This document shows, one piece after another, positions 1 to 64,000 of a stretch of DNA of 64,000 nt; the stretch's first letter is position 1, and each line of letters opens with the position of its first letter. The position numbers were made by a program, and so were the translations under genes. The notes beneath the pieces were generated by a model, which did no database searches, was not told the origin of the DNA, and saw only the letters and a program-made list of their open reading frames with translations. Origin of the DNA: Mobula hypostoma (lineage: Eukaryota); NCBI RefSeq assembly GCF_963921235.1, contig NC_086097.1, positions 44,518,001-44,582,000 on the forward strand, read 5' to 3'.

Positions 1-505
1 CTGCCATGATGAGGCTAAACTCAGGTTGGAGGAGCAACACCTCATATACCGTCTAGGTAGTCTCCAGCCCCTTGGTATGGACATAGAATTCTCCAACTTC
101 CAGTAATTCCCTCCCCCTCCCTTCCCCTATCCCTATGTCACTCTGCCCCCTCCCCCAGCTGCCTATCACCTCCCTCCTGGTTCCGCCTCTTTCTACTACC
201 CATTGTGTTTTTCCCTATTCTTTCTTCACCTTTCCTGCTTATCACCTCCCTGCTTCCCCTCCCCCACCCCTTTATGTTTCCCCTTACTGGTTTTTCACCT
301 GGAACCTACCAGCCTTCTCCTTCCCACCCTCCCCCCACCTTCTTTATAGGGCCTCTGCCCCTTCCCTCTTCAGTCCTGACGAAGGGTTCTGGCCCGAAAC
401 GTCGACTGATCTTTTCCACTGATGCTGCCCGACCTGCTGAGTTCCTCCACCGTGTTGTGAATGTTGCTTTGACCCCAGCATCTGCAGATTATTTTGTGTT
501 TACAT
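1..505 (+). mobile_element. Penelope-like element (PLE) 3' end plus terminal repeat, cut by the window edge
   Basis: The first ~105 nt encode HDEAKLRLEEQHLIYRLGSLQPLGMDIEFSNF, the same GIY-YIG C-terminus as ORFs 28592-28918 and 20550-21155. It is followed by a pyrimidine-rich tract and the terminal repeat with a hammerhead motif. Confidence 0.85.
370..409 (+). ncRNA. Minimal type-I hammerhead ribozyme motif in PLE terminal repeat
   Basis: TCAGTC-CTGACGA-A-GGG TTCTGG CCC-GAAA-C-GTC-GACTGA. It has the CUGANGA and GAAA cores, a GUC cleavage triplet, a perfect 6-bp stem I, stem II, and a palindromic ACGU in place of stem III. Confidence 0.8.
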
Positions 506-1309
506 GAGTGAGTTGTTGTCTACGATAATAAGAAATGGAATTCTACCAAAGGCTCAGCAGCGAGAAAATGACCTACATAGGACCATTTTAAATGGCGAGT
601 CCTCAACTGGTCACTGCAATATAATAAGGGTCGCGTGAGAAGATTCAATTTTCAGACTTAGAACTACAATATCACATCATGCATGATCACTATGAATAGC
701 TTTTGTGCCTCACACTCTGAAGAGATTTGAATAAAAGCATGCACAGATTTAGAAGGAAGTACTGGCTACCATTTACCGGATAAAGAAGCTTTACAAATTT
801 CCACTTGGAAAACATTTTCATCCTATTTATGGTTCAAATTGAGCAATTCCAATCATTGCAACATTCAGCATGCAGAGATGCTGCTGTCCCACAGTGGCAT
901 CTGCCCTGATGTCAGCCTTTGTGCAAATACAAATTTCCAGCACTGGTATCAGATTAAGTCAGACGTAGCATGCTCCAGTGGCACTCTGAAGAATCCAAAG
1001 AGTCATGGCATATTTTGCAGCAAACAAGTGGGGAGAATTTTGGGATGTCTGGAGGTGAGTTGCTCTCTGATGCTTCATTTGCTGAGGCATTTCTAAATGG
1101 AACTGAACGTGGAGCAGTCATCTTCAACCATCCCTAGTTCCTACCACATGACAGAAGAAAGGTCGTTCATGAAGCAGTTGAAGTTGTGCTGGGGCCAGAG
1201 GTCTGATCTCTGACAACCACAAATAATTTCTCTTGTGCAATACTTCCCCCTTGATAGCCATTAACTTTACTTTTACCAGGGCTCCTCAATGCCCCTCTTG
1301 GTTATATGT

Positions 1310-1405
1310 TGCACAAAATGCTGGAGGAACTCAGCAGGCCAGGAAGCATCTAAGAAAGAGAGTAAACAGTTGACGTTTCAGGCCGAGACCCTTCATCAGG
1401 ATGTG
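1310..1405 (-). repeat. Short PLE terminal-repeat fragment with hammerhead core
   Basis: Reverse strand reads CTGATGA AGGGTCTCGGCCT GAAACGTC, followed by the family tail (ctgctgagttcctccagcattttgtg). The stem I 5' arm is lost. Confidence 0.75.
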
Positions 1406-1539
1406 TTTGTGGTTATATGTTGTCCTAAATAACACATAAGAATTGTACATAATCTTTGCACAGTGCTAATTAATTTTCTTTTAGAAAAATGATGACAACT
1501 CTAGACTTTATTGATGGCTGCTCAGTAGATTGATGATAG

Positions 1540-3497
1540 GTGAAATCATGTACAATGGAACATACAAGTGATGAGCATTGAAAGGGAGAATAAAACTAGA
1601 GGCTATGAGGATCCTTGCAGCTCCTGGCGACTTTGTGATCTCTGTCTCGAAGGCCAAGGTAAGGCTGCCTTTCAAGAGGGTAAAAGTTCGCAAGGCAACA
1701 GAATACCTGGTAGGACTCCGAAAACCTATGCCAACCAACCGGCGGGGTCTGTTCAAAGACATTTCAAACTGTCGTTGCTACAGCCGGAAGTTCCCACCTG
1801 CTTCAACAAAAAGAGCAGGGTGAGATGCCCTAATGACTATTGTCCGGTAGCACTCACATCTATGGTGATGAAGTGCTTTGAGGGATTGGTTATGGCTAGA
1901 ATCAACTCCTGTATCAGCTAGAACCCGCCACAATAGGTCTACAGCAGATGAGACGTTATTGGCTCTTCACGTGGCCTTTGATCACCTGGACAATACTAAT
2001 ACTTACGTCAGGATACTTTTTATTGACTACAGCTCAGCGTTGAACACAATCATTCCCACAATTCTGATCAAAAGTTCCAAAACTTGGGCCTTTGTATGTC
2101 CCTCTGCAACTGGATCCTCGAACTTCCTCACTAGAAGACCACAGTCCGTGCAGATCAGAAATAACGTCACCACCTCGCTGACAATCAACACTGGCACACC
2201 TAAGGATGTGTGCTTAGCCCACTGCTCTACTCTCTCTACACCCATGACTGTATGGCTAGGTACAGCTCAAATGTCATCTATAAATTTGCTAACAATACGA
2301 CTATTTTTGGCAAAAATTCAGATGAAGATGAGAGGGCGTACAGGAGGAAGAAATACCAGTTAGTTGAATGGTGTCACAGCAATATCCTTGCACTGAATGT
2401 CAGTAAGAGAAAAGAACTCTGATTGTGGACTTCAGGAAGGGTAAGACAGGGGAACACATACCAATCCTCAGAGAGATCAGAAGTGGAAAGGGTGAGCAAT
2501 TTCAAGTTCCCAGATGTCAACATCTCTGAGGATCTATCCTGGGCCCAACATATCAATACAGTTACAAAGAGGGCATGACAAAGGCTGTATTTCATTAGGA
2601 GTTTGAGGAGATTTAGTATGTCACCAAAGACACTTACAAGTTTCTACAGATGTACTCTGGAGAGCACTCTAACTGGCCGCATCACCGTCTGGGATAGGGG
2701 AGGGCTACTGCACAGGATTGAAAGAAGTTGCAGAAAGTTAGACAGATAGGGTAAATGCAGGGAGGCTTTTCTCACTGAGGTTGGGTGGGACTATAACTAG
2801 AGGTCATAGGTCAAGGATGAAAGGTGAGAAGTTTAAGGAGACCATTAGGGGAAACTTCTTCACTCACAGTGTTGTGAGAGTGTGGAAGGAGCTGCCAGCA
2901 CAAGTGGAGTGTGCAAGCTCAATTTCAACGTTTAAGAGAAGTTTGGATAGGTACGTGGATGGTAGGGATATGGAGGGCTATGGTCCCAACGCAAAGTCAA
3001 TGGGAGTAGGCAGTTCAAATGGTTTTGGCATGGACTAGATGGGCTGAAAGGCCTGTTTCTAAACTGTACTTCTCTGTGACTCTAAAGTTGTGAAGTCAGT
3101 CAGCTCCGTCATGGGCACTAGCCTCCACAGCATCCAGGACATCTTCAAGGAGTGATGCCTTAGAGAGGCAGCATCCATCATTAAGGACCACCATCACCCA
3201 GGACATGTCCTCTTCTCAATGCAACCAGCAGAGAGGAGGTACAGGAGCCTGAAGGCGCACACTCAATGACTCAAGAATAGTTTCTTGCCCTCTGCCATCC
3301 GATTTCTGAATGGACATTGAACCCATGAACACTACCCCACTAACTTCCTTTTTGCACAACTTGTTAAATTTAATCTATATATTCACCAAAATTCACTGTT
3401 TTTATTGTTATGTATTGCCATGTACTGCTGCTGCATAATAACAAATTTCACAACATACGCCAATGATATTAAACCCAATTCTGAATCTAATTCTGAT
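1540..3497 (+). mobile_element. Rex1/Babar-type LINE, 5'-truncated and decayed RT
   Basis: ORF fragments carry [35 protein letters not shown] and LSPLLYSLYTHDC..KFANNTT. There is a 3' (TTCTGA)n-like tail at ~3478-3497. A CR1 fragment interrupts it. Confidence 0.8.
2740..3084 (+). mobile_element. CR1 LINE 3' fragment nested in the Rex1-like element
   Basis: CR1 C-terminal peptide TRGHR..RGNFFTHSVVRVWKELP..FKRSLDRY. AAAGTT is present on both sides, and the host element resumes afterwards. Confidence 0.8.
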
Positions 3498-5189
3498 CTC
3501 TACAATGCATGGCATAAGCAATGTGACAATGCGCCACTGAACACATTGTAGTGTTTGAATGCTACATTAGATGAGATGGTTTGAAGTGCTCACCAATTCC
3601 TTTATACTATCCTACCTCCATGCAGTCCGACAGTCATAATGTCTTGAAGTATCAAGGAAGCATCATTTCCAAAGTTGTCCCATTTTGCTAATAAATCAGT
3701 TTTTTTTAAAAATTGTACATCTCATTTTCCAATAGATTTCATTCAAGCAAAACTACCCATGTCTGATTATGGACTAGCTTGAAAAGAGTGAAGGTCACGG
3801 CTGAAACAAATGCTGGAGAGAATTATGTACAGTATATCTGTATTGCAGGCATAGTTGTCAGGTCTTCTTAATGGCAACCTTTTGCACTCCTGTTCTGCAG
3901 CTCTGGCTACCTACCAAACGTTACTATGGTTAGAACTTCCCAGCATTACACAGACCACACCTCAAAATACCCAACTGTTCTATATCCCTTCTTTATTGTA
4001 ACCCTGTCCCTTCTTCATTCTTAGGAACATAACTTTGCTTAAATGTATTTAAGTAGAATGTTTCAATCACCTCTTCAGGTCTGGCATTCTGTGTCCAGAG
4101 AATGCTAGAGCCAAAATCTTAGCTTAACTAACCAAACAAAAGTTCAAGTCACCTTGCAAACATCTATAACTCAACTCCGTGATTTCTGTGTCTTACTTTG
4201 CCAGCTTCAGATTGTAACTGAAATTCGCTTAAATGGTAAAAGCTGAGGTACCTATTCCAAGACTTTAGATCCTCTGAAGATATCCACTACTGTCTATAAT
4301 GAAAAAGAGAAAAGGCAGGCAGCGTCTGTGGAAAGTGAAAACAGTCCATGTGCCAGGTCTGATAAAATTCTGATGAACTGATGCCTCTCTTTACACAGGT
4401 GTCCCCCCGGGCAGCTGAGATCTTGCAGCATTTCCTGTTTTTATTTCAGATTTCCAACATCTGAAACTCCCCCCCCCCCAATTTTCACTATGATATTTCA
4501 TTTGTGGTCTAACCAGTATTGCTAGCAGAATCTCCTTGATTTTCAATTCTATTCATGTTCATAAATCCATGTAATTTGCACAAAATGCTGGAAGAGTTCA
4601 GCAAACCACGCAGCACCTATGAACATTTTGGTCAAGACACCGTTCTTTGGGACTTTGGATTTCCAGCATCTGCAGATTTTCTCGTGTGCAACCCTTCATA
4701 CCTTCAATGATTCGTGTGTTATATTTTCAATCATACTATCCTTGAAGGAGTGGACTGACGGAAAGGTTAGTTTCTACCAGGTAAGAGTCGATATTAATTA
4801 AACTAACATCGGAATGTTACATACACAGCACATGATCTGATTTTTTTAAACTACGAAATCTCAAAAATCAACAAATGAACATCTCCATTTTTGTTCAAGT
4901 CAAAATTTTGAAAATGGTATATCAGCGTAAAAAAAACGATTTCCTGCATCGAATCAACTGGTCCCGAATTTAGAAACTGAACCAGAGATTAGAGGTTTTC
5001 TACCTGCAACCCACCCAGCTAAAGTCAATGAGATGTATTTTACATGAACTGTCAACTCCTGAACACTTTGTTTTTAGCACATAAGCACTGTAGGACGATC
5101 CTTTGAGAAGGGTGGGCTGATCAACTTCAGTTGTGTAACAAAAGCTGAGATAATGTCAGTGATGGTTCAATTCTGAACCCACTTCTGCA

Positions 5190-5345
5190 ACGCAAAGCTG
5201 ACACGCATGGTCATGGTAAACAACACAAGGACAGTCGAATAGCGACGGAAATGACTGAACAATGGCGAACTGCAGTAATGGCGGAAGTAGCCGAGTGGAA
5301 CGTCATGTGTCTTTCCAGGAAGGCGAGGTGTAGTTACTAGTTAGT
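5190..5345. promoter_or_regulatory. Candidate CpG-enriched promoter / TSS region
   Basis: Non-repeat sequence with a local CpG excess, AATGGCG (YY1-like) at 5261 and 5277, and ETS-like CGGAAAT (5246) and GCGGAAGT (5281). Motif-level evidence only. Confidence 0.35.
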
Positions 5346-5609
5346 TTCGGTGTAAACTTTTTTTTAAAAAAAGCTAGCAAATACAGATTCTGGACTAAGC
5401 TTTATTGAGATTGAAGCCGAGCAAGGAATGGGGAGGTTTTTTTTTAATTGTTGGAGGACGAGAAGCGACCGGGCACCCGAAGGAAATGTGCTTCCTTAAT
5501 TTACAACACTTTTGAACACCCGAACCCCACCCCCCAAAACAAAACATCCTGAGCATTGTCTGTATAGGTCCACGATGGAGCAGAAACTCATCATTGGTTT
5601 TCTGAGCAA

Positions 5610-6015
5610 CAAACGAAAGTGCTGGAGGAACAGATCTGATGAAGGGTCTCGGCCCGAAACTGACAGTTTATTCCCCTCCATAAAAGTTACTTGACTTGCT
5701 GAGTTCCTCCAGTATTTTGTGTGTTACTCCAAGATTTCCAGCATATGCAGAATCTCTTGTGTTTCTGATTGTTTTACTGTGAATACTTTTCAGGGAAACA
5801 GTTCCTTTTTTACAATTTGGAAGCCACGAACAATCTGCTGGAAGAAGCCAGCAGATCACGCAGCATTTGTGGGAGGAAAGGATTTGTGAACATTGAGTCG
5901 AAACCTTTCATCAGAACTTAGACCGAAAAACAATGATAATTTCTTTACCACAGATACTGCTTGACCAGATGAGTTCTTCCAGCAGATTGTTGTTCCAGAA
6001 TTCAGCGTCTGCAGA
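5610..6015. repeat. Two decayed PLE terminal-repeat-derived short elements
   Basis: Contain gctggaggaac / ctgatgaagggtctcggcccgaaac / gctgagttcctccag..ccagcatatgcaga motifs in partly inverted arrangement. Confidence 0.65.
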
Positions 6016-6189
6016 CTATTTAGAAGCCACTGACTTGGTGTAAATGCTGTTCCAGCAGTGGACCAGTATTAGCTTTGCATATACCGTGCCCTTACCCCAT
6101 AACGTTGATGAGTTCAGATTTCCCAACTGGTTGCTTCCCGCGTAGTACTCTATGACTCCTTGCTCCGATTGACTACAGTTGCAATCCGA

Positions 6190-7040
6190 TCTCCAGTATG
6201 GCTGCCCTGTACTTTTTCTTAGCAGTGTTGATGGCAGATACCCTCTTTGTTTTCACATTCTTAATACAAAACCTTTTTGTGAAGAACCCATCTAGATCAT
6301 CTCAGGAATTATTCTTCGACCTCCCAATGTACAGCACCTCACATTTGCCTGGATTAAATCCTTTCTGCCATTTCTCAGCCCATAACTGCAATTGATGTAT
6401 CCTGCAGTATCCTTTCACAAACCTCTTCATTATCCACAACTCCAAGTTTTGCATCATCTGCAACTTATTAATCAGCTCATCAATACATATATAACAGCAG
6501 TCCCAGCACTGATCCATGCAGAACAGCACTGGTCACAGAACGCCAATCAGAATAACACCCCTCCACCTTTACCCTGTCTTCAATGACCAGATCTATTTTG
6601 AATCTAGTTTGTCACCAGTAATTCCTTCCCTCTCAATCTTCTGGATCAGCCTACCAGGAGAGATCTTGTCAAATACCTCACAAAAAAGTCAACGTTAGAC
6701 AGCTTCCACTCTGCTATACCTGATCATCTTCATCACCTCCTTAAAAAAAAATCAAGTTTATAAGATATGAGCTTTCCCATAAAAAAACCATGCTGACAAT
6801 TCTCAATTAAGCCATATCTGTCCAAATGTGAGTAAATTTTATTCCTAAGAAGCTTCTTCAATAGTTTCCTACCACTGATGCGAGGCTCACCAGCCTATAA
6901 TTCCCCAGATTATTATGTTACCTCTATTGCCCTTCTTCAGTAAAGGATCAACATTAGCTACTCTCCAGTTCTCTGGACTTTGTAGCGTAGAGAATAAAAT
7001 TATCTTTGTCAAGGCCTCAGCAAAGTCCTCTCTAGCCTAT
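6190..7040 (-). mobile_element. Old CR1 LINE RT fragments
   Basis: Reverse peptides such as WAEKWQKGFNPGKCEVL, plus remnants of NYRLVSL and QHGF. Confidence 0.7.
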
Positions 7041-7429
7041 CATCATGGTTTTCTTTGGCTTGCCTCTCAAATCATACAAAGCCGTAGAACCCAATCAAAG
7101 AAAAACATCAACCCTCCCCCCACCAACACAAAAAAATCGCACAAATGGCAACAAAAAAGCAGAAAACACTAATATAAAACACAAACTCAGAAGAGTCTAG
7201 GCATATTCAGTTAGCTCAGTTCGTTGTCTGCAGGCTGACCCGATCAAAATTGGCCAAAACAACAATAAAAAAAGGAAGGGCCAGTTACCTGAAACCCTCG
7301 TAACATGGACTACAGAGTCCAATGCATAGACCATGTCGATTAAACCTTGGTCAAGGCCCAGAAATCTGGCACCATCCTTTAACAGCATCGAGGGAGAGAG
7401 ACCATTCAAATGCAGGGACCTTCCTTCTG

Positions 7430-7716
7430 GAGGAGAGAGACAGAGAGAGAGAGACCACCTCGCACAGACACCTTCTCCCAGCAGGGAGGGGGAGGGGGTG
7501 GGGCGGGGAGATAGAGACAGACACATTCCCCCAGCAGTGAGAGGGAGATGGAGAGAGAGACCACCTCGCACAGACATGTTCCCCCAGCAGGGAGGGGGAG
7601 ACAGAGACAGACACCTTCCCCCAGCAGGGAGGGGGAGAGGGAAACCGACCACCTCGCACAGACACCTGGGAGGGGAGAGGCAGAGGCCACCTCACACAGA
7701 CACATTCCCCAGCAGC
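7430..7716. repeat. Purine-rich imperfect tandem repeat (minisatellite)
   Basis: ACCACCTC(G/A)CACAGACA recurs at ~7453, 7560, 7648 and 7688, alternating with GAGACAGACAC.TTCCCCCAGCAG units and G-rich spacers. Confidence 0.75.
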
Positions 7717-7726
7717 AGCAATCAAG

Positions 7727-8335
7727 AGGCTGGTACATGGGACCAAACACCCGTTCGCCTTCTGCTATTCATTAAGATCATGGCTGATCTGGCCGTGGAC
7801 TCACCTTCAACTACATGCAATTTCCCCATAAATCCTTAGCTCCCCTGAGCAGAAGATTCACTACTCTCTGGGAAAAGCTGTTTTTCTCATCCATATTCCC
7901 TCTCATTCTTCGGAATTCCAATGGGAATAGTCCCAGGTGACTCAATCTCTCCTCATAGGTTACCTCCTCATCTCCAGAATCAACCTGGTAAATCTCCCCT
8001 GCACCACTTTCACGTACAGTATATCTCTCCCCTCAAATAAGAAGATTATTTGCACACAGTACTGCACACAGTACCTTTACATTTACAGCATTACCTCCCT
8101 ACTCTTAAATTCAATCTCTCTAGCAATAAAGGCCAATGTTTCATTTGCCTTCTTGCTAACCTGTTACATCTGCAAACCAACATTTTTTGATTCATGCACA
8201 AACATCCCAAGTCCCTCTGCACAACAGCATTCTGCAATCTTTCTCCATTTAAATAATACTCTGATCTTCTATTTTTCTTTCCAAAGCAAATAACCTAACA
8301 TTTACTAATGTTGTACTCCATCCGCCAGACTCTTG
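7727..8335 (-). mobile_element. Decayed CR1 3' fragment
   Basis: Carries the CR1 3'UTR motif gatcatggctgatc and RT C-terminal remnants on the reverse strand. Confidence 0.65.
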
Positions 8336-8873
8336 ATGTCGGTGAAGACCAGTGCAAAAATCTCATCACTGTGTCTTGTAAGGTTTCATGGTAAGCTAGA
8401 TGATATTGCCAATAGTAACCTTTTAAGGTGTTGCAACTGCCCTGTGGATTCTTTGCCCTGCCCTGTAGTGTTCATTGGTCTTATGGGAAAATTGACATCC
8501 CTTATCAATGTCAAACAGAACAGGCGCCTTTAGACTCAGACTTTGGGAATTCCTGACACAGGCCTGCTGATAACCCTAGATGCTGTTAGATTTGAGGTCA
8601 ACCGTCGATCCAGAATGTTGTTTATTTTCACTTGGACAAGTTTGCAGAATTGCTTCTTCAATATGGTTGAGGTTCTGAGTTTGCTTCAGTCAGTCTGTCA
8701 ATCAGTAGCTTTGGAATTGGCTATGATTTTTGTAGGTTATGGGGGATATACTGATGATTGTATAAACATAAAATAATGAGAAATGTAAATAACTCATTGC
8801 AAGATTCTTAAAAATCCAGGTGAACATTGAGCTGTCTAGTTATTTACTTATAATTGTTCAATTGTGACAGGTT

Positions 8874-9674
8874 AAACATAGAAACATAGAAACATAGAAA
8901 ATAGGTGCAGGAGTAGGCCATTCGGCCCTTCGAGCCTGCACCGCCATTTATTATGATCATGGCTGATCATCCAACTCAGAACCCAGCCTTCCCTCCATAC
9001 CCCGTGACCCCTGTAGCCACAAGGGCCATATCTAACTTCCTTTTAAACATAGCTAATGAACTGGCCTCAACAGTTTGCTGTGGCAGAGAATTCCACAGAT
9101 TCACCACTCTCTGTGTGAAGAAGTTTTTCCTAACCTCGGTCCTAAAAGGCTTCCCCTCTATCCTCAAACTGTGACCCCTCGTTCTAGACCTCCCCAACAT
9201 TGGGAACAATCTTCCCGCATCTAGCCTGTCCAATCCCTTTAGGATCTTATACGTTTCAATCAGATCCCCCCTCAATCTTCTAAATTCCAACGAGTACAAG
9301 CCCAGTTCATCCAGTCTTTCTTCATATGAAAGACCTGCCATCCCAGGAATCAATCTGGTGAACCTTCTTTGTACTCCCTCTATGGCAAGGATGTCTTTCC
9401 TCAGATTAGGGGACCAAAACTGCACACAATACTCCAGGTGTGGTCTCACCAAGGCCTTGTACAACTGCAGTAGTACCTCCCTGCTCCTGTACTCGAATCC
9501 TCTCGCTATAAATGCCAGCATACCGTTCGCCTTTTTCACCGCCTGCTGTACCTGCATGCCCACTTTCAATGACTGGTGTATAATGACACCCAGGTCTCGT
9601 TGCACCTCCCCTTTTCCTAATCGGCCACCATTCAGATAATAATCTGTTTTCCTATTTTTGCCACCAAAGTGGAT
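8874..9674 (-). mobile_element. Young 5'-truncated CR1 LINE
   Basis: Uninterrupted 209-aa frame (LVRPHLEYCVQFWSP, RLRGDLIETYKI, FFTQRVVNLWNSLP) and a (TTTCTATG)n tail at 8874-8900. It differs at only 4 aa from the copy at 17632-19237. Confidence 0.95.
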
Positions 9675-10183
9675 TAATTTTATGTTTTGAACAACATAAT
9701 AAGCAGAACTTTTTAATTAGGTCTGGTATAAGCTTTTTGTGAAAATTTTTGCTGCAAGTAGCTTCGTTAGTTGCTCATTCCTCCGGTACATCCCTGCTCT
9801 TGGTTCACCCTTTCAGGTCCATTTGAACTGCACCCAACCGCATCTGCTCCCAGTTTGCCAGATCCACTCTGGATAATCCTCCTGTCCCTGTGCTTTTCCC
9901 TGTCTACAAGATGTTCAGAACCAACACCTTTTCCCTAGGGTGACGATGGCTAATAAAACAATGTGACTGGAGGAAAATATAGGGGAGTGTCAGAGGTAGT
10001 TTGTATTTTTTCTGTGTATTTTTTTTAAAAAACACAATGGTAGTAATAAAAGCAGATACATCAAGTACACTTCAGTGACTCTTAGCCACCCACGTGAAAG
10101 AAAAATGGAGGGTTAGATTGATCTTGGAGAAGGTTAAGGAGTTGGCACAACATTGCGGCTGAACAGCCTGTACAGTGCCATAC

Positions 10184-10424
10184 CGGGCGGGGGGGGGGGG
10201 GCGGAACGTCGACTCAGACCATGAGTGGCCTGTGTCAGGCATTTCATGCCTTACAAGGCGCAGATTGGAAGTCTGTGTGGAGCGCCACTCCTCACACAGA
10301 CGAGAGCAATGTGTGGTTAAGTGTCTTGCTCAAGGGCACAAACACGCTGCCACAGCTGAGGCTCAAACTAGCGACCTTGCGGTAACTAGATGAACGCCTT
10401 AACCACTTGGCCACGTGTCCAACA
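10184..10424 (-). mobile_element. tRNA-derived CORE-type SINE with 14-bp TSD
   Basis: Reverse strand has an A box (TGGCCAAGTGG), a B-box-like GTTTGAGCC, and CORE-like TGTGCCCTTGAGCAAGACACTTAACC. TSD GTACAGTGCCATAC lies at 10170-10183 and 10425-10438. Confidence 0.8.
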
Positions 10425-10500
10425 GTACAGTGCCATACTAGTCTATGTACATTTCTAATAGTTAGAAGACATTAGGGCAGCTACATGTATGGGAAAGGTT

Positions 10501-10975
10501 TAATAATAATAAATACTTTATTGATCCAGAGTGGGAAATTCTTTTGTTACAGCAGCAACATTTAAAATCACACTTAGCAGTGCACAGACTTAACTAATAA
10601 TAAAGTACAGAATAATAATATACACAATAATAATGTACCAATGTGCAATCATTTATGAAATAATAAGAGACTATTGTACTCTGTCGTGTGTTCTCCTGCC
10701 ACACAGATGACCTGTTGTATATGCTTATTGTATTTGGTAGGAAAGATTTTCTGTAACGATCCTTGTGACAGTGGAGCAGAATGAGCCTGTTTGAAAGGAT
10801 GCTCTGCTGCTTATTCAGTAGGTCACGGAGAGGATGTGCCAGATTGTCTGTAATGAATAGCAGTTTGTTTAGTGACCTCCTCTCCACCACTAACTCAAGA
10901 GTTCCGGAGGTAGCCAAGGACAGATCCAGCCTTTTTAATGAGTTTATTTGGTCATTTTGCATCTCCAGCACCAAT
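10501..10975 (-). mobile_element. LINE 3' end (Rex1/Babar-like), (TAT)n tail
   Basis: Reverse peptide LELVVERRSLNKL..HPLRDLL..DRYRKSFLPNTI, followed by a 3'UTR ending GGATCAATAAAGTATTTATTATTATTA. Confidence 0.7.
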
Positions 10976-11179
10976 TCTGCTCCCCCAACATAAAGCCGCA
11001 AAGAAGGCATTTAGAGGGATGTGTGTTAAATGCTGGTAAGTTGGATTACGCAAGGTAGGCAACATAGTTGGCAGAGAGGTGTTGATCCAAAAGGGCCTTT
11101 TTCTATGCTGTATACAGTAACTGTAATTTTTATCCCATAATGTACTGGTTGGGCACAGGAGTACATTCAGCCAGAGACT

Positions 11180-11422
11180 CATTCCACCGAGCGTCATAGG
11201 AAATCATTCCTGCCCGTGGCCATCAAACTTTACAACTCCTCCCTTGCAGGTCAGATACCCTGAGCCAATAGGCTGGTCCTGGACTTATTTCCTGGCATTT
11301 ACATATTACTATTTAATTATTTATGGTTTTATATTGCTTTATTTCTACTCTATTCTTGGTTGGTGCAACTGTAACGAAAACCAGTTTCCCTCGGGATCAA
11401 TAAAGTATGACTATGACTATGA
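11180..11422 (+). mobile_element. LINE 3' end fragment (Rex1/Babar-like), (GACTAT)n tail
   Basis: Peptide remnant TERHRKSFLPVAIKLYN, then GGGATCAATAAAGTATGACTATGACTATGA. Confidence 0.7.
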
Positions 11423-11574
11423 GAATTAAATCTTGACCAAGGCACCAGAAGAACTACCCTGTTATCCTTCAGATGAAGCTACAGGGTCTTTTACATTAAT
11501 GTAGGAAATCAGTTTAATGACATATCTGAAAGATAGCAAACAGTGAAAATTTCAGACGGTCTTATAGATTCCTA

Positions 11575-12885
11575 CAGCAATCCAGTAAGGATACAGGCCC
11601 TTCAGTCCGTGCTGACCATGGTGTCCTACCAGCTAGTCACAAGTTCCTGTTTGGCCCATGATCACCTAAGCCCCAACGCAGGAAGTACCTGTCCAGGTGT
11701 TTCTTAAATGACACTATTGTACCTGCCTCAATGACTTCATCTGATAGCTCATTCCATACGCTCACCATCCTCTGTGTGAAAATGTTGCTCCTTAAGATCC
11801 TTTCAAAATCTTCCCACTCTCACCTTTAATCTGTGCCCCTAGTTTTGAACGCCCCTGCTCTGGCGAAAGACTGCTACTTCATGACTTTATAAAACTCTAC
11901 AAGGTCACACTTTATTCTCCAATGTTCCAAGGAATAAAGGCCCACCCTAGTCCACCTTCTTCTTATAACTCAGGCCCTCTGGCCCTGGCAGCACCCTTGT
12001 AACCTCTTCTGCATTCTTTCCAGTTTAACCACATTTTTCCCTATAGCAGGGTGACCTAAGCCATACAGAGTACCTCAAGTGCAGCCTCACCAATGATTAT
12101 GCGACTGCAACAACAAACGTCATGTTACATGTAAATGAGAATAAATGCCGTGACTGACGGTCAGCATTCTAACCACCCCTTTTTCACCAACCTTCCTACC
12201 TGTCACACTGCTTTCAATGAATCATGCACATGTACTCCTAGATCCTTGTGTTTCTTTACATACCCTAGTTCCCTATCATTCATAGTACAAATTCTACACT
12301 GGCTTAACAAATTGCATCACCACATAATTATCTGTATTGAAATCCATTTCCTTCCTCTTCCCAAACTCATCAGATTCCCCTGTAATCCACGATGAATTTC
12401 TCCTAATTTCATGTTACTTACAAATCAACTGATCAAGCCTTGTGCATTCACATCCAAATCATTTATATAAATAACAAATAACAAAGGTCCCAGCTCTGAT
12501 AGTCATGAGCCTCCATTCTGAGAAACAATTTTCAATCACCACCTTCTCCTTCCTACCTTTAAGCCAATCTTGAATCCATTTGATTAGTGCTTCCTGGATT
12601 CCATAGGACTTAACCTTCCAGACCATTGTAATATGTGGGACCTTGTCAAAGTCCAGGTAGACACCATCCGCTACCCTACCTGCATCTACCTTTTTGGTTA
12701 CCTCTTCAAAAACTCTAACAGATTGGTCAACACACAAAGCCATGCTGACTCCTCCTAATCAGATTATGTCTATCCAAATGATGGTAGATCCTGCCCCTCA
12801 GAATTCCCTCCAGTAACTTCCCCACTACTGACGTCAAGCTGAACAGCCTCCCGTTCCCTGGCTTGTCCTTCCCTACCCTTCTCAA
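11575..12885 (-). mobile_element. Old CR1 LINE fragments
   Basis: Reverse peptide FEEVTKKVDAGR..VYLDFDKVPH..KWIQDWLKGRKEKVV, plus 3' remnants. Confidence 0.75.
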
Positions 12886-14263
12886 AGTGGCTAACAATGA
12901 TGTGGTAGCATCGTAATGTATTCAATTCACTTATTTTTACATACAACCTACAATGAATTATTTAAAGAATACTTAATCAAACAATATTTTTACAATATTA
13001 CAAAATATTAAATGCACAACCCTCCTCCCTGCCTTGCTACAAACTCCATCCTAATATAGAATGCATCTATATACATATAGATTATATGTATATAGATACA
13101 CATGGTATATTATATAGCACAACTACTATATAGACATTCCCAGAATACTAAATTTTAAATTGTCTCATTCAGCCTAAAGATTTAGTCGCTGTGGGGGATC
13201 TCTTACTCTTGTGGGATACCATCTTTCCAAATTAAGCGGGGGGAGGTGGAGATCACTCTGCTTGGCAGGTGAGACTTGTGGCTGTGAAACGATCTCTGAT
13301 TCTGGGGCCTCCTCTGTGATAGTTGTAGTAGTTGTCTCTGGGAGAGCAGGAAGTGGTTCTGACAGCTCTGGTCACCTTTCCTCTGGATGTGTTAGCATCC
13401 CAAACAATGCATGGCAAGTTTTACTGGATGATATGGATCATTATGTGTGAGTACAGTGTCTGACAGCACCATTTTCTTTACCTTTTGGAAAGCCGACTCA
13501 CACTGCTTTGTCCATTGCCATTTCTTTATGATCTGTAGTAGAGTTTAAGGGATGAAGCTCAGTAGCCAGGTTTGGCAGGAAACCATTATAGTACTTGACA
13601 AGTTCCAAAAAGAACCACAACTGTGACAAGCCTTTTGGTCTTGGAGCATCCACCACTACTTGAATTTTCTCAGCAAACTTAAGTAATCCTTGAAAGTTAA
13701 TGGTGTGACCACAGTAAGTGAATTTTGGTTTAAAGAATTCACACTTGTTGCATTGTTCTCTGAGCCCATACTCCTCTAAACTTTTTAACACTGAGATTTT
13801 GGAGATGTTCCTTGTCATCCTTACCAGTAACAATGATTTCATCCAGGCAGCACTTTGTCCATAGCTTTCTGCCAGAATACAGGTGAAGATGCTACTCAGA
13901 AAAAAGCAATAAAGCCCTTTGTGAGTGTTTATGCAGAGGGAAAAGTTTGGACTCTTCTTCCATTTTCTTCCTGCAAGTAGGCTGCAGCTAAGTCCACCTT
14001 ATCTTGGTCAGAGAGTTATTGATCTACTTTCAGTACTGTGTTGATGATGACCTTAAAAATCACTACAGATCCTGACAGACCCATTCTCCTTCGTTACTTG
14101 AACCACTGGCATAGCCCATGAGGGCCACTCAACCTTGAAATGAATTCCTTCAGCCTGCATGCGATTGCGCTCACTGGCTACTTGTGATGGTATAAGGAAC
14201 CAGATGGGCTTTGCAAAACTTGTGTGTGGCAGTTTCATTTAGCAATATTTTACCCTTGATATA

Positions 14264-16835
14264 CAGTGGCTGTAAGTTTTCATATTTCGTTGTTTTACAA
14301 CGTTGAATCGCAATGGATTTAATTTGACTTTTTTGACACTGATCAACAGAAAAGACACTTTCATGTTAAAGTGAAAACAAATTTCTATAAATCAGCATAC
14401 TGTAAATTTATTACAATTATTAAACACAATAATTGATGGCACTAATTACTCACCCCCTTCAAGTCAGTATTTAGTAGATGCACCTTTGGCAGCAATTACA
14501 GCCTGTGTCTGTGTCGATAGGTCTCTATCAGCTTTACACATCTGGACACTGCAATTTTTCAACATTTTTCTTTATAAAACTGCTCAAACTTTTTCAGATT
14601 GCATGGGGATTTTGAGTAAATAGCCCTTTTCAAGTCCAGTCACAAATTTTCAATGGGATTGAGGTCTGGACTCTGACTTGACCACTCCTGGATATTAATT
14701 TTGTTTTTAAGCCATTCCTGTGTAGCTCTGGCTTAATGCTTGGGATCATTGTCTTGCTGGAAAGCAAATCATCTTCCAAGTTGCAGTCCTCTTACAGACT
14801 GTATCAGGTTTTCTTCCAGGATTTCCCCGTAGTTTGCAGCATTCATCTTACCTATGACCTTCACAAGCCTTCCAGGGCCTGCTGCAGTGAACCACCATGC
14901 AGGCACACCACGCTTCACAGTAGGGATGGTGCGTTTTTGATGATAGGTGGTGTTTGGCATATGCCAAACATGGCACTTAGTCTGATGGCCAAAAAGTTCA
15001 AATTTATTTTCATTAGACCATAGATCCTTCTTCCAGCTGACTTCACAGTCTCGCACATGCCTTCTGGCAAACTCTAGCTAAGATTTCATGTGATTTTTTT
15101 TCCCCAACAGTAGCTTTCTCTTTGCCACTCTCCCATAAATCTGCGACTGGTGAAGCACCTGGGCAACAGTTGTTGTATGTGCAGTCTCTCCCATCTCAGC
15201 CACTGAAGCTTGTAACTCCTCCAGAGTTGTCATAGGTCTCTTGGTGGCCTCCCTCACTAGTCCCCTTATAGACAACAGACAATAGGTGCAGGAGTAGACC
15301 ATGCAGCCCTTCGAGCCAGCAACACCATTCACTGTGATCATGGCTGATCATCCACAATCAGTACCCTTTTTCTGCCTTCTCCCCATATGGCTTCACTCCG
15401 CTATCTTTAAGAGCTCTATCTAACTCTTTCTTGAAAGAATCCAGAGAATTGGCCTCCACTGCCTTCTGAGGCAGAGAATTTCACAGAACCACAACCCTCT
15501 GTGTGAAAAAGTTTTTCCTCAACTCCATTCTAAATTGTCTACCCCTTATTCTTAAACTGTGGCCTCTGGTTCTGGACTCCCCCAACATCGGGAACATGTT
15601 TCCTGCCTCTAGCGTGTCCAATCCTTTAATAATCTTACATGTTTCAATCAGATCCCCTCTCATCCTTCTAAATTCCAGTGTGTACAACCCCAGTCGCTCC
15701 AATCTTTTAACATATGACAGTCCCGCCATCCCGGGAATTAACTTTGTGAACCTATGCTGCACTCCCTCAATAGCTAGAACGTCCTTCCTCAAATTTGGAG
15801 ACCAAAACTGTACACAAAACTCCAGGTGTGATCTCACCAGGGCCCTGTACAACTGCAGAAGGACCACTGATGTCAGACTAACTGGTCTATAATTGCCTGT
15901 TTTCTCTCTCCCTCCTTTCTTAAAAAGTGGGATAACATTAGCTACCCTCCAACCCGCAGGAACTGATCCTGAATCTATAGAACATTGGAAAATGATTACC
16001 AATGCATCCACGATTTCTAGAGCCACCTCCCTAAGTACCCTGGGATGCAGACCATCAGGCCCTGGGGATTTATCAGCCTTCAGTCTCATCAGTTTACCCA
16101 ACACCATTTTCTGCTTGATGTGAATTTCCTTCAGTTCCACTGTTACCCTAGGTCCTCTGTCCACTATTACATCTGGGAGATTGTTGGTGTCTTCCCTAGT
16201 GAAGATCTGGATGGTCTTGGACCATCCAAGATCCCTTCTTGGATGGTCTCTCAGTTTTTGAGGACTGCCTGCTCTAGGCAGATTTACAGCAGTGCTATAT
16301 TCTTTCCATGTCTTGATGATTGACAAACTGTACTCCAAGGGATACTCAGTGGCTTGGAAATTTTCTTGTATCCATCTCCTGACTTGTGTTTTTCTATAAC
16401 ATTTTTGCAGAGTTGGTTCGAGTGTTCTTTTGCCTTTCATAGTGTAATTTTTGCCAGGATACTGATTCACCAACAGTTGGGTTCCAGATACAAATATATT
16501 TTTACTACAATCAACTGAAACACCTTGACCACACACAGATGATCTCCATTTAACTAATTATGTGACTTCTAAAACCAATTGGCTGCACCAGTGATGATTT
16601 GGTGTGTCATATTAAAGTGGGGGGGGTGAATTCTTAAGCAATCAATTACTTTGTGTTTTATATTTGTAACTAATTTAGATCACTTTGTAGAGATGTTTTC
16701 TCACTTTGACTCTATAGAGTCTTTTTCAGTTGATCAGTGTCAAAAAAGGCCAAATTAAATCCATTGTGATTCAATGTTGTAAAACAATAAAACATAAAAA
16801 CTTCTGGGAGGGGGGAGTATTTTTTATAGGCACTG
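14264..16835 (-). mobile_element. Tc1-family DNA transposon (IR/DR-type TIRs), decayed, inserted in Gypsy pol
   Basis: TA|CAGTG...CACTG|TA ends with ~200-bp imperfect TIRs (14264-14460, 16620-16835). Transposase remnants: WKKDLWSNENKFELFG, GPGRLVKVIGKMNAANY.EILEENL, LVREATKRPMTTLEELQ, NLPRAGSPQKL. Removing it restores the Gypsy frame GKLKYIKGKILLNE. Confidence 0.9.
15268..16205 (-). mobile_element. CR1 fragment with internal deletion, nested in Tc1 transposase
   Basis: KSPGPDGLHPRVL..NYRPVSLTSVV is joined directly to LLQLYRALVRSHLEFC, so the RT core is deleted. The 3'UTR lies at 15268-15360. Confidence 0.9.
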
Positions 16836-17631
16836 TATTTGAGTTTTCCAGCTAAATCCCTGAACACTGCTGTGGCATCATCCAGTACCTTTCTTAATTT
16901 CCTTTCAGTTGACTCTATTGCAGGGCATGTGGCATGCAAGCTGTGGGTGGATCTCCAATCAAGTTGTGGTTGTCTCAGCTAATCACATCCCCACAATGCT
17001 GGCCCTCCTGCTTTTGCCACATACAAGCCCAATGTGGCTTGTGGGCAGATTTATTTCAATGTTACGAATGTCATTCCCACGGGAGTTATCTTTTCTCCAG
17101 GACTGTATAAGTTCTTAGGTGGATATTTGTAGGCTTCAGTTCAGTATCTTTGAAATGCTATTTAAGCTAATTTTTTTGAATGACTGAAACAGCTGAGCTA
17201 CTGCCCAATGCCATTTTAAGTAATTTATCGTTCACTTCTGGTGTAAGCCATATTGCTCGTCTATTGTTAATTTCAAGGACCTCCAGTCCTGTATCACTCT
17301 CATCATTATCAGATTTTTCATCAGTAGCCTGCAGATTTGTGTTCTTTTTGAAACTGCAACTTGACTTTTTATCTTTTTCTCTTCGCTATGCAGACCATTT
17401 ATTTTTGTTTGCCTGACATGTAGGTGAATTTCTTTGTTACATTTTCTGCAAGTTTCACCATTACACCAGCATTGATCTGGGTTATGTGAGCCCCTGCCAC
17501 AACAGTAACATAATTTGTTTGGCCAGTCCAGTTTCTGTTTAGATGTTGCAGTTTTGTTCACACTCACTTTCATTCCTAACTATATCTCTGTCTACGGTTT
17601 CCATTGATACAGCAATTTCAACTGCTCTTTT

Positions 17632-19237
17632 AAAGGTAAATTGAAGGGATTGAAGGCAGATAAATCCCCAGGGCCAGATGGTCTGCATCCCAGAGTGCTT
17701 AAGGAAGTAGCCCAAGAAATAGTGGATGCATTAGTGATAATTTTTCAAAACTCGTTAGATTCTGGACTAGTTCCTGAGGATTGGAGGGTGGCTAATGTAA
17801 CCCCACTTTTTAAAAAAGGAGGGAGAGAGAAACCGGGGAATTATAGGCCGGTTAGCCTAACGTCGGTGGTGGGGAAACTGCTGGAGTCAGTTATCAAGGA
17901 TGTGATAACAGCACATTTGGAAAGCGGTGAAATGACTGGACAAAGTCAGCATGGATTTGTGAAAGGAAAATCATGTCTGACGAATCTCATAGAATTTTTT
18001 GAGGATGTAACTAGTAGAGTGGATAGGGGAGAACCAGTGGATGTGGTATATTTGGATTTTCAAAAGGCTTTTGACAAGGTCCCACACAGGAGATTAGTGT
18101 GCAAACTTAAAGCACACGGTATTGGGGGTAAGGTATTGGTGTGGGTGGAGAATTGGTTAGCAGACAGGAAGCAAAGAGTGGGAATAAACGGGACCTTTTC
18201 AGAATGGCAGGCGGTGACTAGTGGGGTACCGCAAGGCTCAGTGCTGGGACCCCAGTTGTTTACAATATATATTAATGACTTGGATGAGGGAATTAAATGC
18301 AGCATCTCCAAGTTTGCGGATGACACGAAGCTGGGTGGCAGTGTTAGCAGTGAGGAGGATGCTAAGAGGATGCAGGGTGACTTGGATAGGTTGGGTGAGT
18401 GGGCAAACTCATGGCAGATGCAATTTAATGTGGATAAATGTGAAGTTATCCACTTTGGTGGCAAAAATAGGAAAACAGATTATTATCTGAATGGTGGCCG
18501 ATTAGGAAAAGGGGAGGTGCAACGAGACCTGGGTGTCATTATACACCAGTCATTGAAAGTGGGCATGCAGGTACAGCAGGCGGTGAAAAAGGCAAATGGT
18601 ATGCTGGCATTTATAGCGAGAGGATTCGAGTACAGGAGCAGGGAGGTACTACTGCAGTTGTACAAGGCCTTGGTGAGACCACACCTGGAGTATTGTGTGC
18701 AGTTTTGGTCCCCTAATCTGAGGAAAGACATCTTTGCCATAGAGGGAGTACAAAGAAGGTTCACCAGATTGATTCCTGGGATGGCAGGTCTTTCATATGA
18801 AGAAAGACTGGATGAACTGGGCTTGTACTCGTTGGAATTTAGAAGATTGAGGGGGGATCTGATTGAAACGTATAAGATCCTAAAGGGATTGGACAGGCTA
18901 GATGCGGGAAGATTGTTCCCGATGTTGGGGAGGTCCAGAACGAGGGGTCACAGTTTGAGGATAGAGAGGAAGCCTTTTAGGACCGAGATTAGGAAAAACT
19001 TCTTCACACAGAGAGTGGTGAATCTGTGGAATTCTCTGCCACAGCAAACTGTTGAGGCCAGTTCATTAGCTATGTTTAAAAGGAAGTTAGATATGGCCCT
19101 TGTGGCTACAGGGGTCAGGGGGTATGGAGGGAAGGCTGGGTTCTGAGTTGGATGATCAGCCATGATCATAATAAATGGCGGTGCAGGCTCGAAGGGCCGA
19201 ATGGCCTACTCCTGCACCTATTTTCTATGTTTCTATG
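17632..19237 (+). mobile_element. Young 5'-truncated CR1 LINE with intact RT reading frame, inserted in Gypsy gag
   Basis: 501-codon open frame 17641-19146 (NYRPVSLTS, QHGF, DFQKAFDKVPH, GVPQGSVLGP, FADDTK) and a TTTCTATG tail. Gag sequence LTEAQL|FKRAVEIAVSMET continues across the insertion. Confidence 0.95.
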
Positions 19238-20263
19238 TAAGTTGTGCTTCAGTTAGGAGCTGGTTTTGAATGCTTTCTTGTAATATTTCACAAACTAAGC
19301 AATCACTCAGTGCATCATTAAGCCCATTACTGAACTAACAATCCTCAGACAACTTCTTCAAATCAGCCATGTACGCTGAAATGGGCTTCCTTTCCTTTTG
19401 ATTTGGCTTATGAAACTAATGCGTTCTGCAATCAAGAATGGTTTTGGTTCTAAATGTTCCTGCATTACGTTCACGATATCAGAAAAGCTCATTTTGGTTG
19501 GTTGAGTTGAATCAATCAAATTTCTAAGCAAACTGTATGCCTTTGAAACCCTATGCAGCTGCTTCTCAATGGCTATTTCATTTGGTTTAAAATACTGCTC
19601 AATTCCATCAATATACAATATCCAGTTATCCATTGTGCAATTGAACACATCAATCTTTCTGATGTAGCCAGCCATTTCTGCTTTTTTTTTACATTTTGCT
19701 TATTCTTACCCTGTACTTATTATCTTCACTGAATCTGTGAGTTTGTCTGTTTCATGCCCATTTTTTTAAACTTGACCGACTTTCTCCCCCTGTGAAAAAA
19801 ATTTGCTGCGTTGCTTTTTCTACTCAACCATTTCTCACTACGCTACTTATTTTTACTCAACCATTCCTCTCTATTCTTCCATGAGTAGGTAGTTGTCTCA
19901 GGGTTTGTTTAAATCTTCCTTGTCACCACTGTTATGCTATGGAACTCCGAAACACAAAACCAATTGAAAGAAAAAAAGTGTGTCCAGAATGAGAGTCTAA
20001 CTTCATTTTAACTTCAAGCAAAATGCACACTTATGATGTGGATGCATCATGATGTATACAATTCACTTATTTTTACATAGAACCCATAATGAATTATTTA
20101 AACAAAGAATGCTTAATGAAACAATATATTTACAATATTACAGAAATATTAAATACACAAGATGAATGTCCTCCAAAGCATCTGGACTTATTTCCTTTAC
20201 CTCCTGAGCAATCATGATTTTCTTCTCAGGAAACACAGAGGTGGCCCTGCTGATCTCTGTGGA

Positions 20264-21388
20264 GACATGAGGAAATTTACAGGTGCTGGAAATTCAAGCA
20301 ACACACACAAAATGCTGGTGGAATGCAGCAGGCCAGGCAGCATCTATAGAAAGAAGTACAGTGGACATTTTGGGCCAATACCCTTCGTCAGGACTAACTG
20401 AAAGAAGAGATAGTAAGAGATTTGAAAGTGGGAGGGGGAGGGGGAGGGGGAGATCCAAAATGATAGGAGAAGACAGGAGGGGGAGGGATGGAGCCAAGAG
20501 CTGGAAAGTTGATTGGCAAAAGGGATACAAGGCTGGAGAAGGGAGAGGATCATGGGACGGGAGGCCTAGGGAGAAAGAAAGCGGGAGGGGAGCACCAGAG
20601 GAAGATGGAGAGCAGGCAAGGAGTTATTGTGAGAGGAACAGAGGGAGAAAAAAAGGAAAAAATAATAAATAAATAAGGGATGGGGTAAGAAGGGAGGAGG
20701 GCATTAACAAAGATAGAGAAGTCAATGTTCATGCCATCAGGTTGGAGGCTACCCAGACAGAATATAAGGTGTTGTTCCTCCAACCTGAGTGTGGCTTCAT
20801 CTTTACAGTAGAGGAGGCCATGGATAGACATGTCAGAATGGGAATGGGACATGGAATTAAAATGTGTGGCCACTGGGAGATCCTGCTTTCTCTGGTGGAC
20901 AGAGTGTATGTGTTCAGCAAAACGATCTCCCAGTCTGCGTCGGGTCTCGCCAATATATAGAAGGCCACATCGGGAGCACCGGACACAGTATATTACACCA
21001 GCCAACTCACAGGTGAAGTGTCGCCTCACCTGAAAGGACTGTCTGGGGCCCTGAATGGTGGTGAGGGAGGAAGTGTAAGGGCATGTGTAGCACCTGTTCC
21101 GCTTACAAGGATAAGTGCCAGGAGGGAGATTGGTGGGAAGGAATGGGGGGGACAAATGGACAAGGGGGTCGCACAGGGAGCGATCCCTGTGGAAAGCAGG
21201 AGGCGGGGGGAAGATGTGCTTGGTGATGGGATTCTGTTGGAGGTGGCGGAAGTTACAGAGAATTATATGTTGGGCAAAATATATGTGTTGGACAAAACAT
21301 TATATGTTGGCCTGAAACGTTGACTGTACTTCTTCCTATAGATGCTGCCTGGCCTGCTGCGTTCCACCAGCACTTTGTGTGTATTGCT
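20264..21388 (-). mobile_element. Penelope-like element with GIY-YIG endonuclease and inverted terminal segment, 13-bp TSD
   Basis: ORF 20550-21155 reads VIYCVRCSRCGLLYIGETRRRLGDRFAEH..LRLEEQHLI..GMN. TSD TGATCTCTGTGGA lies at 20251-20263 and 21389-21401. An inverted terminal-repeat piece sits at ~21308-21388. Confidence 0.9.
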
Positions 21389-21434
21389 TGATCTCTGTGG
21401 ATTCCTACTTTCTCCATACCCACACTTAGAACGT

Positions 21435-21650
21435 CAAACACAAGAAAATTTGCAGATGCTGGAAATCCAAGCAACACACACAAAACGCTGGAGGAACTCA
21501 GCAGGCCAGGCAGCATCTCTGGGAAAGAGTACAGTCGACGTTCTGGACCAAGACCCTTCATCAGCAATACTGTTTACTCATCGACTGTTTACTCTTTTCC
21601 ACAGATGCTGTCTGATCAGCTGAGTTCCTCTAGCAGTTTGTGTGTGTTCC
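21435..21650. repeat. Short palindromic PLE terminal-repeat derivative
   Basis: Two terminal-repeat halves in inverted orientation with a degenerate hammerhead core (reverse CTGATGAAGGGTCTTGGTCCAGAACGTC). Confidence 0.7.
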
Positions 21651-21689
21651 TTAGCTATAGAACCTCTCGGATTTTCCTTCACCTTACTC

Positions 21690-22655
21690 ACAAAACACAA
21701 AAAATGTTGGAGGAACTCAGATGGTCAGGCGGCATCTATGAAAATGTATACACAGTTGATGTTTTGGGCTGAGACCCTTCAGGACTAGAAAAGAAGGGGG
21801 AATAAAAAGGTGGGGTTGGGGAAAGAGGACTAACTAGAAGGTAATATATGAAGCCAGGTAGGTGGGAAAGGTAAAGGACTGGAGAAAAAGGAAAACAAGG
21901 AATCTGATAGAAGAGGAGAGCGGACCGTAGGAGAAGGGGTACCAGGGGGTGGTGATAGGTAGGAGAGGAGAAGAGGTAAGAAGCCAGAGTAGGGAATTGA
22001 AGAAGAGGGAAGGGGAGGGTAAAAGTTTGCCGGAAGGAGAAATCAATGTTCATGCCATCAGGTTGGAGGCTACCTACAGTAGATAAAATATGTGGTGTTG
22101 CTCCTTCACCCTGGAAGTAGCCTCATCTTGGCAAACGAGGAGGCCATGGACTGACATGTCAGAACGGGAAAGGGGATAGGAATTAAAATGGTTGTCCACT
22201 GGGATATTCCACTTTTGGCGGATGGAGTGGAGGTGATCAGCAAAGCAGTCCCAGATACACTGGATGACCCCAACCTATTTGCAGGTGAAGTGTTGCCTTA
22301 CCTGGAAGGACTGTTTGAGACCCTGAATGGAGGTGAAGGAGGAGGTGTAGGGGCAGGTGTAGCACTTTGGCTGCTTGTAGGGATAAGTGCCAGGGGAGGA
22401 ATGAGAGGTGAGGGATGAATGGACAAGGGAATCACGGAGGAAGCAATCCCTGCAGAAAACGGAGAGTGGAAGGGAGGTAAAGATATGTTTGGTGGTAGGA
22501 TCCTGTTGAAGGTGACCAAAGTTGCGGAGAATAATGTGTGGCATATGGAGGATCATGGGGTGGTAGGTGTGGATAAGAGGAACTCTATCCCTGTTAAGGC
22601 GGTGGGAAGATGGGGTGAGTGTGGATCTCTGGGAAATGGAGGAGAGGCAGGTGAG
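21690..22655 (-). mobile_element. Older Penelope-like element fragment
   Basis: Reverse peptides HIILRNFGHLQQDPTTKHIF, PGTYPYKQPKCYTCPYT..QSFQVRQHFTC and MNIDFS. Confidence 0.8.
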
Positions 22656-22673
22656 TTGCTAAATCCTTCCCTA

Positions 22674-23620
22674 CACACACAAAATCCTGAAGGAACCCAG
22701 CAGGTCAGGCAGCATCTGTAGAGCCTAATAAACAGTTGATGTTTCAGGCTGAGACCCTTCAACAGAAGTGGAAAGAAAGGGGGAGGAAGCCAGAATAGGA
22801 AAGACTGGGGAGAGGAAGTAGTACAGGCTGGCAGACGATAGGTGAAGTCAGGTGAGGGGAAAAGTGGGTGGGTGGGAGATGGAGGAATGAAGTGAGAAGC
22901 TGGGAGGTGATAGGTGGAAAAGGCAAAGGGATGAAGAAGAAGGTCAGGATGAAGATCTGATAGGAGAGGAGAGTAGGCCATGGGAGAAAGGGAGGAGGGA
23001 GGTAGTGGGCAGTTGAATGGAAAAAGAGAGGAGGGAGAAATTACCGGAAGTTAGAGAATTTGATGTTCATACTGGCAGGTTCGATGTTCAAAGTAAATTT
23101 ATTATCAAAGTACACACACACACACAGATATATGTGTGCGTGTGTGTATATCACCATATACAACCCTGAGATTCATTTTCTAGTGAGCGTACACAGTAAA
23201 TCCAAGAAATGCAATAGAATTAATGAAAGATGACACCCAACAGGACAGACAAACAACCAATGTGCAAAAGACAACAAACTGCAAATACAAAAGTAAATAA
23301 ACAATAAATATCAAGAACATGAGAAGAAGAGTCCTTGAAAGTGAGTCCATAGGTTGTGGAAACAGTTTAGTGATGGGGTGAGTGAAGTTCAGTGAAGTTA
23401 TTCTATCTGGTTCAAGAGCCTGATGGTTGAGGGGTAATAACTGTTCCTAATCTGGTGGTGTGAGTCCTGAGGTTCCTGTACCTCCTTCCTGACGGCAGCA
23501 TGGTTAGGAGCCTTGATGATTGATGCTGCTTTCCGGTGACAGCACTCTGTCAGGTTGGAGGCTACCCATACAGAATAAGAGGTGTTGTTCCTCTAACCCG
23601 AGAGTGGCATCATCGCAGCT
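22674..23620 (-). mobile_element. PLE 3' fragment interrupted by a Rex1-like LINE 3' end (~23085-23550)
   Basis: Terminal repeat and purine tract, with the GIY-YIG C-terminus split. CAGGTT recurs at ~23076 and 23551 around an insert whose tail reads GTTCAAAGTAAATTTATTATCAAAGTAC. Confidence 0.7.
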
Positions 23621-24100
23621 GTAGAGACACCCTTTATTATGGCAGGAAATGAGCATGTTCAGCTCTTATATAAGGTGACTGCACATGTCTGTCCTACCTT
23701 AGAAGTATACTTCTCTGTGTAGTAGATTGGGTCAAACAGAGAATGGATTGGAAGTAATGTACGACTAAGTATCCGCACAGATGAAAGGACCTTTTGTGAA
23801 TTGATCTGCTCCATGTCTGCTTGCCGCATGATATACTCAGCTAACAAGCCATGGGACTAATAACCTGGACACACCTGCCACCTCTACAGATTAGTTCTTA
23901 GTTGTTTAGGCTGCTGAGGAGTAAGCAATTTCAGCTATTTTCTCAATTCTAATACTGCGACTGCAGGTTCTGGTATGTATGTTGCGTTGTTTTTGTATCG
24001 CGTGGCTGCTGAAGAAATGAGTGGGTGAATTTCGTTCTGGGTGGATCTGCTTTTGGGTTTGACGAACAGGTGGAAGCAATAAAGTAGGAAAAAGTGGATA

Positions 24101-24598
24101 GGCAAACACGAGGAAATCTGCAGATGCTGGAATTTCACACATAAAAGTTGCTGGTGAACGCAGCAGGCCAGGCAGCATCTCTAGGAAGAGTAGTCGACGT
24201 TTTGGGCCGAGACCCTTCGTCAGGACTAACTGAAGGAAGAGTTAGTAAGAGATTTGAAAGTTGGAGGGGGAGGGGGAGATCCAAAATGATAGGAGAAGAC
24301 AGGAGGGGGAGGGATGGAGCCAAGAGCTGGACAGGTGATTGGCAAAAGGGATATGAGAGGATCATGGGACAGGAGATCAATGGAGAAAGAAAAAGGGGAG
24401 GGGGGAAAACCCAGAGGATGGGCAAGGGGTATACTGAGAGGGACAGAGGGAGAAAAAGGAGAGAGCGAAAAAGAATGTGTGTTTATAAGTAAATAACAGA
24501 TGGGGTACAAGGGGGAGGTGGGGCCTTAGCGGAAGTTAGAGAAGTCGATGTTCATGCCGTCAGGTTGGAGGTTACCCAGACGGAATATAAGGTGTTGT
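24101..24598 (-). mobile_element. 5'-truncated PLE with 11-bp TSD
   Basis: TSD AAAAGTGGATA lies at 24090-24100 and 24599-24609. The terminal repeat has a hammerhead with GAAA mutated to AAAA (24191-24228). Confidence 0.85.
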
Positions 24599-25104
24599 AA
24601 AAGTGGATAAGGTTGGCATTGCTAAATGATGCAAATCATTCTGGGATTCTGGGCATTATCTTAGTAATGAAGCTCATCTACTGGCTCTATACCTAGAACC
24701 AAAGCCTCAGTCCAGTACAGGGCATTAATTGCTTTCGCCTTTGTACTGCTCAACATGGTATTGTACCAAGGTGCAACAGGTGATAGTAGCCACACCTGGC
24801 AGTTACTTGTGCCAAGCTGCAACAGGGAGAGTAGCCAATACTCTTCTTATAGAGGCTCACCTAGGATTCTTCCCCATTGATCAAGTGATTTGGGTTGAGA
24901 AAATACTGGACCTTGCATGCATTGCCGGTTTTCTTGTCATTCAGATGGTCACAGACTGTACCCATATTATCCTGGTTAAAAGGCAGATATCTTGTTTAAG
25001 CATAAACAGGAAAATACAGGTAGTAAATAATGAGAACGTCTATGCTCAGTTTCTCTGTTGTTTTTTCCTCTCCACACCTTGCTGTTTCTTTGGCAATTTT
25101 GTCT

Positions 25105-25242
25105 GTTTTCTTTTTACACAGACGAGTTGCTAGCTCGACACTCAACCCAGCAAGGATGGAAACCGTGCAAGGAGCCAGCAGGGTTCAAACCCAGGACCAC
25201 TCGCCTCAAAGTCCAGTGCTGATGCCACTACACCCACCACCC
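25105..25242 (-). mobile_element. tRNA-derived SINE fragment (same family as 33365-33514)
   Basis: Shares gctagctcgac.ctcaaccc.gca..gatggaaa.cgtgc and agtccag.gctgatgcca.t with the 33.4-kb copy. Confidence 0.65.
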
Positions 25243-25814
25243 AGTTTCTCTGTAGGCAACCCAAGTTTCAAAGTTTTCTGTCCCATCATCTACCCATAGC
25301 AATATGTTAATGTTAATTACATTAGTGCTTGTGCAGTAACCATGTCTGTTGTGTATAATCAAATACCTTTTAGAAATCTGAATATATCGTACCACGATAT
25401 ATATTAGTTCCCTTTTATTCTGTCACTTACCTCCTCAAATAATGTAATGTATTTATTAAACATGATTCCCTTGATTAAATGCAATTGATGCTGTATCATC
25501 ATGTTTTTAGATATTTTTAAAATAGTTTCTTTACTAAGAAATCCCAGCATTTTTCAACACCCAATGTTAGGATAATGGGTGCGTAGGTTTCTTGTCTTCT
25601 CTCTCCCTAGTCACCACTGAGGAGGAGGTAATGTGCACTCCTTCTAATAAAGCTACTCCCCCAAGCTGTGGGATTTAGATGTATAATGTAACATCATCTA
25701 TTTTCCAAGTCAGGATCGCGTGTGATATGTTTGTTGGCTTTTGAATGCTTGAAGCAAATTCATATGCTTACTTTTAACACCTTTGGAATAATTTTTCTTG
25801 TACATTGGGGAGTG

Positions 25815-26245
25815 TTCGAAGGAGGTCACAAAACTAATTCTGGGATTGAAAGGCTTATCATATGAGGAGTGTTTGATGGCACTGGGCCTGTACTAGCTGG
25901 AAATCAGAAGAATGAGGGAGAGGATCCCATTGAAACCTACCTAATGTTGGAAGACCTCAAAAGAGAGGATGTGGAGATGATAGTAGGGAGAGTCTAAGAC
26001 CAGAGGGCACAGCCTCAGAATAGAGGAACATCCACTTAGAACGTAGATTAGCCGGAATTTCTTGAGCCAGAGAGTGACGAATCTTTGGAATTCATTGCCA
26101 TGTCACTGGGTATATTTAAGGCAGAGGTTAATAGATTCTTGATTGGTCAGGGCATGAAGGGATACGGGGAGAAGGCAGGAGATTGGGGCTGAGATAGAAA
26201 ATGGATCAGCCATGATGAAATGGCGGAGCAGGCTAAATGGTCTAA
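25815..26245 (+). mobile_element. Decayed CR1 3' fragment
   Basis: Remnants of LSYEE.L..LGLY.LE, TRGHSLRI and QRVTNLWNSLP, plus the 3'UTR motif gatcagccatgat. Confidence 0.75.
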
Positions 26246-27167
26246 GATCCAATTTAGTTTTAAAGCTGCATATGTTACTTGTGAGCAAACAGTCTGTCAT
26301 AGGCTACCTTTGCGGGCATGTTGTACAATGTTCTACCAACTACCATCGTAGAAGCCGATGACACCAGAGATGGAATGCTGGGAGATTTGGTGGGATTTCT
26401 CATTCAAGTCTCATTCATTTCTCATTCTCATTCATGAGTGAAGTGAGGATTTGGTGGTGAGTTTGCTTAGGGCATTCAAGAACCAGGTGGGAGGGAGGAG
26501 GATTTACACATGTGGCAACTTCCCCAGAATAAGATACTTAATATAATTATGTCCATTGTTTGTGCCACATTAGTCACTTCTGTGGCTAACTAATTGCTCT
26601 TTCCAGCTGCTCATTTCAGGAGGGAAGAAGGAACAGTTTACTAAATGTGACATTGCTTGAGAAATGGCAGCCTTGTGTAGGGCGACAGCATGTCTGTTAA
26701 TCTGCATTAAAACAGCCTGCTTCTGGAGGACAAGGCAGACGAACATCTGATCTTCTTTTGTTCCAGGTCTTTTACCCAATTGTGGAAGGGAGCTCAGGAT
26801 CTCTGCAGCAGCAGTTTGAGTATTCGCAACAGTCAAAGCTCGTATTCTATCTTCATCTGTCTTCCATCTTGGACAACTCTTCCCTTCCACTTATCTCTGG
26901 AGTCCTTTAACGTCCGGAAATCTATCAAACTGCTTAAACTGACACAACACCTGGCTCTCTACAGCCCTTTTGAGCAAAGAATTCCAACAATTCACATTTG
27001 CTTAAGTAAATGGCCAATCTTATTCTGAGTTTCTGACTTCTGGTTCCAGATTCCGCAGCCCAGGGAAGCATAATAAACTCTCAGTGAGAACTGACTGCAC
27101 AGGTGGCTATGCACATGGAACAAATTTCTACACCTGTACCGATACACGTGGTGCAGCCTGCAGAAAC

Positions 27168-27660
27168 CTGGAACTGGAATTAGTTTATTGTCACGTGCAC
27201 CGAGACATGGAGAAAAGCTGTTCAACAATTGAGGTAGAACGAGGTAAAAAAAAACACAATGAAGAATTAAAAGTAACAGCTGCAGAGGAAGTGCAGTGCA
27301 GGTAAACAGTTAGGTGCAAAGTCATATCAGGGTAGATTGCAAGCAACACACATAAAAGTTGCCGGTGAACGCAGCAGGCCAGGATGCTGCCTGGCCCGCT
27401 GCGTTCACCAGCAACTTTTATGTGTGTTGTTTGAAATTCCAGCATCTGCAGATTTCCTCGTGTCAAGGTAGATTGTGAGGTCAAGAATCCATTTTATTAT
27501 ACAGTACTTGGGAATTGTTTAATAGTCTTATCACAGCAGAAGAGAAGCTATCCTTGAGCCTGGTGTATTGTGCTTTTAGGTTATTTTATCTTCTATCCAC
27601 TAGAAGAGGGGAAAAGAGAGAATGTCTGGGGTAGGTGGGGTCTTTGATTATGTTGGCTGA
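27168..27660 (-). mobile_element. Rex1-like LINE 3' end with nested mini PLE hairpin
   Basis: Tail-like ctggaactggaattagtttattgtcac and remnant gaagctatccttgagcctggtg, typical of the reverse 3' end of this family in the window. Confidence 0.55.
27340..27462. repeat. ~120-bp palindromic PLE-terminus element with TSD
   Basis: The arms CAAGCAACACACATAAAAGTTGCCGGTGAACGCAGCAGGCCAGG and CCTGGCCCGCTGCGTTCACCAGCAACTTTTATGTGTGTTGTTTG are reverse complements. TSD TCA(G/A)GGTAGATTG lies at 27327-27339 and 27463-27475. Confidence 0.85.
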
Positions 27661-28160
27661 TTTGCTGAGGATGTGAGAAGAGATAAGATCAGGAACATCA
27701 AAGAAGTTAATAGTGTTAATTTAAAACCAAATAGGACACATGCTGAAGAAAACAGTACTGAGAATTTGAGGAAAAGGGCAGATTGAAGTAATATAGGGAG
27801 GAAACTCAGATCCATATTATCATGAGAACTAACAATGATAATTACAGGTGGGATGGACAAAATGAAAAAGAAATGGGGTTAATATGAGAAATGGGAAGTA
27901 AACTGCATTGTGGGGTCTCAAAAGAGCAGGGAAGGGGAAGCAAAGGTAAATAGTTATCTTCCTTAAAAACAAACCATTTTGACACACAGAAAGTGTAATT
28001 TTAATACTATAACTGTGTCGCTATTATTGGCATATGAACTTTATTAATGTCAGCTGAAAAAATAGTCGTCACCAAAAGCCCGAAATGTCTAGACTTGTGT
28101 CAAACTCTATGTTTCGGTTCTGTCATATATTATTCTACAACAGTACATTGGCAATATGAT

Positions 28161-29261
28161 CGCAAACAACAGGAATTCTGCAGATGCTGGAAATTCAAGC
28201 AACATACATCAAAGTTGCTGGTGAACGCAGCAGGCCAAGCAGCATCTATAGGAAGAGGCGCAGTCGACGTTTCAGGCCGAGACCCTTCGTCAGGACTAAC
28301 TGAAGGAAGAGTGAGTAAGGGATTTGAAAGCTGGAGGGGGAGGGGGAGATCCAAAATGATAGGAGAAGACAGGAGGGGGAGGGATAGAGCCGAGAGCTGG
28401 ACAGGTGATAGGCAAAAGGGGATACGAGAGGATAATGGGACAGGAGGTCCGGGAAGAAAGACGGGGGGGGGGTGACCCAGAGGATGGGCAAGAGGTATAT
28501 TCAGAGGGACAGAGGGAGAAAAAGGAGAGTGAGAGAAAGAATGTGTGCATAAAAATGAGTAACAGATGGGGTACGAGGGGGAGGTGGGGCCTTAGCGGAA
28601 GTTAGAGAAGTCGATGTTCATGCCATCAGGTTGGAGGCTACCCAGACGGAATATAAGGTGTTGTTCCTCCAACCTGAGTGTGGCTTCATCTTTACAGTAG
28701 AGGAGGCCGTGGATAGACATATCAGAATGGGAATGGGATGTGGAATTAAAATGTGTGGCCACTGGGAGATCCTGCTTTCTCTGGCGGACAGAGCGTAGAT
28801 GTTCAGCAAAGCGGTCTCCCAGTCTGCGTCGGGTCTCACCAATATATAAAAGGCCACATCGGGAGCACCGGACGCAGTATATCACCCCAGTCGACTCACA
28901 GGTGAAGTGATGCCTCACCTGGAAGGACTGTTTGGGGCCCTGAACGGTGGTAAGGGAGGAAGTGTAAGGGCATGTGTAGCACTTGTTCCGCTAACACGGA
29001 TAAGTGCCAGGAGGGAGATCAGTAGGGAGGGATGGGGGGGACGAATGGACGAGGGAGTTGTGTAGGGAGCGATCCCTGCGGAATGCAGAGAGAGGGGGGG
29101 AGGGAACGATGTGCTTAGTGGTGGGATCCCGTTGGAGGTGGCGGAAGTTACGGAGAATAATATGTTGGACCTGGAGGCTGGTGGGGTGGTAGGTGAGGAC
29201 CAGGGGAACCCTATTCCTAGTGGGGTGGCGGGAGGATGGAGTGAGAGCAGATGTACGTGAA
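28161..29261 (-). mobile_element. Young Penelope-like element, intact GIY-YIG domain, 14-bp TSD
   Basis: ORF 28592-28918 reads VIYCVRCSRCGLLYIGETRRRLGDRFAEHLRS..GMNIDFSNFR*, with upstream RVPLVLTYHP..PPLSAFRRD. TSD ATTGGCAATATGAT lies at 28147-28160 and 29262-29275. Confidence 0.92.
28261..28297 (-). ncRNA. Minimal hammerhead ribozyme motif (core intact)
   Basis: Reverse strand reads AGTC-CTGACGA-A-GGGTCTCGGCCT-GAAA-CGTC-GACTG. Confidence 0.75.
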
Positions 29262-29515
29262 ATTGGCAATATGATGCTGGCATTCATAACGTAAATGTGA
29301 AAAATTCTTATTAGGCTCATCTTGAAACTTAATATTACATTTTACCATCTGTTTCTATTGATTAAACAGTAGTAATTTATTTTACTTATATGCCAGTAAT
29401 CTAATTATAGCAAGGTTAAACCGGTTTCCAGATTAAAGATTAGTGTAGTGTCTTGAAATTATTCCATGTAGTCTAATACTTTACACAGGTCATTTTATTT
29501 ATTTGTTTTGTTCAG

Positions 29516-29551
29516 CTTTTAAATAAATATGAAACCTTTGATGTTGCCAAG
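29516..29551 (+). other. Candidate 36-nt internal exon of an unidentified host gene
   Basis: Branch-like CTAAT (~29473), acceptor TTTTATTTATTTGTTTTGTTCAG and donor AAG|GTAAAT. The phase 0-0 frame LLNKYETFDVAK is open, and the exon lies in non-repeat AT-rich DNA. Confidence 0.45.
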
Positions 29552-29873
29552 GTAAATATGGACTGCTGATAAGGTGATAACTTGCAATGTGGCCTTAATT
29601 AAGGTTTATTTGTTTAAGTTCATTATCAGAAAATTCTGCAGATAATTTAAATTGTAAAACAATAAAATATTATGGCTTGGTGTACTTTTATTAGCAAACA
29701 TAAAGGTGAAACTAATGCTTCTCAGCTAAACTTAGCATTCAAAATTTTGGAAGTTATTGAGTGTTCAGTTACTACCAAATTATATTCTTCCTGGCCATAG
29801 TATATACCCACCCCCCCGACCCATAATTATATCTCTCCAATTTCTCAGGACAATCTCCAATTTTCTGTGCTTC

Positions 29874-30366
29874 TGTCAAGACGCTGAAGCAGGGACCCAT
29901 TCGCAGACCACGTACTGTGCACACTATGATATTTATTGAGTAGCAAATCTGGGGGCGGGGGGGAGGGGGACAACAAAGTCGGTGTCAAAGTTCAGGCGGA
30001 GATCAAAAATTCCAGAGAAATCCGAAAACCAGAATCGGGAAACAGGCAGAGTCGATATTCGGACGGACAGAGTTCAGATACAAATGCTGGAAAACTCACT
30101 GGCACAATCTGGCAACAGACAGGTGAAAACACAGGACTAAAATACACTGAGCAATAAACAGAGAGGCAGATGATAGGTGGAGCACCAGGTAATAATGAGA
30201 AACAGGTGAGAGGTGGAGTACTCAGTAATACAAGGGCTGGAGTAGAGCAGGAGCGGGGACAGGAGCACATGGGCATGAAAACAAATGAGCACATAGCAAT
30301 ACAAAACCACAGACTGACGGCTACGGAGAATCACACAAAAGGACACTTCAACTGGAGGTACTGACA
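29874..30366 (-). mobile_element. Solo LTR (493 bp) with 5-bp TSD
   Basis: TGTCA...TGACA termini and TSD GCTTC at 29869-29873 and 30367-30371. AATAAA is on the minus strand near 29932-29937. The paralogous empty site is at ~33189-33193. Confidence 0.88.
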
Positions 30367-30562
30367 GCTTCATATCAGACAGCTGTCCCATCAGCCCCAA
30401 AATTCTGGAATTCCCTCCATAATTCTCTCTGTCTCAACCACCATTAAACCATTCCTTAAAATTTGTCACTTCAACCAAGCTCTTGGATTTCTCACCTAAT
30501 GTTCTGTATATTGGTCAGTCCAGAGTCAGGATGAAAATGCTTCAAAGAAGCATCTTGGGATA

Positions 30563-31824
30563 TTGCATTTTGCCTATCACCACAATAGGTCAACAGCAGA
30601 TGCAATCTTAATGGCTCTTCACACAGCTTTAGACCACCTGGACAACACAAACACCTATGCCAGGATGTTGTTCATTGACTATAGCTCAGCATTTAATACC
30701 ATCATTCCCACAATCCTGATTGAGAAGTTGCAGAACCTGGGCCTCTGTTCCTCCCTCTACAATTGGATCCTAGACTTCCTAACTGGAAAACCACAATCGG
30801 TGCGGATTGGTGATGACATCTCCTCCTTGCTGACGATCAATACTGGTGCACATCATGAGTGTGTGCTTAGCCCACTGCTCTACTCTCCCTATACCCATGA
30901 CTGTGTGGCTAGGCATAGGTCAAATGCCATCTATAAATTTGCTGACAATACAATCATTGTTGGTAGAATCTCAGGTGGTGACGAGAGGGTGTACAGGAGT
31001 GAGATATGCCAACTAGTGGAGTGGTGTCGCAGCAACAACTTGGCAAAGACAAAAGAATTGATTGTGGACTTCAGGAAGGGTAAGACGAAGGAACACATAC
31101 CAATCCTCATGGAGGGATCAGAAGTGGAGAAAGTGAGCAGCTTCAAGATCCTGGGTGTCAAGATCTTTGAGGATTTAACCTGGTCTGAACATATTGATGT
31201 AGTTATAAAAAAGGCAAGGCAGTGGCTATACCTTATTAGGAGTTTGAAGAGAATTGGCATGTAAACAAATACACTCTAAAACATCTATAATTGTACCGTG
31301 GAGAGCATTCTGACAGGCTGCATCACTATCTGGTATGGAGGGGCTACTGCACAGGACCAAAAGAAGCTGCAGAAGTTTGTAAATCTAATCAGCTCCATCT
31401 TGGGCACTAGTCTACAAAGTACCCAGGAGAACTTCAGGGAGCAGTGTCTCAGAAAGGAAGCGTCCATTATTAAGGACCTCCAGCACCCAGGGCATGCCCT
31501 TTTCTCACTCTTACCATCAGGTAGGAGGTACAGAAGCCTGAAGGCACACACTCAGCGATTCAGGAACAGCTTCTTCCCCTCTGCCATCCAATTCCTAAGC
31601 GGACATTGAATCTTTGGACACTACCTCACTTTTTTTAATATACAGTATTTCTGTTTTTGCATTTTTTTAATCTATTCAATATACATAATTGATTTACTCA
31701 TTTATTTATTATTATTATCATTTTTTTCTCTGCTAGATTATATATTGCATTGAACCGCTGCTAAGTTTACAAATTTCACGTCACATGCTGGTGATAATAA
31801 ATCTGATTCTGATTCTGATTCTGA
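30563..31824 (+). mobile_element. Rex1/Babar-type LINE, 5'-truncated
   Basis: [76 protein letters not shown]; (TTCTGA)n tail at 31802-31824. Confidence 0.92.
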
Positions 31825-32440
31825 AATGTCGGCTAGTCCTATTTACGTGTATTTGACTGATATCCCCCTCTAACCCTTTCTCTAAACCTTGCTATTTGTT
31901 ATTTCAATGTGAATACGCAATTCTTGATCAGAAAGTTTATGGATGACACGAAATTAGGTGTTGTTGACAACGAAGAAAGTTATCATAGATTACAGAGAGA
32001 TCACAATCAATTAAAGAAGGGGACAGAAGTGCAAATAGATTTCAAAACAGATAAGTGTGAGGTGATGCATTTTGGAAAGTCAAACCAGTGTATAACTCAA
32101 TACATGAATGGTAGCAGGTAGAGAGAGTAATGGAAAGAGAGACCAGGCAGCTCAAATGCATAGTTTGTTAAAATCAGCCTCACAGGTAGACAGGGTGGGG
32201 AAAAAGGCATTTTGCATGCAGCCTTTAAAAGTCAGGACAGAGAACATGGAACAGTACAGCACAGAAACAGGCTCTTTGGCCCACGGTATTGCCGGGAGGG
32301 AGATCGGTGGGGAGGGACAAACGGGCAAGGGAATCGTGTAGGGAGTGATCCCTGCGGAAAGTAGAAAGTGGTGGTGGGATCTCTCTGGAGATGGCGGAAG
32401 TTACGGAGAATTATTGGCTGATGGGGTGGTAGATGAGGAC

Positions 32441-32862
32441 AATCAGAATCCGGTTTATTACCACCGGCATGTGTCGTGAAATTTGTTAACTTAGCAGCAG
32501 CAGTCAATGCAATACATAATATAGAAGAAAAAAAATAATAAATAAATAAATCAATTACAGTATACCAATATTGAATAGATTAAAAATTGTGCAAAAAACA
32601 AATAATATATATTTAAAAAGTGAGGTTGTGTTCAAGGGTTCAATGTCCATTTAGGAATCGGATGGCAGAGGGGAAGAAGCTGTTCCTGAATCGCTGAGTG
32701 TGTGCCTCCAGGCTTCTGTAGCTCCTACCTGATGGTAACAGTGAGAAAAGGGCATGCCCTAGCTGCTGAAGGTCCTTAATAATGGATGATGCCTTTGCAA
32801 AACACTGCACCTTGAAGATGTCCTGTACTTTGTAGGCTAGTGCCCAAGATGGAGCTGACTAG
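32441..32862 (-). mobile_element. Rex1/Babar-type LINE 3' end (same family as 30563-31824, inverted)
   Basis: Reverse complement of ~31380-31815 including the 3'UTR and the AATCAGAATC tail. Confidence 0.85.
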
Positions 32863-33364
32863 ATTAGTTGGCATGAATGAGGTGATTGAAGGGCCTGTTC
32901 CTGACTGCTCTATGACCACAATTAGTCATGCACTCTGGTCAATTGTTCCAGCAACAGACTTCCTCAATTTGAACATTAACTTATACAATGAAAAATTTAA
33001 AAATTGCATCACTATTAAAGGAAGGTGAAACTAATGCTTCTCAGCTAATCTTAGCTTCGAGCATTCAAAATTTTGAAAGTTATTGAGTGTTCAATTACTA
33101 CCAAATTATTTTTGTACTGGCCATGGTATCTACCCCCAGACCCATAATTGTATCTCTCCAGTTTCTCTGGACAATCTCCAATTTCTGTGCTTCATATCCG
33201 ACAGCTGTCCCATCAGCCCTCAAAATCTGGAATTCCCTCCATAGTTCTCTCTGTCTCAACCACCATTAGACCATTCCTTAAAATTTGATGGACAAGCCTG
33301 TGGAATTGACCAATCATGTGATGTCACATGACAGTCTGATAACCAGTCACACCATGGATTAGAC

Positions 33365-33514
33365 GGCTTGTTTTTTTACGAGGCCGAGCGGCTAGCTTGA
33401 CGCTCAACCCGGCACAGATGGAAAGCGTGCTCGCGGGGTGGCCTGACTTGGATTTGAACTCGGGAGCCTTCGCTCTGGAGTCCAGCGCTGATGCCATTGC
33501 GCCACCAGCCGGCC
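33365..33514 (-). mobile_element. tRNA-derived SINE (tRNA-Trp-like head)
   Basis: Reverse strand GGCCGGCTGG TGGCGCAATGG CATCAGCGCTGGA CTCCAGA GCGAAGGCTCCCGA GTTCAAATCC contains an A box, a CCA-like anticodon loop and a B box. Confidence 0.75.
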
Positions 33515-33519
33515 ATTTT

Positions 33520-34640
33520 TGAAGTGTAATCAAAAAAGGTAGATGAGGAGAGGACAGTGGATGTTGTCTATTTGGATTTTGGGAAGGTCTTGCTGGGCAG
33601 TCTGGTCTGTAAGGTTAGATCCAGCGGAAGGTAGTTAGAATTGACTTCAATTTAGAAAGCAGAAGGTGGTGGTTGAAGGTTGCTTCCTGGAATGGAGGCC
33701 AGTAACTGGAGGTATGTCGCAGGGGTTTGTTATTGGGACCCTTGTTAGTTGTTATTTAGATGCAAATATGCAATTCTTGATCAGTATGTGTTTGGATGAC
33801 TTGAAATTGGGAGGTGTTGTTGACAGTGAAGAAAGTTACCACAGATTACAGAGAGATCACAATCAATTAAGGAAGTGGGACAAGAAGTGCAAATGGATTT
33901 CAAAACAGACTAGCATGAAGTGATGCATTTTGGAAAGTCAAAATGGGGGTGAAAAAGGCATTTAGGATGCAGCCTTTAAAAGTCAGGACATAGAACATGG
34001 AACATTACAGCACACGCTCTTTGGCCCACGGTATTGTGCTAAACCAATTAAATTAGTAATCGAATGGCAAACTGAACTAATCTCTTCTGCCTACACAGTG
34101 TCCATGTCCTTCCATTTTCCAACATTCACGTGTCTACCTAAACATCTCTTAAAAGTCTCAAATGTTTCTGCCTCTTCTACCACACGGGCAGCGCATTCCA
34201 AGCACCCACTAATCACTGACCAAAAAGCTTGCGCCTCATATCTCTTTTGAAATTACCCCCTCTCACCTTAAATGCATTCCCTCTGGTATGAGACATTTCA
34301 ACCTGGCATTAGAAATTTCAAATTAAGCATGAGTGCAGGAGTTGGCAAATTACATTACTGTGAGTCATTGGTCAGGCTGTATTGGAGCACTTTTTGTCTG
34401 CTGTTGTATGAAAAATGTGCCTAAACTGAAAAGAGTTCACAAATGATTTATGATGATTTTTGCCTGGACTAGAGGGCATGAGTTAAAGGGAATGGTTGGC
34501 CAGACTAGGTCTTTATCCCTTACAGCATAGGAGAATGAGGGGTGAGATTATAGAGGTTTATAAAATCATGAGAAGCATAATTGTTAGCCATCTTTACCCC
34601 AGGGTAGGAGAGTCCAAAACCAGAGGATATGGATTTAAAT
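33520..34640 (+). mobile_element. Old CR1 fragments (with an opposite-strand CR1 3' piece at ~33990-34310)
   Basis: Peptide remnants VDVVYLDF, VVEGCFLEWRPVTGGMSQG, DDLKLGGVVDSEE and RMRGEIIEVYKIMR. Confidence 0.65.
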
Positions 34641-35297
34641 GGTGTCATATATGTACTCTGATACAGTAATAACATTTACTTCGAACTTTGAATTAAACTC
34701 GTTTTCTTGTAACAAAACAGAGTTGGAATTTTTTTACCTAGCAAGCTGTAAAGATATAATGCAATGAGCATACAACGGGCATGCACTCTTTGGAAAGACA
34801 AGTATTTCCAATACATAATCATCCTTTTTTTTTGCACACTGGTTGAATGCTAATGTTGGTGCTATTTTCATTGATTCTATTATGGTTATTATTCTATTGT
34901 GCATTTATTGAGTATATGCACAAGAAAATGAGTCTCAGGGTTGTGTTTGGTGACTTATATGTACTTTGATAATAAATTTATTTTGAACTTTGAACTCCAT
35001 ATTTTCAGTGTATAAGTAAAATATTAGTGAAATTGTAGTCCTGATTTAGTGGAGCTTACTGAGATTTTAGGAAATGTACTTGAGCATCTTGTGTTAACGG
35101 TTATATTTAACTTCCACCTTAAACTTCCTTGTTATTGAAACAATTAGCACAGGTATCTTTAGTTGCCTACAAATCTGAGACAGCTGTTACTTTCCATTAT
35201 CCCCCTTGGAATCTGGAATAAGGGGGAATGTATCTCTATTCCCAGTTTCTCAGAGAAGTTGGTTATGGTCCTATATGAATTGCTGTTGTAGTCACGA

Positions 35298-37145
35298 TAG
35301 AAACATAGAAACATAGAAAACCTACAGCACAATACAGGCCCTTCGGCCCTCAAAGCTGTGCCGAACATGTACTTACTTTAGAACTACCTAGGCTTACCCA
35401 TAGCCCTCTATTTTTCTAAGCTCCATGTACCTATTCAGGAGACTCTTAAAGACCCTATTGTATCCACCTCCACCGCCGCCGCTGGCAGTCCATTCCACAC
35501 ACACACCACTCTCTGCGTAAAAAACTTACCCCTGACATCTCCTCTGTGCCTACTTCCAAGCATCTTAAAACTGTGCCCTCTTGTGCTAGCCATTTCAGCC
35601 CTGGGAAAAAGCCTCTGACTATCTACATGATAAATGACTCTCATTATCTTGTACACCTCTGTCAGGTCACCTCTCATTCTCCGTTGCTCCAAGGAGAAAA
35701 GGCCGAGCTCACTCAACCTATTCTCATAAGGCATGCTCCCCAATCCAGGCAACACCCTTGTAAATCTCCTCTGCACCCTTTCTATGGTTTCCACGTCCTT
35801 CCTGTAGTGAGGCAAACAGAATTGAGCACCGTACTCCAAGTAGGGTCTGACCAGGGTCTTATACAGCTGTAATATTACCTCTTGGCTCCAAAACTCAATC
35901 CCACGATTGATGAAGGCCAATGCACCATATGCCTTCTTAACCACGGAGTCAACCAGCGCAGCAGCTTTGAGTGTCCTATGGACTCGGACCCCAAGATCCC
36001 TCTGATCCTTCACACTGCCAAGAGTCTTACTATTAATACTATATTCTGCCACCATATTTGACCTCTCAAAATGAACCACCTCACATTTATCTGGGTTGAA
36101 CCCCATCTGCCACTTCTCAGGCCAGTTTTACATTCTATCAATGTCCAGCTGTAACCTCTGACAGCCCTCCACACTATCCACAACACCCCCAACCTTTGTA
36201 TCATCAGCAAATTTACTAACCCATCCCTCCACTGCCTCATCCAGGTTATTTATAAGAATCACAAAGAGTAGGGGTCCCAGAACAGATCCCTGAGGCACAC
36301 CACTGGTCACCAACCTCCATGCAGAATATGACCCATCTACAACCACTCTTTGCCTTCTGTGGGCAGGCCAGTTCTGAATCCACAAGGCAATGTCCCCTTG
36401 GATCCCATGCCTCCTTACTTTCTCAATAAGCCTTGCATGGGGTACCTTATCAAATGCCTTGCTAAAATCCATATACACTACATCTACGGCTCTACCTTCA
36501 TCAATGTGTTTAGTCACATCCTTAAAAAATTCAATCAGGCTTGTAAGGCATGATCTGCCTTTGACAAAGCCACGCTGACTATCCCTAATCATATTATGTC
36601 TCTCCAAATGTTCATAAATCCTGCCTTTCAGGATCTTCTCCATCAACTTACCAACCACTGAAGTAAGACTCACTAGTCTATAATTTCCTGAACTATCCCT
36701 ACTCCCTTTCTTGAATAAGGGAACATCATCTGCAACCCTCCAATCTTCTGGAACCTCTCCCGTCCTCATTTATTAAGCAAAGATCATCGCCAGAGGCTCA
36801 GCAATCTCCACAGTAGCCTGGGGTACATCCCATCCGGTCCCGGTGACTTATCCAACTTGATGCTTTCCAAAAGCTCCAGCACATCCTCTTCCTTAATATC
36901 TACATGCTCAAACTTTTCAATCCACTGTAAGTCATCCCTACAGTTGCCAAGATCCTTTTCTGTAGTGAATACTGAAGCAAAGTATTCATTAAGTACCTCT
37001 GCCATCTCCTCTGGTTCTATACACATTTTTCCACTGTCACACTTGATTGGTCCTATTCTCTCATGTCTTATCCTCTTGATCTTCACTTACTTGTAGAATG
37101 CACTGGGGTTTTCCTTAATCCTGTCCGCCAAGGCCTTCTCATGTC
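35298..37145 (-). mobile_element. CR1 LINE, 5'-truncated (same subfamily as 40325-44878)
   Basis: ORFs 36784-37086, 36128-36769 (GVPQGSVLGP, FADDTK) and 35435-36106, with a (TTTCTATG)n tail at 35298-35320. Confidence 0.93.
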
Positions 37146-37289
37146 TCATCAATTCTGCTGACAAGAATGTTTTGGACTTTGATTGTACGAGAATAAAAGA
37201 AAAGCCAGGTTTGTTCAAATTGCTCATGAGCTGAAGTTGATGACTGAGTGATATTGTTGTTACTACGTTATCTTTCTCTAACTACCCTA

Positions 37290-38160
37290 CACAAACTCAG
37301 CAGGCCAGGCAGCGTCCGTGGAAAAGAGTACAGTCGACGTTTGAGGCCAAGACCTTCATCGGGACTGGAGAAAAAAAGATGAGGAGATAAGGTGAGAGAG
37401 GGAAAGGTGGGTGGGAAATGGTGAAGGGTGGCATTACCGGAAGTTTGAGAAATCGATGTTCATGCCATCAGGTTGGAGGTTACCCCGATGGAATACAAGG
37501 TGCTGCTGCTCCAACTCTGTGTGGCCTCATCACAACAGTAGAGGTTTAGCACTGCCATGTCAAAATGGGAATGGGAAGTGGAATTAAAATGGGTGGACAA
37601 TGGGAGATCCCACTTCTGGCAGACAGAGCATGGCTCCTCAGCGAGGTGAGTTCATAATCTACATTGGCTTTCGCTGATATACAGGAGGCCACACCGGGTG
37701 CACCAAACACAGTATATGACCCCAACACTCACAGATGAAGTGTCGCCTCACCTGGAAGGACTGTTTTGGGCCCTGAATGGTAGTGAGGGAGGAGGTGTAG
37801 GGGCAGGTGTAGCACTTGTTCTGCTTGCAAGGGTAAGTGTCAGGAGGGAGATCAGTGGGGAGGGGCAAACGTACAAGGGAGTTGAGGAGGGAGCAGAAAG
37901 CAGAAAGTGGGGTGAGGGAATGATGTGATGGGCGATGGGATCCCGATGGAGATGGCAGAAGTTACGGAGAATTATGTGCTAGATGCGGAGGCTGCTAGGG
38001 TGGTGGGTGAGGACAAGAGGAACCCTATCCCTGGTGGGCTGGCGGGAGGACGGGAAGTCGACTGTACTCTTTTCCATAGATGCTGCCTGGCCTGCTGAGT
38101 TCCTCCAGCACTTTGTGTGTGTTGCTTTGGATTTCCAGCATCTGCAGATTTTCTCTAGTG
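37290..38160 (-). mobile_element. Older PLE with inverted terminal segment
   Basis: Reverse peptide PPDTYPCKQNKCYTCPYTSSLTTIQGPKQSFQVRRHF. Terminal repeat at 37290-37370 and an inverted copy at 38055-38160. Confidence 0.8.
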
Positions 38161-38507
38161 TCTCATTTATTTATTGATCAGTGCTTCACCCTATAGCATG
38201 CTAGACCTCACCATTTTCTATACCACAGCTTAAAAAAATAAGGTAATTTAAAGCTAGCTTGTTTGTTTTCTTTTTTTCCCTGTTCTGATAAGGGTTTTCA
38301 CCCTGAAATATTAACTCTATTTCTCTTATCACAGATGCTGAGAGGTTCCAAAATGTTTTGCTTTTATTTCATACCAAAGGCATCTGCAATTTCCTTTCAT
38401 TGTTTTCTTTTACTGTCCATACTGGAGAGTTCAAAGGGATGGAAAATACTAGCAAAGCAAGCGTATTGTCTTGCTGCCGTGCACGGTGCTGGATAGAACA
38501 TATTACG

Positions 38508-39446
38508 TAGAAACATAGAAACCCTCCAGCACAATACAGGCCCTTCAGCCCACAGAGTTGTGCCGAACATGGCCCCACTTTAGAAATTACTAGGCTTACC
38601 TATAGCCCTCTATTTTACTAAGGTCCGTGTACCTATCTAAAAGTCTGTTAAAAGACCCTATTGTATCCGCCTCCACCACCGTTGCCGGCAGCCCACTCCA
38701 CACACTCACCACTCTCTGAGTAAAAAACTTACCCCTGACATCTCCTCTGTACCTACTCCCCAGCACCTTAAACCTGTGTCCTCTTGTGGCAACCATTTCA
38801 GCCCTGGGAAAAAGCCTCTGACTATCCGCACGTTCAATGGCTCTCATCATCTTATACACCTCTATCAGCTCACCTCTCATCCTCCAACGCTCCAAGAAGA
38901 AAAGGCCGAGTTCACTCAACCTATTCTCATAAGGAATGCTCCCCAATCCAGGCAACATCCTTGTAAATCTCCTTTGCACCCTTTCTATGACTTCCATATC
39001 CTTCCTGTAGTGAGGCGAGCAGAATTCACAGTACTCCAAGTGGGGTCTGACCAGGGTCCTATATAGGGCCTCCTAAATTCAATTCCACGATTGATGAAGG
39101 CCAATACACCATACACCTTCTTAACCACGGAGTCAACCTGCGCAGCTGCTTTGAATGTCCTATGGACTCGAACCCCAAGATTCCTCTGACCCTCCACACC
39201 GCCAAGAGTCTTACCATTAATACTATATTCTGCCATCATAATTGACCTACCAAAATGAACCACTTCACACTTATCTGGGTTGAACTCCATCTGCCACTTC
39301 TCGGCCCAGTTTTGCATCCTATCGATGTCCCGCTGTAACCTCTGACAGCTCTGCACACTATCCACAGCACCTCCAACCTTTGTGTCATCAGTAAACTTAC
39401 TAACCCATCCCTCCACTTCCTCATCCAGGTCATTTATAAAAATCAC
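38508..39446 (-). mobile_element. CR1 LINE 3' portion
   Basis: IFINDLDEEVEGWVSKFTDDTKVGG and RMRGELIEVYKMM..FFTQRVVSVW, with tail TAGAAACATAGAAA at 38508. Confidence 0.92.
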
Positions 39447-40324
39447 AGTGATAACAGTGATAATTTAATTCAGCAACAGCAGCCTGCATTTACTGATGAT
39501 AGTAAGATAAAAGTAAAAGCAGGAGTAGACCTGTCGAGCCTGCTCCGTCATTCAGTAAGAACATAGCTGATATGGCTCCACCTACCTGCTTTTCCCAACA
39601 ACCATTAATTCCTGTGCTATGCAAAAATCTGTCTAACTGAGTCTTATATATATTTAATGAGGCAGGCTCTATTGCTTCCCTGGGCAGTGAATGCCACAGA
39701 TTCACCACTCTCTGGGAAAAGCAGTTTCACTTCATCTTCATCCTAAATATATTCCCCCATACCTTGAGGCTATGTCCCCTAGTTCTAGTCTCATAATACT
39801 ATGTTGATAGCAAAACATCCTTAGACTCTTAATTTAAAAAATGGACACCTACCTGGAGACAAAGATAATGTGAAGACCTGAACCATAAGATCTTTTCCTT
39901 CTTCCACAAATACCACCAAACCTACTGAGGATTTCCAGCAGTTTCTGTTTTTATTTCAGATTTCCAGCATCTGCAGTTATTTGAGATTCAATTACTGAAG
40001 AAGAGATACCTGGACCAACAATTTAACCTTAGCCATGAATTAGCAGAGAAAGGTGTTAAGAGGGAAGGGAGGAAATGAGGGGAAAAGCACCAGTTATAGT
40101 AAGTGTTATTAACTGAAGGTAGATGGAGACCTGGAAACTGTGTAGTTTTTCTTTTTTATTTATTGATTTTCTGGGTTATGTGCAATGTTGGTAGCCAGCA
40201 TTTGCTGTCCAATCCTAATTTCCTTTGAGGAGACAGTGTTGGCTATATTCTCGAGTTGTTGCAATCTTACTGTAAAAGGTGCTCCCACAGTGCTGTTGGG
40301 AAGGGAATACAAGTGTTTCGACCA

Positions 40325-40840
40325 GGTTATTTCTGCAGCAGTTTGAACGGGGCACAACTGCACAAGCGCGTGGTGGTTGGCCAGTGAGAACAGCGGGAAG
40401 AGTTTAAAAGCGAGCAGAGTTGAAAAGGCAATGGTTATCTCTTCAGCGGTTGAATGGGGCACGACTGCGCAACCATGTGGAGGTCAGCCAGTGAGAACAG
40501 CGGGAAGAGTTTAAAAGCGAGCAGAGTTGAAAAGGCAATGGTTATCTCTTCAGCAGTTTGAACGGGGCACGACTGCGCAACCGTGTGGAGGTCGGCCAGT
40601 GAGAACAGCGGGAAGAGTTTAAAAGTGAGCAGAGTTGAAAAGGTGATGGTTATCTCTTCAGCGGTTTGAACGGGGCACGACTGCGCAAGCATGTGGAGGT
40701 CGGCCAGTGAGAACAGCGGGAAGAGTTTAAAAGCAAGCAGAGTTGAAAAGGTGATGGTTATCTCTTCAGTGGTTTGAACGGGGCACGACTGCGCAACCGT
40801 GTGGAGGTCGGCCAGTGAGCACAGTGGGAAAAGTTTAAAA
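40325..40840 (+). repeat. Tandem array of ~4.8 x 108-bp monomers at the CR1 5' end
   Basis: GGTTAT unit starts at 40325, 40433, 40540, 40648 and 40756 (periods 108/107/108/108). Confidence 0.95.
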
Positions 40841-40983
40841 GGAAGACAAATTTACAGAGTGGGCGTCAGAGGAGCAGGTGACGGAGTAGAGGGAGATAAA
40901 GTGGAAAGGCATTGGCTCAATGGGGCTTCGGCGATAACGGGTCGAGGCCAGGTAGGTTATCTGTTTAAGATAAAGACAAAGTA

Positions 40984-41903
40984 TATGTGTGAGGCCAGTT
41001 TTCTGTGCTCGGTGTCAGATGTGGGAGGTCCTGGAGACTCTCAGCCTCCCAGACGACCACATCTGCACCAGGTATGTCGAGCCGCAGCTCCTTAGGGACC
41101 TCATTAGGGAACTGGAGATGCAGCTCGATGACCTTCGTCTGGTCGGGGAGAGTGAGGAGCTATAGGCAGGTAGCCACCGGGGGACCACAGGAGACAGAGA
41201 AGTGGGTAACAGTCAGGGGAGGGAAGGGCAAGAAGCAGGTACTAGAGAGTACTCCAGTGGCTGTCCCCCTTAACAGTAAGTATTCCTGCTTGAGTACTAT
41301 TGGGGGAGACAGCCAACCTGGGGCAACAACAGTGGTCGCGCCTCTGGCACAGAGTCCGGCCCTGTGGCTCAGATGGGTAGGGAAAAGAAGAGGATGGCAG
41401 CAGTGATAGGGGACTCCATAGTTAGGTGGTCAAATACGCGATTCTGTGGGCACAAGAAAGAAACGCGGATGGTAGTTTGCCTTCCAGGTGCCAGGGTCCA
41501 GGATGTTTCTGATCGCGTCCACAATATCTTGAAGTAGGAAGGAGAACAGCCAGAGGTTGTGGTACATATTAGTACCAATGACATAGGTAGGAAAAGGGAG
41601 GAGGTCCTGAAAAAAAGACTACAGGGAGTTAGGAAAGAAGTTGAGAAGCAGGATCTCAAAGTTAGTCATCTCGGGATTACTGCCTGTGCCACGTGACAGT
41701 GAGTATAGGAATAAAAGGAGATGGAGGATAAATGCGTAGCTGAGGGATTGGAGCGGGGGCAGGGATTCAGATCTCTGGATCATTGGGACCTCTTCTGGAG
41801 CAGGTGTGACCTATACAAAGAGGATGGGTTGCACTTGAATCCAAGGGGGACCAACATCCTGGCGGGAAGGTTTGCTAAGGCTATTGGGGAAAGTTTAAAC
41901 TAG
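40984..41903 (+). pseudogene. CR1 ORF1 (Zn-finger, coiled coil, SGNH/GDSL esterase), frameshifted
   Basis: Remnants CARCQMWE..DDHICTR, RELEMQLDDL, VIGDSIVR (41403), VCLPGARVQDV, HISTND and DGLHLNPRG; ends AAACTAG. Confidence 0.85.
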
Positions 41904-42011
41904 AATTGGTGGGGGGTGGGAACTGAACTGAAGTGACAGAGGAAAGGGAGGTTGGCTCACAAATAGAGAAAGTTTGGAGACAATGCAAAAGGGAGGATAG
42001 GCAGGTGATAG

Positions 42012-44782
42012 ATGGTTCAGTCCGATGGTTTGAGATGTGTCTATTTTAATGCCAGGAGTATCATGAATAAAGCGGTTGAGCTTAGAGTGTGGATTAGCAC
42101 TTGGAGCGCTGATGTTGTGGCCATTACAGAGACTTGGATGGTGCAGGGGCAGGAATGGCTATTTCACGTGTCAGGCTTTAGATGTTTCAGAAAGGATAGG
42201 GAGGGAGGCAAAAGAGGTGGGGGCGTGGCACTGTTGATCAGAGATAGTGTCACGGCTGCAGAAAAGAAGGAAGTCATGAAGGGATTGTCTACTGAATCTC
42301 TGTGGGTGGAAGTTAAGAGTAGGAAGGGGTCAATAACTCTACTGGGTGTTTTTTACAGACCACCCAATAGTAACAGGGACATCGAGGAGCAGACAGGGAG
42401 ACAGATTTTGAAAAGGAGTAATAATAACAGGGTTGTTGTGGTGGGAGATTTTAATTTCCCAAATATTGATTGGCATCTCCCTAGAGTGAGGGGTTTAGAT
42501 GGGATAAAGTTTGTTAGGTCTGTTCAGGAAGGTTTCTTGACACAATATGTAGATAAGCCTGCAAGAGGAGAGGCTGTACTTGATCTGGAATTGGAAAATG
42601 AACCTGGTCAGGTGTCAGATCTCTCAGAGGGAGGGCATTTTGGAGCTAGTGATCACAATTCTATCTCTTTTACCATAGCATTGGAGAGGGATAGGAACAG
42701 ACAAGTTAGGGAAATATTTAATTGGAGTAAGGGGAAATACGAGGCTATCAGGCAGGAACTTGGAAGCATAAATTGGAAATCGATGTTCTCAGGAAAACAT
42801 ACAGAAGAAATGTGGCAAATATTCAGGGGATATTTGCGTGGGGTTCTGAGTAGGCACGTTCCAATGAGACAAGGAAAGGATGGTAGGGTACAAGATCCGT
42901 GGTGTACAAAGGCTGTTGTAAATTTAGTCAAGAAGAAGAGCTTACGAAAGGTTAAAAAAAACTAGGTAATGATATGAATCTAGAAGATTATAAGGCTAGC
43001 AGGAAGGAGCTGAAGAATGAAATTAGGAGAGCCAGAAGGGGCCATGAGAAGGCCTTGGCGGACAGGACTAAGGAAAATCCCAAGGCATTCTTCAAGTATG
43101 TGAAGAGCAAGAGGATAAGACGTGAGAGAATAGGACCAATCAAGTGTGACAATGGAAAAGTGTGTATGGAACCAGAGGAAATAGCGGTGGTACTTAATGA
43201 ATACTTTGCTTCAGTACTCACTATGGAAAAGGATCTTGGCGGATGACTTGCAGTGGACTGAAAAGCTTGAGAATGTATATATTAAGAAAGTGGACGTGTT
43301 GGAGCTTTTGGAAAGCAACAAGTTGGATAAGTCACTGGGATCGGATGGGATGTACCCCAGGCTACTGTGGGAAGCAAGGCCGGAAATTGCTGAGCCTCTG
43401 GCAATGATCTTTGCATCATCAATGAGGACGGGAGAGGTTCCAGAGAATTGGAGGGTTGCGGATATTATTCTCTTAGTCAAGAAAGGGAGAAGGGATAGCC
43501 AGTGAGTCTTACTTCAGTGGTTGGTAAGTTGATGGAGAAGATCCTGAGAGGCAGGATTTATGAACATTTGGAGAGGCATAATATGATTAGGAATAGTCAG
43601 CATGGCTTTGTCAAAGGCAGGTCGTGTCTTACGAGCCAGATTGAACTTTTTGAGGATGTGACTAAGCACATTGATGAAGGTTGAGCCGTAGATGTAGAGT
43701 ATATGAATTTTAGGAAGGCATTTGATAAGGTACCCCATGCAAGGCTTATTGAGAAAGTAAGAAAGCATGGGATCCAAGGGGACATTGCTTTGTGGATCCA
43801 GAACTGGCTTGCCCACAGAAGGCAAAGAGTGGTTGTAGATGGGTCGTATTCTGCATGGAGGCCGGTGACCAGTGGTGTGCCTCAGGGATTTGTTCTGGGA
43901 CCCCTACTCTTCGTGATTTTTATAAATGACCTGGATGAGGAAGTGGAGGGATGGGTTAGTAAATTTGCTGATAACACAAAGGTGGAGGGTGTTGTGGATA
44001 GTGTGGAGGACTGTCAGAGGTTACAGCAGGATATTGATAGAATGCAAAACTAAGCTGAGAAGTGGCAGATGGAGTTCAACCCAGATAAGTGTGAAGTGGT
44101 TCATTTTGGTAGGTCAAATATGATGGCAGAATATAGCATTAATGGTAAGACTCTTGGCAGCGTGGAGAATCAGGGGGATCTTGGGGTCCTAGTCCATAGG
44201 ACACTCAAAGCTGCTACGCAGGTTGACTCCGTGGTTAAGAAGGCATACGGTGCATTGGCCTTCATCAATCGTGGGATGGAGTTTAAGAGCCGAGAGGTAA
44301 TGTTGCAGCTATATAGGACCCTGGTCAGACCCCACTTGGAGTACTGTGCTCAATTCTGGTCACCTCACTATACGAATGACGTGGAAACCATAGAAACGGC
44401 GCAGAGGAGATTTACAAGGATGTTGCCTGGATTGGGGAGCATGCCTTATGAGAATAGGTTGAGTGAACTCGGCCTTTTCTCCTTGGAGCAACAAAGGATG
44501 AGAGGTGACCTGACAGCGGTGTACAAGATAATGAGAGGCATTGATCATGTGGATAGTCAGAGTCTTTTCCCCAGTGATGAAATGGCTAGCACAAGAGGGC
44601 ATAGTTTTAAGGTGCTTGGAAGTTGGTACAAAGGAGATGTCGGGATAAGTTTTTTTACGCAGAGAGTGGTGAGTGCATGGAATGGGCTGCCGGCGGCAGT
44701 GATGGAGGCGGAAATGATAGGGCCTTTTAAGAGACTCCTGGATGGTTACATGGAGCTTAGCAAAATAGAGAGCCGTGGGTAA
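42012..44782 (+). pseudogene. CR1 ORF2 (APE endonuclease + reverse transcriptase), disrupted
   Basis: YFNARSI, VAITETW, GGGVAL, FYRPP, VGDFNFP and SDH endonuclease motifs; QHGF, KAFDKVPH, GVPQG and FADNTK RT motifs. Several stops and frameshifts. Confidence 0.92.
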
Positions 44783-45139
44783 AGCCCAGGTAGTTCTAAG
44801 GTAGGGACATGTTCGGCACAGCTTTGTGGGCCAAAGTGCCTGTATTGTGCTGTAGGTTTTCTATGTTTCTATGTTTCTACAACAATGAAGGAATGGTGAT
44901 GTCTTTATAGATAAGGATGCTGTGCATCTTTGAGTGAAATTTGCTAATGCTATTGTTCCTATGCTCATGAAACCCATGTCCTTTTTGGTGGTGGACACGA
45001 TAGGTTTGAGAGGTGTTGCCTGGTTGAGTAACTGCTGAATACTTGGTAGAGGATATGCCCTGCAACTGTTTTTAGGTGAACAGGCCATTTACAGTCCTGA
45101 CTTGCTCTTTGTAAATAGAGGAAAGGATTTGGTGTATCT

Positions 45140-45690
45140 GCATTTGAGTCACTGACTGCATTTAGAGTACTGTGAGTACTTTTGGGCCCCTTATATAAGA
45201 AAGGATGTGCTGGAGTTGGAGAAGGTCCAGCGGAGTTTCACAAGAATTATCCCAGAAATGGTGGTTCATATATGAGGAGTATTCGATGGCTCTACACTCT
45301 ACTCATTATAGTTAGAAGAATGAGGGGGCACCTCATTGAAACCCGTTGAATATTAAAAGGCCTAGATATAATGGATGTTGAGAAGATGTTTCTGGTAGTG
45401 GTGGACTCTAGGCACAGAGGGCACAGCTTCAGAATAGGAGGACATAGGATGTCTGAACAGAGCTAAGGAGGAATCTCTTTATCCTGAGTGTGGTGAAAAT
45501 GTAGAATTCATTGCCACTGTTGGCTGTAGAGGCTAAGTCATTGAGTATATTTAAAGTAGGTTCTTAATTAGTAAGGATGTCAAAGCTTATGGGGAGAAGG
45601 CAGGAGAACGGGTTTGAGAGAGATAACATATCAGCCATGATTGAATGGCCGAGCAGCCTCAGTTCTACTAATAGAATTAGTATGGCCTTA
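45140..45690 (+). mobile_element. Decayed CR1 3' fragment
   Basis: Remnants of HLEYC..WAPYIRKDVLELEKVQR, RRMRGHLIET, and the 3'UTR motif tcagccatgattgaatgg. Confidence 0.75.
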
Positions 45691-45917
45691 TGGAATATGC
45701 TATACCTTGCTTCAAACTTGCTTAGTGATCTGTGGCTGAACTGGTTGAATTTCTAGTTAATGTTGACACCTGGAACTGACTATTGGCTAATGCCATGGGA
45801 AGGTAATTACCGTTTTGGCAGCATTGTGGTACCTATCTTCCCATTGCTGAAATTTGAGTGGGTTAACAGAGACAGGGAAGAATTGTGGAGGATCTTGTTC
45901 CAGGAAGGATTAAGAGT

Positions 45918-48070
45918 CACAGAGTCATAGAAGACTACAGCACAGAAACAGGCCCTTCAGAACATCAATTCCATTCTGAACCATTAATCTACCTAGTCCT
46001 ATCGACCTGCACCCCGAGCAGAGCCCTCCTTATATCTCCCATATATGTACCTATCCAAATTACTCTTAAATGTTGAAATCGACCTCTCATCCACAAGTTG
46101 CACTGGCAGCTCATTCCAAACTGCGAATGAAGAAGTTCCCCCTCATGTTCCTTTTAAACGTCACCAACATTTTATACAATTACAACATAATGTCCCAATT
46201 CCTGTACTCAATACATTGATTTATGAAGGCTACTGTGCCAAAAGCTTTCTTTATGACCGTATCTACCTGTGATGCCACTTACAAGGAATTATGAACCTGT
46301 ATTCCCAGATCCTTCTGTGCTACCACACTCCTCAGTGTCCTACCAATCACCATGGAATACCACCCTGGTTAGTCCTCCCACCTTGTATTTGTCTGCATTA
46401 AATTCCATCTGCCATTTTATAGTCCATTTTTTGTCCAGATCCCGCTGTCCACTACGCCCCCAATCTTGGTGTTATCCGCAGATCTGTGGATCCAGTTGAC
46501 CACATTATCATCCAGGTCGTTGATATAGATGACAAACAGCAACCAACCCAGCGCCAATCCCTGCAGCACGCCAGCAGTCACAGGCCTCCAGTCAGAGATG
46601 CCAATCATCTACTACCGCTCTCAAGTTTTTCTAGCGAAGCCAATGTCTAATCCAATTTATTACCTCATCTTGAAGGCCAAGCAACTGAATTTTCTTGACC
46701 AATGTCCTATGTGGGACCTTGTCAAAGGCCTTGCAAAAACCCAGGTAGAGAACATCCACTTCCCCGGTCGCCACCTCAAAAAACTCTACAAGTTTGGTTA
46801 GATATGATCTACCCATGCACAAAGCTATGTTGACTATCCTTAATTAGTCCCGGTCTATCCAAATACTTAGATATTTAGAATATCTTCCAGTCGCTTTCCT
46901 ACTACTGATGTCAGGCTCTCCACCCTCTAATTTCCTGGCTTATTCTTGGAGCCTTTCTTAAACAACGGAACAACATCAGCTATCCTCCAATCCTCCGACA
47001 CTTCACCCGTGGCTCGGGATGTTTTAAATATCTCTGCCAGGGCCCCTACAATTTCTGCACTAACCTCCAACAAGGTCCAAGGGAACACATTTTCAGGCCC
47101 TGGAAGGCAGCTAGCACCTCCTCCTCTGTAATCTATACAGGGTCCATCAACTCGCTGCTGCATTGCCACACATCTACAGACCCTGTGTCCGTCTGCCGAG
47201 TAAACGCAGATGCAAAAAAATCCAAGTAGGATCTCCCCATCTCTTTCAGCTCCACACATATATTACCACACTGCTCTTCCAGAAGGCCAATTTTGTCCCT
47301 TGTTATCCCTTTGCTTTTAATATATAATTATCTGTAGAAGCCCTTAGGATTTTCCTTCACCTTATCTGCACGAGCAACCTCATGCCTTCTTTTAGCCCTC
47401 CTAATTTCCTTCTTAAATGTTCTCATGCATGTCCTACACTCCTCAAGCACCTCATTTGTCCCTGCCTGTCTATACCTTCTATGTACCTCCTTCCTTTTCT
47501 TAACCAGGGCCTCAAAATCTCTCAAAAAATGTGTTTCCTTAAACCTGCTAGCCTTGCCTTTTATTCTAACAGGAACATACAAACTCTGTATTCTCAAATC
47601 TTTCCTTTTGAAGGCCTCCCGCTTACCAAGTACACATTTGCCTGAAAACAACCTGTCCCAATCCACACTTGTCAAATTCTTTCTGGTACCATGACAATTG
47701 TCCTTTCTCCAATTCAGAACTTCAACCCAAGGATCAGACCTATCCTTTTCTGTAAATACCTTGAAACTAATGGTATTATGATCAGTAGATGCAAAGTGTT
47801 TCCCTACACAAACTTCTATCACTTAACCTGTCTCATTCCCTAATAGGAGATCTAGTATCACACTCTCTCTAGTTAGGACTTTGATGTACTAGTTTAGGAA
47901 ACTTTCCTGAACACATTTGACAAGCTCTTTTCCATCCAGCCCTTTTACAGTATGGGAGTCCCAGTCAATACATGGAAAGTTAAAATCATCTACTATCATA
48001 AGCTTATATTTCTTGCAACAGTCTGTGATCTCTCTACAAATTTGCTACTCTAAATCCCGCGGTCTGTTGG
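45918..48070 (-). mobile_element. Decayed CR1 ORF2 with multiple internal deletions
   Basis: Reverse peptides HFASTDHNTISF, KENPKGFYR, TGEVSEDWRIADVVPLFKKG, FCKAFDKVPH and VIYINDLD..ADNTKIGG. Confidence 0.85.
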
Positions 48071-50727
48071 CTTATGCCCAGGAGGAATTTGAAAACAAGA
48101 CTGAGGAATTGACAATTAGACCCGATTACATAGAGGAATTGTGGTCAGGAGCTCAACCCAGAATCCAACACAGGAACAAAGTAGCAGAGAGTAACCAAGC
48201 ATAATAGTATATTTTAAAAAATATATCGTATGGGTTCCTTAAAATTAATTGGAAGATAAATGCTTTTTAAAGAGTGATTTATGAAGCAATTAAAAACATT
48301 GTACTAAACTAAAAATGGTTTTCTTTAATAGTTTAATTTCTATTAATATTCATTTTGCTGAAACATAGAATTTTCATGCTCAAGAATGAAGCTGTTATCC
48401 CATTGGTAGTTTGAAAGCAGTTGCTATTATATTCATCAAAGGATCATAGTGTCAAGTGGGCACACCATGAAACAAACATTTTCATTTTACTTATGTATTA
48501 ATGCTAGTCAAATGTAATTAGCTGTAATCACGTGTACACTATTTCCATTTATTAGAATTTGGAGTTTACTTAGTTCTTATGTCAATGGATAAATCTCCAA
48601 AGGGATGGAATGATATATATGTATTTTTCTTGCCTGTTGGTCAAATGATGCAGACACCTCATTATTAAATGTTAAAAATAACTAGCTAAATATATAGAAG
48701 ACGGTATGGACATATGACACGCCTAAACTGTTTACAGCTGTGCATCTAAACTGTTCAACAGTTAAGTGGAACGTAATTGATGTTATACAAATGTTAATTG
48801 TTGCTCAAGTAATTATATAATACTTTAAGCCATAGGAATCCAGGATTCCTTAGATGTTTTCTTAATTATGCATATATTTTTGACTTTGTGAGGGACCACT
48901 TCATATTATATTTTCTAATGCAGTACTAACAGAAATGATCAAATAATTGTGGTAAAACACTAATATAAAAAATTATAATGTTTTGAGATACTGTATTCTG
49001 TAACAGCTTTGATGTTTGAAGAAATAAGTAATGTTCACAGGTTTTTCACAATACGTACATGAATTGCATGCAGTGTGCCAAATTTCCATTGGAAGAATGC
49101 AGTATTGTGTTTGTGGAAAGGACACCACCTTGTTAACATAAAGAGCACAAAAAAATTCCCCTTACTTAGCCTCTCAATTCAAGTAAACAACCAAACTTCA
49201 AAACTAGCTAGGTAGTTTAAAGAGAAAGTCGCTGTTTTCAATCTGTTTTGAATAATTACACTACAAACAAGAATCAGCAAATTATGGAGTAATCGGAACG
49301 AAACTGAGGTACTTCAAAATGAATCAGTTCAGGTGCACATCTGGCCCATGATATCTTCTGTCCTGGCCTGCCTCAGGGCTAATGACTTGGTAGCAAGTTC
49401 TGGGTAACTAGGAGGTCTGATTTGTCAGCTTGGAATCTTTCCTTGCAGATGCCAAACTATTAACATTCTAAACTAACCACAGGAAAAGCAACAGATATAA
49501 AATGCTGGAGGAACTCAGCTAGTCAGGTAAAAGGCAATTGTTATTTTCTGGGAAAAATAACGCTAGAAATACACAGGAGTTAAGCAGCATCTATGGGAAG
49601 TAAACATAGTTTACTTTTTAGGTGGATGACCTTTCATCAGAACCAGGTAAAGTCAAAAGTTAACCTGGATAATGTTACAGAGAGGTGGTGTTTGGGGCGG
49701 GGGCGGGTAGCATTGGAAAGAACAAAGGGGACCTTTGTGGCAGAATGGAGATTAAGAGAAAACTGGATCGTGCAGTTGTACCATTGCTAGCCATCAGACG
49801 TTGGTGAATGCTTGTGAATTAGAAGCAATCCATCTGGTGGAGATGTACGTATACGGAAGTGAATATGGTTAGACCAGCAAAAAATAAGCAATGCTGGTAC
49901 TGTGATATGCTGAACACAATAGTTACTGGACATCCGTAATACATTAGGACACTGGAAAAGGCCAGCAGATCAGGCGGGGTCTGTGGATCAAGAAACAATT
50001 AACTAATTTCATAGATTGATGAATATACATCAGAACTGGTCAGTTGACTTATAACTACTGATTTGTCAGTTCTGTTTGGAAGCACTGAGACTCATCCAGA
50101 TCACTGAGCTTTCAGCACCTAAATGGTCTTGTAACCAACTGATATGTGTAGCCTGTTTCTCATCTCAAATAATCTCCTGCTATGGGCAAAGGTAGATTCA
50201 TGACAATAAACTCCATTTCCTTGATTAAAGAATGATAAACCCTACAATATTTCAAAGTTACTTTTAGAGTGGAATGGATAACAGTCGTGAGATAAACTCC
50301 AGTCATTTACTATGATGTTAGTTGGAGCACTGGAAAATTGTATGTATGATGAGAATTGAAGTAAGGGGAATTAAATTGCAGGCAGGCTTGCTAGAACTGA
50401 TGGGAGTAGTTTAAACTAGTATGGCAGGGGGATGGGAACCAGTATGATAGAGCTGAGGATGAGCCAGCAGGTTTACAAGTAGATAATGTAATATGTAATA
50501 TGAATGTAAGGAAGGACAAGCCAATGATTGGCTACAACTGCAGACAGAGCAAAGAGTTAAATTGTACCACAGAGGCAAAATTCAAAAGAGCGAAGGTAGG
50601 TGAACACGCAGCACATGTGATCAATATGACGTCGTGGCTGAAAGAGGGTCATAGTTGGGAGTTTAACATCAAAGGATATACCTTGTATCGAAAGGACAGG
50701 CAAGAAGACGTAGATGGTGGTGTGGCT

Positions 50728-51604
50728 TGTGACGAGAATACACATAAATTAAGATGTTTGCTGGCCTGGGCTAGCATCAGTGGCATCAGCAGTTAGTCTG
50801 CCACCTGCCCTCAGGGGAGGGAGAGATAAGGCACACAATGAAGCAGCATTTGGAGGTGTTAATGAAGGAGCCATCAGTCTGGGTATTGTTAAGAGTGGCT
50901 CCCCCTTTGAACCCTGAACTGTTTGAAGTGATGGACAGGTGATACCCCAGCAGGGGGATAAAAAGAGACAGGTTCGCTAAGGAAGGACACACGACACCCC
51001 GAGGTAACGAGACCCTGGAAGCGGTGCGCCTCTCACAAGTCGGTGGGAAGCTCTTGGACGGCTGATCGGGGGATCAGCCTTAAACGCACAGGGTGGAAAG
51101 GTACGATCAGCGGGAACCCGGTGTGTGTCCGCCCTCACTTGGGTGCCGGGTTCACTGCAGAGGATCGACCGCATCTGGAGGAGGGGTCACAGTCGGTGAC
51201 CTCAGGTGACATCACAAAGGACCCGCCCGAAAGCTGCTTGTGAGCAATATCGCCGGTCTGTGAGTGGAAACCGTTCTGAATGATCAGTCGTTCTCGTTCT
51301 CTCTCTCCCTCCCACCATGTTGTCCATCGCCATGGCAACGATTACTGCGAACTGAACTGAACTGAACTTTGTGTCACTTTGAAACTGGTCATTTGCCCCT
51401 AGACAACGATAGAGCTTGATTGATCCTGTTATCTTAATTCTGTGCACATGTGTGTTTATCATTGCTGAACTGTTGCATTTATTATCCTTTCGATTACTGT
51501 GTTGCTTGTTTCTTTAATAAAACTTTCTTAGTTCTAATAATCCAGACTCCAACTGAGTGATCCATTTCTGCTGGTTTGGCAACCCAGTTACGGGGTACGT
51601 AACA
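50728..51604 (+). mobile_element. Solo LTR (877 bp) with 4-bp TSD
   Basis: TGT...ACA termini and TSD GGCT at 50724-50727 and 51605-51608. TATA-like GATAAAA near 50957 and AATAAA at 51516-51521. CpG-rich interior. It splits the CR1 endonuclease GGGVAL motif. Confidence 0.9.
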
Positions 51605-52786
51605 GGCTCTACTGGTAAGAGATGGAATTATATCTTTAGAAAGAGGTGACGTAGGATCAGAAAAGGTCAAATCTTTGTGGGTGGAGTTAAAAAAGTGCAA
51701 GAGTGAAAAGAAACCATTATGGGAACCATATATAGGCCTCCAAATGGTAGCCGAGATGTGGGGTTGAGATTACAAAGAGAGCTGGAAAGGGCATGAAATA
51801 AGGATAAAGTCACAATTGTAATGGGGAACTTCAATATGCAAGGGGATTGGGAAAATCAGCTTGGTGTTGATCACAAGAGAGGGAAGTTGTTGAATGTCTA
51901 TGAGATGGCTTTTTAAAGTAGCTCGTCCTCAAGCCTACTCGGGGAAAGGCTATCTTAGACTGGGTGTTGTGTAATGACCCAGATTTTATTAGTCAGCTAA
52001 ATATAAAGGAACCCATAGGAGGCAGTGATCATACTGCAATTTGAAAGGGAGAAGCACAAGTCACATGTATCAGTATCACAGTGGGATAAGGGGGATTACA
52101 GAGGCATGAGAGAGGAGTTTGCCCAAGTGGATTGGAGGGGGATACTGGCAGGGATGACAGCAGAACAGAGGTGGCTGAAGTTTCTGGGAATAGTTCACAA
52201 GGCACAGGATAGATATGTCCCACAGAAGAAGTTCTCAAATGGCAGGGCTAGGTAACCATAGTTGTCGAGGGAAGTTAAGGACTGTTCAGAAGCCAAGGAA
52301 GTGGCATATAACAAAAGTGGGAAGTTGGGTGATTAAAAAGCTTTTAAAATCCAACAAAAGGCAACTAAAAAAGCGATAAGAATTGAAAAGATGAAATATA
52401 AGGGCAAACTAGCAGGAAATATAAAGCAGGATACTAAAAGTTTTTTCAGTTATATAAAGAATAAAAGGGAGTTGAGAGTTGATATTGGACCACTGGAAAA
52501 TGATGCTGGTGAGGTAGTAATGGAAGATAAAGAAATGGCAGATGAACTTAATAAGTACTTTGCTTCAGTCTTTACCGTGGAAGGCACTAGCTGTACGCTA
52601 GAGCTCCGTGAGGGTCAGGGAGCAGGAGTAAATGTGATTCCAGCTGCTACCAACCGGGAAATGGTACCACAGCACTAAAACCAGGACCAATCGGCTCTGG
52701 GATAGCTTCTTCCACTAGGCAATCAGCCTGATAAATTCATGCTGATACATTGTATTTCTATGCTATATTGACTGTTCTGTTGTATA

Positions 52787-53068
52787 CGAGGGGTGATCGA
52801 TAAGTTTGTGGCCTAAGGTAGAAGGAGTCAATTTTAGAAAACCTAGCACATTTATTTTTCCTACATTTACACACTTAGTCCAGTGGTCGTGGAGCATATG
52901 GATCCCTTCTTTGTAGAAGTCGGCGTCTTGGACCTCCAGAAAGTGGTCCACAGCAGGGGTAATTGATAAGTTCATGGCCTAAGGTAGAAGGAGATGAGTT
53001 ATTAACTTCAAAGTTTCTGCATTTTCACTCAGAGTTGAAGTGCAAGTGCATGTGACAAGAGCTGTATA
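52787..53068 (-). mobile_element. Mariner-family transposon fragment
   Basis: TA|CGAGGGGTGATCGATAAGTT terminus. The reverse peptide AVDHFLEVQDADFYKEGIHMLHDHWTKCVNVG resembles a mariner transposase C-terminus. Confidence 0.75.
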
Positions 53069-54766
53069 CACTCTGGAAGGTCTTAAGGTGGATAAGTCAC
53101 CTGGACCAGATGGACAACATCCCAGAGTCCTGAGAGAGGTTGCTGAAGAGATAACAGATGCATTGGTCATGATCTTTCAAGAATCACTTGATTCTGGCAT
53201 GGTCCCGGAGGACTGGAAAATTGTAAGTGTCACTCCACTCTTTAAGAAGGGAGGAAGACAAAATTGATGAAATTATAGGCCAGCTACTCTAACCTCAGTT
53301 TTTGGGAAAGAGTTGGAGTCCATTATTAAGGATGAGTTTTCGGGGTATTTGGAGACTAATGATAAAATAAGTCAAAGTCAGCATGGTTTCTCTAAAGGGA
53401 AAATTTCCCTGACAAATCTGTTAAGAGTTCTTTGAGGAAGTAACAAGCAGGGTGGACAAAGGGGAGGCAGTGGATGTCATTTACTTAGATTATCAGAAGT
53501 CATTTGACAACATGAGGCTGCTTAACAAGATAAAATCCTATGACATTACAGGAAGGATACTGGCATGGATAGAGGAATGGTGACAGGCAGGAGGCAGCAA
53601 GTGGGAATAAAGGGGGCTTTTTTCAGTTGGCTGCCAGGAACTAGTGGTGTTCCTCAGGGGTCAGTATTGGGACCGCTACTTTACACATTGTTTGTTAAAG
53701 ATTTAGATAATGGAATTGATGGCTTTGTGGCAAAGCTTGAAGATAATACAAAGATAGGTGGAGGGGTAGGTAGTGCTGAGGAAACAATGTGATTGCAGCA
53801 GGACTTAGACATATTGGAAGAATGGGCAAAAAGTGACAGATGGAATACAGAGTTGGGAAACGTATGACAATACATTTTGGTAAAAGGAACAATAGTGCAG
53901 ACTATTATCTAAATGGGGAGAAAATTAAAACATCAGACGTGCAAAGGGAGTTAGGAGTCCTTGTGCAAGACTCTCAGAAGGTTAATTTATAGGTTGAGTC
54001 TACGGTAAAGAAGGCAAAGGAAATGTTGGGATTTGTTTTAAGGGGAATAGAATATAAAAGCATGGAGATAATGCTGAAGCTTTATAAGGCACTAGTCAGG
54101 CTGCACTTGGAGCACCATCAACGGGTTTGGGCCCCTATTCTCAGAAAGAGAGAGAGTCCAGAGGAGGTTCACAAGGATGATTCTGGAAATTAAGGGGTTA
54201 ACATATGACGAGCATTTGTCAGCTTTGGGCCTGTACTCAGTGGAATTTAGAAGAATGTGTGGGGATCTCATTGAAGTCTACCAAATGTTGAAAGGATTGG
54301 ATAAGGTGGATGTGGAGAGGATGTTTCCTCTGGTGGGGTATCCAGAACTAGAAGGCACAGACCCTAAATTGAGGGGCGACCTTTTAGAACAGAAAGTAAG
54401 GAGGAATATTTTTAGCCAAAGAGTGGTGAATCTGTGGAATGCTCTGCCACAGACTCAATGGGCTGAAGGGCCTAATTCTGTTCATATGTTTTATGGTCTA
54501 AATAGATTAAGGTGTGGTCTTAGCCATCTTTTCCCCTTTTTCTAAACTTGTAAGTTTATGTTATCAAGAATCTTGTCTGTTTTGCATGCTGTTGGGAATT
54601 TTATCGGGCAGGGAGGAGTTCTGAATTGCTCCCATTTGACCACTGCAGATTAAATATTTATGTGGTGCTTCCAGGAAGTCTAGTGTGGTAGGGTAGTGGG
54701 TAGTACTTGTCACTTTCACTTTTAGCTTCCACCACTGGCTAGCAATCTTGCAAAAAGGAGAGCTGA

Positions 54767-54880
54767 ATGTGTCAGTCTCTCCCTGCCAGTACACAGTCTC
54801 TGTAACAGCAAGCCTCATGCAGTGCCTCCTCGCTGGTGACACACGGAAACTGAACTCCTTCGGTCTCAGGCAGAACTACA
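54767..54880 (+). ncRNA. HDV-like self-cleaving ribozyme motif (slightly decayed)
   Basis: P1 (A)TGTGTC 54767-73 / GACACAC 54838-44. P2 TGCAGT 54818-23 / ACTACA 54875-80 (5 of 6 pairs). P3 GCC/GGT around L3 TCCTCGCT. P1.1 CC/GG 54845-46. P4 CTGA.AC/GTCTCAG. J4/2 G-CAGA with candidate catalytic C54871. Confidence 0.75.
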
Positions 54881-55268
54881 GAGGCCGGGGAGGAGGTCTG
54901 GCCCCTGCACACACATAGTACACAGACCCATCGCTGTGTGGACGCGCCCTGGTGCTCGTGAACCAGATCCCCACATAGGCAGCCTCAGGAGAGACGAAGA
55001 CTATGATAGTAATCCCAGAAAGCAAATCCGGAGTGGAGCCCCTCAGGCGGCTGGACATCATTGAACATCCTTCCGGCAACTCCTGCAGCCAAGCTGGTGC
55101 CAAACGTATTGCTTCATAAGCTTTTCTTCGGACTACACTGGTGAGACCGAGAGGGGGACCTTGACGACTGGGCATCTCAGGATATCCATACTTTTCAGCC
55201 TGGCTTGTGATGATGATGACCATCACCCATTGTCCTTCAAGGCAGTCGGATGCCTACCACCACCACCA
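54767..55268 (+). mobile_element. Short non-autonomous RTE-derived element
   Basis: Starts with an HDV-like fold, carries the RTE-type 5' motif GAAAGCAAATCCGGAGTGGAGCCCC (recognised from memory of RTE families), and ends in an (ACC)n tail. No coding capacity. Confidence 0.6.
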
Positions 55269-57214
55269 AATGTTCAAAGAGGAATTCAGTATTTTTCTAC
55301 AGAAAGGAGAGCCATCAGCTTTCTGAACCCTGGTGGCACTTGTGCTCTGCTAAAGTAAGATATTTGATTTGAGCTGGTGAGACCAGTGCATTTTTGATGT
55401 TCTAACCATCTAATTGTAACCTCAATAGATTAAGTTCAGAAATAAAATAATCTATAAATTAGCAGGACTAAGACTCCATTGACAGTGGTGAAGCAGCATG
55501 GAGGAGGGAACCAGCATGTGCTATTTGCCAGTGAAACAACATTTATGGATGTTCCATTTCATTTGCAATAATTAATGATGCTGGCACTTCTTGTGGTCAG
55601 AAAGTCAAGTACTAAAAAAAAGGCTATTTAAGTTTGAATGTAGGATTGGTGGCTGTGTTGGAGGTAGGGCAAGATTACTTTGCTTTATTACTATAATTCA
55701 ATATGTAAAACAATGGATATGTAGAGTGCTGTCTTTATACCAACTCAAAGGAAAGTGTGCTGAAGTTTCCAAGACAAATAAAAGCAAGAAAAGATTTCTA
55801 CTTATATTGTCAAAGTATTTACGAAGAACCAAAAGCCATACATTTTTAACATGAAATATTGATAGAATGCTGTAGTTTGAAACTGAAACCAAGCCCTTAG
55901 TAAATTCTAGTATCTGTGCTTTCCCTATATGTGATATAAAATATCAGTGTGTGCATATATGGGAAAAATTAAAAAATGCTCCACACAAAAGGCACTTTGA
56001 AATGACTTGAATATTCAATCGAGTCTGCCCTAATATAAATGTTTGGTACTATTGCATGGCACGGTTATTGTTTAGCCTTGCAATTGGCACAACATCCTGT
56101 TTTATTCTAAAATCCTATAATCATCTAACTGCTGACTAACTATGTGAATAGAGTCTTGTTTCATGCTTATATCTCCAGTTTTATGAAGGATTTTCCTTTG
56201 CAGTTTAATAATCAGAAATCTATAACAAGGAAAAGATTATAGAAAATCCAGGGCACATGTACAATGAGATTTTATCTGTGTGAATCTAACACACTGCTGT
56301 ATTAGTAGGAGGGCATTTGCAAAAAGAAGAAGAAAAGGTAAAATTTGACCACAGTGAAGGATTCTGACAAGAAATCTAAGTGCTGTTGCACTGTAAGCCT
56401 TATGTGGGTGATTCAACATACAAATTGTGACATATTATGTCGCTATAGTTGAACATAGCAGGAAGATCTGGACTGCAATCAGGATAGGACTGTTAGTACT
56501 TATAATACACATATGGAGACAATCTGTTGGGGGAGAAACTAACCATTTCCCACTGACATTGAATGGGCAAATCATTATCATTTTTTTGGATTAAAATTGA
56601 CTAGCAATGTAATTGGACTAACACTATGAACACTGCAGATACAAAGTGGGCCAGAAGTTGTATTTTCTATAGCGATGGAATCACCTACTAATTCTCCAAT
56701 TCTCTATCTTTATCAATTAGATGCCAAATGAGGAATAAAATATACTTCTGGTGCAAAACCAAAAATGACTGAAAAGACTTCATTTCATGAAGAAATGAGC
56801 TGAAGAATTTATATAACAATAACAAACTTGTTTCACTTTGGTGTTGAAAATTTACTTGAAGCTAAAATTAATATTCACAAACTACGTAATTTAAATGACA
56901 ATTCTTCTGACAATACCATGTCTCCACTGACATTGGACCAAACTACACTAACTCTACACAATACTTGTCCACAGTCCTTACATACACACATAGAAGCCCC
57001 ACAAGCTTTGGTGATATTCTTCATTATAGCATTACATCACGCAGATATCATGTACCAACCTTACCCATGCCTGGCAGATGGTGGAGGGAATAAATGGCTA
57101 CAGTGGCAAATGATGGACCAAACAGCTTTGTTTCCAGTTCCTCTGTGCAAAATCAGAGCAGGCAGTGAAATAAAACTTTAAATTCCCTTTGATTTGAGTC
57201 AGAGAGAGATACAA

Positions 57215-57495
57215 CTTGGAAACAAGCCCTTAGGTGCACCAAGTCTGTGCCAATTGCCATCCACTGTTTGCACCAATCTTGCATTAATCCCATTTTTATT
57301 CTCCGCACATTCTACCACTCACCTTTATCAGGAACAACTGACAATGCTGAATTAACCTAGCAATATTCACCTCTTTGGGATGTGAGAGAAACCAGGAGCA
57401 CCTTGAGATGACCCATGTGGCCACAGGGAAAACATGCCAACTCCACACAGGACACGATTGAATCTAGGTTTCTACTCACTGTACTGCTGTGCTGA
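57215..57495 (-). mobile_element. Decayed V-SINE-like element with CR1-type tail
   Basis: V-domain-like ctttgggatgtg..gaaacc.ggagcacc..acccatgtgg.cacaggga.aacatgc.aactccacacag. Confidence 0.55.
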
Positions 57496-58183
57496 TGGGC
57501 TGTGCGACTGTGTATTTATTTAATAGCTTTAGTTTTTGCATATTATTTTTTGTAGCAACTATCAAAATTATTTAAATGACTTTTAAAAACAATGTGAAAG
57601 CAGTGAGAAGCCAAGCCCTTTCTTGCTCACTGGGATGAGTCTTGTACCAATGCGTACCCACCTCAGTAACAGAACAAAATCAGCAGAAGCTGCCACTGCC
57701 TTTCCTATTTCATTCATTTGCAGTCATGTCAAACCATACACATTTGTGGAGAAGAAACTGAATTAAAAATTAAAACAGTCAAATCCTCAACTGAACTTTT
57801 TCCTGTTATCTGCATCTGAAAATGCACCATGTACTGAGTTACAGGAAGATAATTTTTTTGGTTTCTACTTGTACCCTTAGTTATCTGAAGCATACAGATA
57901 TTGAAAGAGTAAAGATTCAGATTTGGTCTGGGGCATTTCATAAATGAATAGCTGTGAATGCTCACTTAATTTTTAATGTTTAAAACATAAACTTTTTATG
58001 TGAGAAAAAGGTAATATACTCATGACATCCATGAACTATAAGCCATACATAATGATAATGGTGATCGCTTATATTAGTTACTTTGGCTCAATTGTTTTAA
58101 AAAGCAGGGAGGGTACCTGATGTCGAAGCCATTGTTTTATTGTCTCAAAACAGCACCAGTAAAAATAGATTGGTTAGTAAATC

Positions 58184-59880
58184 AACACACATCAAAGTTG
58201 CTGGTGAACGCAGCAGGCCAGGCAGCATCTCTAGGAAGAGGTATAGTCGACCTTTCGGGCCGAGACCTTTCGTCAGGACTAACTGAAAGAAGAAATAGTA
58301 AGAGATTTGAAAGTGGGAGGGGGAGGGGGAGATCAGAAATGATAGGAGAAGACAGGAGGGGGAGGGATGGAGCCAAGAGCTGGACAGGTGATTGGCAAAA
58401 GGGATATGAGAGGATCATGAGACAGAAGGCCCGGGGAGAAAGAAAAGGGGGAGGGGGGGAAGCCCAGAGGATGGGCAAGTAGTGAGAGGGACAGAGAGAA
58501 AAAAAAATATCTATCTATCTATCTATATATATAATAACGGATGGGGTACGAGGGGGAGGTGGGGCATTAACGGAAGTTAGAGAAGTCAATGTTCATGCCA
58601 TCAGGTTGGAGGCTACCCAGACAGAATATAAGGTGTTGTTCCTCCAACATGAGTGTGGCTTCATCTTGACAGTAGAAGAGGCCGTGGATAGACGTATCAG
58701 AATGGGAATGGGATGTGGACTCAGCATGAGGCTTTTCATTCCAGGAGGAGGGAGATGTCCTCCTTTTTTAAAGAAAGGGGTTTCCCTTCCTCCACCATCA
58801 ACTCTGCTCTCAAACGCATCTCCCCCATTTCATGTACATCTGCTCTCACTCCATCCTCCCGTCACCCCTGGTCCTCACCTACCACCCCACCAGCCTCTGG
58901 GTCCAATATATTATTCTCTGTAACTTCCGCCACCTCCAACGGGATCCCACCACTAAGCACATCTTTCCCTCCCCCCCTCTGCTTTCTGCAGGGATTGCTC
59001 CCTACGCGACTCCCTTGTCCATTCGTTCCCTCTATCCCTCCCCACTGATCTCCCTCCTGGCACTTATCCTTGTAAGCGGAACAAGTGCTACAAATGCCCT
59101 TACACTTCCTCCCTCACCACCATTCAGGGCCCCAGACAGTCCTTCCAGGTGAGGCGACACTTCACCTGTGAGTCGGCTGGGGTGATATACTGCGTCCGAT
59201 GCTCCTGATGTGGCCTTCTATATATTGGCGAGACCTGACGCAGACTGGGAGGTCATTTTGCTGAACACCTACGCTCTGTCTGCCAGAGAAAGCAAGATCT
59301 CCCAGTGGCCACACATTTTAATTCCACATCCCATTCCCATTCTGATATGTCTATCCACGGCCTCCTCTACAGCTGAAACAACACTCAGGTTGGAGGAACA
59401 CCACCTTATATTCCATCTGGGTAGCCTCCAACCTGATGGTATGAACATTGACTTCTCAAACTTCTGCTAATGCCCCACCTCCCCCTCGTACCCCATCCGT
59501 TATTTATTTATATACACACATTCTTTCTCTCTCTCTCCTTTTTCTCCCTCTGTCCCCCTTGCCCATCCTCTGGGCTTCCCCCCCTCCCCCTTTTCCTTCT
59601 CCCTGGGCCTCCTGTCCCATGATCCTCTCATATCCCTTTTGCCAATCACCTGTCCAGCTCTTGGCTCCATCCCTCCCCCTCCTGTCTCTCCTATCATTTT
59701 GGATCTCCCCCCCCCCTTTCAAATCTCTTACTATCTCTTCCTTCAGTTAGTCCTGACGAAGGGTCTCGGCTCGAAACGTCGACTGTACCTCTTCCTAGAG
59801 ATGCTGCCTGGCCTGCTGCGTTCACCAACAACTTTGATGTGTATTGCTTGAATTTCAAGCATCTGCAGAATTCCTCGTGT
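58184..59880 (+). mobile_element. Penelope-like element with long inverted terminal repeat and 14-bp TSD
   Basis: The left arm 58184-58719 is the reverse complement of the right end (~59320-59850). The body encodes MSSFFKERGFP, LVLTYHP and GIY-YIG remnants. TSD TTGGTTAGTAAATC lies at 58170-58183 and 59881-59894. Confidence 0.93.
59749..59784 (+). ncRNA. Minimal hammerhead ribozyme motif (core intact)
   Basis: AGTC-CTGACGA-A-GGGTCTCGGCTC-GAAA-CGTC-GACT. Confidence 0.75.
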
Positions 59881-60267
59881 TTGGTTAGTAAATCCATATT
59901 TTAATATGAAAATTGGTCAGATAGAGTGGTCTCCAATCAGAAATGCAATGAATTGAAAAATATCTATCACTGACCATGTGTCATGTGAACTGGTGTTTCA
60001 AAATAAAGGAACGGCCAGGGTCTATTGCAGAACTACAAATGTCATCAGCCCGCAAAAATTGTTGCTTTAACTATAGGAATCATATGCATTGGTCATGTTT
60101 CATTAGCTTAAGTAGAAAGCCACTTCCCTCTTTCATTGATTTCAAAAAGGAAGCCTGCATGTTGAGCAATCTTCTTCTTGAAGAGAATGACAGTGGAACC
60201 CATGTTTATTAGTATGTTTATTTCACTTTAATATGTAGGAATTGAAAACCATCATTCCTAGGGATTG

Positions 60268-60453
60268 GCTGCATCTATGGCGAAGAGCACAGTCGATGTT
60301 TTGGACCGAGACCCTTCGTCATTCCAGCCCTGATGAAGGGTTTCGGTCCGAAATGTCGACTGTACTGGCCTGCTGAGTTCCTCCAGCATTGTGTGTGTGT
60401 GTGTGTGTGTGTTGCTTGGATTTCCAGCATCTGCCGATTTTCTCTTGTTTGTG
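60268..60453. mobile_element. ~190-bp non-autonomous PLE-terminus element with back-to-back hammerhead motifs and TSD
   Basis: Reverse partial hammerhead at 60290-60321 and forward CTGATGA..GAAATGTC at 60325-60362. TSD ATTCCTAGG(G/A)ATTG lies at 60254-60267 and 60454-60467. Confidence 0.8.
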
Positions 60454-61274
60454 ATTCCTAGGAATTGTCTCTATTTCTTGATGAAAGTTGGCACGAATTT
60501 CATTACATACCACCCACCTGTCCATCACTACCAAAATGCCATTCCTGGGTCTTACCTACCAACAATCCTGCTCTAATTGATGCCTTGTTTACTTATGGAT
60601 TTCTTTGCAATTTGGAATTTTAATCAAAATGTAGTGTAGTTGATTGTAAAATGATTGTAAAATTCAGCTTAAACTCCACTTGGGAGAAGGGAAATCGACC
60701 CAACATTGTCATAAATTGGTGAGAATACTTTGATAATTATCACTCCTTTGTAGCTAGCAAATTAACGGCTCTGAATAAGTCAGTTTATCAGATACCTTAC
60801 TCGCATTTGTCTGATTAACATCTGTTTTCATTCTGGTGAATTGGCATTTGTGCAGTCTACCCCCATATCGCTATATCTTCACAAGCTGTACCCAAAACTG
60901 AGCGTAGTCCTGCAGGAGGGATGTGACCAAGTTTCCACCGGTATGAGACGTACTGCCAATGTTGGCTCAGTAAAATCCTGCAAGTACAAGTAAACCAATG
61001 TTAGTATCCTCTCTCTGGCCAAGGTTCCCAATATGGATACTCCAGCTACACTCCATCTGCACTAACAAGCTAGCCAGTTTGTTCAATTCTGTCACACTGG
61101 CCTCCTGCAATAAGCACTCTACTCTACTCTGAATGTTATTACATCATAGAATTATTAGGAGTCTTTCTGGACTCTCATCAGATCCTCACATGAAAGGTGC
61201 AATGACATTGTAAAGGAGGAGCTGTCCTAAACAATAATTATCATTCATTCAACATTCTTCAAATGAATGGAGCA

Positions 61275-62460
61275 CAAAAGACTGCAGCTGCTGGAATCAG
61301 GAGCAAAAACAAATTGTTGGCATCTGTGGAGGCAAATCATTGATCAATGTTTTGAGTCAAGAGCCTGATTCATAACTGAGAAGATAGTGAGTGTATAGAA
61401 TTCAGAGGGAATGAGTAAGATAGAGGCTGGTAGGGAAAAGCTGGTGAATCAGGCAAGGAGGGTGAGTGTGATGATAGGCAGATGGAGGAGGAGAAGAAAT
61501 TGAGACAGTTTGTAGATGCTAAGTGGAACCAAATACTAAAAGATGTAGGCAAAAAGTTGGGGTATAGGAGGGGAGGGGAGGGAGAGGGGGGGAGGAAGAG
61601 GGGGGAGAGGGGGAGGGGAGGGAGGAGGGAGAGGGGGAAAGGGGAGGGAAAGGGGGAGAGGCGGAGAGGGAGAAAAGAGAGATCCTACATGGACTGGTGA
61701 GGGTGGGAAAGGAAAACAGAGGCATTGTTTAACTGAAATAAAATATTCAATAGTCATACCACTTGGTTGAAGACTATCACACGCACATGAATCTCTGAGT
61801 CAGCTGGAAGGTTTGTTTAAGTCCTTCCTTACACATACACCTCCTCCAACATGGTCCATTGCATTCAGTGCCCACAATTCAGCCCCTCTACATTGGCAAG
61901 GCGGAAAGCAGACTAAGCAATTGTTTTTCATGTGTACCTGTGCTCTCTCCACAATGGCCACCTTGAGTTCTTGAGTGCAGGTCCTTTCTTCTCTCCCTCC
62001 CAATCCCACACCAACTTGTCTGTCCTTGGACATCTCCACTGCTTTGGGTGAGGCTAAGCGGAGGACCAGTCTCTCATATTTTGCGCCAGTCCAAGGGTAT
62101 GAACGCTGAGTTTTTCGATTTCAAGTAACACACTTCCTGTGTTCCTTTTTTACTCCCATTAGTCCACCCAGAGTCTTTCTCCCCTTGTTCACCTCCATCC
62201 CTCCCCCACCCTTGTTACTAAGATTCATCATCCTTCCTTTATCTGATACCATCTCAATACTTCCCCTCCCCAGCCTTGACCTTGGGTCACTGTTTCCTTC
62301 TTACTCACTGGTTCCACTCATTTCTGATTTATCCCTCCCCTTGGCTTCTAATATACTGGTTACTTTGCCTCTACACTTCCAGTCCTGGTACAGAGTCTCT
62401 ACCCAAAACATTGACCTTGTGTCCACAGAAACTGCTTAGCCTGTTGAGTTCCTCCAAGTT
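61275..62460. mobile_element. Highly decayed PLE with inverted arms
   Basis: Terminal-repeat remnants at both ends, an expanded purine tract at 61560-61680, and GIY-YIG remnants (gcccctctacattggcaaggcggaa) on + from ~61800. Confidence 0.55.
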
Positions 62461-62759
62461 TTTTTTTAACTCCTCTAAATGAAACTTCTGGTCATTATCA
62501 CATTGTTGGAGTTTATTGTAGGGACTAAATCCCTGCAGCACACAGCAGTGACTATACTCCAGTGCCTATGATTAATTTGGCATTTCTTAGGTTGTGAAAA
62601 GCTTTGTATGACCCAAGTCTTTCTTTTTTTATGTAAGAAAAATCATTTGTTTGCTAAATACAGAACTTCCCCATGAGGGGATGAGTTATGAAATTATAAC
62701 CAGTATTATTAGGAAGGAATAAATATGATACCTATGTAACCCAAACCACAACAGGCACT

Positions 62760-63620
62760 GACAACTGTTAAGCTGCTGGCCACCTTATGCAGTCTTTCAC
62801 CTTCATAAACTGCGGTAGCAAGAGGAGTGATGATGCAGGGGAGTGAGTGCTGAAGATCCCATGGAGAGAGCTCTGTTTAGTTCCTCACTGAAAATCTGCT
62901 GACCCACAAGAGCTGCAGAATGTTGATAATGTCTTACCCTGAAGTCAACCAAGATTAGCATCTGCGAAGATTGTCTCAATTTCTCTACCAGGAAATATTC
63001 TGACTGGTTTATTGAAAATAACCAGAGGCCCAGGAACTAATTGATTGTAAACAAGATTTCTTGGACTTGGAAAAAAAACCATCAGGTCTTATGGAGAAAA
63101 TAAAATACAATTCCAAATATCCAAAAGTAAGACCTAACAAAAAAACCCATGACCTAAGAAAACAGGTGGTTGGTGGAAAAGATGTAGGAGATCCTTCACT
63201 ATTGTCACTACCTCCTATAGCTCAAATGCCCAAAAACTACCCCGTCAACAATAGATGAGAGGGTACCAAGGACCACTTCAAAATTTCTTCAAGTAGTTCT
63301 CTGTTTTTGATGGGAGTGCCCATGATTACTTTGTAAGTACAGCATCCATGATCTCTTGATGTTACTGCACCTGGCAAAAACTGACAATAATAGCCCAGGA
63401 CCAATTGAATTTCCTGCTGAAGGAATTAAATGAAGTGGAGACATTCTTGAGGGCCACATCCTTCACCTGGAATGAGGAGAGTGCGCCAGAGGATTGCCAA
63501 AGGAATTAAGTCCTCCCTATTCACTGTCACAGGGGAAGTTGTCACTGTAAGGATCCTCCACAACCATTTCCTCCAGGGATCAAACTATTTTTCCCAGAGA
63601 TTCAGTATGATTTCCATCCA
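62760..63620 (+). mobile_element. Old RTE-clade LINE ORF2 fragment
   Basis: Remnants DWFIENNQ (RTE DWFDEND-like), SPGPIEFPAE (KAPGPDGIPAE-like), WNEESAPED and GEVVTVRILHNH. Confidence 0.55.
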
Positions 63621-63669
63621 TCAAGATTATAAATTTAAGCGCTTACACCCCTCCTTTTGTCCCAACGAG

Positions 63670-63805
63670 CTGCAACACCCAGCAACTATCCTATTTTACC
63701 CCAGCCTAATTGCAGGACAATTTACAATGATCAATTAACCTACCAACCAGTATGTCTTTAGAATGTGGGAGGAAACCCACATGGTTCACGGGGAGAACAT
63801 GTACC
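63670..63805 (-). mobile_element. V-SINE-like fragment
   Basis: caattaacctaccaacc.gtatgtcttt.gaatgtgggaggaaacc..cacggggagaacatgtac, similar to 57350-57450. Confidence 0.55.
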
Positions 63806-64000
63806 CTGCACCAATGCCTCTACTTTCTGAGGAGGCTGAAGACAGCCGCACTTTGCACATACATTCTGACAAGCTGCATCTCTGCTTGGTACAGAAACTG
63901 CACTGTGGCGGACTGGAAGGCTCTATAATTAGTAGTCAAAACTGCCCAATGTATCACTGGCACCAGCCTCCCCACCATCAGGGACAGACAGTATATACAG

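Follow-up and report, generated by a model that had tools for sequence, protein, structure and literature searches.

Minimal hammerhead ribozymes have been described in the pseudo-LTRs of metazoan Penelope-like elements (PLEs) by Cervera and De la Pena (2014, PMC4209133), and the accessible text of that report describes the schistosome forms as inactive in vitro as monomers and of low activity in dimer and trimer constructs. In Poseidon PAc, a PLE of Anolis carolinensis (Frangieh et al. 2024, PMC11167929), the ribozyme is reported to require protein and to be dispensable for insertion in vitro, and the available sections of the paper describe no RNA-seq read ends at the ribozyme cut site. Dimer cleavage is also reported in the title of a paper by Lunse, Weinberg and Breaker (RNA Biol 14:1499). 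The role of PLE hammerheads is considered still open in the available part of a survey by Craig et al. (2021, PMC8557442).

We analyzed a 64,000-nucleotide stretch of the Mobula hypostoma genome, referred to here as the window. With high probability, it contains minimal type-I hammerheads at the 3' end of 5'-truncated Neptune-type PLEs, ribozymes that likely served the master elements and that are now likely decaying neutrally and mostly silent.

The motif is clearly represented at positions 370-409 of the plus strand, where the stems, core and cleavage triplet proposed in the initial annotation can all be read: stem I (TCAGTC), CTGACGA, an extra A, stem II (GGGT-TCTG-GCCC), GAAA-C-GTC and the second strand of stem I (GACTGA). 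Stem I comprises 6 bp, stem II comprises 4 bp with a 4-nt loop, and C17 falls at 403, which places the predicted cut at 403/404; the other cut position proposed, 59780/59781, is likewise correct. The minimal type-I order of CUGANGA, GAAA and UH is complete in copies 376(+), 59753(+) and 28293(-), and stem III is reduced to the palindrome ACGU (15.2-16.2), as had been proposed.

A search of the window with a profile built from nine copies identified 32 end-pieces at E<=1, compared with one (E 0.78) in the reversed window. Both core halves are present in 18 of these, which were aligned. A further 13 start within the motif or downstream of it, and one has decayed too far for alignment. The aligned set includes all 15 sites listed originally, seven as intact or near-intact and eight as decayed, each a remnant of a single minimal type-I hammerhead motif, together with three further copies, 5914(-), 49640(-) and 60324(-). 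Motif traces at about 4653(-) and 61400(-) are scarcely recognizable. The aligned copies, six on the plus strand and twelve on the minus strand, are the following:

370..409, plus strand: copy 376(+), intact at each of the 16 key positions, stem I of 6 bp, cut predicted at 403/404
59748..59785, plus strand: copy 59753(+), intact at each of the 16 key positions, stem II with an extra G-U, cut predicted at 59780/59781
28261..28298, minus strand: copy 28293(-), core intact, G10.1-U11.1 (CpG-type change)
24191..24228, minus strand: copy 24223(-), G12A, substrate half (ACGUC and stem I 3' strand) intact
58244..58281, minus strand: motif with G10.1A (A10.1-C11.1 mismatch) and C15.2G, which breaks the palindrome
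1312..1409, minus strand: mini-insertion of 98 nt that starts 2 nt before C3, without the stem I 5' strand
60292..60324, minus strand, and 60325..60362, plus strand: head-to-head remnant pair, predicted 32-bp hairpin of -54.4 kcal/mol; minus-strand member newly listed here
20359..20396, minus strand: decayed motif, G12A and C15.2U
21532..21564, minus strand: decayed motif and mini-copy start, G12A and A13G
21752..21787, minus strand: decayed motif, 3-nt core deletion and G12A; approximate ends
22733..22770, minus strand: decayed motif, A6U and G16.2A; approximate ends
37336..37372, minus strand: decayed motif, U4C and G12C; approximate ends
5636..5668, plus strand: decayed motif and mini-copy start, cleavage triplet gone
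5882..5917, minus strand: heavily decayed motif of an older subfamily, newly listed here; approximate ends
38279..38317, plus strand: heavily decayed older-subfamily motif, found by the profile at E 0.08; approximate ends
49607..49645, minus strand: older-subfamily motif in which 10.1-11.1 is A-U and 2.1-1.1 is U-A, with a decayed core, newly listed here; approximate ends
62380..62415, plus strand: heavily decayed motif; approximate ends

Two of the three copies originally called intact, at 370 and 59749, are fully so; the third, at 28261, has G10.1-U11.1 in place of G-C, a change shown by ~45% of the depth in genomic contigs. The four near-intact calls are genuine motif remnants, but each carries a defect: G12A at 24191, the mismatch and broken palindrome at 58244, a missing half of stem I at 1367 and an inverted repeat at 60325. 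The mini-insertion at 1312-1409 is flanked by 13-nt direct repeats (1299-1311 and 1410-1422), which represent a target duplication.

Several searches gauged how specific the motif is. A core-only regular expression matched four times in the window against a mean of 0.025 across 200 Markov windows, and a paired-stem descriptor matched three times, at 376(+), 59753(+) and 28293(-), against zero in 100 Markov null windows; CTGANGA by itself is weakly enriched (59 versus 45.5). An Rfam search of the window returned 14 matches, hammerhead not among them; Rfam hammerhead models probably expect a real stem III. Metagenome scans yielded 0 loci and later 17, which matched a 20-base pattern only, none with a PLE end. 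Across the 18 copies, pairing is found in 93% of stem II cells and 73% of stem I cells, compared with 19-43% in slid controls. The extra base between 9 and 10.1 is A in 17 copies, and pair 10.1-11.1 is G-C in ten, G-U in four and A-U in one. Changes on both sides occur at three of nine pairs (2.1-1.1, 2.5-1.5 and 10.1-11.1), with covariation that is weak and not clearly beyond shuffles (8 two-sided cells, 17/500 shuffles; covariation score, 53/500).

The element that carries the motif is represented in the window by these features:

28592..28990, minus strand: ORF remnant with Cys linker (CxxxxCxxC) and GIY-YIG endonuclease (Pfam PF01541, E 3.5e-5, above cut-off)
28160..29299, minus strand: 5'-truncated PLE copy, ~1.1 kb
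58143..58723, minus strand, and 58713..59888, plus strand: head-to-head PLE pair, 92% alike
20260..24807, minus strand: cluster of four 5'-truncated PLE copies with inverted end-pieces (21307-21392 and 21581-21663, plus strand)
1..505, plus strand: PLE 3' end of a second subfamily (71-75% to the others), running off the window start
37294..38185, minus strand: 5'-truncated PLE copy
61826..62512, plus strand: old 5'-truncated PLE copy
59786..59885, plus strand: ~100-nt tail between the predicted cut and the end of the element, with depth single-copy after 59899 and loose ends at 59882-59884

The linker in 28592-28990(-) reads CKRNKCYTC and fits CX2-5CxxC. The best relative of this endonuclease is a Mobula hypostoma protein (95% identical), followed by one from Hypanus sabinus, and the protein relatives, the 95% one included, carry the RT motif YIDD upstream in addition to the Cys linker and GIY-YIG, whereas the window copies end short of the RT core. 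Judged by these sequence features, the element is an endonuclease-bearing (EN+) PLE with the Neptune/Nematis linker, and its putative assignment to the Neptune clade draws on the linker and the vertebrate host only. All window copies are 5'-truncated, at most ~1.2 kb long, and PLE pieces make up ~16% of the sequence; no tandem or full-length PLE copy is present in the 64 kb. Inverted partners occur at 58143-59888, 21307 and 60292. A young family is made up of five copies that are 87-93% alike, and copy 376(+) belongs to another subfamily (71-75%).

In all ten GIY-YIG-bearing copies, the motif lies downstream of the endonuclease on its coding strand. Its placement ~100 nt upstream of the element 3' end is as first described; for instance, the element of copy 59753(+) ends near 59885, ~105 nt past the predicted cut. 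The broader proposal that every terminal repeat contains the motif holds for these ten copies and fails for the 13 end-pieces that begin inside or after it, eight of them at E<=0.01.

Other observations concern the tails, the protein and the surrounding sequence. In the tail of 376(+) (421-483), a long stem can form between GAUGCUG and CAGCAUC, two young-copy tails (28160-28245(-) among the sites) fold differently, and the family has two alternative 3' ends ~35-40 nt apart. Ray and skate gene models with host-gene names (P0004, P0005, P0009 and P0024-P0026) contain the endonuclease sequence of this PLE and may represent exonised pieces or annotation artefacts. Repeats mask ~52% of the window, including LINE remnants at 17608-19146(+), 8976-9716(-), 35435-36769(-), 42012-44782(+) and 30500-31264(+), one of which has a 512-aa open RT frame (PF00078). 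A tandem repeat with a ~108-nt unit at 40435-40851(-) shows CTGAAGA at 40440, 40547, 40655 and 40763.

All 16 key positions are kept in only two of the 18 copies, 376(+) and 59753(+), which lie 59.4 kb apart; key changes are present in the other 16. CpG-type transitions account for 27 of the 52 key-position changes, and key CpG columns are changed in 35 of 108 cells versus 13 of 176 for non-CpG columns, in a window whose CpG o/e is 0.29. G12A, a change at the hammerhead general base (PMC6155905), is found in seven copies. The initial annotation had named a lack of excess core conservation among young copies as counting against it, and the five available point in that refuting direction: key positions are changed in 6/80 cells versus 168/2178 in the flanks (p=1.0). 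At non-CpG motif sites, these copies show 5/140 changes versus 139/2042 in the flanks, about half the rate (p=0.16), and mild constraint on the motif after insertion may be compatible with them.

Between subfamilies, the comparison is different. Copies from other subfamilies (n=4) match the young-family majority at 68-89% in the motif versus 50-63% in the upstream UTR, an apparent conservation inflated by the choice of copies with a motif-containing profile. In two or more subfamilies, the majority sequence retains every catalytic position; the tail after the motif is also well kept. A core-versus-spacer comparison was set aside as biased by copy choice and indels, and a contig variant table of which 40 of 86 rows were listed did not enter the conservation estimates. 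Since the motif is best kept between subfamilies and decays like its flanks in young copies, selection likely acts on master elements only. Selection in master lineages followed by neutral, CpG-driven decay after insertion is the simplest reading.

A plausible sequence of events can be outlined by analogy. Reverse transcription would start in the tail, as inferred from the anole Poseidon element; insertions longer than ~135 nt would then nearly all include the motif, which would by itself account for 18 remnants in the window. Where a master transcript carries the element in tandem, pairing between its two motifs would run through the ACGU palindrome and a swapped stem I, and cutting would follow after GUC, probably with help from the element's protein. 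A lone copy is predicted to fold with G5-G8 paired to C15.2-C17, closing the core, and every copy that spans the cut site derives from uncut or re-joined RNA.

The edges of the motif carry signals of their own. Among 15 short PLE pieces, six begin within -8..+1 of C3 (p 0.011-0.033 under a uniform null), with starts judged by eye and three older copies and four weak matches excluded. Sites at or near the motif 5' edge include 1312-1409(-), 5632, 21564, 60324/60325 and 4653. The two edges of the motif, 59749 and 59786, are where loose ends accumulate in genomic contigs from two organisms; their heterogeneity is similar at 59749 (agreement 0.37-0.45) and at the true 3' end (0.44-0.48), and other subfamilies contribute to the ends at 59749 too. 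Cleavage might also have left a fossil in the form of run-off at the cut site, but this is not supported: three pieces start 3-5 nt upstream of it and none exactly there. DNA runs of both organisms also contain a junction that leads from 59787 back to 59749 across a single G (depth 53 and 46), which may reflect head-to-tail duplication of the motif alone at some genomic site. A pyrimidine run with YAG lies over the stem I 5' strand at 360-375(+), 37367-37385(-), 62372-62384(+) and 59738-59752(+), and a second YAG-ATG lies ~20 nt past the cut; both are candidate splice acceptors.

These edges bear on an alternative that we consider unlikely, namely that the block is retained chiefly because the element uses it as a cis signal (an RNA 5' end, a protein-binding site or a splice acceptor), with cleavage incidental or lost in the lineage. 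It would account for the starts near C3 and their absence at the cut, for a tail that is likewise well kept, and for the YAG that overlaps the stem I 5' strand in several subfamilies, an overlap also described for the intron end of Drosophila virilis Penelope in the accessible text of PMC4209133. However, the splice-acceptor look is unspecific because the whole UTR is pyrimidine-rich, and the start cluster was read by eye at p values tied to a uniform null. A cis signal also fits poorly with the majority presence of every catalytic position in two or more subfamilies and with the two-sided changes at 2.1-1.1, 2.5-1.5 and 10.1-11.1.

Abundance invites a more far-reaching speculation. Summed motif depth is ~4x10^5 times that of the unique flank in one DNA run, a ratio that is not a copy number but is of the order expected from five young copies in 64 kb; motif abundance may be very high, roughly 10^5. 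Rays might on this account be among the most hammerhead-dense genomes (order 10^5), with an expressed PLE protein chaperoning intact copies to cut host pre-mRNAs and dead neighbours serving as substrate halves, a scenario to which we give little credence. If it were true, mini-copy starts at the motif 5' edge would mark the RNA 5' end of the element, and mini-copies would be run-off products of tail-primed reverse transcription.

The initial annotation had proposed that dispersed same-strand copies could pair within any transcript spanning the region and cut it. While its identification of the motif, with strand and position, agrees with what has already been published for PLEs, the cutting of spanning transcripts is poorly supported, and we regard it as very improbable. 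In its favour, the window holds remnants on both strands in number, and the enzyme half of one copy could use the substrate half of another, so that a G12A copy would still be cuttable. The pair best suited to this is 28293(-) as enzyme and 24223(-) as substrate, 4,070 nt apart, in a cross-dimer that can be drawn sterically with 5-bp stems I and the 4-bp palindrome. Dimers and trimers of the schistosome ribozyme are, in addition, weakly active in vitro according to the available text of PMC4209133.

Against this proposal, the two intact copies are far apart and closer partners are defective or sequestered, with key changes in 16 of the 18 copies. The five minus-strand copies within 3.9 kb (20391-24223) each have a defective core, the plus-strand partner 577 nt past 59753(+) is sequestered in the predicted 32-bp hairpin with its inverted twin, and the smallest same-strand spacings, 219 and 577 nt, involve separate insertions with defective partners. 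The monomer fold is predicted to be core-shut in all three descriptor-passing copies, with G5-A6-C7-G8 paired to C15.2-G16.2-U16.1-C17. Under a folding model without core tertiary contacts or Mg2+, active dimers in the three most relevant pairs are predicted to be 9-18 kcal/mol worse than two monomers: -15.9 versus -24.6 kcal/mol for 28293(-)/24223(-), -4.4 versus -22.7 kcal/mol for 59753/60330, and -23.7 versus -32.8 kcal/mol for the best homodimer.

None of 134 ORFs of at least 55 aa outside repeats matched Pfam, a weak host-exon test that would miss short exons. A search of sequencing runs listed no RNA run as a carrier, a result without bearing on expression. Contigs from two runs guessed to be RNA contain the PLE family, a point in favour of the proposal, with strand and RNA ends not readable from contigs. 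Contigs from guessed-RNA runs span the cut site in three listed records, which may count against it. The ratio of guessed-RNA to DNA depth rises gradually through the motif and its tail, without a break at the cut; as contigs cannot show ends, it was given no weight. Cutting of host RNA by the window copies is predicted to be unlikely. Finally, a chance match within a repeat is hardly credible, as the lack of an Rfam hammerhead and the weak folding z-scores of two of the three descriptor-passing copies (-0.55 and -1.15) are outweighed by three descriptor matches against none in 100 nulls and by a position and architecture that fit published PLE hammerheads.

Ribozymes that served master elements and now decay in truncated copies remain our preferred reading. 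Many dated copies in one genome allow cheap tests of post-insertion selection, intron strand bias and truncation points, and the importance of the family would be greater if host RNAs proved to be cut.

To place the ray family among known systems, we compared it with four published groups, each through the accessible part of its source. The minimal hammerheads of PMC4209133 likewise have no helix III beyond the palindrome, share with the ray motif the extra base after A9, G10.1-C11.1 and a 4-6 bp stem I, and also occur mostly as single dispersed copies from truncated PLEs, plus opposite-strand pairs; they differ in stem II, 7-8 bp in schistosome forms versus 4 bp in the ray. Abundance is apparently higher in the ray (three descriptor matches in the 64-kb window and a depth ratio of roughly 4x10^5) than in coelacanth (~4,000 motifs) or Xenopus (~9,000), which were counted by another method. 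In the two of three supplement files of that report that were searched, shark, skate or Callorhinchus names do not appear. Our literature searches found no paper on elasmobranch PLE hammerheads, although some supplements may list sharks or rays, and a 2026 preprint on non-LTR retrozymes (bioRxiv 10.64898/2026.07.22.740005) reports hammerheads also in one chondrichthyan genome. These retrozymes likewise carry PLE-derived type-I hammerheads, but form tandem arrays, whereas the ray copies are dispersed or inverted.

As for the carrier, Neptune EN+ PLEs (PMC8557442) resemble the ray element in the C-terminal GIY-YIG and CX2-5CxxC linker, the 5' truncation, the inverted 5' partner copy and the optional tail of 30-40 nt; the same source gives Nematis PLEs the same linker type. 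Poseidon PAc (PMC11167929) similarly has its hammerhead ~85-100 nt upstream of genomic 3' ends, and two alternative 3' ends as in the ray family. It belongs, however, to the Penelope/Poseidon clade, is without the Cys linker that the ray element has, and starts its ORF at stem II. The motif class itself is already published in the accessible text of PMC4209133 and is here extended to a batoid Neptune-type family.

Follow-up and report, generated by a model that had tools for sequence, protein, structure and literature searches.

The DNA window analysed here, a 64,000-nucleotide stretch of the Mobula hypostoma genome, contains an old, dead copy of a non-coding, SINE-like retroposon of about 632 nt that carries an HDV-like ribozyme module in its interior. 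HDV-like ribozymes are 5' processing devices of non-LTR retrotransposons, and ribozyme-bearing elements of this type are well known. In the present family, the module, which is canonical except at the two ends of P1, is a built-in internal part of the element and is not what defines its 5' end.

When the window sequence was read directly, an HDV-like double pseudoknot with every helix present was found at 54767-54884 (Table 1). The 13 contiguous bases GCCTCCTCGCTGG at 54824-54836 match the core of the HDV ribozyme, whose sequence was taken as printed in 10.1101/2020.06.25.172429. P1 comprises six pairs (tgtgtc at 54768-73 with gacaca at 54838-43), and A54767 faces C54844. J1/2 measures 44 nt (54774-54817) without counting the CCTC extension of P2, P2 itself (tgcagt at 54818-23 with actaca at 54875-80) contains one C.A mismatch, P3 is gcc/ggt and P1.1 is cc/gg, and J4/2 (C54871-A-G-A) lies directly 5' of the P2 3' strand. 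An earlier note on this DNA had assigned the P3/L3 core, the 44-nt J1/2, P3, P1.1 and J4/2 in the same way and had stated that all helices of the double pseudoknot can be built in order, and on all these points it was right. Its description of P4 needs to be revised: the 1-nt deletion assigned to that helix is instead a gap in the P4 loop (ctcc-ttcgg in the window, CTCCTTTCGG in the family majority), and the proposed pairing with gtctcag depends on a window-specific A-to-T change at 54864. Sequencing contigs aligned to the window show the family-majority letters at the sites of window-specific change near P4.

Table 1. Features of the retroposon copy and its ribozyme module, in window coordinates
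Feature	Position	Strand	Remarks
Window copy of the 632-nt SINE-like retroposon	54678..55259	+	blastn, family positions 26-632
Leader	54678..54766	+	family positions 26-114; 5' of the predicted cut; conserved in the family
Hairpin ggagag(c)...(g)tctctcc	54757..54782	+	spans the predicted cut site, competes with P1, present in the MFE fold
P1 5' strand	54767..54773	+	+1 is A54767; C54773 window-specific, family majority A
J1/2 insert	54774..54812	+	39 nt when the CCTC extension of P2 is taken as paired
P2 5' strand	54813..54823	+	cctc, bulged a, then tgcagt; C54820 breaks the pair, family majority T
P3 gcc, L3 tcctcgct, P3' ggt	54824..54837	+	sequence read
P1 3' strand gacacac, then P1.1 gg	54838..54846	+	
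P4 hairpin	54850..54869	+	ctga/tcag plus tcc/gg(t); loop 1 nt shorter than that of the family
J4/2 g-C-a-g-a	54870..54874	+	C54871 is the candidate catalytic cytosine
P2 3' strand actaca plus gagg extension	54875..54884	+	
3' body and tail	55085..55259	+	family positions 458-632; homologous to tRNA-derived SINE body/tail
(CCA/ACC)n microsatellite tail	55260..55268	+	ccaccacca

The significance of the motif was evaluated by a shuffle test, in which 100 nt 5' of the core and 54 nt 3' of it were permuted and the core itself was held fixed. P1, P2, the CNRA motif and P4 arose jointly in 5 of 20,000 trials, and the 13-mer has a single occurrence in the 64-kb window; the motif is therefore not a product of chance, and we regard it as real. 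The Rfam search with HDV-like models that the earlier note had proposed gave no match: no ribozyme family was found in the whole window at the gathering score, and at E values up to 10 no HDV_ribozyme, CPEB3 or drz match was obtained on segments of 901, 281 and 131 nt. The nested MFE folds were no better than those of shuffled sequences (z = 0.48 and -0.38). The MFE fold of the near-majority copy L062 recovers P2, P3 and P4.

The host element was characterised by searching the 3.48-Gb genome. A 601-nt query returned 3,025 first-look candidates, the best 40 of which were scored and showed 78-85% identity, and the copy number of the family is well over a thousand. With a 632-nt family profile built from 25 copies, nhmmer extends the window copy to model position 6 (window 54658), and the first ~25 nt of the family are diverged or lost in this copy. 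Its length is about 600 nt, as compared with 632 nt in the family model, and both exceed the ~500 nt that had been estimated for the element. At non-CpG sites the window copy differs from the family model by 10.4%, which places it among the most diverged copies. No Pfam family scored above the cut-off in the five open frames of L062 or in the open frames of the window copy. The evidence supports a non-coding, high-copy retroposon with a well-formed HDV-like motif. The (ACC)n tail, also claimed earlier, is present at 55260-68, and the tail of the family as a whole is a short (ACC/CAA)n. Of 55 full-length copies, 20 are bounded by target-site duplications (TSDs) of 8-15 nt that directly adjoin position 1 and the tail; when flanks were swapped between loci as a control, the mean was 0.9 and the maximum 4. 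The family is thus short, non-coding, TSD-flanked, provided with a LINE-type 3' tail and present in high copy number, as is typical of SINEs.

Homology to a classic tRNA-derived SINE (L026:330-626, plus strand), over its body and tail, extends along family positions 458-628, and positions 332-582 are common to another family (L024:566-821, minus strand). Hence, the 3' half of the element is a common SINE body and tail, and the segment at 55085..55259 is presumed to be the LINE-recognition end. The SINE at L026 has a clear A box, GGCCAAGTGGTTAAGG, and a clear B box, GAGTTCGAGCCCC, and ends in (TTTAA)n, not in (ACC)n. The element at L024:540-1085 (minus strand) belongs to a second non-coding family which has positions 332-582 in common and a different 5' half; by eye, this half reads GCC-TTCACGTGT-(GGCATAGTTCTTATGCC hairpin)-T-GGC-GGAGCTG, with GAGCTCC upstream. 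For the RTE descent proposed in the earlier note, no partner LINE turned up, and the early-ending copies L066, L077 and L044 proved to be internally deleted or interrupted and not LINE junctions. In DNA run X1, the summed contig depth shows a 3-4 fold peak over window 55062-55119, a body segment which is probably common to further repeat families. Just 5' of the element, window 53581-54514 holds another interspersed repeat, which also occurs in the flanks of L008, L012, L028 and L029 in either orientation.

The position of the 5' end was established from several samples. In 29 paralogous loci aligned by blastn, homology starts at 54678-54699 in 28 loci and at 54736 in the remaining one, in no case at 54767, and ends on the 3' side at 55217-55279. 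Full-length copies reach about 25 nt further 5', where the alignment reveals the common start GGTGTCAAAATGG. The element's 5' end in the family model therefore sits 114 nt upstream of where the cut is predicted, between positions 114 and 115. When the leader alone was used as query, the ribozyme followed it in 29 of 29 further loci. A leader-blind sample was drawn with a 209-nt query starting at 54767, which cannot favour copies with a leader, and comprised 29 other loci, five of which coincide with loci already sampled. Twenty-five of these copies start at model positions 2-14 and the remaining four are truncated at positions 33, 64, 82 and 92; not one begins at the cut site (115). Genome-wide counting gave 213 occurrences of the ribozyme-start 18-mer preceded by the leader sequence GAGCTGA, and four in which it is preceded by four non-leader bases, a pattern that requires all four to be unlike the leader and that about a third of random flanks would satisfy. 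Two of the four hits are explained by 1-nt deletions and one by a 13-nt deletion within the leader; the last is a copy truncated ~3 nt 5' of the site (about -3) and abutting another repeat.

From these 5'-end and junction counts it follows that AATGT, which had been taken for a TSD, is internal sequence, that the boundary of the element lies further upstream, and that the transposing RNA retains the leader. The ribozyme does not head the element as had been supposed, since 114 nt of conserved leader precede it and the TSDs adjoin the first base of that leader (20/55 copies); nor do 5' ends pile up at 54767, with 0 of 29 leader-blind copies and 4 leaderless against 213 leader-bearing junctions. 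A cut at or upstream of the element's 5' end, as in the R2/L1Tc type, is not what is found here. Because paralogues start well upstream and G1 is not restored in the family majority, two outcomes that had been named beforehand as decisive against it, the 5'-processing model fails.

The majority leader holds an 11-mer, TAGTGTAGTGG, which we take to resemble a pol III box A. ARAGORN detected no tRNA gene in 8 loci, and Rfam matched nothing on the leader, with no likeness to tRNA, 5S or 7SL RNA. The family model has no TTTT run where ~1.6 would be expected, which is weak evidence at best. The idea that the leader is a degenerate duplicate of the ribozyme was rejected, as 160 of 500 shuffles align equally well. 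An alternative P1 formed by the terminal GGTGTC of the element was also discarded on inspection: it has 5 bp and is 2 nt out of register with P1.1.

To describe the module across the family, each ribozyme position was counted in 82 distinct copies, drawn from the best-scoring 40 per search. The module occupies family model positions 115-233, and the nested order of P1, P2, P3, P1.1 and P4 is present both in the window copy and in the family. The majority form GCCTCCTCGCTGGCG gives 15 contiguous bases identical to the HDV ribozyme, covering P3-L3-P3' and the first base of P1'. The majority P2 is a perfect TGTAGT/ACTACA, so that the single mismatch of the window copy is repaired by the consensus as the earlier note had anticipated, and, with one A bulged out, CCTC/GAGG can lengthen it to 10 bp (6 + 4). 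The majority P3 is GCC/GGC, L3 is TCCTCGCT, P1.1 is CC/GG, and P4 is CTGA/TCAG plus TCC/GGA. J4/2 reads G-C-T-G-A, with C at the catalytic position (C220) in 73/82 copies. The L3 U and G of the reverse wobble are likewise present, U175 in 75 copies and G180 in 64, with CpG decay to A in 14.

The two ends of P1 depart from the canonical form. At +1, 64 copies have A, 16 have G and 2 have C; at position 7 of P1, 62 have A and 15, including the window copy, have C. The majority P1 consists of five Watson-Crick pairs flanked by A1.C37 (115-192) and A7.G31 (121-186); a G at +1 in a G.U or G-C pair and a P1 of about 6-7 bp are both missing from it. The A54767 that had been interpreted as a lost G1 is indeed there, but the family majority does not restore the G. 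Position -1 is A in 79/82 copies, and GGAGAG(C) of the leader pairs with (G)TCTCTCC just 3' of the P1 5' strand, with the cut site inside the resulting hairpin. Copy L062 has G1 and all other ribozyme elements intact, and L085 alone among the 82 copies has a perfect 7-bp P1. According to a genome-wide pattern count, the 35-nt stretch from P2 to J1/4, which includes three CpGs, is unchanged in 29 copies only. Genome-wide, only 5 occurrences of the core 13-mer are followed by another P1 3' strand, and the core motif is confined to this family.

In the alignment of 81 copies, 85.5% of the cells are paired in register, versus 20-39% when the partners are slid. Shuffling of the partners gives 85.4%, with 126 of 500 shuffles as high as the observed value or higher. 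Covariation, which the earlier note had proposed as a check in P1, P2 and P4, is thus not seen beyond shuffles, because the copies are products of neutral decay. Subfamily markers alter the P2 5' strand, which is CGTCGT in five copies, all on contig C82, and TGCAGT in the type of the window, as against TGTAGT in the majority. The P2 3' strand is unchanged in both subfamilies. As these changes are uncompensated, the source genes were not maintaining P2.

The CGTCGT copies L070, L074, L075, L084 and L090 all lie within ~9 Mb of contig C82, which suggests local amplification or a chromosome-specific burst. The pairs L049/L050 (C52, ~165 kb apart) and L033/L046 (C1, ~2 Mb apart) have private changes in common, an example of such a change being a 5-nt insertion ACAGA in J1/2, and look like the outcome of segmental duplication, not of separate insertion events. 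At L025:2009-2191 (minus strand) there is a tandem partial duplication of family positions ~101-184, from the cut site through L3.

On the family sequences, we give about an even chance to the reading that the module is a relic or attenuated form derived from a ribozyme-headed ancestor, which sits behind an acquired leader and does not make the transposing 5' end. The source sequence of the family carried a complete HDV-like module at 115-233 with a 5-pair P1, a 44-nt J1/2, a P2 of 6 + 4 bp, an HDV-identical P3/L3 core, P1.1, P4 and a J4/2 of C-U-G-A. Such a module was most likely inherited from the 5' end of a LINE or from an internally deleted derivative of one, and the ancestor would later have gained a leader, possibly a promoter. 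After that gain, cleavage would have become a liability and would have been weakened in the successful source genes by the mismatched pairs that flank P1 on either side, the A at -1 and the leader hairpin over the cut site; the intact RNA would therefore be the form that is copied. We infer this ancestor: the genome-wide pattern revealed no leaderless relative starting at +1, and no LINE carrying the ribozyme was found, the 13-mer with another P1 3' strand being limited to the 5 occurrences given above. The 16 of 82 copies with G at +1 and the perfect 7-bp P1 of L085 speak against a relic.

The majority catalytic core, intact save for the ends of P1, would fit a still-active or a still-used fold equally well. 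An active ribozyme in source-gene RNA might release the 114-nt leader from the body, keep down the level of full-length SINE RNA or cleave host transcripts with copies in them, while the cleaved RNA would not be retrotransposed. We consider this possible, though unlikely. It would agree with the presence of every canonical element in the family majority, with the 35-nt core stretch that is intact in 29 copies, with natural copies such as L062 (G1) and L085 (7-bp P1), which look fully competent, and with R2 ribozymes, which still cleave with a 4-bp P1 and a J1/2 of hundreds of nt (PMC3774820). However, the majority A.C at the cleavage-site pair together with A at -1 makes a weak HDV context, A ranking third of the four bases at -1 for HDV (PMC1874588). 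Moreover, copies starting at +1 would be expected from cleaved RNA and essentially none exist, and the subfamily changes in P2 are uncompensated with no covariation to offset them. Alternatively, the double pseudoknot may have been retained for a structural role or for binding a protein, for example that of a partner LINE, so that cleavage would be irrelevant; the R2 protein binds R2 5' RNA. The constancy of the core, P3, P1.1 and P4 between subfamilies while the P1 ends are mismatched would be consistent with such a role. P2, which is needed for the fold, nevertheless varies between subfamilies uncompensated, and no partner LINE or protein is known for the family, so we regard this role as rather improbable.

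The two remaining explanations are extremely improbable. That the ribozyme forms the 5' end of a promoter-less element of ~500 nt, with AATGT as its TSD, was the proposal of the earlier note; it is favoured by the motif itself and by nothing else, and it conflicts with a leader that is part of the element, with TSDs that flank this leader and with the lack of 5' ends at 54767. A chance resemblance in a GC-rich repeat would account for the lack of an Rfam match and for MFE folds no better than shuffles, but it is hardly compatible with 5/20,000 flank shuffles on top of a 13-base identity with HDV (15 bases in the majority), or with a family majority that improves the fold.

In a cartilaginous fish, a high-copy element thus has a canonical-looking module, unseen by Rfam models, fixed in place 114 nt into its sequence. 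The literature searched describes no such module placed internally, after a conserved leader, in a SINE-like family of vertebrates that Rfam misses; it contains no link between HDV-like ribozymes and shark or ray SINEs, and the one paper in it that mentions both HDV-like ribozymes and sharks deals with R2. As a relic, the module would record how a promoter-less, ribozyme-headed element turned into a SINE-like one with a leader. As an active module, it would be a novel arrangement, and vertebrate transcripts would contain a scattered reservoir of delta-type ribozymes. That this is a SINE-like family with a competent ribozyme behind its own leader, whose G1 variants (L062, L085) would self-cleave, seems unlikely to us on the present sequences. 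Should they do so, the element would shed its leader or cut the host transcripts in which it sits, putting the delta fold to a new use, and domesticated vertebrate ribozymes such as CPEB3 could plausibly have come from elements of this kind.

Like the CPEB3 ribozyme, the module is an HDV-like fold in a vertebrate genome inside transcribed non-coding sequence; according to PMC4836649, CPEB3 is single-copy, conserved and proven active, whereas the present candidate is a multi-copy, decaying repeat known from its sequence alone. With the genomic HDV ribozyme it has in common the 15-base identity of the majority (13 in the window), the P1.1 GG and the C-N-R-A motif. It differs from genomic HDV in having A.C (or G-C) instead of the G1.U37 wobble, a 44-nt J1/2 and other P1, P2 and P4 sequences, and in being a genomic repeat and not a viral RNA.

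The closest parallels are found among retrotransposons. As in the R2-type 5' ribozymes, the helices follow the nested double-pseudoknot order, the catalytic C lies in a CNRA J4/2 and a long J1/2 is tolerated. According to PMC3774820, J1/2 loops of 216-498 nt and a P1 of 4 bp are tolerated in R2 ribozymes, whose active-site letters have converged on those of HDV, so that a long J1/2, a short P1 and an HDV-identical active site are all known in retrotransposon ribozymes; the Drosophila R2 letters equal those of HDV, as do the present ones (PMC3774820; PMC3185411). Unlike this family, R2-type elements are cut at or upstream of their first base, which defines the transposing RNA, whereas here the predicted cut lies 114 nt inside and the upstream part is retained. 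The R2 SIDEs (PMC3414825) and NARTc of T. cruzi (PMC3383444) are likewise short, non-coding elements that combine a LINE-type 3' end with an HDV-like module. In contrast to SIDEs and NARTc, which start with the ribozyme, the present family has an extra conserved leader; it also differs from both in its dispersed insertions, its variable TSDs and a 3' body common to tRNA-derived SINEs.
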